Below are positions 1 to 64,000 of a stretch of 64,000 nt of DNA, one piece after another. The DNA lies in NCBI GenBank assembly GCA_032718475.1, contig JAUCBJ010008224.1, positions 16,448 to 80,447 of the forward strand, in the 5' to 3' direction. Below the pieces are notes generated by a model that was not told where the DNA came from, did not search any database, and saw nothing but the letters and a program-made list of their open reading frames with translations. The number at the start of each line of letters is the position of its first letter. Within the stretch, counting starts at the first letter, position 1. This DNA is from Nemertoderma westbladi. Taxonomy: Eukaryota > Animalia > Xenacoelomorpha. The position numbers and the translations under genes are program-made.

Positions 1-2
1 AG

Positions 3-1280
3 ACAGTAAGAAATGAACCCTGGCTTACCCAGAATGGTACCTTTCTAATTTATGACTTTATACATTTGTTCAAATGTATTCGCAATAACTGGATCACAGA
101 AAAATCGAAAACTATCGAATTTGATGGATGTGTAGCGAAATGGTCCTGTATTGAAAGTCTCTTTGAACGAGAAAAGGCATCATCAATAAAGATTGCCCAT
201 CGATTGACACAGAAGGCAGTGTACCCAAAGTCTATTGAAAGACAGGATGTTTCTGCTATGCTCCGTGTGTTTTGTGATGAAACTGTTGTTGCTCTTCGTA
301 CTCACGTTGATCCTACTGATGATGATAAAGAAACCGCAACTTTCATTGAGAAGTTCGTTCGCGCATTTAAGATACTTAACATTCGCAGTCGCAGTGAAGA
401 CCAGCACTTAAACGACCCACTGCGCCAACCATTTACCGACTCAAATGACCCACGACTCTCCGCGTTACTGATGCTGGCTAACCAAATCGACTCAATGGAT
501 TGCAAAAATGGCAACCTTCGCTGTCATACTTTTACTATTGATACTGCTAAGGCCATCTCTCATACATTTCGTGGCATTGTACATTTGATTCGCCATTGTC
601 TCAACAATGGTTTTCAATATGTACTCCCCGGTCAGTTTACCACTGATCCCCTGGAAAAGGCGTTTGGACGGATCCGACAGTCAGCAGGCGGTACTTATTT
701 CATATCTGCAGTCCAGGCAATGCAATATTACTCAATACAAAAGACCAAATTAATAACTGCATTGGATCAAGATTTTCTAGATTTTCAATCAACTAGCGTA
801 TCTCATAAATGTGATAACTGTGCTTTCATGCTAACTGAAGAGGACGCTGCAGTATTCGATTCCTTGTCAGCCCTTGAGGTTGACGAGTTGGCCTTCGACA
901 CAAAGTCTGCTTTGCTATATGTTGCTGGTTATATACAGCGTTATATTCCCAACGATGATGACGATGACACATACTTTTATGCAATGCAGTTTGGCGGCTT
1001 TCTTGGTGAACTAAATCGAGGGAAATTGGTTACACCATCCGATACCTTTGTCCAGTTTACATTCTTTGCTTACATCATGTTTATTAGTTTAAACAAGCAC
1101 AGACTATGTCGTTTTAGTTTAACCAATATTTTTGAAACAATTGCGGATAGTTATTTCGCCCCAGTCGTGCCAAAGGTGTGCTGTACCAGACTGTGCAACA
1201 TATTTCTTAATAATTACAGTGTATTAGTCACGCCTACAAGCTCAAAGGAAACATCAATTAAAGCATTCAAGTTGTGCTAA
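3..1280 (+). CDS. P-element superfamily (THAP9-like) transposase, C-terminal part; runs off the window start
   Basis: Frame is open from base 3 (TVRNEPWLTQNGTFLIYDFIHLFKCIRNNW). It has the P-family D-x2-H-L-x-K-x-IRNN motif, ERQDVSAMLRVF, and YVLPGQFTTDPLEKAFGRIRQSAGG (catalytic Glu region), followed by LLYVAGYI and RGKLVTPS, typical of P transposase C-termini. Confidence 0.88.
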   Translation, partial: TVRNEPWLTQNGTFLIYDFIHLFKCIRNNWITEKSKTIEFDGCVAKWSCIESLFEREKASSIKIAHRLTQKAVYPKSIERQDVSAMLRVFCDETVVALRTHVDPTDDDKETATFIEKFVRAFKILNIRSRSEDQHLNDPLRQPFTDSNDPRLSALLMLANQIDSMDCKNGNLRCHTFTIDTAKAISHTFRGIVHLIRHCLNNGFQYVLPGQFTTDPLEKAFGRIRQSAGGTYFISAVQAMQYYSIQKTKLITALDQDFLDFQSTSVSHKCDNCAFMLTEEDAAVFDSLSALEVDELAFDTKSALLYVAGYIQRYIPNDDDDDTYFYAMQFGGFLGELNRGKLVTPSDTFVQFTFFAYIMFISLNKHRLCRFSLTNIFETIADSYFAPVVPKVCCTRLCNIFLNNYSVLVTPTSSKETSIKAFKLC

Positions 1281-1405
1281 TGATATGTTTTTCAATTAAA
1301 GCATTCAAGTTGTGCTAATGATATGTTTTTCAATTAAAGCATTCAAGTTGTGCTAATGATATGTTTTTCAATTAAAGCATTCAAGTTGTGCTAATGATAT
1401 GTTTT
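1255..1405 (+). repeat. 38-bp tandem repeat x4 spanning the transposase stop codon
   Basis: CAATTAAAGCATTCAAGTTGTGCTAATGATATGTTTTT starts at 1255, 1293, 1331 and 1369. Confidence 0.95.
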
Positions 1406-1815
1406 ATTTATTGCCATACAGTAAAGTTAATTACGTTAAGTGTGAAGTTATCAGGCTAGGTATAAAGTAACAGCATAAGTGTAAAGTTATCACCCAAAAT
1501 TTAAAGTGCTGCTTAACAAAGAAAATTTATAATAAATTTTTATTCTAGGGAAGCAATGGATGTGATTTTTAAATAAGACCAATTTCAATTAATTATAATC
1601 CAGCAGATTAACAGACAAACTGTAATAAATGACATAAAGTTTAATTAAAGTTTCATAACGTATGCATGCATCCTACGGAAAAAGTATTTAGTGCATAGTT
1701 ATCAGGTTTTGTGATGATGACACCACCAATAATAGTATAGGTAGGTTATTAAAGGTCGGCCGCCAAGTCAGAATCGACCTGCACGTTGGCATGGCCTGTA
1801 ATATAGTAGGCTATG

Positions 1816-3575
1816 ATTACGGGACATGGTGTACATTTATCAGTACAAAGTGTAGTGATCTAGCTAGCTATAATAATAATTGTTTGTTGTGTTGCCTAGC
1901 AACATATCCAGAATCCTTAGCTGGGAAACCTTGCAACTAACGTTCTAGTTCCAGGGTTGCCACATGGCTCCCCCCAGCGGAGGGCACTGAAGTGATGATG
2001 CCTAGAACCCATAATAGTTCGAAGGCTTTATTATACGGCTTGAACGTAAAACTTGTTCCATTGTTGCTGGGGTTGGCGCCGGTGAGTGGTATGTGGGTGA
2101 GGGTGTACCGGTTAGCAGCGCTGGATTTGGAGCTGTGGTCGACCACTCCGATTTATACGCTACTTTGAGTCTGTCGACACAGACAGAGTCTTGTTTACCA
2201 TTGATGTGGAGTAAGAATAATTTATCACCCGCCTTCAAGACTTTGAATGAACCTGAATAGGGCCGCTCCATGGGTCCGTGGTGCTTGTCTACTCGGACAT
2301 AAACGAATCCAGTTGATTATAAATGGTTTAGAAAGTGTTCATGTTGTCGGCCATGTTAGTTGAAAGGCGGAGGGAGTGCGGAATACATAGCAGTTTGAAG
2401 ACGTAGCAGGAATTCGTTATCTGGAGAGTCAGTAGGAGATCCGCCCTGTAGACACTGCCCTGGGAGGTGTAGAGCTGTGTCGTAAACAAGGTCGACAGCT
2501 GAGCAGTTGATGTCTTCACTCCAGGCAGTCCGCATTCCGAGGAGAACGAGGGGTAACTCATCCATCCAGTGTGGGTTGTTGGGGCGAGCCTTTAAGGCAG
2601 CTTTAAGTTGACGGTGCATACGCTATACAATACCGTTAGCCTGAGGGTGATAGGCTGTAGTGGATGAGGCAGAGATGCCTAGAAGTTGATGTAGCTTCGA
2701 CCATAAGTGCGAAGTGAATTGGGATCCGCGATACGAATTACCTTTTGATTCAGGGAGGGGTCCCACAAGGTCAACACGGAGACTGGCAAACCGTCGGTCG
2801 GGTTGTGGCCCATGTGTAAGTGGGGCATGTACATGACGTTACACTTTGAATGCCTGGCACAGATGGCACTCTCGGCACCATCTTCTGACATCAGATTTTA
2901 GTTTGTGCCAAACAATTCCTGGAGGAGATGGCGCGTTGCATTGGACGGCAACCAGTATGTGCCAGGTTGTGAATTGAGGTGAAAATGTGCTTAGTCCATG
3001 TAGCTGGCACTATGGGACGATTGTTGCCTGTAGAAATGTCGCACAGGACGAAAGAGACATCTTTGAGGTTGAGGCCAGATATAGCTGTCCGATAGGATGC
3101 GATTTCGTCGGAAGAAACCTGGTCAGCTGCCAATTGGCGGTAATCATTAGTCGGAATATGAATCTGCGGAGACTGTTGGACTGACTACACAAGAGCATCT
3201 GCAACCATATTGATATGGCGAACATCGGTGGTAAACTCTGATATGTATGAGAGTTGTCGAGTTTGTCGTGGTGATCTGTCGCTGGAGATCGTGTCTGTCG
3301 AAGCAGTCCCGATGGTGTACGGTCCCCAAGACCAGATAATGAGAGTAATTCGTTGTCTTTGACCGCTTGAGATTTACCGAAGGTTTTGATAAGGGCTGTC
3401 TTCAAAGTTTCATTGCGATCAGCAACTGGAGGGCTGAAGATAATCGATCTAACTTATTTAGCAGTGGCATTGTCCAGAGCTGCAACGATGTAATTAAACT
3501 TTATCTTGTCGACAGTAATCGGGGGTGTTCTCGTTTCAAACTGACCCTCCACTGATTTAATATAGCGAAGTCCGT
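1816..3575 (-). mobile_element. Degenerate Ty3/Gypsy LTR retrotransposon (gag, RNase H end, integrase, PPT, start of 3' LTR), internally deleted
   Basis: Minus-strand frames give gag VEGQFETRTPPITVDKIKFNYIVAALD...LKTALIKTFGKSQ...LGDRTPSGLLR (~3290-3555), RNase H end SPRQTRQLSYISEFTTDVRHINMVADAL (~3190-3280), integrase HRQLKAALKAR..WMDELPLVLLGMRT and a GPY/F-like ERPYSGSFKVL..VCVDRLK. PPT CTGGGGGGAGCCA (1965-1977) is followed by the LTR start TGTGGC at 1964. There are multiple frameshifts. Confidence 0.85.
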
Positions 3576-4090
3576 TCCATATAAATTTATAATTAATGTT
3601 TGCTATTTATGTTGTCAATAATTCCGATATATTATAACTGAAGTATTTCATTAAATAAAAACAAATTGTGACGTAGTGAAGTCAATAAATTATGTCATAA
3701 AAAAGCTTTAGCTTACTGTAGAACAAGGTCAATCAAATTAAATTGTTCTATAAAAAAATCTTTGATATTTTAAAAAACTCATAATAATAAAAAATGGTGA
3801 TCAAGGGTTATTATTTGAAATTTAATTCCAGAAAGCTACTGGACACAGTAAAAATATTCAAACGCTTACAATGTTTAATAATATATTTTGTAGATCACAT
3901 AGGATATCGGCGGTCAATTGTCCTAGTTCCGTCCTAGTAAGACCCTTTACCTAAGTAGTACCCTTTGTTCTAGTTGACCCTTTGTCCTACCCTTTGAGCA
4001 TCAGGTAATTTTTCCTACCTGATAAAGTTTTACAACATAGTATATTTACCAGTTTCTGTGTTTAACATTAGTGTTTATTTGTTGTTGCAG

Positions 4091-4308
4091 CTAAGCATTG
4101 GAATGTTTTGGAGCACACAGGCAGACTCCTAGCTTTCCCCGAGACGGTGCGTCGAGACATTCAGACAATAAACGCCATGTCGTCATTGTCGGTTATGTCC
4201 GTTACGACGCCGGTAGAAGGAACAACTACGAGCGGACTGTCTGATTCGATGGTTGACACCCCAACCCCGGAAGATTTAAAACCAATCTCAACCACAACAA
4301 ACTCCTGA
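4091..4308 (+). CDS. Possible terminal coding exon of an unidentified host gene
   Basis: Acceptor-like TTTATTTGTTGTTGCAG ends at 4090. It is followed by a GC-richer open frame (KHWNVLEHTGRLLAFPETVRRDIQ... then Ser/Thr-rich) to TGA at 4308. No recognisable domain. Confidence 0.25.
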
Positions 4309-4334
4309 TGATAAATCTGTCTGTCCGCCAATAG

Positions 4335-5377
4335 TAGGGTTGGTGCGCGAAAATATTGTTGGCCTAGAAACAATTGAATAAGGGGTAACAAGATGCCCTG
4401 AATCGAGTGGCGGGGTGTTTTTTATTTTAAAAACACGATGAAACAGTCGAAATTGCGGGTTTAAGCAAGTAATCACGGCAAGACAATTTTTAAATCGGCT
4501 GTGATTGGCTGCTACATATTTTACGTCACTACGCAGTGCTCAGATAAATTCTTATATTGGTTTCTATGGAGGGTGATTTTAGTTCCATTAAAATACACAT
4601 TTATTCTACATCATTTCACATGTGGGTTATATCAATTGAAAGCTCAACTGAAAATAGAACTTGAAATATCAATTGAACATTGAAATGTTCATGATCATGA
4701 ATTTAAGGTCTGTTTATTTAATCTTCATACTGTAATACAGTATTTATAATATTAATATCTATCTGTCTGTTTTACTTGCACCAGCGCGCCTTCTTATCAA
4801 GATTCAACCTTCTTATCAATCGATGAAGCAGACTGAGATTAACGAGGCAGAATTTCTTAGAATAATCAAGAAAACTAATCTCTATTAGCGAAAGGAGATT
4901 TAAATTTAAAATTGAATGAATTAAGATGAACTTTTTTATAATACGATAGATCATAATAATTATAAATACTGTATTACAGTATGAAGATTAAATAAACAGA
5001 CCTTAAATTCATGATCATGAACATTTCAATGTTCAATTGATATTTCAAGTTCTATTTTCAGTTGAGCTTTCAATTGATATAACCCACATGTAACCCACAA
5101 ATGATGTACAATAAATGTGTATTTTAATGGAACTAAAATCACCCTCCATAGAAACCAATATAAGAATTTATCTGAGCACTGCGTAGTGACGTCAAATATG
5201 TAGCAGCCAATCACAGCCGGTTTTCAAAATTGGCTTCCCGGGTTTACTTAAACCCGCTATTTCGACCGTTTCCTGGTACTTTTACAAAAAACACACCCCT
5301 GACACTCAATTCAGGGCACCTTGTTTCCCCTTATTCGATTGTTTCTAGGCCAACAATTTTTTCGCGCACCAACCCTA
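4335..5377. mobile_element. Fold-back non-autonomous DNA transposon (MITE) with ~430-bp inverted arms and ~180-bp spacer
   Basis: 4335-~4763 is the imperfect reverse complement of ~4945-5377 (TAGGGTTGGTGCGCGAAAA...TTTTCGCGCACCAACCCTA). TAG flanks both sides (4332-4334, 5378-5380). The mirror ORFs at 4501+ and 5026- reflect the symmetry. Confidence 0.9.
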
Positions 5378-8300
5378 TAGTGCCGGAGATAATTTTAGGA
5401 ATAAACATTCAATGTCTTTCTACTGTTTATGTTCACATGTTTGGGCGAAATAAACTGACCAGGAAATTTGAGGCCCTTATTTGTTTGGTTTAGTTTGTAA
5501 AACTCTATTTGTTCCAGCATTTAGCGTTGTTTTTGCGTAATCAAGTAATACATTACTTTATATTAAATATTTGTATAAGACTAAAGTGAAATACGTCGTG
5601 TGGTATTCTCTCAATAGTTAATACAAAGTCATGTTGTTTTCGTAGATAATTTCTATAATTATCTTATTACAGTTTAAATGATTTTCCTAATTTATTGATA
5701 AGAGAGCTAATCAATGGCAGACTGTAGTGTATCAGACTCAAAGGGTTACAAAAGAAAACAGTAATTAATTATTGATTTGAGACTGACCAACATACCCTAA
5801 TAAAGGAGAATTAAATTGATAGAAAGTTCTTTACGTAATGGCATTCCCAAATACGGGGGGGGGGGGGGGGGGGGCGCGTATGGAGTCAAAACCCATTTCA
5901 ACGAATGACGACTTTGTATCGGCGAATTTATGTTAATTATTAATAAAGGGGAAGGTGTTAACGTTCGTTTATTGTTTTTATTTTATCCACCGGAACCATC
6001 AGTGACCTCATATACACACTTTTCCTTTTCTGAGGCGTTGGATACATTTCTAATGCTAATACTAACTAATGCTAATAATAACTCTAATTTTTCGGCGTAA
6101 TATGGCAAATTTTGGTTTGAGGTTACAAGTTTGAGATGAGATAGTTATAACAAAAAACCACGCGGGGGCCTCCCCCTTAATCCAGGCCTGGTAATCCCAG
6201 GCCTAACAGCCGAAGAAAACTTTAATTAACTTTACTTATAATTATATTTGAATATGTGTGGCAGTGCCAGTTGAATGGCAACCAGCCACTGAGCCAACAT
6301 GTTTTGGGCGCGCCGCGGTGCGTCATGATGTGGTTGTGTACAGTCTTGGTCTGTAAACTCCCACGCGCCCCATCCCGGTATGTTTAACGCGTTCTTACAA
6401 GTGTTTGATTGTTTGTGCGACACCTACCCCCCTTACAAGTGAGGGACAGCATTGCTAATACAGTAGGTTTAAAGGAACAAGCCACTTCAAATACCTTAAA
6501 TGGTAGATTATTGAGTACCAGCTTCCTCTGGGAGTATATTTCTGGGGGGACCTCACTGGAAATAAGTAGACTTTGTGTGTAATCCCCGGACTAACGGCCG
6601 AAGAAATTAGAATAATTTTTTTTTACATTCTATTAAGTTAGAATAATACAAATATGGCATAATCCAGACACACTATTGAGTTAGTACCGTTACTTCAATC
6701 TAAACTGTAGCAAGGCAAAGCAAAGCATGTTCGTGCATCACAGTACATACTAAAGAACAACAGATGATCCTTAAAATACTAGTTTCCTATATAAAATACA
6801 ATTCTTAATTTAAATATGGGTTATTAAAAAATAATTAATCATAATTATGATTATTTGATTATTTTGATTATTTGAGAATATAATTTCTCAAACTCAGTAT
6901 CATTTCTCAAACCTTTTACTAATGATAGTCAACGGAGAATTTCGGTTGGTGATGTTAGAGTTGAGAAATCAGAACAACCCAGCCATCTCAAACTAACTCA
7001 CACTAAACACTGGCGCCACGGTTTGAGTTACATAGGTTGACTTTCAACAGTCCATACTCAGCATTCCTGTTAGGTAATTAATTACTCTGGTTGAGTGAGA
7101 CACCACATGGAAGGCAAGGGGCCTCTGTGCTCTGTCTGCTGCTTGGGCTCTGAGTTAATGGGCTGAATTACATAAGCTGGGCAGGCCCGGTTTGTAGGTG
7201 TGGTTCATAGAAGACATGTCAATCAATTCGTTCCTTATTTGTGGGAGCCACTACTGGCATTGTTTAAACGTGCCTGTGTAGAGAAGGTTTGAATAAGTAA
7301 TTTCATGAATTTTGTTGCGGTGCACCACCCCAACAAATAAAGTCACATCTGTGCGAGACTCAGTCTCCCTGCCTTTGGATATATATTGCATAGCCTACAA
7401 GAGGCCATGCCTTTGACTGTCTGACTCTTGTTATTAACCTACTGGTACCGGTGCCCACTGTACCTACAGTATATCACATACCTGTCCGCATGTCGCCATC
7501 GTGCAATAAGTACTGCTGTATGTTGTTTATTCAGTCTTGCTGTATTGACGTTACAGCGTTATGTACCTGTAACAACTGCTGTTACATATAACTACAACTG
7601 ATCTACATATATTTTATTATTATATACTGTATGTTCGGGTCCGTGATAGTTGGAGTTTACCTTGGAGTTCATCCGTGGTGGCACGGATGAGGGAGGGGGT
7701 AAGAAAAGGGGGAAGGATCTAAAAATAGCACCTAATAGGAAGCTTCTAGCTTCTTGCATTGCTACGGCTACCGGTACCTTGCTTGGCCTCTAGGCTGGCA
7801 TAACCCTTATTTTCGCATGCAAATAAAAACGCGTTTTTGTGCAGTGATGTTATACGATATTATAATTAAACTAACTGCACTAACTATCTCACATTTATTT
7901 AATAATATATGGTAAAAAAAAGCAACCAACCTAGTAATTACAATAATTTACAATAGTTATCGAATGTTCTAGGATGTAAATACTTAGTGTTGCTGCGCGA
8001 TTAATGTAGTCGCAGTGCTACTAACAATAATCCTATCGGCTGACCTGGACAATAAACTATTACCGCCAGGGTTTATGCAGTGGCTCTAATATACAGTCAG
8101 TATGGCAACAAATCAATGGGGAGTTTGAGAAATTGAAAAAGATGCTTGTATTAATATCAAGACTTAGGTTTCGTACTGGCGAATAACGCATTCCTATTCC
8201 CAAAATTGCTAACAATCAATCTCTCCCTCAGAGAGAATTCCTGCAATAACCTGCTCCCTCTAGTACAGAGAAGAGACAGAGTCTACAAGGGTCCCGGCAG

Positions 8301-9009
8301 CCTACGTAATGCAGACGGCTTTAGAAGGAAGGAGATAGTCGAAAGATTGCAGTTTTTTTTGGAAGGAAATTTATTCAGAGTTGCTCAGGTCGTTATTATT
8401 TATATAATTTATAATATTATATTCAAAATTATACCGTAAACGATATACTAATTACTAATATTCAATATGTAGGATTGATTGCCCTATTCTAGCCGTAAGA
8501 ATACAAAAGTCTCTCCCGCTGTATTTCAGAATAATGAGCCCAGCTGTCGAGCTGACTATTGTATTTAAAAAAAAACTATCAATTAATCTATATAGTTGGC
8601 GATAATTGTTACTGTAGGTCAATAATACAGTATAGCCACGGCATTTATTGGCTTTCCATTATGCGGACAGATATGCCACCTAACATACTTCTAGATTGAG
8701 ATTACAATACAATGCACAACTTAATTAACTCACACCACCAATAATCAACTTACAATAATTAAATAAACCTATTAGTAAGTATAGTTACAATCTCTCGATA
8801 AATCGAATCACATATTAAATAAGCATAAAACTCAACTGAACTGAAATATAATTCTTCGTTTACAAATAAATATGAATATAGCACAATAAAGAAAAGGTCG
8901 GGATGATTATTGCCACGCGCAGCGGCGCCAACACTTAGCATTATTTTATAGGAAACGATTATCAAAAAACGTTATAGTTCTAGATTCTTGTAAAAAAAAA
9001 AAGGGTAGA

Positions 9010-10200
9010 GGAGGTTGGGTGCGGTTAAGTAGACGTGCTTAGTTTGGTGTGTGGGTGCGTTAAAGTAGACGTGCTGAGGTGTGTGGGTGGGAGCGGGTAA
9101 GTAGACGTGCTTAAGTAGGTGGGTGTGTGTGGGTAAGTATACGTGCTTAGGTGGGTGGGTGCGGTGAAGTAGACGTGCTTGGGTGGGTGCGGTTAAGTAG
9201 GTGTGCTTAGGTGGGTGGGTGGGTGTGGTTAAGTCGACGTGCTTAGGTGGGTGCGGTTAACTAGGTGTGCTTAGTTAGGTGGGTGGGTGCGGGTAACTAT
9301 ACGTGCTTATGTGGGTGGGAGCGGTTAAGTAGACGTGTTTAGGTGTGTGGGTGGGAGCGGATAAGTAAACGAGCTTAAGTAGGTGGGTGGGTGCGGTTAA
9401 GTAGACGTGCTTAGGTGGGTGGGTGCGGTTAAGTAGACGTGCTTGGGTGGGTGGGTGGGTGCTGTTAAGTAGGTGTGCTTAGGTGGGTGGGTGGGTGTGG
9501 TTAATTAGACATGCTTAGGTGGGTGCGGTTAACTAGGTGTGCTTAGTTAGGTGGGTGGGTGCGGGTAAGTATACGTGATTAGGTGGGTGGGAGCGGTTAA
9601 GTAGACGTGTTTAGGTGTGTGGGTGGGAGCGGGTAAGTAAACGTGCTTAAGTAGGTGGGTGGGTGCGGTTAGGTAGACGTGCTTAGGTGGGTGGGTGCGG
9701 TTAAGTAGACGTGCTTGGGTGGGTGGGTGGGTGCGGTTAAGTAGGTGTGCTTAGGTGGGTGGGTGGGTGTGGTTAATTAGACATGCTTAGGTGGGTGCGG
9801 TTAACTAGGTGTGCTTAGTTAGGTGGGTGGGTGCGGGAAAGTATACGTGCTTAGGTGGGTTGGGTGGGTGGGTGCGGTTAAGTAGACGTGTTTAGGTGTG
9901 TGGGTGGGAGTGGGTAAGTAAACGTGCTTAAGTAGGTGGGTGGGTGCGGGTAAGTAGACGTGCTTATGTGGGTGGGTGCGGTTAAGTAGACGTGCTTGGG
10001 TGAGTGCGGTTAAGTAGACGTGCTTAGGAGGGTGGGTGGGTGGGTGCGGTTAAGTAGGTGTGCTTAGGCGGGTGGGTGGGTGCAGTTAAGTCGTGCTTAG
10101 GTGGGTGGGAGGATACGTGTAAGTAGGTTATGTAGGAATGGGTATGTATGGATGGTTAAGTACAGTAGGTGTGTAATGATAGGTGGGTGGGTGGGGGTGA
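9010..10200 (+). repeat. G/T-rich minisatellite, ~27-35-bp unit (GTGGGTGGGTGCGGTTAAGTAGACGTGCTTAG), with ~272-bp higher-order period
   Basis: The unit is directly visible. The diagnostic variant AACTAGG recurs at 9259, 9531 and 9803 (272-bp spacing). Confidence 0.92.
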
Positions 10201-10816
10201 GTTTAGCACCTATTCAGTAGTATTACCACTTCTCAATAAGGTAGATAGATAGCTGTATGTTTACAGTATAGAACGGTCGTAAAATAAAGGCGTCCCATTG
10301 GATGCTATTTATAGATCCATACCCCTTTTCTTTCCCCCTCTTCCCCCTTTTCTTACGCGCTCTTACCCCCAGCACAGAGAAGATCTTCCCCCAGCTCGCG
10401 CGCAGCAAACTGCCTGTATTTCTCTGTGGAAAGTGAACGCCGAGTGCTAAGTCACCCGCACTGTCACGTGTCATGTCATGAAAATGACACTATGAGGGCG
10501 GAAGTTTAATTATTCTTTAATGTTTTATTATTATTTCATAATCACATACAATCTGACAATTCCACATACAAGTACACATTCAGACATTACGCATTACTTT
10601 AAACTGTTGTAGTACCGGTCAGACGGTACTTTATACAGTTAGCTTCAGAGCTTATGTCAGCAGGTCAGTGCCCGTCAACCCGTGCCGATACGTACCGCAG
10701 CCGGTAGGCCATACTTTCGGTGCAATGTAGCAATGCGGTTTCGGTTTCGGAGACCTCCACCTATTCTGCAGTACGGTACCGGTACTGTGTTCAGGCACTG
10801 CATATTGGTATTTATA

Positions 10817-13693
10817 GGGTGCATGTAAAGAGCGGACTGCGGACTGGCGGACTACGAACTGCACTGCGGATTGCCAAAATCCGCGCGGTCAATTTGAATT
10901 ATCGACTTCTAAACTAAGAATCCGCTCTTTGTTGTCTGGACAAATGGCGGACTGAAGCCGGTAAATTGTGACCTGATTGTCTCAATAATTTACATAGGCT
11001 GAAAAGGAACTTAAAGAATGAATCATCCCATTGGCTTTTAAATTTTTACTATTGTGCAACTCTGTCAGACTGTAATACAGGAAATAATTATCCTATACAG
11101 TCTGACAGTACAGCAGTAATTACGTGGACTGTTGATTAAGGGCCTACGCCTAATACTGTACTATATAACTGTAAAATCCATAATCAGCATTCTACGGATT
11201 TTCAGATTATTTATTTCTGTATTTCAATAAATATATTTATATACTTCAGATTTATATACTTCTTTATACACTTCCTGCCTTTAGAGTTTATGTCACAGTT
11301 ATTTCTGTATTTAGGATCCAAAAAGGGCTGCACCTAAAGTTTGTATCTGTAGTAAGCATCACTCCATTTTGTGAGAGTCACATCACTCCAATTACATGAG
11401 CAATAAAATCGGAAAACATAACAATAACTGTCCCCCTGTTTGGATCTTTACAAACCCATTTGACATACCAGTACCGATCATTTGAGCCTTCATCAGTCAT
11501 AAAAGGGTTGGCTACTTCATGAAAATTACCTTTGTCAATTATATTCTCTTTCTGTCTTTGGAACGTTTTTGGCAATAAATGGCCTGTCGTCCACCCTTAC
11601 AGCCTGAGACTGTGGAAGGGCAGAAACTTCCTTAGCCACAGCTCAGATTCTGAAAGTAATTTTAGTGTTTTCGGATTAGTACGATAATAAGGAACTTTGT
11701 TATTATGTTTGCTATTTCCGTGTGAAAGATTAGTGGAGAATGAAAGATTAGAACTGAACGTTACACCAAGATCCTTTTCTTCATTGATAGATTCTAGAAT
11801 GGATTCATTCATGGAATAAGATGACTGCGGATTCTTACGTCCAAGATGAACAACTTTACACTTAGCTGGGTTGCTGGGTTGAACTGAAGATGCCAACGAT
11901 TTTCCCAATCAGCAAGTGAGTCTAAGTCAGCCTGGAGACAATCAATATCAGCAGAAATGTGGAGTGCCCTATAAATTTTGGTGTCATCAACAAACACCTT
12001 GCAAGTGGATGATACAACATCAGGAATGTCATTCACAAATATTAGGAACAAAATAGGGGCAGTCACCGTTCCTTGGGGGACACCACTGGAGACCATATGT
12101 ACGGGAACTACATAGTACACCATTTATACGTACACACTGGGAACGATTAGAGAGGAAATTGCTGATCCATTGTGCCACACTACCTTGGATTCCATATGCG
12201 TTCAACTTTTGGAGAAGCAGCTTGTGGTATACAGTATCAAAGGCACGACGCAAATCGAGATATACTACATCGGCTCCAGAGTTGGGTAACTGTGTGGAAC
12301 GGCGGGACCTTTCTCCATGTTCTGAGTCGGTGAATAGGTTGTTTGATTCGAAATGGTTTACCAAAGCATCTCTTCCAAACTTCTCACAAACTTTCGCCAA
12401 GATGCATGTGAGGGAGATAGACAGTAGTTTTCCGGATTGTGTCTAGGCAGTTTCTTAAGTGGAGGATTAATAATGGCAACATGCCAATCATCAGGCACCT
12501 CACCCGTTTCAAAGGACATCCTAAATATACTATGACATGGAACAGCAATCACAGCTGCCAGTTCTTTAAGAACCCTACTATGGAGAAGATCTGGGCCAGC
12601 CGACATAGTAGGATTTAGATCACTCAGGGAGTCCAGTACATCATCAACAGAAAAATGAATATGTTCCAAAGGTTGGAGGTTTGTAGTAATATTTGAGATG
12701 TTAGGTCTGTAGTCACATGGAATATTCTGATATTGTTGTCATCGGTGAATACATTGGAAAATGTAGCCTATTACTGAATATTTCCGCCATACCAGTTTCT
12801 GAACTCACGGATTCACCCTCACTACGCAACGGGCCTACTGGACATCTGGTTTTCCTCTTAGAGTGTGGTTTCATTACAAAGTCAATTTTATTTGGGATCT
12901 CCCCACGCCAACGATAAGTTATGAATACGAATACACGTTCCGGATCATTCGGATCATATATATCGGATCATTCTTATTTGTCGAGTAAGTATGCCTAAAA
13001 TTCCGTCATTATCCAATAATTTCGAAATATGAGACTCTGTACATCGGTACACGCCCATTGCATCAATAGAATAATTTTCCACATTTTCTTTTCCTACTTC
13101 ATTGGAATCCTAAACAAACGTACAGTTACATAAAACTGTCTCAATCTGGCGTTTAGCCGTAAAATCACACCTTTATCATCTGCTTTACTAAGTCAACATA
13201 CTCTTCCCTCGCGATACTAGGACGACAAGGTACTTCATTACCTAGAGTGTGACCTATAGCGGTGTTATTATTGTGACAAGACAACAACGAAACTCTAAGT
13301 TGCCCAGTGAGAGGACCATCTCCTGTCCCTGTACTACAGGGGTTGTTAACTTCACGATTGTTATCACCTGCCGGTAATGGTAGTTCAGGGTCGGGATCAT
13401 TTAAGACAGTAAAATTTACAGTATAATTATACTGTAGTAATGTTGGAATATTGTTTCCATCTCTAGTGTCACAATGAAAACATTTAAGCCAATAAGAGGA
13501 TTCAGGAAAGTTCCCTTTGGGCCTATGTAAATGATTGAGCCAATCAGGTTACATTTCTGGCTTCAGTCCGCGGTTTGACCAGACAACAAAAGAGCGGATT
13601 CTTACATTATAATGCTATAATTCAAATTGACCGCGCATATTTGGGCTTTTAATTGACAATCCGAAGTCCGCAGTCCGCTCTTTACATGCACCC
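10817..13693 (-). mobile_element. Mutator-like (MULE) DNA transposon, decayed, ~250-bp TIRs, 9-bp TSD
   Basis: Ends are GGGTGCATGTAAAGAGCGGACTGCGGACT (10817) and AGTCCGCAGTCCGCTCTTTACATGCACCC (13693), with further inverted matches (CGCGGTCAATTTGAATTAT, AAGAATCCGCTCTTT). GTATTTATA flanks both sides (10808-10816, 13694-13702). The minus-strand remnant GVMLTTDTNFRCSPFWILNT (~11300-11370) resembles the first-Asp region of MULE transposases. Confidence 0.8.
11720..12900 (-). mobile_element. CR1-like LINE reverse transcriptase fragment (frameshifted) nested in the MULE
   Basis: SAGPDLLHSRVLKELA, DVVYLDLRRAFDTVYHKLLLQKL, SGVPQGTVTAPILFLIFVNDI, VFVDDTKIYR, LQADLDSLADW..RWHLQFNP and KCKVVHLG...EKDLGV are CR1-clade RT motifs, spread over several frames. 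Confidence 0.9.
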
Positions 13694-13827
13694 GTATTTA
13701 TACTGTTACGTAACCTGACAGCCTCACTGTCTGCCCTGCCTTGAGTTCTTCAGTACTTTACGTGGCTTGTGGGATGTTCTGATGTTTGGTTTATTGTTTT
13801 GGTTAGGCTGTTCGGGTTAGTTGGTCA

Positions 13828-14035
13828 GGCCTCAACCATAATTATAACTGCAGAACTGTCATGTAACCCTACCGGTAACACTAAGTCATAATCTAAGAAA
13901 TTTGATATTTAGCGGAATTTCTGGTTCTGACATTATTGCCATCTAGGCTTAATGGCAATAATGAATAATGTCCGAAATTATGACTTAGGCACTTAGGGTT
14001 AGGGTTACATGACAGTTTTAATTAGTGTTGAGGCC
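13828..14035. mobile_element. Small palindromic MITE-like element (~208 bp) containing TTAGGG units
   Basis: Nested inverted matches: GGCCTCAAC/GTTGAGGCC, AACTGTCATGTAACCCT/AGGGTTACATGACAGTT, CTAAGTCATAAT/ATTATGACTTAG, CATTATTGCCAT/ATGGCAATAATG. No clear TSD. Confidence 0.65.
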
Positions 14036-14177
14036 ACCACTACCGGTACTGTAACCAGCGAGTTTCTTACAGTATAAAAATCCTCTTAATCCCCTGAACC
14101 CGATTATTACCATATAATTTCTGGCTTAGGCCCTACCTCAGTAGGCCTACTTGCAATACTTTCTGGTAAACACCAAT

Positions 14178-14325
14178 ATGGCTAAAGCTCTTGGAGGAAC
14201 CGGTCTTGCGATACTTTTACGCGGATTATATTCTTCGCAACAGCAACACCAATCGCATTTCAAGGATAAACAGAAGGAACCTGTTCCTGACATCGGTGCA
14301 ACTTTACATTCTATTGAGAAAACAG
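14178..14325 (+). CDS. Candidate first coding exon of a small host gene (pairs with 18123-18454)
   Basis: ATG at 14178, open frame MAKALGGTGLAILLRGLYSSQQQHQSHFKDKQKEPVPDIGATLHSIEKT, then donor CAG|GTAGGG at 14325 in phase 1. Confidence 0.4.
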
Positions 14326-14548
14326 GTAGGGCTATGGCTGTAGTGTAGGTCCTATGGCAAAGTAAAGTATTGGTAGAGGCACATGTACAGAGGTATGAGG
14401 TACAGCGGTGTGAGGCCGAGGTGGGCAGGGGAATTCAGCTGCCACCTGCCAGTGCCACGTACCGGAGACAGAGACAGTGCTGCAGTGAATTAATCGATTA
14501 ATGATAATGGACGGCACTCTTGTTTTGCTGACCACTGTGGGCTTTATC

Positions 14549-16802
14549 CAAGGTGTACTATATGGTGTATATACAAGGCCATGCCATCGAGTTAACTGAG
14601 GGCGGTGACTGGGGGGCAAGATTTTCTTAAGTTTTATAACAGAGATTTCATTCTGTTATTACAATTTATGATTAAAATACGCTTTGGTATGACTGTATTA
14701 GTAATTATTGCAAGTAATGCCTCTTGTTAGTTTTCAATTATGGGATAATTTACCATTCAGACTGTCATTTTATAAATTACTGTACTGCTGTGTACTGAAA
14801 TGACAATCCCATGGATGTACTACAGTCAAAAGTGAATAAGCCTACCCAAAAATCAGCAATTCTGTAATCGTTGTAATCGTAGCGTTTGTATTCATGAGTT
14901 TCTCTATCTTTTAATAATAATATTATTTAAAATGGGGAAAAAGTGCGCTATACCGAAATGCCAAGGAAACTATTATGGGGCCTTATTATGGGGCTATTAG
15001 TGGACCGGACCGGATCGGACAGTTGGTGAGGTGGAGAGTACTCGGTGTTGAGTGTTCCGTACAGCCGTATTCCAGTATTCCACCTACCACCGGTGCGTTA
15101 AAATCTCGAGAAGTATAATTCACGCCAACTACAGATACTGTTATTTTATTAAACATTGGCCGGATGACGTCGCGATTGTAATGGTCCTCCGGGGTAAACC
15201 TCGACCAGCTGTACCGCCATCAGTTTGGTCATTCCCTGTGGGCGTCCTCCCACTGTCCCAACACTGGAACCGCCGCCTCGACCAACCAGTGGATCGAGTG
15301 CTGAGGAGAAGAGATCTCTCACTATAGATCCTTTTGTTGCCTTCTCAGTCTCAGTTCAGGATTCTCTCGGCACTCGGTTCAGTCGAGGAACTCATAAAAG
15401 CAGGTCAAAAATTGTTGGATGTTATTTACAGAGTAGCCTATTCGTTATCCAGTGATACACCTCATCGAATCCACTCTGCCTCTTAATATACAATATTCGA
15501 ACCTCATACCTTTGTTTATAATTTCTGTTCACCCTTATTTTACCTTTAAAACCAACTCAAATGGAGTTGAGGTTAGAATTCTCAGTTTATCTAAGAACTG
15601 AGACTTCATTCGCAATTGTTTTTATATAATTTAATTATAACAATTTTATTTGATAAATATGAAGTTGCGATTGAGAAATATAATAAAATAATTGAAGAAC
15701 ATCTAAGAACTGAAGAATAGAGTTTTCAAACACAACAAGAAACATCTTTTGGATGAAGCCGTTGGTCAGTTAACTACACTTAATAAAACACCTGGACATA
15801 AAATAATAATGCGAAACATGGGGCTCTTGGGATGTCGCCAATTTGGAGAGAAAAAGTATTCGAACGATGACATTATCAGAGCCTTTCGATATTATGATGT
15901 CTTAATGATGATTAACGATGATGTCTTAATTTCCTTGTCGTTTAATTCCCTGGAACCCAAACGTCGCAATAGTATGATTTTAACCGATGACAAAAGTTAA
16001 AAGGCAATAAGTCCGCGCCCAGAGAGATTGTGATATGGGGGCGGGGCGGGGGGGGGGGGGGGGGGTCACACACCTAATTTTCAGGTTTATACGTTTAATT
16101 TTCAGGATTGCTACATAATCTATTTAATTAATAAAGAGCCCTTATCAGGGCCATTGATGTGTTTTCACGCTGGGGAATATTGGGTCGGCAATCATAATAT
16201 TTAATAAAGTAATAATATAAAGTTCTTGATAATAAAATAAAATAAGCCTATTGTAAAAGTATCAGACTGCGCTAATTCTCACCTAATCTCGGCTACACGG
16301 CCTCTATTAAAGGTCGACTTGTCTATTACCCATTTAGTGGAACATTATTTAATTTTACAATACAATAGGCTTATTAACACAACAATATTGGATATATTTC
16401 ATAGTCTTATAAAGAACTCAGTTGTAATATAAAGTGATCTGTTGCTACTTAGAGTAGAGTTTTACATATATTTCATATGAAAACTAACGTGGTGAAGTAA
16501 ATACGATGATAAAATTAATGCTGCATTTCATAATTGAAAGTAATAATACTTAATATTTGGCAATATTTATTGAACACAATAAACTAAAGGCATAGCGGTC
16601 CATTATCATAATATTATCATAATTTAAAAATTAACATAAGATACATTACTTACAATTACTAATACAGTCATACCAAAGCGTATTTTAATCATAAATTGTA
16701 ATAACAGAATGAAATCTCTGTTATACAGCTTAAGAAAATCTTGCCCCCCAGTCACCGCCCTCAGTTAACTCGATGGCTTGGCCTTGTATATAGTACGCCT
16801 TG
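14549..16802 (+). mobile_element. Non-autonomous P-superfamily element with ~160-bp TIRs, 8-bp TSD and THAP-domain remnant
   Basis: 14549-~14707 is the reverse complement of ~16653-16802 (CA...TG ends). Flanks are GCTTTATC (14541-14548) and GCTCTATC (16803-16810). Inside are MGKKCAIPKCQGNY (ATG 14932) and IKHWPDD..RGKPRPAVPPSVW, the two ends of a THAP C2CH finger, then KKYSNDDIIRAFRYY. No catalytic core is visible. Confidence 0.85.
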
Positions 16803-16910
16803 GCTCTATCACAATCACACTACAGGTGCCACTTTATAAATAGAAAACATGCGGTCTGACTGTACGGCGTTATTTTACTTGGCTGTCTTTGGTCTTGGTG
16901 TGCTTGAGGT

Positions 16911-17432
16911 TATATTTCCTTCTTTTTTTGCATAATTTATGGACGTCCCGAAATGAATTTATTGATGTCCCAAAATGAATTTAGGGACGTCCATTAATTA
17001 GTCATTAATTACTATTCTGATTGTTTGATAGTTAAAACATCTTTCAGTTTGCGTGTTTAGCTGTTTAGTGTTAATTTTTACTCTAACTACGGTGAACTTT
17101 TGGTAACCATCAAGGGTCTGTTTTTCGTTTCACCATCTCTAGGTCATATTGAAAACTATAAAAGCTTTTCACTAGAGAATAGTTTGGTCCATAGTCTGAC
17201 TTCGATGTGTGACTCTTAAGTTTACATTGCTGTAGTGCTATAATAAAAGGGTCTTTGTTGCTATGCGATGCTACTAGCCAAAGCAGTACTGCTATAGCCA
17301 CCTATACACCACCCGTGCATTGAGATCCCGTACATGGCTTTAATTTATCCCCTTCCAGTAACCGGTAATGGATGACTAATTTATGGACCGGACGTCCATA
17401 AATTATGCAAGAGAAAAAATACAGAGATATAA
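16911..17432. mobile_element. MITE-like element with ~21-bp core inverted repeats and 22-bp subterminal repeats
   Basis: TTGCATAATTTATGGACGTCC (16928-16948) matches GGACGTCCATAAATTATGCAA (17390-17410). Three AATTTA.GGACGTCC-like units lie at the left end. Exact termini are uncertain. Confidence 0.55.
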
Positions 17433-18122
17433 TTATGGCAGAATTCTGCCACATTATATAAACTTTAATTTAACTTTAAGTACCGGTAGCCACTTAAAGT
17501 TATGGTTCTTATATGTATATGCAACCAGCCCCTGGTCACATTTGCTATTCCAGTAAAATTCCAGTTGCTATTTCTGTGAAAAAAGTTACTTTTATCATTA
17601 CTGGTCACATGTACTTACAGTCTACCAATGGACCTAATCTTTCGCACCCTAGCGGTCGACATGGACTATAGAAATCTGTCTGTGTGAATAATTTCTAAAC
17701 TTTTTATATACTACATGTGTATCAAGTTTGGTTTAATTTCATCAAAGATTGACCGCTTTATTAGCTTCAAATATTTACAACGACGACGACAGAACGGGTC
17801 CACTAATTATTCCCATACGCTAAGGCTCACCTGGGTGTTTTTTTTTATTTAACATTTATTATCAAAATGAGAGGGCATTTGGGAAACAAGCAGAAGATTA
17901 TGAGAGCCCTCTCATATGTTCTTACGTTTAAGTGATAGGTTGCGGGTTGTCATTTTTCTTGTATGTAATTTTGTTACGTTACGCCCTATATCTATCTACA
18001 CTGCACGCTGCTTAATTGTACGTTTTCTTTCTCACGAGATGCATTATTAAAATTGCACCTATTTATCGGTAAGGGGCATAACTCATTCCGTGTCTTTAAA
18101 TCCAATCTTTTGTTATTAATAG

Positions 18123-18454
18123 ATTATGCAGATTTTATGCGAAGTAGAACAGTGTCAACTTCCCCACAATCCATTTACCAACCCGGACACATCCATAGAG
18201 ACAAACCGATAACCAACGCAGTTCGCAGTTACTACGGAAGTTCCGTGAAAAATACAAAAACTGTTGAATCACAACGCAGATCTCCCTTCCACAATGTCGA
18301 CACGCAGTTTGCGTTAGACGAAGATATCGGATCATCAGCGGAAGGTGATAATTACTTGTCGTCACCAGACTTTAAAGCCGACATTAATAAGATCGCTTCG
18401 GGGACACAGATATTGGATACCACATACACATATAAATACTCATCTTCTTTGTAG
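18123..18454 (+). CDS. Candidate terminal coding exon of a small host gene
   Basis: Acceptor TCTTTTGTTATTAATAG| at 18122 is in phase 1, compatible with the donor at 14325. The frame is open for 110 codons to TAG 18454, followed by a T-rich 3' UTR with AATAAA at 18525-18530. No recognisable domain. Confidence 0.45.
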
Positions 18455-19127
18455 AAGATTTTTATTGTAACTATTTTTGTCTATTTTTATACTTTATGTT
18501 GTTAACTTAACTTTTCTTTGTGTAAATAAATACAAACATTTACTTTTTATGTAATGTATCGTTTATATTATTATTATTAATTATTAAAAGGACATTTCGA
18601 TTGATTAATATTTGTCTAATTAAACTTTATTTTGGTTCAAGTGGATCATCATCCAATTATATCAGTTTCTGGAAATTAAGGATATTTATTATAACTTAAT
18701 ATACTATTGTATTTTATATACATTATTTTACTAGAATTTTACCAGCAAGCTAGCTTTAAACGAACCTGCCCCTCAAACAAGTACCCTGAGTGAACGAAAA
18801 TGAAAACACGATAATTGCCATCAATTCAACGATAGAAACACCAGCTGCTGGTATTCATGAGGGCCTAGTAAGCTACTACTATTGATTGAATGGATAGCCC
18901 AAACTGCAGAGAAGTATATTACTTGCCAAATTTATTACTATCTCACTCTAACCCAGACAGTAATCAAATATCAACTGTTATTTTGTATAATGTACTGTAT
19001 TACCCCATAAGCTGAATAGCTCTTCCCAGTGAATTGAATCCTATGGGAATATTGCTAACATTCTAGCTAACATTCTGTGGATTAAATCTAAGATTAAGTT
19101 CAGTGGACCTGCGAATCTTATTACACA

Positions 19128-22100
19128 TTGCCACGTTCTACCTACCCAACCACTCCAAGTTGGCACGTTCTACCACACAGCAACCTACCCAACCACTCCA
19201 AATTGGCACGTTCTACCACACAGCAACCTACCCAACCACTCCAAGTTGGCACGTTCTACCACACAGCAACCTACCCAACCACTCCTAGTTGGCACGTTCT
19301 ACCACACAGCAACCTACCCAACCACTCCTAGTTGGCACGTTCTACCACACAGCAACCTACCCAACCACTCCAAGTTGGCACGTTCTACCACACAGCAACC
19401 TACCCAACCACTCCAAGTTGGCACGTTCTACCACACAGCAACCTACCCAACCACTCCAAGTTGACACGTTCTACCACACAGCAACCTACCCAACCACTCC
19501 AAGTTGGCACGTTCTACCACACAGCAACCTACCCAACCACTCCAAGTTGGCACGTTCTACCACACAGCAACCTACCCAACCACTCCTAGTTGGCACGTTC
19601 TACCACACAGCAACCTACCCAACCACTCCAAGTTGGCACGTTCTACCACACAGCAACCTACCCAACCACTCCAAGTTGGCACGTTCTACCACACAGCAAC
19701 CTACCCAACCACTCCAAGTTGGCACGTTCTACCACACAGCAACCTACCCAACCACTCCAAGTTGACACGTTCTACCACACAGCAACCTACCCAACCACTC
19801 CAAGTTGACACGTTCTACCACACAGCAACCTACCCAACCACTCCAAGTTGACACGTTCTACCACACAGCAACCTACCCAACCACTCCAAGTTGGCACGTT
19901 CTACCACACAGCAACCTACCCAACCACTCCTAGTTGCAACGTTCTACCACACAGCAACCTACCCAACCACTCCTAGTTGCAACGTTCTACCACACAGCAA
20001 CCTACCCAACCACTCCAAGTTGGCACGTTCTACCACACAGCAACCTACCCAACCACTCCAAGTTGGCACGTTCTACCACACAGCAACCTACCCAACCACT
20101 CCAAGTTGACACGTTCTACCACACAGCAACCTACCCAACCACTCCAAGTTGGCACGTTCTACCACACAGCAACCTACCCAACCACTCCAAGTTGGCACGT
20201 TCTACCACACAGCAACCTACCCAACCACTCCTAGTTGCAACGTTCTAACCACCACGCAGCAACCTACCCAACCACTCCAAGTTGGCACGTTCTAACCACC
20301 ACGCAGCAACCTACCCAACCACTCCAAGTTGGCACGTTCTACCACACAGCAACCTACCCAACCACTCCTAGTTGCAACGTTCTAACCACCACGCAGCAAC
20401 CTACCCAACCACTCCAAGTTGGCACGTTCTAACCACCACGCAGCAACCTACCCAACCACTCCAAGTTGGCACGTTCTACCACACAGCAACCTACCCAACC
20501 ACTCCAAGTTGGCACGTTCTACCACACAGCAACCTACCCAACCACTCCAAGTTGACACGTTCTAACCACCACGCAGCAACCTACCCAACCACTCCAAGTT
20601 GGCACGTTCTACCACACAGCAACCTACCCAACCACTCCAAGTTGGCACGTTCTACCACACAGCAACCTACCCAACCACTCCTAGTTGGCACGTTCTACCA
20701 CACAGCAACCTACCCAACCACTCCAAGTTGGCACGTTCTAACCACCACGCAGCAACCTACCCAACCACTCCAAGTTGGCACGTTCTAACCACCACCAGCA
20801 ACCTACCCAACCACTCCAAGTTGGCACGTTCTAACCACCACGCAGCAACCTACCCAACCACTCCAAGTTGGCACGTTCTACCACACAGCAACCTACCCAA
20901 CCACTCCTAGTTGGCACGTTCTACCACACAGCAACCTACCCAACCACTCCAAGTTGACACGTTCTAACCACCACGCAGCAACCTACCCAACCACTCCAAG
21001 TTGGCACGTTCTACCACACAGCAACCTACACAACCACTCCTAGTTGGCACGTTCTACCACGCAGCAACCTACCCAACCACTCCAAGTTGCACGTTCTAAC
21101 CACCACGCAGCAACCTACCCAACCACTCCTAGTTGGCACGTTCTAACCACCACGCAGCAACCTACCCAACCACTCCAAGTTGGCACGTTCTACCACACAG
21201 CAACCTACCCAACCACTCCTAGTTGCAACGTTCTAACCACCACGCAGCAACCTACCCAACCACTCCAAGTTGGCACGTTCTACCACACAGCAACCTACCC
21301 AACCACTCCTAGTTGGCACGTTCTACCACACAGCAACCTACCCAACCACTCCAAGTTGGCACGTTCTACCACACAGCAACCTACCCAACCACTCCAAGTT
21401 GGCACGTTCTACCACACAGCAACCTACCCAACCACTCCAAGTTGGCACGTTCTACCACACAGCAACCTACCCAACCACTCCAAGTTGGCACGTTCTAACC
21501 ACCACGCAGCAACCTACCCAACCACTCCAAGTTGGCACGTTCTAACCACCACGCAGCAACCTACCCAACCACTCCAAGTTGGCACGTTCTAACCACCACG
21601 CAGCAACCTACCCAACCACTCCAAGTTGGCACGTTCTAACCACCACGCAGCAACCTACCCAACCACTCCAAGTTGGCACGTTCTACCACACAGCAACCTA
21701 CCCAACCACTCCAAGTAGGCACGTTCTACCACACAGCAACCTACCCAACCACTCCAAGTTGGCACGTTCTACCACACAGCAACCTACCCAACCACTCCTA
21801 GTTGCAACGTTCTAACCACCACGCAGCAACCTACCCAACCACTCCAAGTTGGCACGTTCTACCACACAGCAACCTACCCAACCACTCCAAGTTGGCACGT
21901 TCTACCACACAGCAACCTACCCAACCACTCCAAGTTGGCACGTTCTACCACCACGCAGCAACCTACCCAACCACTCCAAGTTGGCACGTTCTACCACACA
22001 GCAACCTACCCAACCACTCCAAGTTGGCACGTTCTAACCACCACGCAGCAACCTACCCAACCACTCCAAGTTGGCACGTTCTAACCACCACGCAGCAACC

Positions 22101-25100
22101 TACCCAACCACTCCAAGTTGGCACGTTCTACCACACAGCAACCTACCCAACCACTCCAAGTTGGCACGTTCTACCACACAGCAACCTACCCAACCACTCC
22201 AAGTTGGCACGTTCTACCACGCAGCAACCTACCCAACCACTCCAAATTGGCACGTTCTACCACGCAGCAACCTACCCAACCACTCCAAGTTGGCACGTTC
22301 TACCACACAGCAACCTACCCAACCACTCCAAGTTGGCACGTTCTGCCACACAGCAACCTACCCAACCACTCCAAGTTGGCACGTTCTACCACACAGCAAC
22401 CTACCCAACCACTCCAAGTTGGCACGTTCTACCACACAGCAACCTACCCAACCACTCCAAGTTGGCACGTTCTACCACACAGCAACCTACCCAACCACTC
22501 CTAGTTGCAACGTTCTAACCACCACGCAGCAACCTACCCAACCACTCCAAGTTGGCACGTTCTACCACACAGCAACCTACCCAACCACTCCAAGTTGGCA
22601 CGTTCTACCACACAGCAACCTACCCAACCACTCCAAGTTGGCACGTTCTACCACACAGCAACCTACCCAACCACTCCAAGTTGGCACGTTCTACCACACA
22701 GCAACCTACCCAACCACTCCAAGTTGGCACGTTCTACCACACAGCAACCTACCCAACCACTCCAAGTTGGCACGTTCTACCACACAGCAACCTACCCAAC
22801 CACTCCAAGTTGGCACGTTCTACCACACAGCAACCTACCCAACCACTCCAAGTTGGCACGTTCTAACCACCACGCAGCAACCTACCCAACCACTCCAAGT
22901 TGGCACGTTCTAACCACCACGCAGCAACCTACCCAACCACTCCTAGTTGCAACGTTCTAACCACCACGCAGCAACCTACCCAACCACTCCAAGTTGGCAC
23001 GTTCTACCACACAGCAACCTACCCAACCACTCCTAGTTGCAACGTTCTAACCACCACGCAGCAACCTACCCAACCACTCCAAGTAGGCACGTTCTAACCA
23101 CCACGCAGCAACCTACCCAACCACTCCAAGTTGGCACGTTCTACCACACAGCAACCTACCCAACCACTCCAAGTTGGCACGTTCTACCACACAGCAACCT
23201 ACCCAACCACTCCAAGTTGGCACGTTCTAACCACCACGCAGCAACCTACCCAACCACTCCAAGTTGGCACGTTCTAACCACCACGCAGCAACCTACCCAA
23301 CCACTCCAAGTTGGCACGTTCTACCACACAGCAACCTACCCAACCACTCCTAGTTGGCACGTTCTAACCACCACCAGCAACCTACCCAACCACTCCAAGT
23401 TGGCACGTTCTACCACACAGCAACCTACCCAACCACTCCAAGTTGGCACGTTCTAACCACCACGCAGCAACCTACCCAACCACTCCAAGTTGGCACGTTC
23501 TAACCACCACGCAGCAACCTACCCAACCACTCCAAGTTGGCACGTTCTACCACACAGCAACCTACCCAACCACTCCAAGTTGGCACGTTCTAACCACCAC
23601 GCAGCAACCTACCCAACCACTCCAAGTTGGCACGTTCTACCACACAGCAACCTACCCAACCACTCCAAGTTGGCACGTTCTACCACACAGCAACCTACCC
23701 AACCACTCCAAGTTGGCACGTTCTACCACAGCAGCAACCTACCCAACCACTCCAAGTTGGCACGTTCTACCACACAGCAACCTACCCAACCACTCCAAGT
23801 TGGCACGTTCTACCACACAGCAACCTACCCAACCACTCCAAGTTGGCACGTTCTAACCACCACGCAGCAACCTACCCAACCACTCCAAGTTGGCACGTTC
23901 TACCACACAGCAACCTACCCAACCACTCCAAGTTGGCACGTTCTAACCACCACCAGCAACCTACCCAACCACTCCAAGTTGGCACGTTCTACCACACAGC
24001 AACCTACCCAACCACTCCAAGTTGGCACGTTCTAACCACCACGCAGCAACCTACCCAACCACTCCAAGTTGGCACGTTCTACCACACAGCAACCTACCCA
24101 ACCACTCCAAGTTGGCACGTTCTACCACACAGCAACCTACCCAACCACTCCAAGTTGGCACGTTCTAACCACCACGCAGCAACCTACCCAACCACTCCAA
24201 GTTGGCACGTTCTACCACACAGCAACCTACCCAACCACTCCAAGTTGGCACGTTCTACCACACAGCAACCTACCCAACCACTCCAAGTTGGCACGTTCTA
24301 CCACACAGCAACCTACCCAACCACTCCAAGTTGGCACGTTCTACCACACAGCAACCTACCCAACCACTCCAAGTTGGCACGTTCTAACCACCACGCAGCA
24401 ACCTACCCAACCACTCCAAGTTGGCACGTTCTAACCACCACGCAGCAACCTACCCAACCACTCCAAGTTGGCACGTTCTACCACACAGCAACCTACCCAA
24501 CCACTCCAAGTTGGCACGTTCTACCACACAGCAACCTACCCAACCACTCCAAGTTGGCACGTTCTAACCACCACGCAGCAACCTACCCAACCACTCCAAG
24601 TTGGCACGTTCTACCACACAGCAACCTACCCAACCACTCCAAGTTGGCACGTTCTAACCACCACGCAGCAACCTACCCAACCACTCCAAGTTGGCACGTT
24701 CTAACCACCACGCAGCAACCTACCCAACCACTCCAAGTTGGCACGTTCTACCACACAGCAACCTACCCAACCACTCCAAGTTGGCACGTTCTAACCACCA
24801 CGCAGCAACCTACCCAACCACTCCAAGTTGGCACGTTCTAACCACCACGCAGCAACCTACCCAACCACTCCAAGTTGGCACGTTCTAACCACCACGCAGC
24901 AACCTACCCAACCACTCCAAGTTGGCACGTTCTACCACACAGCAACCTACCCAACCACTCCAAGTTGGCACGTTCTAACCACCACGCAGCAACCTACCCA
25001 ACCACTCCAAGTTGGCACGTTCTAACCACCACGCAGCAACCTACCCAACCACTCCAAGTTGGCACGTTCTACCACACAGCAACCTACCCAACCACTCCAA

Positions 25101-28100
25101 GTTGGCACGTTCTAACCACCACGCAGCAACCTACCCAACCACTCCAAGTTGGCACGTTCTACCACACAGCAACCTACCCAACCACTCCAAGTTGGCACGT
25201 TCTACCACACAGCAACCTACCCAACCACTCCAAGTTGGCACGTTCTAACCACCACGCAGCAACCTACCCAACCACTCCAAGTTGGCACGTTCTACCACAC
25301 AGCAACCTACCCAACCACTCCAAGTTGGCACGTTCTACCACACAGCAACCTACCCAACCACTCCAAGTTGGCACGTTCTAACCACCACGCAGCAACCTAC
25401 CCAACCACTCCAAGTTGGCACGTTCTACCACACAGCAACCTACCCAACCACTCCAAGTTGGCACGTTCTAACCACCACGCAGCAACCTACCCAACCACTC
25501 CAAGTTGGCACGTTCTACCACACAGCAACCTACCCAACCACTCCAAGTTGGCACGTTCTACCACACAGCAACCTACCCAACCACTCCAAGTTGGCACGTT
25601 CTAACCACCACGCAGCAACCTACCCAACCACTCCAAGTTGGCACGTTCTACCACACAGCAACCTACCCAACCACTCCAAGTTGGCACGTTCTAACCACCA
25701 CGCAGCAACCTACCCAACCACTCCAAGTTGGCACGTTCTAACCACCACGCAGCAACCTACCCAACCACTCCAAGTTGGCACGTTCTACCACACAGCAACC
25801 TACCCAACCACTCCAAGTTGCAACGTTCTAACCACCACCAGCAACCTACCCAACCACTCCAAGTTGGCACGTTCTACCACACAGCAACCTACCCAACCAC
25901 TCCAAGTTGGCACGTTCTACCACACAGCAACCTACCCAACCACTCCAAGTTGGCACGTTCTACCACACAGCAACCTACCCAACCACTCCTAGTTGGCACG
26001 TTCTACCACACAGCAACCTACCCAACCACTCCAAGTTGGCACGTTCTAACCACCACGCAGCAACCTACCCAACCACTCCAAGTTGGCACGTTCTAACCAC
26101 CACGCAGCAACCTACCCAACCACTCCAAGTTGGCACGTTCTACCACACAGCAACCTACCCAACCACTCCAAGTTGACACGTTCTACCACGCAGCAACCTA
26201 CCCAACCACTCCAAGTTGGCACGTTCTAACCACCACGCAGCAACCTACCCAACCACTCCAAGTTGGCACGTTCTACCACACAGCAACCTACCCAACCACT
26301 CCAAGTTGGCACGTTCTAACCACCACGCAGCAACCTACCCAACCACTCCAAGTTGGCACGTTCTAACCACCACGCAGCAACCTACCCAACCACTCCAAGT
26401 TGGCACGTTCTACCACACAGCAACCTACCCAACCACTCCAAGTTGACACGTTCTACCACACAGCAACCTACCCAACCACTCCAAGTTGGCACGTTCTACC
26501 ACACAGCAACCTACCCAACCACTCCAAGTTGGCACGTTCTACCACACAGCAACCTACCCAACCACTCCAAGTTGGCACGTTCTACCACACAGCAACCTAC
26601 CCAACCACTCCAAGTTGGCACGTTCTACCACACAGCAACCTACCCAACCACTCCAAGTTGGCACGTTCTACCACACAGCAACCTACCCAACCACTCCAAG
26701 TTGGCACGTTCTACCACACAGCAACCTACCCAACCACTCCAAGTTGGCACGTTCTACCACACAGCAACCTACCCAACCACTCCAAGTTGGCACGTTCTAA
26801 CCACCACGCAGCAACCTACCCAACCACTCCAAGTTGGCACGTTCTAACCACCACGCAGCAACCTACCCAACCACTCCAAGTTGGCACGTTCTAACCACCA
26901 CGCAGCAACCTACCCAACCACTCCAAGTTGGCACGTTCTACCACACAGCAACCTACCCAACCACTCCAAGTTGGCACGTTCTACCACACAGCAACCTACC
27001 CAACCACTCCAAGTTGGCACGTTCTACCACACAGCAACCTACCCAACCACTCCAAGTTGGCACGTTCTACCACACAGCAACCTACCCAACCACTCCAAGT
27101 TGGCACGTTCTACCACACAGCAACCTACCCAACCACTCCAAGTTGGCACGTTCTACCACACAGCAACCTACCCAACCACTCCAAGTTGGCACGTTCTACC
27201 ACACAGCAACCTACCCAACCACTCCAAGTTGGCACGTTCTAACCACCACGCAGCAACCTACCCAACCACTCCAAGTTGGCACGTTCTAACCACCACGCAG
27301 CAACCTACCCAACCACTCCAAGTTGGCACGTTCTAACCACCACGCAGCAACCTACCCAACCACTCCAAGTTGGCACGTTCTAACCACCACGCAGCAACCT
27401 ACCCAACCACTCCAAGTTGGCACGTTCTAACCACCACGCAGCAACCTACCCAACCACTCCAAGTTGGCACGTTCTAACCACCACGCAGCAACCTACCCAA
27501 CCACTCCAAGTTGGCACGTTCTACCACACAGCAACCTACCCAACCACTCCAAGTTGGCACGTTCTAACCACCACGCAGCAACCTACCCAACCACTCCAAG
27601 TTGGCACGTTCTACCACACAGCAACCTACCCAACCACTCCAAGTTGGCACGTTCTACCACACAGCAACCTACCCAACCACTCCAAGTTGGCACGTTCTAA
27701 CCACCACGCAGCAACCTACCCAACCACTCCAAGTTGGCACGTTCTACCACACAGCAACCTACCCAACCACTCCAAGTTGGCACGTTCTAACCACCACGCA
27801 GCAACCTACCCAACCACTCCAAGTTGGCACGTTCTAACCACCACGCAGCAACCTACCCAACCACTCCAAGTTGGCACGTTCTACCACACAGCAACCTACC
27901 CAACCACTCCAAGTTGGCACGTTCTAACCACACAGCAACCTACCCAACCACTCCAAGTTGGCACGTTCTAACCACCACGCAGCAACCTACCCAACCACTC
28001 CAAGTTGGCACGTTCTACCACACAGCAACCTACCCAACCACTCCAAGTTGGCACGTTCTAACCACCACGCAGCAACCTACCCAACCACTCCAAGTTGGCA

Positions 28101-31100
28101 CGTTCTACCACACAGCAACCTACCCAACCACTCCAAGTTGGCACGTTCTAACCACCACGCAGCAACCTACCCAACCACTCCAAGTTGGCACGTTCTAACC
28201 ACCACGCAGCAACCTACCCAACCACTCCAAGTTGGCACGTTCTAACCACCACGCAGCAACCTACCCAACCACTCCAAGTTGGCACGTTCTACCACACAGC
28301 AACCTACCCAACCACTCCAAGTTGGCACGTTCTAACCACCACGCAGCAACCTACCCAACCACTCCAAGTTGGCACGTTCTACCACACAGCAACCTACCCA
28401 ACCACTCCAAGTTGGCACGTTCTAACCACCACGCAGCAACCTACCCAACCACTCCAAGTTGGCACGTTCTAACCACCACGCAGCAACCTACCCAACCACT
28501 CCAAGTTGGCACGTTCTAACCACCACGCAGCAACCTACCCAACCACTCCAAGTTGGCACGTTCTACCACACAGCAACCTACCCAACCACTCCAAGTTGGC
28601 ACGTTCTACCACACAGCAACCTACCCAACCACTCCAAGTTGGCACGTTCTAACCACCACGCAGCAACCTACCCAACCACTCCAAGTTGGCACGTTCTACC
28701 ACACAGCAACCTACCCAACCACTCCAAGTTGGCACGTTCTACCACACAGCAACCTACCCAACCACTCCAAGTTGGCACGTTCTAACCACCACGCAGCAAC
28801 CTACCCAACCACTCCAAGTTGGCACGTTCTAACCACCACGCAGCAACCTACCCAACCACTCCAAGTTGGCACGTTCTACCACACAGCAACCTACCCAACC
28901 ACTCCTAGTTGCAACGTTCTAACCACCACGCAGCAACCTACCCAACCACTCCAAGTTGGCACGTTCTACCACACAGCAACCTACCCAACCACTCCTAGTT
29001 GCAACGTTCTACCACACAGCAACCTACCCAACCACTCCAAGTTGGCACGTTCTACCACACAGCAACCTACCCAACCACTCCAAGTTGGCACGTTCTAACC
29101 ACCACGCAGCAACCTACCCAACCACTCCAAGTTGGCACGTTCTACCACACAGCAACCTACCCAACCACTCCAAGTTGGCACGTTCTACCACACAGCAACC
29201 TACCCAACCACTCCAAGTTGGCACGTTCTAACCACCACGCAGCAACCTACCCAACCACTCCAAGTTGGCACGTTCTACCACACAGCAACCTACCCAACCA
29301 CTCCAAGTTGGCACGTTCTACCACACAGCAACCTACCCAACCACTCCTAGTTGCAACGTTCTAACCACCACGCAGCAACCTACCCAACCACTCCAAGTTG
29401 GCACGTTCTACCACACAGCAACCTACCCAACCACTCCTAGTTGCAACGTTCTACCACACAGCAACCTACCCAACCACTCCAAGTTGGCACGTTCTACCAC
29501 ACAGCAACCTACCCAACCACTCCAAGTTGGCACGTTCTACCACAGCAGCAACCTACCCAACCACTCCAAGTTGGCACGTTCTACCACACAGCAACCTACC
29601 CAACCACTCCAAGTTGGCACGTTCTACCACACAGCAACCTACCCAACCACTCCTAGTTGGCACGTTCTACCACACAGCAACCTACCCAACCACTCCAAGT
29701 TGGCACGTTCTACCACACAGCAACCTACCCAACCACTCCAAGTTGGCACGTTCTACCACACAGCAACCTACCCAACCACTCCAAGTAGGCACGTTCTAAC
29801 CACCACGCAGCAACCTACCCAACCACTCCAAGTTGGCACGTTCTACCACACAGCAACCTACCCAACCACTCCTAGTTGCAACGTTCTACCACACAGCAAC
29901 CTACCCAACCACTCCTAGTTGGCACGTTCTAACCACCACGCAGCAACCTACCCAACCACTCCAAGTTGGCACGTTCTACCACACAGCAACCTACCCAACC
30001 ACTCCAAGTTGGCACGTTCTACCACACAGCAACCTACCCAACCACTCCTAGTTGCAACGTTCTACCACACAGCAACCTACCCAACCACTCCAAGTTGACA
30101 CGTTCTACCACACAGCAACCTACCCAACCACTCCAAGTTGGCACGTTCTACCACACAGCAACCTACCCAACCACTCCAAGTAGGCACGTTCTAACCACCA
30201 CGCAGCAACCTACCCAACCACTCCAAGTTGGCACGTTCTACCACACAGCAACCTACCCAACCACTCCAAGTTGGCACGTTCTAACCACACAGCAACCTAC
30301 CCAACCACTCCAAGTTGGCACGTTCTACCACACAGCAACCTACCCAACCACTCCAAGTTGGCACGTTCTACCACACAGCAACCTACCCAACCACTCCTAG
30401 TTGCAACGTTCTAACCACCACGCAGCAACCTACCCAACCACTCCAAGTTGGCACGTTCTACCACACAGCAACCTACCCAACCACTCCTAGTTGCAACGTT
30501 CTAACCACCACGCAGCAACCTACCCAACCACTCCAAGTTGGCACGTTCTACCACACAGCAACCTACCCAACCACTCCTAGTTGCAACGTTCTAACCACCA
30601 CGCAGCAACCTACCCAACCACTCCAAGTTGGCACGTTCTACCACACAGCAACCTACCCAACCACTCCTAGTTGCAACGTTCTAACCACCACGCAGCAACC
30701 TACCCAACCACTCCAAGTTGGCACGTTCTACCACACAGCAACCTACCCAACCACTCCTAGTTGCAACGTTCTAACCACCACACAGCAACCTACCCAACCA
30801 CTCCAAGTTGGCACGTTCTACCACACAGCAACCTACCCAACCACTCCTAGTTGCAACGTTCTAACCACCACGCAGCAACCTACCCAACCACTCCAAGTTG
30901 GCACGTTCTACCACACAGCAACCTACCCAACCACTCCAAGTTGGCACGTTCTACCACACAGCAACCTACCCAACCACTCCAAGTTGGCACGTTCTAACCA
31001 CCACGCAGCAACCTACCCAACCACTCCAAGTTGGCACGTTCTACCACACAGCAACCTACCCAACCACTCCAAGTTGACACGTTCTACCACACAGCAACCT

Positions 31101-34100
31101 ACCCAACCACTCCAAGTTGACACGTTCTACCACACAGCAACCTACCCAACCACTCCAAGTTGGCACGTTCTGCCACACAGCAACCTACCCAACCACTCCA
31201 AGTTGGCACGTTCTGCCACACAGCAACCTACCCAACCACTCCAAGTTGGCACGTTCTACCACACAGCAACCTACCCAACCACTCCAAGTTGGCACGTTCT
31301 ACCGCACAGCAACCTACCCAACCACTCCAAGTTGGCACGTTCTACCACACAGCAACCTACCCAACCACTCCAAGTTGACACGTTCTACCACACAGCAACC
31401 TACCCAACCACTCCAAGTTGGCACGTTCTGCCACACAGCAACCTACCCAACCACTCCAAGTTGGCACGTTCTGCCACACAGCAACCTACCCAACCACTCC
31501 AAGTTGGCACGTTCTACCACACAGCAACCTACCCAACCACTCCAAGTTGGCACGTTCTAACCACCACGCAGCAACCTACCCAACCACTCCAAGTTGGCAC
31601 GTTCTACCACACAGCAACCTACCCAACCACTCCAAGTTGACACGTTCTACCACACAGCAACCTACCCAACCACTCCAAGTTGCAACGTTCTAACCACCAC
31701 ACAGCAACCTACCCAACCACTCCAAGTTGGCACGTTCTAACCACCACGCAGCAACCTACCCAACCACTCCAAGTTGGCACGTTCTACCACACAGCAACCT
31801 ACCCAACCACTCCAAGTTGGCACGTTCTACCACACAGCAACCTACCCAACCACTCCAAGTTGGCACGTTCTACCACACAGCAACCTACACAACCACTCCT
31901 AGTTGCAACGTTCTAACCACCACGCAGCAACCTACCCAACCACTCCAAGTTGGCACATTCTACCACACAGCAACCTACCCAACCACTCCAAGTAGGCACG
32001 TTCTGCCACACAGCAACCTACCCAACCACTCCTAGTTGCAACGTTCTACCACACAGCAACCTACCCAACCACTCCAAGTTGGCACGTTCTACCACACAGC
32101 AACCTACCCAACCACTCCTAGTTGACACGTTCTAACCACCACGCAGCAACCTACCCAACCACTCCAAGTTGACACGTTCTAACCACCACGCAGCAACCTA
32201 CCCAACCACTCCAAGTTGGCACGTTCTAACCACCACACAGCAACCTACCCAACCACTCCTAGTTGGCACGTTCTAACCACCACGCAGCAACCTACCCAAC
32301 CACTCCAAGTAGGCACGTTCTACCACACAGCAACCTACCCAACCACTCCAAGTTGGCACGTTCTACCACACAGCAACCTACCCAACCACTCCTAGTTGGC
32401 ACGTTCTACCACACAGCAACCTACCCAACCACTCCAAGTTGGCACGTTCTACCACACAGCAACCTACCCAACCACTCCAAGTTGGCACGTTCTAACCACC
32501 ACGCAGCAACCTACCCAACCACTCCAAGTTGGCACGTTCTACCACACAGCAACCTACCCAACCACTCCAAGTTGACACGTTCTACCACACAGCAACCTAC
32601 CCAACCACTCCAAGTTGACACGTTCTACCACACAGCAACCTACCCAACCACTCCAAGTTGGCACGTTCTGCCACACAGCAACCTACCCAACCACTCCAAG
32701 TTGGCACGTTCTAACCACCACGCAGCAACCTACCCAACCACTCCAAGTTGGCACGTTCTACCACACAGCAACCTACCCAACCACTCCAAGTTGACACGTT
32801 CTACCACACAGCAACCTACCCAACCACTCCAAGTTGGCACGTTCTACCACACAGCAACCTACCCAACCACTCCTAGTTGGCACGTTCTACCACACAGCAA
32901 CCTACCCAACCACTCCTAGTTGGCACGTTCTAACCACCACGCAGCAACCTACCCAACCACTCCAAGTTGGCACGTTCTAACCACCACACAGCAACCTACC
33001 CAACCACTCCAAGTTGGCACGTTCTACCACACAGCAACCTACCCAACCACTCCAAGTTGGCACGTTCTACCACACAGCAACCTACCCAACCACTCCAAGT
33101 TGGCACGTTCTACCACACAGCAACCTACCCAACCACTCCAAGTTGGCACGTTCTACCACACAGCAACCTACCCAACCACTCCAAGTTGGCACGTTCTACC
33201 ACACAGCAACCTACCCAACCACTCCAAGTTGGCACGTTCTACCACACAGCAACCTACCCAACCACTCCAAGTTGGCACGTTCTACCACACAGCAACCTAC
33301 CCAACCACTCCAAGTTGGCACGTTCTACCACACAGCAACCTACCCAACCACTCCAAGTTGGCACGTTCTACCACACAGCAACCTACCCAACCACTCCAAG
33401 TTGGCACGTTCTACCACACAGCAACCTACCCAACCACTCCTAGTTGGCACGTTCTAACCACCACGCAGCAACCTACCCAACCACTCCAAGTAGGCACGTT
33501 CTACCACACAGCAACCTACCCAACCACTCCAAGTTGGCACGTTCTACCACACAGCAACCTACCCAACCACTCCAAGTTGGCACGTTCTACCACACAGCAA
33601 CCTACCCAACCACTCCAAGTTGGCACGTTCTACCACACAGCAACCTACCCAACCACTCCAAGTTGGCACGTTCTACCACACAGCAACCTACCCAACCACT
33701 CCTAGTTGGCACGTTCTAACCACCACGCAGCAACCTACCCAACCACTCCAAGTTGGCACGTTCTACCACACAGCAACCTACCCAACCACTCCAAGTTGCA
33801 ACGTTCTAACCACCACGCAGCAACCTACCCAACCACTCCAAGTTGGCACGTTCTACCACACAGCAACCTACCCAACCACTCCAAGTTGGCACGTTCTACC
33901 ACACAGCAACCTACCCAACCACTCCTAGTTGGCACGTTCTACCACACAGCAACCTACCCAACCACTCCAAGTAGGCACGTTCTACCACACAGCAACCTAC
34001 CCAACCACTCCAAGTTGGCACGTTCTACCACACAGCAACCTACCCAACCACTCCAAGTTGGCACGTTCTACCACACAGCAACCTACCCAACCACTCCAAG

Positions 34101-37100
34101 TTGGCACGTTCTACCACACAGCAACCTACCCAACCACTCCAAGTTGGCACGTTCTACCACACAGCAACCTACCCAACCACTCCAAGTTGGCACGTTCTAC
34201 CACACAGCAACCTACCCAACCACTCCTAGTTGGCACGTTCTAACCACCACGCAGCAACCTACCCAACCACTCCAAGTAGGCACGTTCTACCACACAGCAA
34301 CCTACCCAACCACTCCAAGTTGCAACGTTCTAACCACCACGCAGCAACCTACCCAACCACTCCAAGTTGGCACGTTCTACCACACAGCAACCTACCCAAC
34401 CACTCCAAGTTGACACGTTCTACCACACAGCAACCTACCCAACCACTCCAAGTTGGCACGTTCTACCACACAGCAACCTACCCAACCACTCCAAGTTGGC
34501 ACGTTCTACCACACAGCAACCTACCCAACCACTCCAAGTTGGCACGTTCTAACCACCACGCAGCAACCTACCCAACCACTCCAAGTTGGCACGTTCTACC
34601 ACACAGCAACCTACCCAACCACTCCAAGTTGACACGTTCTACCACACAGCAACCTACCCAACCACTCCAAGTTGGCACGTTCTACCACACAGCAACCTAC
34701 CCAACCACTCCAAGTTGGCACGTTCTACCACACAGCAACCTACCCAACCACTCCAAGTTGGCACGTTCTACCACACAGCAACCTACCCAACCACTCCAAG
34801 TTGGCACGTTCTACCACACAGCAACCTACCCAACCACTCCAAGTTGGCACGTTCTAACCACCACGCAGCAACCTACCCAACCACTCCAAGTTGGCACGTT
34901 CTACCACACAGCAACCTACCCAACCACTCCAAGTTGGCACGTTCTACCACACAGCAACCTACCCAACCACTCCAAGTTGGCACGTTCTACCACACAGCAA
35001 CCTACCCAACCACTCCAAGTTGGCACGTTCTACCACACAGCAACCTACCCAACCACTCCAAGTTGGCACGTTCTACCACACAGCAACCTACCCAACCACT
35101 CCTAGTTGGCACGTTCTAACCACCACGCAGCAACCTACCCAACCACTCCAAGTTGGCACGTTCTACCACACAGCAACCTACCCAACCACTCCAAGTTGGC
35201 ACGTTCTACCACACAGCAACCTACCCAACCACTCCAAGTTGGCACGTTCTAACCACCACCAGCAACCTACCCAACCACTCCAAGTTGGCACGTTCTAACC
35301 ACCACCAGCAACCTACCCAACCACTCCAAGTTGGCACGTTCTACCACACAGCAACCTACCCAACCACTCCAAGTTGGCACGTTCTAACCACCACGCAGCA
35401 ACCTACCCAACCACTCCTAGTTGGCACGTTCTAACCACCACGCAGCAACCTACCCAACCACTCCAAGTTGGCACGTTCTACCACACAGCAACCTACCCAA
35501 CCACTCCAAGTTGGCACGTTCTACCACACAGCAACCTACCCAACCACTCCTAGTTGGCACGTTCTAACCACCACGCAGCAACCTACCCAACCACTCCAAG
35601 TAGGCACGTTCTACCACACAGCAACCTACCCAACCACTCCAAGTTGGCACGTTCTACCACACAGCAACCTACCCAACCACTCCAAGTAGGCACGTTCTAC
35701 CACACAGCAACCTACCCAACCACTCCAAGTTGGCACGTTCTACCACACAGCAACCTACCCAACCACTCCAAGTTGGCACGTTCTACCACACAGCAACCTA
35801 CCCAACCACTCCAAGTTGGCACGTTCTACCACACAGCAACCTACCCAACCACTCCAAGTAGGCACGTTCTACCACACAGCAACCTACCCAACCACTCCAA
35901 GTTGGCACGTTCTAACCACCACGCAGCAACCTACCCAACCACTCCAAGTTGGCACGTTCTACCACACAGCAACCTACCCAACCACTCCAAGTTGGCACGT
36001 TCTACCACACAGCAACCTACCCAACCACTCCAAGTAGGCACGTTCTACCACACAGCAACCTACCCAACCACTCCAAGTTGGCACGTTCTACCACACAGCA
36101 ACCTACCCAACCACTCCAAGTTGGCACGTTCTACCACACAGCAACCTACCCAACCACTCCAAGTTGGCACGTTCTACCACACAGCAACCTACCCAACCAC
36201 TCCAAGTTGGCACGTTCTACCACACAGCAACCTACCCAACCACTCCAAGTTGGCACGTTCTACCACACAGCAACCTACCCAACCACTCCAAGTAGGCACG
36301 TTCTACCACACAGCAACCTACCCAACCACTCCTAGTTGGCACGTTCTACCACACAGCAACCTACCCAACCACTCCAAGTTGGCACGTTCTACCACACAGC
36401 AACCTACCCAACCACTCCTAGTTGCAACGTTCTAACCACCACGCAGCAACCTACCCAACCACTCCAAGTTGCACGTTCTACCACACAGCAACCTACCCAA
36501 CCACTCCTAGTTGCAACGTTCTAACCACCACGCAGCAACCTACCCAACCACTCCAAGTTGGCACGTTCTACCACACAGCAACCTACCCAACCACTCCAAG
36601 TTGGCACGTTCTACCACACAGCAACCTACCCAACCACTCCTAGTTGGCACGTTCTAACCACCACGCAGCAACCTACCCAACCACTCCAAGTTGGCACGTT
36701 CTACCACACAGCAACCTACCCAACCACTCCTAGTTGCAACGTTCTAACCACCACGCAGCAACCTACCCAACCACTCCAAGTTGCAACGTTCTACCACACA
36801 GCAACCTACCCAACCACTCCTAGTTGCAACGTTCTAACCACCACGCAGCAACCTACCCAACCACTCCAAGTAGGCACGTTCTACCACACAGCAACCTACC
36901 CAACCACTCCAAGTTGGCACGTTCTACCACACAGCAACCTACCCAACCACTCCAAGTAGGCACGTTCTACCACACAGCAACCTACCCAACCACTCCAAGT
37001 AGGCACGTTCTACCACACAGCAACCTACCCAACCACTCCTAGTTGCAACGTTCTACCACCACGCAGCAACCTACCCAACCACTCCTAGTTGCAACGTTCT

Positions 37101-40100
37101 AACCACCACGCAGCAACCTACCCAACCACTCCTAGTTGGCACGTTCTAACCACCACCAGCAACCTACCCAACCACTCCAAGTTGGCACGTTCTAACCACC
37201 ACGCAGCAACCTACCCAACCACTCCAAGTTGGCACGTTCTACCACACAGCAACCTACCCAACCACTCCAAGTTGGCACGTTCTACCACACAGCAACCTAC
37301 CCAACCACTCCAAGTTGGCACGTTCTACCACACAGCAACCTACCCAACCACTCCAAGTTGGCACGTTCTACCACACAGCAACCTACCCAACCACTCCAAG
37401 TTGGCACGTTCTACCACACAGCAACCTACCCAACCACTCCTAGTTGCAACGTTCTAACCACCACGCAGCAACCTACCCAACCACTCCAAGTTGGCACGTT
37501 CTACCACACAGCAACCTACCCAACCACTCCAAGTTGGCACGTTCTACCACACAGCAACCTACCCAACCACTCCAAGTTGGCACGTTCTACCACACAGCAA
37601 CCTACCCAACCACTCCTAGTTGGCACGTTCTAACCACCACGCAGCAACCTACCCAACCACTCCAAGTTGGCACGTTCTACCACACAGCAACCTACCCAAC
37701 CACTCCAAGTTGGCACGTTCTACCACACAGCAACCTACCCAACCACTCCAAGTTGGCACGTTCTACCACACAGCAACCTACCCAACCACTCCTAGTTGGC
37801 ACGTTCTACCACACAGCAACCTACCCAACCACTCCAAGTTGGCACGTTCTACCACACAGCAACCTACCCAACCACTCCTAGTTGGCACGTTCTAACCACC
37901 ACGCAGCAACCTACCCAACCACTCCAAGTTGGCACGTTCTACCACACAGCAACCTACCCAACCACTCCTAGTTGGCACGTTCTACCACACAGCAACCTAC
38001 CCAACCACTCCTAGTTGGCACGTTCTACCACACAGCAACCTACACAACCACTCCAAGTAGGCACGTTCTACCACACAGCAACCTACCCAACCACTCCAAG
38101 TTGGCACGTTCTACCACACAGCAACCTACCCAACCACTCCAAGTAGGCACGTTCTACCACACAGCAACCTACCCAACCACTCCAAGTTGGCACGTTCTAC
38201 CACACAGCAACCTACCCAACCACTCCTAGTTGCAACGTTCTACCACACAGCAACCTACCCAACCACTCCTAGTTGGCACGTTCTACCACACAGCAACCTA
38301 CCCAACCACTCCAAGTAGGCACGTTCTACCACACAGCAACCTACCCAACCACTCCAAGTTGGCACGTTCTACCACACAGCAACCTACCCAACCACTCCTA
38401 GTTGCAACGTTCTACCACACAGCAACCTACCCAACCACTCCTAGTTGGCACGTTCTACCACACAGCAACCTACCCAACCACTCCAAGTAGGCACGTTCTA
38501 CCACACAGCAACCTACCCAACCACTCCAAGTTGGCACGTTCTACCACACAGCAACCTACCCAACCACTCCAAGTTGACACGTTCTACCACACAGCAACCT
38601 ACCCAACCACTCCAAGTTGGCACGTTCTACCACACAGCAACCTACCCAACCACTCCAAGTTGGCACGTTCTACCACACAGCAACCTACCCAACCACTCCT
38701 AGTTGGCACGTTCTAACCACCACGCAGCAACCTACCCAACCACTCCAAGTTGGCACGTTCTACCACACAGCAACCTACCCAACCACTCCTAGTTGCAACG
38801 TTCTACCACACAGCAACCTACACAACCACTCCTAGTTGGCACGTTCTACCACACAGCAACCTACCCAACCACTCCAAGTTGGCACGTTCTACCACACAGC
38901 AACCTACCCAACCACTCCAAGTTGGCACGTTCTACCACACAGCAACCTACCCAACCACTCCTAGTTGCAACGTTCTACCACACAGCAACCTACCCAACCA
39001 CTCCTAGTTGCAACGTTCTACCACACAGCAACCTACCCAACCACTCCAAGTTGGCACGTTCTACCACACAGCAACCTACCCAACCACTCCAAGTTGGCAC
39101 GTTCTACCACACAGCAACCTACCCAACCACTCCAAGTTGGCACGTTCTACCACACAGCAACCTACCCAACCACTCCAAGTTGGCACGTTCTACCACACAG
39201 CAACCTACCCAACCACTCCAAGTTGGCACGTTCTAACCACCACGCAGCAACCTACCCAACCACTCCAAGTAGGCACGTTCTACCACACAGCAACCTACCC
39301 AACCACTCCAAGTTGGCACGTTCTACCACACAGCAACCTACCCAACCACTCCAAGTTGGCACGTTCTACCACACAGCAACCTACCCAACCACTCCAAGTT
39401 GGCACGTTCTACCACACAGCAACCTACCCAACCACTCCAAGTTGGCACGTTCTACCACACAGCAACCTACCCAACCACTCCAAGTTGGCACGTTCTACCA
39501 CACCAGCAACCTACCCAACCACTCCAAGTTGGCACGTTCTACCACACAGCAACCTACCCAACCACTCCAAGTTGGCACGTTCTACCACACAGCAACCTAC
39601 CCAACCACTCCAAGTTGGCACGTTCTACCACACAGCAACCTACCCAACCACTCCAAGTTGGCACGTTCTACCACACAGCAACCTACCCAACCACTCCTAG
39701 TTGGCACGTTCTACCACACAGCAACCTACCCAACCACTCCAAGTTGGCACGTTCTACCACACAGCAACCTACCCAACCACTCCAAGTTGGCACGTTCTAC
39801 CACACAGCAACCTACCCAACCACTCCAAGTTGGCACGTTCTACCACACAGCAACCTACCCAACCACTCCAAGTTGGCACGTTCTACCACACAGCAACCTA
39901 CCCAACCACTCCAAGTTGGCACGTTCTACCACACAGCAACCTACCCAACCACTCCAAGTTGGCACGTTCTACCACACAGCAACCTACCCAACCACTCCAA
40001 GTTGGCACGTTCTACCACACAGCAACCTACCCAACCACTCCAAGTTGGCACGTTCTACCACACAGCAACCTACCCAACCACTCCTAGTTGGCACGTTCTA

Positions 40101-43100
40101 CCACCACCAGCAACCTACCCAACCACTCCAAGTTGGCACGTTCTACCACACAGCAACCTACCCAACCACTCCTAGTTGGCACGTTCTACCACACAGCAAC
40201 CTACCCAACCACTCCAAGTTGGCACGTTCTACCACACAGCAACCTACCCAACCACTCCAAGTTGGCACGTTCTACCACACAGCAACCTACCCAACCACTC
40301 CTAGTTGCAACGTTCTACCACACAGCAACCTACCCAACCACTCCTAGTTGGCACGTTCTACCACACAGCAACCTACCCAACCACTCCAAGTTGGCACGTT
40401 CTACCACACAGCAACCTACCCAACCACTCCAAGTTGGCACGTTCTACCACACAGCAACCTACCCAACCACTCCAAGTTGGCACGTTCTACCACACAGCAA
40501 CCTACCCAACCACTCCTAGTTGCAACGTTCTACCACACAGCAACCTACCCAACCACTCCTAGTTGCAACGTTCTACCACACAGCAACCTACCCAACCACT
40601 CCAAGTTGGCACGTTCTACCACACAGCAACCTACCCAACCACTCCAAGTTGGCACGTTCTACCACACAGCAACCTACCCAACCACTCCAAGTTGGCACGT
40701 TCTACCACACAGCAACCTACCCAACCACTCCAAGTTGCACGTTCTACCACACAGCAACCTACCCAACCACTCCTAGTTGGCACGTTCTACCACCACCAGC
40801 AACCTACCCAACCACTCCTAGTTGGCACGTTCTACCACACAGCAACCTACCCAACCACTCCAAGTTGGCACGTTCTACCACACAGCAACCTACCCAACCA
40901 CTCCAAGTTGGCACGTTCTACCACACAGCAACCTACCCAACCACTCCAAGTTGGCACGTTCTACCACACAGCAACCTACCCAACCACTCCAAGTTGGCAC
41001 GTTCTACCACACAGCAACCTACCCAACCACTCCTAGTTGCAACGTTCTACCACACAGCAACCTACCCAACCACTCCTAGTTGGCACGTTCTACCACACAG
41101 CAACCTACCCAACCACTCCAAGTAGGCACGTTCTACCACACAGCAACCTACCCAACCACTCCAAGTTGGCACGTTCTACCACACAGCAACCTACCCAACC
41201 ACTCCTAGTTGCAACGTTCTACCACACAGCAACCTACCCAACCACTCCTAGTTGGCACGTTCTACCACACAGCAACCTACCCAACCACTCCAAGTTGGCA
41301 CGTTCTACCACACAGCAACCTACCCAACCACTCCAAGTTGGCACGTTCTACCACACAGCAACCTACCCAACCACTCCAAGTTGGCACGTTCTACCACACA
41401 GCAACCTACCCAACCACTCCTAGTTGGCACGTTCTAACCACCACGCAGCAACCTACCCAACCACTCCTAGTTGGCACGTTCTACCACACAGCAACCTACC
41501 CAACCACTCCAAGTTGGCACGTTCTACCACACAGCAACCTACCCAACCACTCCTAGTTGCAACGTTCTACCACACAGCAACCTACCCAACCACTCCTAGT
41601 TGGCACGTTCTACCACACAGCAACCTACCCAACCACTCCAAGTTGGCACGTTCTACCACACAGCAACCTACCCAACCACTCCAAGTTGGCACGTTCTACC
41701 ACACAGCAACCTACCCAACCACTCCTAGTTGCAACGTTCTACCACACAGCAACCTACCCAACCACTCCTAGTTGCAACGTTCTACCACACAGCAACCTAC
41801 CCAACCACTCCAAGTAGGCACGTTCTACCACACAGCAACCTACCCAACCACTCCAAGTTGGCACGTTCTACCACACAGCAACCTACCCAACCACTCCAAG
41901 TAGGCACGTTCTACCACACAGCAACCTACCCAACCACTCCAAGTTGGCACGTTCTACCACACAGCAACCTACCCAACCACTCCAAGTTGCACGTTCTACC
42001 ACACAGCAACCTACCCAACCACTCCAAGTTGGCACGTTCTACCACACAGCAACCTACCCAACCACTCCAAGTTGGCACGTTCTACCACACAGCAACCTAC
42101 CCAACCACTCCAAGTTGGCACGTTCTACCACACAGCAACCTACCCAACCACTCCAAGTTGGCACGTTCTACCACACAGCAACCTACCCAACCACTCCAAG
42201 TTGGCACGTTCTACCACACAGCAACCTACCCAACCACTCCAAGTTGGCACGTTCTACCACACAGCAACCTACCCAACCACTCCTAGTTGCAACGTTCTAA
42301 CCACCACGCAGCAACCTACCCAACCACTCCAAGTTGGCACGTTCTAACCACCACGCAGCAACCTACCCAACCACTCCAAGTTGGCACGTTCTACCACACA
42401 GCAACCTACCCAACCACTCCAAGTAGGCACGTTCTACCACACAGCAACCTACCCAACCACTCCAAGTTGGCACGTTCTACCACACAGCAACCTACCCAAC
42501 CACTCCAAGTTGGCACGTTCTACCACACAGCAACCTACCCAACCACTCCAAGTAGGCACATTCTACCACACATCAACCTACCCAACCACTCCTAGTTGCA
42601 ACGTTCTACCACACAGCAACCTACCCAACCACTCCAAGTTGGCACGTTCTAACCACCACGCAGCAACCTACCCAACCACTCCAAGTAGGCACGTTCTACC
42701 ACACAGCAACCTACCCAACCACTCCAAGTTGGCACGTTCTACCACACAGCAACCTACCCAACCACTCCTAGTTGGCACGTTCTAACCACCACACAGCAAC
42801 CTACACAACCACTCCTAGTTGGCACGTTCTGCCACACAGCAACCTACCCAACCACTCCAAGTTGGCACGTTCTACCACACAGCAACCTACCCAACCACTC
42901 CAAGTTGGCACGTTCTAACCACCACGCAGCAACCTACCCAACCACTCCAAGTTGGCACGTTCTACCACACAGCAACCTACCCAACCACTCCTAGTTGGCA
43001 CGTTCTACCACACAGCAACCTACCCAACCACTCCAAGTTGGCACGTTCTACCACACAGCAACCTACCCAACCACTCCAAGTTGGCACGTTCTACCACACA

Positions 43101-46100
43101 GCAACCTACCCAACCACTCCTAGTTGGCACGTTCTACCACACAGCAACCTACCCAACCACTCCTAGTTGGCACGTTCTACCACACAGCAACCTACCCAAC
43201 CACTCCAAGTTGGCACGTTCTACCACACAGCAACCTACCCAACCACTCCAAGTTGGCACGTTCTACCACACAGCAACCTACCCAACCACTCCAAGTAGGC
43301 ACATTCTACCACACATCAACCTACCCAACCACTCCTAGTTGCAACGTTCTACCACACAGCAACCTACACAACCACTCCTAGTTGCAACGTTCTACCACAC
43401 AGCAACCTACCCAACCACTCCAAGTAGGCACGTTCTAACCACCACGCAGCAACCTACCCAACCACTCCAAGTAGGCACGTTCTACCACACAGCAACCTAC
43501 CCAACCACTCCAAGTAGGCACGTTCTACCACACAGCAACCTACCCAACCACTCCAAGTTGGCACGTTCTAACCACCACGCAGCAACCTACCCAACCACTC
43601 CAAGTTGGCACGTTCTACCACACAGCAACCTACCCAACCACTCCAAGTTGGCACGTTCTACCACACGCAGCAACCTACCCAACCACTCCAAGTTGGCACG
43701 TTCTACCACACAGCAACCTACCCAACCACTCCAAGTTGGCACGTTCTACCACACAGCAACCTACCCAACCACTCCAAGTTGGCACGTTCTACCACACAGC
43801 AACCTACCCAACCACTCCAAGTTGGCACGTTCTACCACACAGCAACCTACCCAACCACTCCAAGTTGGCACGTTCTACCACACAGCAACCTACCCAACCA
43901 CTCCAAGTTGGCACGTTCTACCACAGCAGCAACCTACCCAACCACTCCAAGTTGGCACGTTCTACCACACAGCAACCTACCCAACCACTCCAAGTTGGCA
44001 CGTTCTACCACACAGCAACCTACCCAACCACTCCAAGTTGGCACGTTCTACCACACAGCAACCTACCCAACCACTCCAAGTTGGCACGTTCTACCACACA
44101 GCAACCTACCCAACCACTCCAAGTTGGCACGTTCTACCACACAGCAACCTACCCAACCACTCCAAGTTGGCACGTTCTAACCACCACGCAGCAACCTACC
44201 CAACCACTCCAAGTTGGCACGTTCTACCACACAGCAACCTACCCAACCACTCCTAGTTGCAACGTTCTAACCACCACACAGCAACCTACCCAACCACTCC
44301 AAGTTGGCACGTTCTACCACACAGCAACCTACCCAACCACTCCTAGTTGCAACGTTCTAACCACCACGCAGCAACCTACCCAACCACTCCAAGTTGGCAC
44401 GTTCTACCACACAGCAACCTACCCAACCACTCCAAGTTGGCACGTTCTACCACACAGCAACCTACCCAACCACTCCTAGTTGCAACGTTCTAACCACCAC
44501 GCAGCAACCTACCCAACCACTCCAAGTTGGCACGTTCTACCACACAGCAACCTACCCAACCACTCCAAGTTGGCACGTTCTACCACACAGCAACCTACCC
44601 AACCACTCCAAGTTGGCACGTTCTACCACACAGCAACCTACCCAACCACTCCAAGTTGGCACGTTCTACCGCACAGCAACCTACCCAACCACTTCTAGTT
44701 GCAACGTTCTACCAAACAGCAACCTACCCAACCACTCCTAGTTGCAACGTTCTGCCACACAGCAACCTACCCAACCACTCCAAGTTGGCACGTTCTACCA
44801 CACAGCAACCTACCCAACCACTCCAAGTTGGCACGTTCTACCACACAGCAACCTACCCAACCACTCCAAGTTGGCACGTTCTACCACACAGCAACCTACC
44901 CAACCACTCCAAGTTGGCACGTTCTACCACACAGCAACCTACCCAACCACTCCTAGTTGGCAACGTTCTAACCACCACGCAGCAACCTACCCAACCACTC
45001 CAAGTTGGCACGTTCTACCACACAGCAACCTACCCAACCACTCCTAGTTGCAACGTTCTAACCACCACGCAGCAACCTACCCAACCACTCCAAGTTGGCA
45101 CGTTCTACCACACAGCAACCTACCCAACCACTCCAAGTTGGCACGTTCTAACCACCACGCAGCAACCTACCCAACCACTCCAAGTTGGCACGTTCTACCA
45201 CACAGCAACCTACCCAACCACTCCAAGTTGGCACGTTCTACCACACAGCAACCTACCCAACCACTCCAAGTTGGCACGTTCTACCACACAGCAACCTACC
45301 CAACCACTCCAAGTTGGCACGTTCTACCACACAGCAACCTACCCAACCACTCCTAGTTGCAACGTTCTAACCACCACGCAGCAACCTACCCAACCACTCC
45401 AAGTTGGCACGTTCTACCACACAGCAACCTACCCAACCACTCCAAGTTGGCACGTTCTACCACACAGCAACCTACCCAACCACTCCAAGTTGGCACGTTC
45501 TACCACACAGCAACCTACCCAACCACTCCAAGTAGGCACGTTCTACCACACAGCAACCTACCCAACCACTCCTAGTTGCAACGTTCTACCACACAGCAAC
45601 CTACCCAACCACTCCTAGTTGCAACGTTCTACCACACAGCAACCTACCCAACCACTCCAAGTAGGCACGTTCTGCCACACAGCAACCTACCCAACCACTC
45701 CTAGTTGCAACGTTCTACCACACAGCAACCTACCCAACCACTCCTAGTTGCAACGTTCTACCACACAGCAACCTACCCAACCACTCCAAGTAGGCACGTT
45801 CTGCCACACAGCAACCTACCCAACCACTCCTAGTTGCAACGTTCTACCACACAGCAACCTACCCAACCACTCCTAGTTGGCAACGTTCTACCACACAGCA
45901 ACCTACCCAACCACTCCAAGTAGGCACGTTCTACCACACAGCAACCTACCCAACCACTCCTAGTTGCAACGTTCTACCACACAGCAACCTACCCAACCAC
46001 TCCTAGTTGCAACGTTCTACCACACAGCAACCTACCCAACCACTCCAAGTAGGCACGTTCTACCACACAGCAACCTACCCAACCACTCCTAGTTGCAACG

Positions 46101-49100
46101 TTCTACCACACAGCAACCTACCCAACCACTCCAAGTTGGCACGTTCTACCACACAGCAACCTACCCAACCACTCCAAGTTGGCACGTTCTACCACACAGC
46201 AACCTACACAACCACTCCTAGTTGCAACGTTCTAACCACCACGCAGCAACCTACCCAACCACTCCAAGTTGGCACATTCTACCACACAGCAACCTACCCA
46301 ACCACTCCAAGTTGGCACGTTCTACCACACAGCAACCTACCCAACCACTCCAAGTTGGCACGTTCTACCACACAGCAACCTACCCAACCACTCCAAGTTG
46401 GCACGTTCTACCACACAGCAACCTACCCAACCACTCCAAGTTGGCACGTTCTACCACACAGCAACCTACCCAACCACTCCAAGTTGGCACGTTCTACCAC
46501 ACAGCAACCTACCCAACCACTCCTAGTTGCAACGTTCTAACCACCACGCAGCAACCTACCCAACCACTCCAAGTTGGCACGTTCTACCACACAGCAACCT
46601 ACCCAACCACTCCAAGTTGGCACGTTCTACCACACAGCAACCTACCCAACCACTCCTAGTTGCAACGTTCTACCACCACCAGCAACCTACCCAACCACTC
46701 CAAGTTGGCACGTTCTACCACACAGCAACCTACCCAACCACTCCAAGTTGCAACGTTCTAACCACCACGCAGCAACCTACCCAACCACTCCAAGTTGGCA
46801 CGTTCTACCACACAGCAACCTACCCAACCACTCCAAGTTGGCACGTTCTACCACACAGCAACCTACCCAACCACTCCAAGTTGGCACGTTCTACCACACA
46901 GCAACCTACCCAACCACTCCAAGTTGGCACGTTCTAACCACCACGCAGCAACCTACCCAACCACTCCAAGTTGGCACGTTCTACCACACAGCAACCTACC
47001 CAACCACTCCAAGTTGGCACGTTCTACCACACAGCAACCTACCCAACCACTCCTAGTTGCAACGTTCTAACCACCACGCAGCAACCTACCCAACCACTCC
47101 AAGTTGGCACGTTCTACCACACAGCAACCTACCCAACCACTCCAAGTTGGCACGTTCTACCACACAGCAACCTACCCAACCACTCCAAGTTGGCACGTTC
47201 TACCACACAGCAACCTACCCAACCACTCCAAGTTGGCACGTTCTACCACACAGCAACCTACCCAACCACTCCAAGTTGGCACGTTCTACCACACAGCAAC
47301 CTACCCAACCACTCCAAGTTGGCACGTTCTACCACACAGCAACCTACCCAACCACTCCTAGTTGCAACGTTCTACCACCACCAGCAACCTACCCAACCAC
47401 TCCAAGTTGGCACGTTCTACCACACAGCAACCTACCCAACCACTCCAAGTTGGCACGTTCTGCCACACAGCAACCTACCCAACCACTCCTAGTTGCAACG
47501 TTCTACCACACAGCAACCTACCCAACCACTCCAAGTTGGCACGTTCTACCACACAGCAACCTACCCAACCACTCCAAGTTGCAACGTTCTAACCACCACG
47601 CAGCAACCTACCCAACCACTCCAAGTTGCAACGTTCTAACCACCACGCAGCAACCTACCCAACCACTCCAAGTTGGCACGTTCTACCACACAGCAACCTA
47701 CCCAACCACTCCTAGTTGGCACGTTCTAACCACCACGCAGCAACCTACCCAACCACTCCAAGTAGGCACGTTCTACCACACAGCAACCTACCCAACCACT
47801 CCAAGTTGGCACGTTCTACCACACAGCAACCTACCCAACCACTCCTAGTTGGCACGTTCTACCACACAGCAACCTACCCAACCACTCCAAGTTGCAACGT
47901 TCTAACCACCACGCAGCAACCTACCCAACCACTCCAAGTTGGCACATTCTACCACACAGCAACCTACCCAACCACTCCTAGTTGGCACGTTCTAACCACC
48001 ACGCAGCAACCTACCCAACCACTCCAAGTTGGCACGTTCTACCACACAGCAACCTACCCAACCACTCCAAGTTGGCACGTTCTACCACACAGCAACCTAC
48101 CCAACCACTCCAAGTTGGCACGTTCTACCACACAGCAACCTACCCAACCACTCCAAGTTGGCACGTTCTACCACACAGCAACCTACCCAACCACTCCTAG
48201 TTGCAACGTTCTAACCACCACGCAGCAACCTACCCAACCACTCCAAGTTGGCACGTTCTACCACACAGCAACCTACCCAACCACTCCAAGTTGGCACGTT
48301 CTACCACACAGCAACCTACCCAACCACTCCAAGGTTGGCACGTTCTACCACACAGCAACCTACCCAACCACTCCAAGTTGGCACGTTCTATCACACAGCA
48401 ACCTACCCAACCACTCCAAGTTGGCACGTTCTACCACACAGCAACCTACCCAACCACTCCAAGTTGGCACGTTCTACCACACAGCAACCTACCCAACCAC
48501 TCCAAGTTGGCACGTTCTACCGCACAGCAACCTACCCAACCACTCCAAGTTGGCACGTTCTGCCACACAGCAACCTACCCAACCACTCCAAGTTGGCACG
48601 TTCTACCACACAGCAACCTACCCAACCACTCCAAGTTGGCACGTTCTACCGCACAGCAACCTACCCAACCACTCCAAGTTGGCACGTTCTACCACACAGC
48701 AACCTACCCAACCACTCCAAGTTGGCACGTTCTACCACACAGCAACCTACCCAACCACTCCAAGTTGGCACGTTCTACCACACAGCAACCTACCCAACCA
48801 CTCCAAGGTTGGCACGTTCTACCACACAGCAACCTACCCAACCACTCCAAGTTGGCACGTTCTATCACACAGCAACCTACCCAACCACTCCAAGTTGGCA
48901 CGTTCTACCACACAGCAACCTACCCAACCACTCCAAGTTGGCACGTTCTACCACACAGCAACCTACCCAACCACTCCAAGGTTGGCACGTTCTACCACAC
49001 AGCAACCTACCCAACCACTCCAAGTTGGCACGTTCTATCACACAGCAACCTACCCAACCACTCCAAGTTGGCACGTTCTACCACACAGCAACCTACCCAA

Positions 49101-52020
49101 CCACTCCAAGTTGGCACGTTCTACCACACAGCAACCTACCCAACCACTCCAAGGTTGGCACGTTCTACCACACAGCAACCTACCCAACCACTCCAAGTTG
49201 GCACGTTCTATCACACAGCAACCTACCCAACCACTCCAAGTTGGCACGTTCTACCACACAGCAACCTACCCAACCACTCCAAGTTGGCACGTTCTACCAC
49301 ACAGCAACCTACCCAACCACTCCAAGTTGGCACGTTCTACCGCACAGCAACCTACCCAACCACTCCAAGTTGGCACGTTCTGCCACACAGCAACCTACCC
49401 AACCACTCCAAGTTGGCACGTTCTACCACACAGCAACCTACCCAACCACTCCAAGTTGGCACGTTCTACCGCACAGCAACCTACCCAACCACTCCAAGTT
49501 GGCACGTTCTACCACACAGCAACCTACCCAACCACTCCAAGTTGGCACGTTCTACCACACAGCAACCTACCCAACCACTCCAAGTTGGCACGTTCTACCG
49601 CACAGCAACCTACCCAACCACTCCAAGTTGGCACGTTCTACCACACAGCAACCTACCCAACCACTCCAAGTTGGCACGTTCTACCGCACAGCAACCTACC
49701 CAACCACTCCAAGTTGGCACGTTCTACCACACAGCAACCTACCCAACCACTCCAAGTTGGCACGTTCTACCACACAGCAACCTACCCAACCACTCCCAAG
49801 TTGGCACGTTCTACCACACAGCAACCTACCCAACCACTCCAAGTTGGCACGTTCTACCACACAGCAACCTACCCAACCACTCCAAGTTGGCACGTTCTAC
49901 CACACAGCAACCTACCCAACCACTCCAAGTTGGCACGTTCTACCGCACAGCAACCTACCCAACCACTCCAAGTTGGCACGTTCTGCCACACAGCAACCTA
50001 CCCAACCACTCCAAGTTGGCACGTTCTACCACACAGCAACCTACCCAACCACTCCTAGTTGACACGTTCTACCACACAGCAACCTACCCAACCACTCCAA
50101 GTTGGCACGTTCTACCACACAGCAACCTACCCAACCACTCCTAGTTGCAACGTTCTACCACACAGCAACCTACCCAACCACTCCAAGGTTGGCACGTTCT
50201 ACCACACAGCAACCTACCCAACCACTCCAAGTTGGCACGTTCTACCACCACCAGCAACCTACCCAACCACTCCTAGTTGCAACGTTCTAACCACCACGCA
50301 GCAACCTACCCAACCACTCCAAGTTGGCACGTTCTGCCACACAGCAACCTACACAACCACTCCTAGTTGCAACGTTCTACCACACAGCAACCTACCCAAC
50401 CACTCCAAGTTGACACGTTCTACCACACAGCAACCTACCCAACCACTCCAAGTTGGCACGTTCTACCACACAGCAACCTACCCAACCACTCCTAGTTGCA
50501 ACGTTCTACCACACAGCAACCTACCCAACCACTCCAAGGTTGGCACGTTCTACCACGCAGCAACCTACCCAACCACTCCTAGTTGCAACGTTCTAACCAC
50601 CACGCAGCAACCTACCCAACCACTCCAAGTTGGCACGTTCTGCCACACAGCAACCTACACAACCACTCCTAGTTGCAACGTTCTACCACACAGCAACCTA
50701 CCCAACCACTCCAAGTTGACACGTTCTACCACACAGCAACCTACCCAACCACTCCAAGTTGGCACGTTCTACCACACAGCAACCTACCCAACCACTCCTA
50801 GTTGCAACGTTCTACCACACAGCAACCTACCCAACCACTCCAAGGTTGGCACGTTCTACCACGCAGCAACCTACCCAACCACTCCTAGTTGCAACGTTCT
50901 AACCACCACGCAGCAACCTACCCAACCACTCCAAGTTGGCACGTTCTGCCACACAGCAACCTACCCAACCACTCCAAGTTGGCACGTTCTACCACACAGC
51001 AACCTACCCAACCACTCCAAGTTGGCACATTCTACCACACAGCAACCTACCCAACCACTTCTAGTTGCAACGTTCTACCACACAGCAACCTACCCAACCA
51101 CTCCTAGTTGCAACGTTCTACCACACAGCAACCTACCCAACCACTCCAAGTTGACACGTTCTACCACACAGCAACCTACCCAACCACTCCAAGTTGGCAC
51201 GTTCTACCACACAGCAACCTACCCAACCACTCCTAGTTGCAACGTTCTACCACACAGCAACCTACCCAACCACTCCTAGTTGCAACGTTCTACCACACAG
51301 CAACCTACCCAACCACTCCAAGTTGACACGTTCTACCACACAGCAACCTACCCAACCACTCCAAGTAGGCACGTTCTACCGCACAGCAACCTACCCAACC
51401 ACTCCAAGTAGGCACGTTCTACCACACAGCAACCTACCCAACCACTCCTAGTTGCAACGTTCTACCACACAGCAACCTACCCAACCACTCCTAGTTGCAA
51501 CGTTCTACCACACAGCAACCTACCCAACCACTCCTAGTTGAAACGTTCTACCACACAGCAACCTACCCAACCACTCCAAGTAGGCACATTCTACCACACA
51601 GCAACCTACCCAACCACTCCTAGTTGCAACGTTCTACCACACAGCAACCTACCCAACCACTCCAAGTTGACACGTTCTACCACACAGCAACCTACCCAAC
51701 CACTCCTAGTTGGCACGTTCTACCACACAGCAACCTACCCAACCACTCCTAGTTGCAACGTTCTACCACACAGCAACCTACCCAACCACTCCAAGTTGGC
51801 ACGTTCTGCCACACAGCAACCTACCAACCACTCAAAGTTGGCACATTCTACCACACAGCAACCTACCCAACCACTCCTAGTTGGCACGTTCTACCGCACA
51901 GCAACCTACCCAACCACTCAAAGTTGGCACATTCTACCACACAGCAACCTACCCAACCACTCCAAGTAGGCACATTCTACCACACAGCAACCTACCCAAC
52001 CACTCCTAGTTGCAACGTTC
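19128..52020 (+). repeat. ~33-kb satellite array of 43-bp monomer TTGGCACGTTCTACCACACAGCAACCTACCCAACCACTCCAAG and 47-bp variant (…TCTAACCACCACGCAGC…)
   Basis: Uninterrupted head-to-tail repeats in one orientation, roughly 750 monomers by length/unit size. Recurrent variants are CCTAG, TTGCAA, TTGACA, GTAGGC, TCTGCC, ACCGCA and CCAAGG. Confidence 0.99.
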
Positions 52021-52500
52021 TGTATGCTATACCGGGCATAATCCGGGGTCTTTTCCCCTAATTTGGAATCTTATCCAACGGAGCGTTGCAAATAACTTGA
52101 GTTTATAAAAGGACAGTATAATAATAATCTATAATAATATATAACTTGCAACAGCTCGTGAATTTAATGGCTCCTTAGGGGAGACCATTAGTTTTAGTAA
52201 CAAAGTATTATAACTGCACAACTTCTATCTATGAATAAAACCAATGAATGTTTAATATATATGAAGTATTATGCTACCAATATTAGCCCAGTAAAAATAC
52301 TTAATCCCCAATATCCAATAGGAAGTCGTTTCCTTGTCCCCAGCTTACATTACATTAATGGTTGATGCACCAGTACTGCCTGGTATAAGGGGATAATTGG
52401 TGTTTCAAAACAGCTGATGAGTAGGTAACAATACAGCTTGGATTTGGCATTTTCCTATAGGGGTTAGATGAACTGAATGTATTTCATGGAACCGAATACA
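52021..52500 (-). repeat. 3' LTR (480 bp, TGTAT...ATACA)
   Basis: Matches 63526-64000 over all 475 comparable bases as read by eye. It has 5-bp terminal inverted repeats, and the PPT abuts 52500. Confidence 0.9.
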
Positions 52501-52515
52501 GTCCCCTAATTTTTT
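52501..52515 (-). other. Polypurine tract
   Basis: The minus strand reads AAAAAATTAGGGGAC immediately before the LTR start TGTATTC. Confidence 0.7.
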
Positions 52516-53867
52516 GTGGTCAAGGACAAACAAAAAATTACCCAAATAGAAATAAGAACAACATGATAGAAATATACAAATTACGAATAGTTTGAAAATA
52601 ATTGTGAAGGCACTTGAAGCGTACATAATATTTACTTACTGTCAAAATCGGATTCAATATAAACAAATATACTTGAAGCGTACATACGTTACAATATCAC
52701 TCTGCTATAAAATCGTATACGTAAACAGGCTTGATATATAGAATTGTACATACAATCAAATACTTCCAAGGCACTAATTAAATTTATAATCGCAATTAGT
52801 ATAAATGACCTCCTTCAACTTAGAACAAGAATATCTAAAAACACTTTTATTTTCAATGGTGAAACATAATTAATCAATAACCATTTGGTTTAGACATACA
52901 CCAGATGACTAGGTGTTACGAAAAAAGTATGTTATATTATATAAACTGCACCAGAAATGACCTAAAGCTGGAGTATAATATTGGTTGTCAATTGAAAATT
53001 TTCAACGCATAGTAATTTTGCTCAGAGAAACAAACAAGTGTTATGAATATATTATTTAATTAAATATTTAATTATTATATTCTTTATTTTATTGGAATGG
53101 AATGGAATGGGACGAACGTCTTCTTCGAGAATCAGTAGTTCCACTTACCTTTATTGATACATTCGAAACGTCAGGAACTGTCTGTGTTACAATTACGATA
53201 CTTACCTCAGGAGATTTCAACGATCTTTAGTAATAGCAACCATGAACCGTAACATTATTATAATTTGTTAATTACCTGATTAATGATAAATGGGCATCCG
53301 TAAATTATTTAACGCCAAAGTTTATACAGTAGGTTTATTTCCTTGCAATCCACGCATACAGTAGAATTCAAATCCAGGGAACATTAAAGTCCTTGTTTTG
53401 ACTTTGGTTGAGGCAGGTTTAATTATAAGGTACTGTAGATTATTGTAGACCAATAGAAAGCCAGTATTCGTTCGTTACTATTGAATGAACCAGCTGTGTT
53501 TACACTACATTACAATAATACTGACATGACGTACTACTACACTAGAGAACGTAGCGCATAATAGGTTTCAATACCTGTACGTACAGTAGTAGTATATTAG
53601 TAATTGTTATTAGTAGTAAATTGTAATAGTACATTAAATACAGTGATAAACGCTATGCAATAGTATGTTACTTTAATTTATAGCCTAATAAATGTAATCG
53701 TAACTCACAATAACGTCAATGTATTTATAAACCGTGTCAAATTATGTCAACATGGACAAGGTGGTGAATTATAATATAATACTAACCATTCAAATTTAAC
53801 TTTGCACAAATTACAAATCAGTCCCCAGTTAAATTGAATGGAATGTGTCAGTGTGACGTAGTATTTG

Positions 53868-56800
53868 TTATTGCCGGGGGATTACTTGGTTGTCTTTAGG
53901 GTTGTCTAAGGCAGCTTCCAACAAACATAGTTTTTGTATTGGGCGGCATAATATCGAAGTAGGCGTTTTTACATGAACAGATCTTACTAAATTATCTGCG
54001 CTAGGTAAAACCTCCGTAATCCGACCCATCTTCCAGTTGTAACGCTTCGTGTTAGGGTCAACAATTAAAACTAAATCTCCTATGACAAAATTGCGACGTG
54101 GTCGTAACCATTTTTGTCTGGTCATAAGACTTTGTAGGTAGGTTTCCTGCCATATTCGCCAATATTGGCTGGCCAAATACTGTGCTTTTCGCATCATCGT
54201 TTTGTAATTTAATTCATGTTCTTCGTAAAGTTCGTGCAATAAAAGATTTGAATTTGGTAAAGCCGTTTTTCTGCGTAGCAGCAGATGATTTGGCGTTAAA
54301 ACTTCATGTGACGTAACGTCATCGTTAAGCGGACAAAGTGGACGGTTGTTAATTAAGTACTGAACCTCCGCTAATGTGGTACGAAGTACCTCTTCTGACA
54401 CTAACTTGTGGTCTATATATCGCTTTGCCATCAGTGCATGGAATGTATTTTTTGTAGTTTTTATGAGTCGCTCCCATACACCTCCGTGATTACTTGCAGT
54501 TGGAGTTTGGAAGTGCCACTCTATTTTTCCTACTATGTCTTCATCTATTCCTTTTTCCTTAGCTTCGGTTACTATTTTTTCCAGTTCAGTTTCACTGCCG
54601 CTAAAATGACTTCCTTGGTCGGAATATATATGTTCTACCCCCGCATGATTACAAATGAATCGTCGAAGGATGCATAATAATGCGTCTGCACTATAGTTTA
54701 GAGATATGTCTAGAACTATGGCTCTGGAACACATGCACGTAAACAATACACCAAATCTCTTGTCGGATCCTCTTCCCCTAGTGACGTATATCGGCCCGAA
54801 TAAATCCACTCCTAGGTTGGTAAAGGGAGGGAGGTAGTCTATGGTTCGAACGAAGGGCAGGGGGGCCATAAGTTGTTGTCCAGGTTTAGAAAGGCGTTTA
54901 CGACACGGGATACACTCGTGCATGATAGTTTTAACTAGTCTACGGAGGGCGATTATCCAGTATTGTTGTCTGACTTTATGAATAGTATAATCTACACCCA
55001 AGTGTCCGTTTTCTTTGTGTATGTCTCGTACAATTACCTTTGTTAAATGGTGTGACGATGGCAATATTATAGGATGAGTAGTATCATAAGTTGAGGTTTG
55101 TGTGAGGCCCAATCTGGAATCCATACGTAGCAAACCGTCCTTGCCAATAATTGGGTTTAACATAGCGATCCCTTTCGGTATTTTCTGTGGTGTGTTATTT
55201 GCAATGGAGTCAAGTATGTCGTTAAATGTAGTTTCTTGAAGCAATCTTATAATTTTTATTTGAGCATCTTGGAAGCATTTTTCATGTAGTCTGTCGTTAC
55301 AAATTACATCGTCAATTGTTTCCCCACGTTTTGCACAGCTTTTGCGGTGATTGTAATATATTTTTTCTAAGAATCGCGACACCACTCGTTTCAAAAGGTT
55401 AAATGCCCCAAATCGGTGTAACAAGTTGTGTACTGATGTTAACGGTTTACTGACATCTGCAGTAGCAATTACTTTCGATTTAGATGTTTTTGCAGGCTTG
55501 ACTGATTTTAAACCGGCTTCCAATGGTATATCTGCATGCTGCATGGGATTAGTCTTTTTAAGTGCGTCTGTCCATTCCTGCTCAGGTTGCCGTAAGAATT
55601 GTGGTCCACGATACCAACAGTCTTGGTATTTGTTGATGAAATCAATCGGTTCGCTACCACGACTAGCTATGTCTGCTGGATTTCTGTTTCCAGGTATGTG
55701 ACGCCATTGTTCTGGAACAGTGTAACGTCGAATCTCTTCGATTCTATTTGCTTCATATGTCTCGAATCTACGCGATTCATTTGCCAACTGACATAATACG
55801 CTTGTAGAATCAGACCAGCATACTATATTTGCAGACAGTATCGGCGAGGTAATGTAATTTACGATTTGTTGATGGCTGCGGACTAACAATATAGCAGCCT
55901 GCAGTTCGAGTCTGGGAACAGATACACGCTTTAGGGGGGCAGTCCTTGTTTTAGAGTACACCATGGCACAAGATATTTGTCCTAAAGGAGATGATTTTCG
56001 TATGTAAGAAATACAGCCATATCCTGAGGTGCTAGCGTCACAAAAATGATGCAACTGTAGTATGTCGTCAGGGTGCGACGTCATATCATAAAAGTAGTGT
56101 CTAGGAATATGCAAGTTGTTTAAATGTTCTAGCTGACCGTACCACTGATCCCATTCGGCTACCAAAATTGGTTCTAGAATACTATCCCAGCCTACTTTTA
56201 GACCCCACAATTTTTGCAGAAACTGCTTCCCTCGAAGGACAACAGGTGAAACTAGTCCCAATGGATCATAAACCGAGGCAACTGCTGCTAGACAGCCTCG
56301 TTTAGTGGGAGGATGCAGCTTAGTCATAGGCTTAAATGTAAAGTTGTCTGTTTCTGGAGACCAACTAATACCTAAGGCTCTAGCTTCTGGTAACTTATCG
56401 AATGCTAAGTTGAGTTCAGAATGCGCTCTTCTATCATCTGGTATGAGCTGGAGGAGTTCTTTAGAATTGGAAATAAACTTGGTTAAAAAAAATCCTCCTA
56501 GCTGAAGGCAGTCAATAATCCCCAAAGCTAAGCGAGAAGCGCGTTGTACAGAGTCTGCTCCAAGCATTCCATCATCAACATAGAAGGCATCCATTATGGC
56601 TTCAGTCACATCCTGGGGAAACTTATTTTTGTTGTCATGCGCTGTTTGGCGTAGGGCATAAGTGGCTGCACAAGGAGAATCCTTCGGACCAAACATATGT
56701 ACCAACATCCGATAAATAATAAGCTCTTCCGGATTCTTGGGTTCTGCGTCTCCTTCCCACCAGATAATATTTTGTGATTGTGAGTCCCGGTCGTATGTTC

Positions 56801-59800
56801 TTACCTGATGGAACATGCTTTTTACGTCGCATGCAAATGCAATCCTGTGTCGTCTGAAATTTAAGAGAACCTTAACAACACTGTTATAAATATTGGGTCC
56901 CTCCATAAGCTCGCTGTTTAGACTCATTCCCTTATAGGAAGCTGCAGCATCATTTACAATACGGATGCTACCGGGTTTGTTTGGATTCCAAACGGGGTGA
57001 GTGGGAACATAATATGTCCTGGGACCTTCTGGTAATAATCTCTCAGCCAGAGTGAGTCTCCTAGCATATCCTTTAGCTTCGTAGTCATCGAAGACTGCCT
57101 GATATTGAATATGTTCTATGGGACTCTTTGCCAGTTTCCTTTTGATCCATCTAAGTCGACTTAAGGCCAATGGCTTGTTGTTAATAAGAGATTTGTCCCT
57201 ATTTAGCCACAACTTTTCGACATAATAATGACCATCAGTTAATTTTGTGCTTTCCTTTAAAATCTTTTCACATTTATGGTCTTGTACTGATTTGTTATCT
57301 AGACGGGTAGGGCAATAATATGCCTCTGAGTCAAAAAACTTTTTTAGTTGATCATGTATAGTTTCATCCCCGGGAAAGTTATATAATCTCCACGGACAGC
57401 ATTCTACATGATGAATGTCAAAGGTCTGTCTACTTGTCGATTGTCTGTCATGTGAAAGGTAGTCTACTGGAACGCCAGGATCATTCCGTAAATCCCATTT
57501 AAATGGTTGGGGTGCACCTTCTGCGTGTTCAATAAAATCATATTTCGAACTGTTTTCTGGTAAGCAAGTATTAATTTCAACATTTGGACGCGGTATGGCG
57601 GTGGAATTGTCGGCAGCTAATGTTGTTTCTGATTTCATATCACATGTAGTGAGTGGCCCAACGAGAGTCCAACCAAAGGGAGTCTTGATTGCATGAGGGT
57701 TATTTTCCTCATCATAAGGAGTAGGTCCCCATACAGTCTTACTAACTTTATGGGCCAAAGGATTATTTATCCCAATTAAAATAGATATACGATTAATGTC
57801 GACAATGGGATAATTGAGATTTATATTTCTTAAGTAAGTTAAACCGTTGAGAGAAAACTTACTTGGTCTGGCATAAGTTAAATGAAGGTCCGGCATCAAC
57901 ATCACATCCTTAAGGGACAGAACAATGTTTCCTTCCTGAAGGATTGATCTGACAATACAGTTGCCTTGTCCAATTGTCTTGTTTTGATCTTTTGTCAATA
58001 TAGTATTGAGGGCCACATCAACAGAATGAGTCTGTATATTTAAATACTGTCCAACAGTCTTATCTATAAAGGTCCCCGTAGATCCCTCATCCAGTAGTGC
58101 AAGGGTGGTGAGTCTCTGCCCAGTGGTGGGACTCTCGATCTCCAAAGGAATAACTCGTAGAAAGACTGCTTTAATGTCTAGAGTCAGCGGTGCTATATCG
58201 TGGTTCATAGTCATTGTAGCTACTTGTTTGTACAACTTATGATCTGGGGTGGTTGTAGATCCTATAAATCGGCTAAATTTAATTGATCGATCTGATTTGC
58301 TATCTCTCTGTAATGCATAATAATTTTTAATAAGATTGTCTGTGTCATCATCTGTCTTTCCTGGTTCCGGGTGTAGTACTCTAGCATGTCGTCTACCACA
58401 CCCATTAATTGTGCATCTGTACTTTGACGTACACTTTTTCCGCCAATGTCCCTTTCTTAAACACAATGTACATAGTTTTTGGTCAATGATAAGGTCATAG
58501 CAGTCATCTCTACCAAGGTTTTGTAATTTTATGCATTGGGTTAAGGGGTGGGCCCCTTTACAACATATGCAGTAAGATGAGGATTCAGACGCCAGAGCAT
58601 TAACATCAACCTGTATGTCGTCAAAGTCCATAGGAGAATCATCGTGAACGTGAGTAACCATTTCGTGGATGATTGAATCTCCAACCTCAGAGGATCGCTC
58701 CTCTGTGGCAAATGCATTTGTCACATGGAAATTTTCCATTGTACTGGTGGCTTTGGGTTCTATGGGAGGTCTATAAGCGAATCCTTTGAACCTATCACCC
58801 ATTTTACACCTTAAAATTTGTTCTGCAGCCTGTGGTCCATATAATGGACAGGTTGCAATACTTGCTTCCTTGTCCAAAAATTGGACTAACTCAGGCATAC
58901 CCGGATCTATTCCTTGTTTTAGTCGGAACTTATACACATATACAGCCCACTTAGTCCGTATAGAATTAGACAAATTTGCTGCAACTTGCTGAATGAAGTC
59001 GGGGTTGTTTACGTAGGCATAACAATTTAAGCTCTGCAAAATATCCATGGTTCGTCTCACATCATGTGAATATTTTAACAGCTCTTTGGGAGATGCTATG
59101 GGGTACCTGCACCTGGTAACGTCAGCCACAACGGCTTTCATTACAGTAGCCGGCTGCCCATATCTTCTTTCCAGGGTGTTCCATGCCTGGGCGTATCCAT
59201 TGGGCATGCCCTCATAATGCTCTATCATGTCAAGAGGGTCCCCTCTGACGTAAGTTATTAAGTATCTAAGCTTCACATCATCGGGTACATCTTTCATATC
59301 TACCTGGGTTCGAAACCTGTTCTTAAATCCCAAGAATTTTTTGGGATCACCCGTGAATGGAGTTGGGTCTAATTTGGGGGCTTCCAATGATAAGGCTAAT
59401 TTCTCAAATAATGCATGCTGTTGATACGCTGTTGGATGATCACAATGGGGTTGTGTTCGATTATGTCGCCACCCTTTATTTATGGATCTATTGCTATTTT
59501 TGCTGCTATTATTTAATGAGTCATCGTCTGAAGGACCATCGGGGTCAGGGTCGGGGTCATCATCAGGATCGTCAGGCCCATTGGGTTGAGAATCTCGGGG
59601 GTTATAAGGATCCCGGTAAGGACGACCATTGTTGCCTGAGTTACGATCCCCATCTGGGTCTCTGTCTGGATATTCAGGATCGACAGCTCTGCGTCTCCCC
59701 ATCATGCCTGAATTTAATGGCACCTGTAGGTGTGATTTCTCAGCGTGGTAACGGCTAGGGCCACTGCCACCAAACCCATAATTATTTGAGGATTCCCGTT

Positions 59801-62543
59801 CTGATGGATTCACTAAGGGCTGAGTATCTGCCCATTGGTGAGTGCTGTGTGGTTCGGCGTAAAATGACCCCCCTCGTGGTCCCCGTGACACTTGGAATGC
59901 TTCAGTGTGTATAGGCTGGTTTCTATGCCGGGATTCAATGGGTGGGTTGAGTATATTGGAATAGTCGATTTTTCTATATGCTCCAGGCACACATGACTGG
60001 TTTCGCAACGGTGTCTGTGCAATAGAAAACCGCGGGGTTGTTGTGCCTGCTTTAGAAACAATGCGCTCCCTTACTTTATCAATTTTTTGGGTCCCGGTAG
60101 CAAAATCAGTACGAGTCTGGGTTTCCATGATTGGGGTACTCGCATGCTGCACCAGATGTTCGACAGCTGTGTTGATACTAGTAAGAACTTCAGTTAGTTG
60201 TTGATGTGTCACTGGACGATCTTCAGGGATCGACGGCATAGCTTTATTTTCAAAACCGCTGGTCTTAAAATTACCCCCACCCTTTTTAAAAATTCTTGTA
60301 TTTTGAGGTTGAGAAAGGCACGGATGGAGAGATTCCATCTCATCCGACCACTCCTCCTCAGAGTCAGTAGCTAATTTATTAAACCTCCTGCTGGAAGTAG
60401 GACATTTTGTACTGGCCAATGGTTCTATATGACAATGAGTGTATTTATTCGCTATTTGATGTAAATTCACCGTGGGCGGGATATCTACAGTAGAAGGAAT
60501 ATGTACTGTAGATGGAATATCTACAGTAGAAGGAATATCTACAGTAGAAGGAATACGTCCTGTAGATGGAATATCTGCAGTGGAAGGAATATCTACAGTA
60601 GAAGGAATATCTACAGTAGAAGGAATACGTACTGTAGATGGAATATCTGCAGTAGAAGGAATATCTACAGTAGAAGGAATACGTACTGTAGATGGAATAT
60701 CTGCAGTAGAAGGAATATCTACAGTAGAAGGAATACGTACTGTAGTGGAAGGAATATCTACAGTAGAAGGAATACGTACTGTAGTGGAAGGAATATCTAC
60801 AGTAGAAGGAATACGTACTGTAGATGGAATATCTGCAGTGGAAGGAATATCTACAGTAGAAGGAATACGTACTGTAGATGGGATATCATAGTCTAATAAA
60901 GTGTTAGAACTCTGTCTAGAGTTATTCAGAATACGGCTGTCAGGATACAGAATTTCACAATTTGTGGATAATTCCACCAATGACATTGGTGGTGCCTCCA
61001 GGTCTACAAAGGCATCTGTTTCCAAGGCGTTATGCACACTGGTTTCCAGACGCTGCCTGTAGTCATCGTGCTGACTCCGGTAACGTGCATGTTGCAAATC
61101 AATTTCTTCTTTGCGTCTGTTTGCTCGTTCCGATATTTCAGCTTTCTTCAAAAGCTCCCTCTCGACTCGTTCCACCTCTTCCTTCCTTTGCCGAGCCCGC
61201 CGCTCAATTTCTCTTATCTTCTGCTTAGCTTGCCATACTCTTTGCTGCTCGTCTTCCTCTGCCTCATGCAGAGCCTGTCGTTCAGCTTCCTTTCGCCGTT
61301 CGATCTCACTTCTCTTCTGCTTAGCTAGCCATACTCTTTGCTGCTCGTCTTCCTCTGCCTCATGCAGAGCCTGTCGTTCAGCTTCCTTTCGCCGTTCGAT
61401 CTCCCTTCTCTTCTGTTTAGCTAGCCTTACTCTTTGCTGCTCGTCTTCCTCTGCATCATGCAAAGCTTGGCGTTCAGCTTCCTTGGCATGCTCGATACGA
61501 TCAGCCGCCTGGGAAACCAGAAGCTCATTCTCCAGTTGTCTGTTTTCTCTCTCTGCAGAATGTAACAGGCGCAAAGCCTCCTCAGCTTGTCGATTTGCCA
61601 ATATCGATATATTTCCCTCTGCTAGCCTTCTAAGTCTAGCTGATTTTGTGGAACTAGTCCTAGAAATATTAGATGTTACAGCTGACAGTCTACCGATACT
61701 ACCGCCCCCCTCTGGTTCAATTTCAGTTCGGTGTAGTCTAGACCTCTGGGTAATTAAATTTGGAGACAGTAAGTCTGAGGTCGTGTCGTGCTGTCGTGTT
61801 ACTGGATTTATATGAGTAGGACGAGGAATGGAAGAGAAAGGCATTGGAAATTTATCCCATGTTAATGATTGTGCCGGACTATGGATTACCCTAGCTGTTC
61901 CTGTACTCACCTCCGACACCTCAACTACAGGATCTACATGGTGTGAACTTGCCCAGTTTACTAACTCTTGATACCTACCACGACAACTTACGTGTTTCGA
62001 ATAAGCTTGTTGGAATTCGTTAGCATTTCCTCCTTCAGTCTCATAATAAAGCGACTGCTTCCGATATTGTTTTAGAACCTGGTCCCATCTGGTATTCATT
62101 CTATCCAGCTTTCTAAGAAATTCTTCACTGCACTCACCTGGATTAGTTGTTCTAATTCGCTGCTCCAATTCCAATATATCGGCATTCATGTTGTGATAAA
62201 GTTGTCCCAGACTACGGTTGATAGCCGCAATGTCGATGGTGTTCGTAGCTGATCTAGGATGATTTGAGAGTCGAGACGGACGAGTTCTTTCAGTATTGAG
62301 ACCGTCCCCGGGCCCGGCAGCAGCGGTTTGGCGTAGCGATTCCCGGTTAGAAGTCGGCTCACGAATAAGAGTTTCATTGAGAGACATTATGCTCCCTCCG
62401 ATCGATATATTGTCATCGCTTGGTATGTTGGGCACATTTCTTGACTCCTCCATTTCCCTTTGTGGGCTTAAAGGAAGATTCATGATAGGCTGACCATCCG
62501 TAGAAGGGATGGGATCTAGTCTAGGGGGTGTATGATTTGACAT
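53868..62543 (-). CDS. BEL/Pao gag-pol polyprotein, 2891 aa (Gag, 3 zinc knuckles, aspartic protease, RT, RNase H, integrase)
   Basis: Gag PKLDPTPFTGDPKKFLGFKNRF..KLRYL. Knuckles CICCKGAHPLTQC, CTLCLRKGHWRKKC and CTINGCGRRHARVLH (~58370-58575). Protease ALLDEGSTGTFI (~58090). RT IRIVNDAAA, ACDVKSMFHQV and FYVDDG (~56575). Pao-type RNase H HHFCDAS, VPRLELQAA, WSDS and NPADIASRG. Integrase H-H-CIPC, GVDLFGP, YSDQG and GGVWERLIK, with the BEL C-terminal W..YL..L..RQKW...RPIQKLCLL. No stops or frameshifts. Confidence 0.97.
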   Translation of the reverse strand: MSNHTPPRLDPIPSTDGQPIMNLPLSPQREMEESRNVPNIPSDDNISIGGSIMSLNETLIREPTSNRESLRQTAAAGPGDGLNTERTRPSRLSNHPRSATNTIDIAAINRSLGQLYHNMNADILELEQRIRTTNPGECSEEFLRKLDRMNTRWDQVLKQYRKQSLYYETEGGNANEFQQAYSKHVSCRGRYQELVNWASSHHVDPVVEVSEVSTGTARVIHSPAQSLTWDKFPMPFSSIPRPTHINPVTRQHDTTSDLLSPNLITQRSRLHRTEIEPEGGGSIGRLSAVTSNISRTSSTKSARLRRLAEGNISILANRQAEEALRLLHSAERENRQLENELLVSQAADRIEHAKEAERQALHDAEEDEQQRVRLAKQKRREIERRKEAERQALHEAEEDEQQRVWLAKQKRSEIERRKEAERQALHEAEEDEQQRVWQAKQKIREIERRARQRKEEVERVERELLKKAEISERANRRKEEIDLQHARYRSQHDDYRQRLETSVHNALETDAFVDLEAPPMSLVELSTNCEILYPDSRILNNSRQSSNTLLDYDIPSTVRIPSTVDIPSTADIPSTVRIPSTVDIPSTTVRIPSTVDIPSTTVRIPSTVDIPSTADIPSTVRIPSTVDIPSTADIPSTVRIPSTVDIPSTVDIPSTADIPSTGRIPSTVDIPSTVDIPSTVHIPSTVDIPPTVNLHQIANKYTHCHIEPLASTKCPTSSRRFNKLATDSEEEWSDEMESLHPCLSQPQNTRIFKKGGGNFKTSGFENKAMPSIPEDRPVTHQQLTEVLTSINTAVEHLVQHASTPIMETQTRTDFATGTQKIDKVRERIVSKAGTTTPRFSIAQTPLRNQSCVPGAYRKIDYSNILNPPIESRHRNQPIHTEAFQVSRGPRGGSFYAEPHSTHQWADTQPLVNPSERESSNNYGFGGSGPSRYHAEKSHLQVPLNSGMMGRRRAVDPEYPDRDPDGDRNSGNNGRPYRDPYNPRDSQPNGPDDPDDDPDPDPDGPSDDDSLNNSSKNSNRSINKGWRHNRTQPHCDHPTAYQQHALFEKLALSLEAPKLDPTPFTGDPKKFLGFKNRFRTQVDMKDVPDDVKLRYLITYVRGDPLDMIEHYEGMPNGYAQAWNTLERRYGQPATVMKAVVADVTRCRYPIASPKELLKYSHDVRRTMDILQSLNCYAYVNNPDFIQQVAANLSNSIRTKWAVYVYKFRLKQGIDPGMPELVQFLDKEASIATCPLYGPQAAEQILRCKMGDRFKGFAYRPPIEPKATSTMENFHVTNAFATEERSSEVGDSIIHEMVTHVHDDSPMDFDDIQVDVNALASESSSYCICCKGAHPLTQCIKLQNLGRDDCYDLIIDQKLCTLCLRKGHWRKKCTSKYRCTINGCGRRHARVLHPEPGKTDDDTDNLIKNYYALQRDSKSDRSIKFSRFIGSTTTPDHKLYKQVATMTMNHDIAPLTLDIKAVFLRVIPLEIESPTTGQRLTTLALLDEGSTGTFIDKTVGQYLNIQTHSVDVALNTILTKDQNKTIGQGNCIVRSILQEGNIVLSLKDVMLMPDLHLTYARPSKFSLNGLTYLRNINLNYPIVDINRISILIGINNPLAHKVSKTVWGPTPYDEENNPHAIKTPFGWTLVGPLTTCDMKSETTLAADNSTAIPRPNVEINTCLPENSSKYDFIEHAEGAPQPFKWDLRNDPGVPVDYLSHDRQSTSRQTFDIHHVECCPWRLYNFPGDETIHDQLKKFFDSEAYYCPTRLDNKSVQDHKCEKILKESTKLTDGHYYVEKLWLNRDKSLINNKPLALSRLRWIKRKLAKSPIEHIQYQAVFDDYEAKGYARRLTLAERLLPEGPRTYYVPTHPVWNPNKPGSIRIVNDAAASYKGMSLNSELMEGPNIYNSVVKVLLNFRRHRIAFACDVKSMFHQVRTYDRDSQSQNIIWWEGDAEPKNPEELIIYRMLVHMFGPKDSPCAATYALRQTAHDNKNKFPQDVTEAIMDAFYVDDGMLGADSVQRASRLALGIIDCLQLGGFFLTKFISNSKELLQLIPDDRRAHSELNLAFDKLPEARALGISWSPETDNFTFKPMTKLHPPTKRGCLAAVASVYDPLGLVSPVVLRGKQFLQKLWGLKVGWDSILEPILVAEWDQWYGQLEHLNNLHIPRHYFYDMTSHPDDILQLHHFCDASTSGYGCISYIRKSSPLGQISCAMVYSKTRTAPLKRVSVPRLELQAAILLVRSHQQIVNYITSPILSANIVCWSDSTSVLCQLANESRRFETYEANRIEEIRRYTVPEQWRHIPGNRNPADIASRGSEPIDFINKYQDCWYRGPQFLRQPEQEWTDALKKTNPMQHADIPLEAGLKSVKPAKTSKSKVIATADVSKPLTSVHNLLHRFGAFNLLKRVVSRFLEKIYYNHRKSCAKRGETIDDVICNDRLHEKCFQDAQIKIIRLLQETTFNDILDSIANNTPQKIPKGIAMLNPIIGKDGLLRMDSRLGLTQTSTYDTTHPIILPSSHHLTKVIVRDIHKENGHLGVDYTIHKVRQQYWIIALRRLVKTIMHECIPCRKRLSKPGQQLMAPLPFVRTIDYLPPFTNLGVDLFGPIYVTRGRGSDKRFGVLFTCMCSRAIVLDISLNYSADALLCILRRFICNHAGVEHIYSDQGSHFSGSETELEKIVTEAKEKGIDEDIVGKIEWHFQTPTASNHGGVWERLIKTTKNTFHALMAKRYIDHKLVSEEVLRTTLAEVQYLINNRPLCPLNDDVTSHEVLTPNHLLLRRKTALPNSNLLLHELYEEHELNYKTMMRKAQYLASQYWRIWQETYLQSLMTRQKWLRPRRNFVIGDLVLIVDPNTKRYNWKMGRITEVLPSADNLVRSVHVKTPTSILCRPIQKLCLLEAALDNPKDNQVIPRQ
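60474..60886 (-). repeat. In-frame 18/21-bp tandem repeat encoding (D/R)IPST(V/A), ~22 units
   Basis: GGAATATCTACAGTAGAA and GGAATACGTACTGTAGAT units; the protein reads DIPSTVRIPSTVDIPSTA... Confidence 0.95.
61199..61483 (-). repeat. In-frame 96-bp tandem repeat x3 encoding a charged 32-aa coiled-coil-like unit
   Basis: TTCAGCTTCC recurs at 61281, 61377 and 61473; the unit is EAERQALHEAEEDEQQRVWLAKQKRSEIERRK. Confidence 0.93.
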
Positions 62544-63317
62544 TATTTTATTGAAATTATATTTCTTTACTTAGTTTGACTTAGTTATTTAAAATTTGTC
62601 CACTTTGATGTTTCTCGAATTTAAATTTAAAATTAAATTTAAATTATATTCCGTGGTATCTAAAATGTATAAAATTAACACTGCAATTGGCAACCTGTAG
62701 AACAAATGAATACCTACAGTAAATAAAGGAAAAATAACCTGTAGTATTAAAATATAATTAACTTATAAATCGAGATGACACCAAGTTAGTAGTCATCAAA
62801 CCAAACCAGTCTAGATTTGGCTCTATGGGGCGCTATACGCGGATATTTAAAACTATGGATCACTATTTATACGTTACTTATTAGCTTCAGTGGTGCCTTC
62901 ACTAATAATATGTTAAGTGATATAAATCAAATTATAACCAAAAAAAATAGAAATAAATTATAATACGAGGTTCAAACCTGACCCCGGTCCCAAAATACAC
63001 CTGGTTTGTAATGGAGACACTTTACAAATCAGGGGTGAACGTAGAAGTACCTTCTCACCCTCCGACGTCGCGTGGCGATAAATCTTCTTGCAAACTCAAA
63101 CCTGGCCCAAGAGAGAGTCCCTGCCCTACCAAGTCATCGGTCCCCGAGACCGATTCATGTTCAAATAGAGCCCACCGACAAAGAAGGAAAAGGTAAGACT
63201 AGACGTTGAGAGTCAGGAAAGCATAGAAAAATATAACCTACAGTTGTAATAATTGCACCACAATTAAAACAGAAAGTTATACTTATCGTTAGTTTTCCTT
63301 CGCCTCCGATAGAAGAT

Positions 63318-63482
63318 GAGAGTTTGAAAACTTGAGAGTTTGAGAACTTGAGAAACTTGAGAACTTTATGAACTTCAGAGAATTTGGAGACTTTTGAGAG
63401 CGTGATACACTTGAGAATGTTGTTAACTTCAGAGAACTTTGAAAACTTGGAGAACTTCAGATTGTGAGAAACTTGAGAACTG
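63318..63482. repeat. Degenerate 9-11-bp tandem repeat (AACTTGAGA) in the retrotransposon 5' leader
   Basis: Repeated AACTTGAGA, AACTTCAGA and AACTTTGA units. Confidence 0.8.
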
Positions 63483-63512
63483 TTCAACTGTTAAATTCAC
63501 TGTTCCAGTAGC

Positions 63513-63525
63513 CCATTAAATTCAC
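63513..63525 (-). other. Primer-binding-site position, non-tRNA type (GTGAATTTAATGG), complementary to LTR 63663-63675
   Basis: Directly follows the ...ATACA end of the 5' LTR on the element strand. It lacks the TGG start of tRNA PBSs and is an exact 13-nt inverted repeat of an LTR-internal segment. Confidence 0.65.
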
Positions 63526-64000
63526 TGTATGCTATACCGGGCATAATCCGGGGTCTTTTCCCCTAATTTGGAATCTTATCCAACGGAGCGTTGCAAATAA
63601 CTTGAGTTTATAAAAGGACAGTATAATAATAATCTATAATAATATATAACTTGCAACAGCTCGTGAATTTAATGGCTCCTTAGGGGAGACCATTAGTTTT
63701 AGTAACAAAGTATTATAACTGCACAACTTCTATCTATGAATAAAACCAATGAATGTTTAATATATATGAAGTATTATGCTACCAATATTAGCCCAGTAAA
63801 AATACTTAATCCCCAATATCCAATAGGAAGTCGTTTCCTTGTCCCCAGCTTACATTACATTAATGGTTGATGCACCAGTACTGCCTGGTATAAGGGGATA
63901 ATTGGTGTTTCAAAACAGCTGATGAGTAGGTAACAATACAGCTTGGATTTGGCATTTTCCTATAGGGGTTAGATGAACTGAATGTATTTCATGGAACCGA
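63526..64000 (-). repeat. 5' LTR (cut by the window end, ~5 bp missing)
   Basis: Direct repeat of 52021-52495. Confidence 0.93.

Follow-up and report, generated by a model that had tools for sequence, protein, structure and literature searches.

A BEL/Pao retrotransposon of Nemertoderma westbladi with a primer-binding site complementary to its own LTR, and predicted self-priming in a clade of its relatives

We here describe an intact BEL/Pao retrotransposon from Nemertoderma westbladi that likely uses its own RNA, and not a tRNA, to prime minus-strand DNA synthesis. The element occupies the right end of a stretch of 64,000 nucleotides (hereafter the window; assembly GCA_032718475.1, contig JAUCBJ010008224.1, positions 16,448 to 80,447). 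We read it as self-priming because its primer-binding site (PBS) pairs with a segment of its own long terminal repeat (LTR), because of where that pairing lies, because the enzymes are intact, and because the same arrangement recurs with different letters throughout a clade of relatives. An earlier note on this DNA had proposed self-priming on the model of Tf1. The proposal has been strengthened by its extension to a clade-wide trait, by co-variation and by a compensatory change, whereas the exact Tf1 detail, an RNA start at 63673 and an 11-nt capped primer, has found no support. A known mechanism thus likely occurs in a superfamily for which priming by tRNA has been described; more surprising is the prospect of a primer that, clade-wide, would be assembled by splicing.

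An intact BEL/Pao element

The minus strand at the right end of the window carries a single LTR retrotransposon of ~11,985 bp (Table 1). Its two LTRs show no mismatch over 475 nt, which implies a recent insertion; with this identity and a 2,900-codon open reading frame (ORF), the element is as intact and young as the earlier note had claimed. Since the identical copies extend by one shared base (G) beyond ACA, the LTR end was placed by the inverted ends TGTAT/ATACA. A target-site duplication is not part of the LTR evidence, the 5′ flank being beyond the window edge.

Pfam assigned Peptidase_A17 (4.6e-43), DUF5641, DUF1759 and Integrase_H2C2 to the ORF. Catalytic motifs, the RNase H acidic motifs among them, lie at residues 1492, 1996, 2176 and 2588-2699, and we take these to be the motifs of protease, reverse transcriptase (RT), RNase H and integrase. 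A homolog search with ORF residues 1780-2260 returned 222 proteins at E<=1e-20, and PF05380 is present in all 120 listed; among the matches listed, the best full-length ones are 41-45% identical, and named homologs come from cnidarians, a hemichordate, a barnacle, fish and mosquitoes. Pao-type Pol domains in the order PR-RT-RH-IN, two LTRs whose 480 nt fall within 0.2-1.2 kb together with a polypurine tract (PPT), and kinship of RT, RH and IN with other BEL/Pao elements, as seen in homologs and trees, place the element in BEL/Pao (Belpaoviridae). The 18-nt tRNA-complementary PBS described by ICTV is apparently absent, since TGG is missing from the first 9 nt after the LTR, the nearest triplets being at 10 and 18 nt past it; this PBS is a descriptive trait of Belpaoviridae and not a phylogenetic criterion. 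A Ty3/gypsy chromovirus Pol, as in the Tf1/sushi group, is not what the ORF encodes: its Pfam domains are Pao-type and a chromodomain is absent. The window element thus likely works like Tf1 without belonging to the Tf1/sushi group. None of the 120 listed homologs, at 1,596-2,200 aa, is as long as the ORF, and the element is too long for the 4.2-10 kb given by ICTV (PMC8742986). About 1,070 residues precede DUF1759 (minus strand, 62570-59360), with charged repeats at 61198-61484 and an 18-bp repeat at 60481-60887.

Table 1. Observed and predicted features of the element in the window
Feature	Position	Strand	Remarks
5′ LTR	63526..64000	minus	window edge removes 5 nt, full start presumably at 64005; ends GCATACA
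Strong donor-like site AAT/GTAAGC	63848..63853	minus	score 10.4; without strong acceptor beside primer
Candidate core promoter	63735..63766	minus	TATATATT at 63766 and initiator-like TTCATA with A at 63737, 29 nt apart
TATA-like box TATAATA	63711..63717	minus	44 nt ahead of 63673; motif scan
Self-primer segment, predicted	63663..63675	minus	CCATTAAATTCAC, exact 13-nt complement of PBS; putative role
Possible polyadenylation signal ATTAAA	63668..63673	minus	inside primer segment
Primer 3′ end, predicted	63663	minus	C63663
Long stem, predicted	63586..63662	minus	starts immediately 3′ of primer end; MFE folds
U5-end hairpin, predicted	63528..63545	minus	ends 2 nt before PBS; MFE folds
Primer-binding site, predicted	63513..63525	minus	GTGAATTTAATGG, offset 0 after LTR; starts GT, not TGG
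Second, shorter LTR-end/PBS copy	63491..63503	minus	ACA and first 10 PBS bases, 25 nt downstream
Single gag-pol ORF	53868..62570	minus	2,900 codons, first Met 62543; DUF1759, three Cys/His knuckles, protease, RT, RNase H (Peptidase_A17), integrase, DUF5641
Polypurine tract region	52501..52515	minus	adjoins 3′ LTR
3′ LTR	52021..52500	minus	480 nt, TGTAT...ATACA; carries primer-segment copy at 52170-52158

Complementarity between PBS and LTR in the window element

The earlier note had read an LTR ending in GCATACA, followed by a non-TGG 13-mer with an exact complement inside the LTR, and a pairing that extends by 2 nt past one bulge. All of its coordinates were confirmed, and the extension is as described. 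CCATTAAATTCAC is present in both LTRs, at 63675-63663 and at 52170-52158. Measured against the definition of self-priming as an LTR complement of at least 10 nt that starts 0-5 nt after the 5′ LTR, the window element has 13 nt at offset 0. When the LTR was shuffled with dinucleotides preserved, 12 of 100,000 sequences gave matches of at least 13 nt at offsets 0-3. The longest LTR complement at any of 11,025 internal positions is that at the first base after the LTR, and those at the other 11,024 are all shorter. ARAGORN found no tRNA genes within the 64-kb window, and Rfam gave a single match over 52000-64000, far below its threshold. A degenerate 9-bp repeat array lies at 63481-63324 (minus strand), in the 5′ leader after the second LTR-end/PBS copy.

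Complementarity across predicted splice junctions in relatives

A total of 107 loci with relatives were fetched, 74 and then 33. The first 74 came from a profile search of metagenome contigs, as the best 80 of 635 confirmed stretches; viral contigs gave none. LTR ends in relatives were set from two copies, within one contig or across contigs. Among loci from the best 80 of 635 stretches, only 3 of 11 had a contiguous complement of at least 8 nt at the LTR end, and an unanchored search for contiguous complements produced very noisy output. A test anchored at fixed LTR ends and admitting splice junctions, which was not blind since junctions had been spotted by eye in the LTRs beforehand, found an 11-15 nt complement at offsets 0-4 in 8 of 11 families. 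In seven of these it runs across a strict GT-AG junction and in one it is contiguous, and each was reached by none of 1,000 random internal positions. A ninth family (L064) gave 10 nt, with a relaxed acceptor only, and L005 and L061, both TGG-type, gave no LTR-PBS complement in the anchored test. TGG lies 2 nt after the LTR in L005, and 4-5 nt after an ACA in L061 and L013, where the LTR ends are presumptive and not fixed. The LTR end of L043 was shifted by 10 nt, to the divergence point of its two copies, after the junction had been seen. When LTRs and PBSs were swapped between families, 11 nt was reached by a single one of 132 mismatched pairs.

Another 38 loci lack a fixed LTR end; 12 of them pass the rule, against a mean of 0.5 and a maximum of 3 in 100 shuffles, the matches having been known before the GT/AT condition was set and many of the 26 misses being without an LTR. 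In a looser, unanchored scan the figure was 23 of 54; its controls, which had a larger search space, reached 5-16. The 33 loci fetched after the rule had been fixed include nine with both LTR ends visible, two of them TGG-type. Among the remaining seven, the strict rule was passed by L076 (11 nt, contiguous), L081 (11 nt), L096 (14 nt) and L083 (10 nt). The score of L083 made use of another donor, its homologous junction giving 11 nt with an intron of 451 nt, above the 400-nt limit. Two loci passed with any GT-AG only, L090 (11 nt, reached by 0 of 300 controls) and, weakly, L089 (10 nt, 8 of 300); L085 failed, with 8 nt and one mismatch within the junction.

Across the 17 junction loci, matches measure 10-15 nt and introns 71-305 nt, and the PBS starts with GT in 13, AT in three and AG in one. 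The PBS 10-mers are distinct in 16 of the 17 elements, each being complementary to its own LTR. Self-complementarity is missing in all five TGG-type relatives, in which the TGG lies 0-5 nt past the LTR. Several LTRs end in TA or AA and not in CA (L002:7444, L043:2153, L052:183, L096:6697 and L107:7511). The gap from LTR end to PBS varies by lineage between 0 and 4 nt (L002-L081), and may reflect integrase end processing.

Phylogeny, co-variation and intron loss

The tree that we relied on, which superseded a quick first tree, was built from 1,010 RT-RH-IN columns and 29 rows picked from a larger set. It places the window element inside a 100/100 clade of 21 rows that includes every self-complementary family and leaves out three TGG-type loci and two mosquito proteins. 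After the addition of ten loci, the two TGG-type ones among them fell outside the clade and all non-TGG loci inside. A group of the window element with TGG-type L005 and L001 was rejected (p-AU 0.0005). As far as can be judged from sequence comparison, a self-complementary PBS is a trait of a well-supported BEL/Pao clade. The window element forms a long branch, with a best identity of 41-47%, and a FastTree tree of an RT-RH subset left it unplaced; an arrangement with the other 20 rows together and the window element outside them or as their sister was not rejected (p-AU 0.124).

The earlier note had looked to related BEL families for co-variation between PBS and LTR segment, and such co-variation was found: it is family-specific in the swap test and extends to a compensatory change in the sisters L081 and L083. 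Before the same donor, their last three exon bases are CAC and TAA, respectively, differing at two positions, and the PBS reads GTG in one and TTA in the other, a compensatory double change altered at both matching positions. A second pair of sisters, L056 and L052, have LTRs that align with one 168-nt gap, which is the predicted intron, and the primer of L052 is in one piece. The 3′ LTR of L025 likewise lacks the intron found at the homologous place in L045, L027 and L003, and one-piece primers are also present in L028, L076 and, less cleanly, L022. Exact intron loss among sisters suggests, indirectly, that the predicted LTR introns are spliced.

Split primers are found in the nearest typed relatives of the window element (L004/L006, L037 and L039), and the PBS begins with GTGAA in both L004 and L037, which makes intron loss the simpler reading. 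The window copy has probably lost its LTR intron, as seen directly in L056/L052, although given the p-AU of 0.124 the one-piece primer may instead be the ancestral state. A splice junction building or extending the primer in the window LTR itself was rejected, the best candidates giving 7 nt under the strict rule and 9 nt with any GT-AG. The score of the donor-like site falls inside the leave-one-out range of the donors of the 17 relatives (5.9-11.2). CCATTAA, the first seven bases of the primer segment, is repeated before donor-like sites 63858 and 63853 (63866-63848, minus strand), at chance level; beside donor 63853 it could be a relic of a lost exon structure.

Transcription start and RNA folding

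The earlier note had favoured a start at 63673, with TATAATA at 63717 as the nearest TATA-like box, further upstream than usual. The box is there, at a distance of 44 nt, and a spacing of 44 nt between TATA and start is atypical. Neither this start nor an 11-nt capped primer finds support. The only TATAWAW box upstream of the primer segment in the window LTR, TATATATT at 63766, is 91 nt away, and among 19 LTRs examined seven have an upstream TATAWAW, at 31, 68, 91, ~123, 133, ~166 and 220-240 nt, so that a spacing of ~30 nt occurs in just one of the seven. Since these distances vary widely, the primer need not be the capped 5′ end. It had also been held that a start far from 63675 would refute self-priming; a start upstream of the segment would leave it standing. 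TTCATAG near 63737 could, by motif scan, alternatively serve as a splice acceptor. A further TATATATT lies at 63648, downstream of the primer segment; RNA started from it would lack the primer. If the ATTAAA in the primer is a polyadenylation signal, the R overlap for strand transfer would be small.

The region of the pairing has a folding z of -3.06. Mean pair probability of the helix is 0.93-0.98 in fragments starting at 63677-63690, 0.53-0.93 for a start at 63673 and 0.62-0.86 for a start at 63737; in longer fragments it ranges from 0.05 to 0.99, several dropping to 0.05-0.34. Alternative pairing with the second PBS copy has a probability of 0-0.43 that varies with the fragment ends. The predicted folding is compatible with the self-priming model without being decisive.

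A model of self-priming and its alternatives

Self-priming would begin with transcription from upstream of 63675, after which RNA 63675-63663 would fold onto the PBS and be cut after C63663, probably by the RNase H of the element as in Tf1, and the 3′ end freed in this way would be elongated by RT into U5, with 63526 as the first position. During plus-strand synthesis the primer is normally copied, which restores the PBS; here the self-primer would be copied back into the PBS, and the two would stay matched. Most relatives would possess a primer only once the LTR intron had been spliced out, and since the PBS is regenerated from the primer, a PBS that matches a splice junction would be the footprint of spliced RNA acting as primer. 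We lean slightly towards a wider model in which, in a large animal BEL/Pao clade, tRNA priming would have been replaced by a two-exon LTR self-primer assembled by splicing, so that reverse transcription would be licensed only on spliced RNA. Copies from which reverse transcription has removed the intron, probably including this one, would be splice-independent, and the primer would be internal and cut after a conserved AC/AT, rather than being the capped 5′ end.

A variant of self-priming would copy Tf1 exactly: the RNA would start around 63673-63677, and its capped 5′ terminal 11-15 nt would serve as primer. The initiator-like GCCATT at 63676 and TATAATA at 63717 would suit it, the helix is most stable with 5′ ends at 63677-63690, and in L004 a TATA box lies 31 nt ahead of the first base of the primer. 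This variant is nevertheless unlikely given the atypical 44-nt spacing, the rarity of a TATAWAW ~30 nt from the primer (one in seven LTRs with an upstream box), and TATATATT with its initiator, whose 29-nt spacing favours a start at 63737. One could also assume that the pairing is structural, with a role in packaging, dimerisation or a translation switch, and that priming occurs elsewhere or otherwise, for example by a tRNA at a downstream TGG. Extensive structure is predicted around the helix and TGG triplets do follow at 10 and 18 nt, but the pairing of 10-15 nt begins in these families 0-4 nt past the LTR, at the place required for the end of a primer, it is missing in all five TGG-type relatives, and a gap of 10 nt exceeds the 0-5 nt found in the latter, all of which makes a structural role improbable.

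Sister families alter both sides of the pairing together, which one host RNA cannot follow, and the PBS 10-mers, distinct in 16 of 17 elements, each match their own LTR. It is for this reason highly improbable that a tRNA half or other small RNA of the host is the primer and the LTR match incidental or a by-product, even though half-tRNA priming is known in Copia lineages (PMC6317226, in its accessible part). A half-tRNA primer, judged by eye, was dismissed on the PBS/LTR co-variation. A chance match, or a one-off inverted duplication in the window copy, might be invoked for an AT-rich LTR with a local LTR-end/PBS duplication at 63503-63491; with a shuffle p of ~1e-4 and the same arrangement recurring through the clade, it can hardly be credited.

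Relation to known systems

In Tf1, the PBS is paired with the 11 bases at the start of the RNA, and RNase H cleaves between the eleventh and the twelfth (PMC7175516, available text). Self-priming has been described for Tf1/sushi elements and Tcn1 and predicted for TAR copia elements (PMC6317226, PMC4600332, PMC5445492 and PMC6934838, as far as their accessible sections go). Tf1 and Tf2 of Schizosaccharomyces pombe, Tj1 of S. japonicus, Tf1/sushi elements and Tcn1 likewise have an LTR-adjacent PBS complementary to their own LTR over ~11 nt (PMC4600332, same portion). In contrast to these Tf1-type Ty3/gypsy elements, the window element is a BEL/Pao element; its predicted primer is not necessarily the RNA 5′ end, cleavage is proposed by analogy, and in most of its BEL/Pao relatives the primer spans a predicted splice junction. 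For the TAR lineage of Ty1/copia (Houba, Osr-1), self-priming is likewise predicted at the same level of evidence, from a complement of at least 10 nt starting 0-5 nt after the LTR. TAR belongs to another superfamily and its hosts to another kingdom, and in the accessible part of its description splicing does not figure (PMC6317226).

With Belpaoviridae as profiled by ICTV, the window element shares LTRs, a single gag-pol ORF, the PR-RT-RH-IN order and a PPT (PMC8742986). It differs in its self-complementary PBS, where the profile has one of 18 nt that serves tRNA-Arg or tRNA-Gly, and in its length of ~12 kb. The view of BEL/Pao elements as generally tRNA-primed, from which the earlier note set out, agrees with the profile, which calls their replication poorly understood (PMC8742986). 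Term look-ups in the accessible text of four BEL/Pao surveys (PMC3118150, PMC554778, PMC6238403 and PMC8220671) found no discussion of priming. No report of BEL/Pao self-priming was found in a search of openly accessible papers by title and start of abstract.

Self-priming has been demonstrated in Tf1 and predicted for certain groups of Ty3/gypsy and Ty1/copia. If true, self-priming in BEL/Pao would bring the mechanism to a third LTR superfamily, and is relevant to the order in which hairpin and tRNA priming arose, hairpin priming having been proposed as ancestral (PMC3601003, part available). A self-priming clade would also explain the missing PBS in many marine BEL/Pao elements. If splicing builds the primer, retrotransposition would be coupled to the spliceosome in a manner of which no earlier description was found; the window copy, intact and free of the intron, offers a natural comparison for such a model, with predicted RNA ends at 63663/63662. 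A BEL element of C. elegans is said to encode its own tRNA-like primer.

Other observations

Two-LTR BEL/Pao elements are present in records titled prokaryotic (L088:7469-13448, L096:5993-12898 and L107:6936-13766), among them a Wolbachia chromosome of 1.44 Mb and a MAG contig of 1.42 Mb. Contaminating host DNA, mis-binning or a symbiont fragment integrated in the host could account for them. In the window, the 3′ LTR of the element abuts a 43-bp satellite (19140-52021; ~749 copies, 94% matches) with strong strand skew. Long inverted repeats at 4335-5377, 10817-13693 and 14568-16792 resemble a foldback element and two TIR DNA transposons. Broken ORFs at 11597-12738 and 2002-3453 are presumably LINE RT-like and Gypsy-like, respectively. 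A G-rich minisatellite is located at 9009-10109, and a short TTAGGG-type run lies at 13993-14017, within one inverted-repeat arm.
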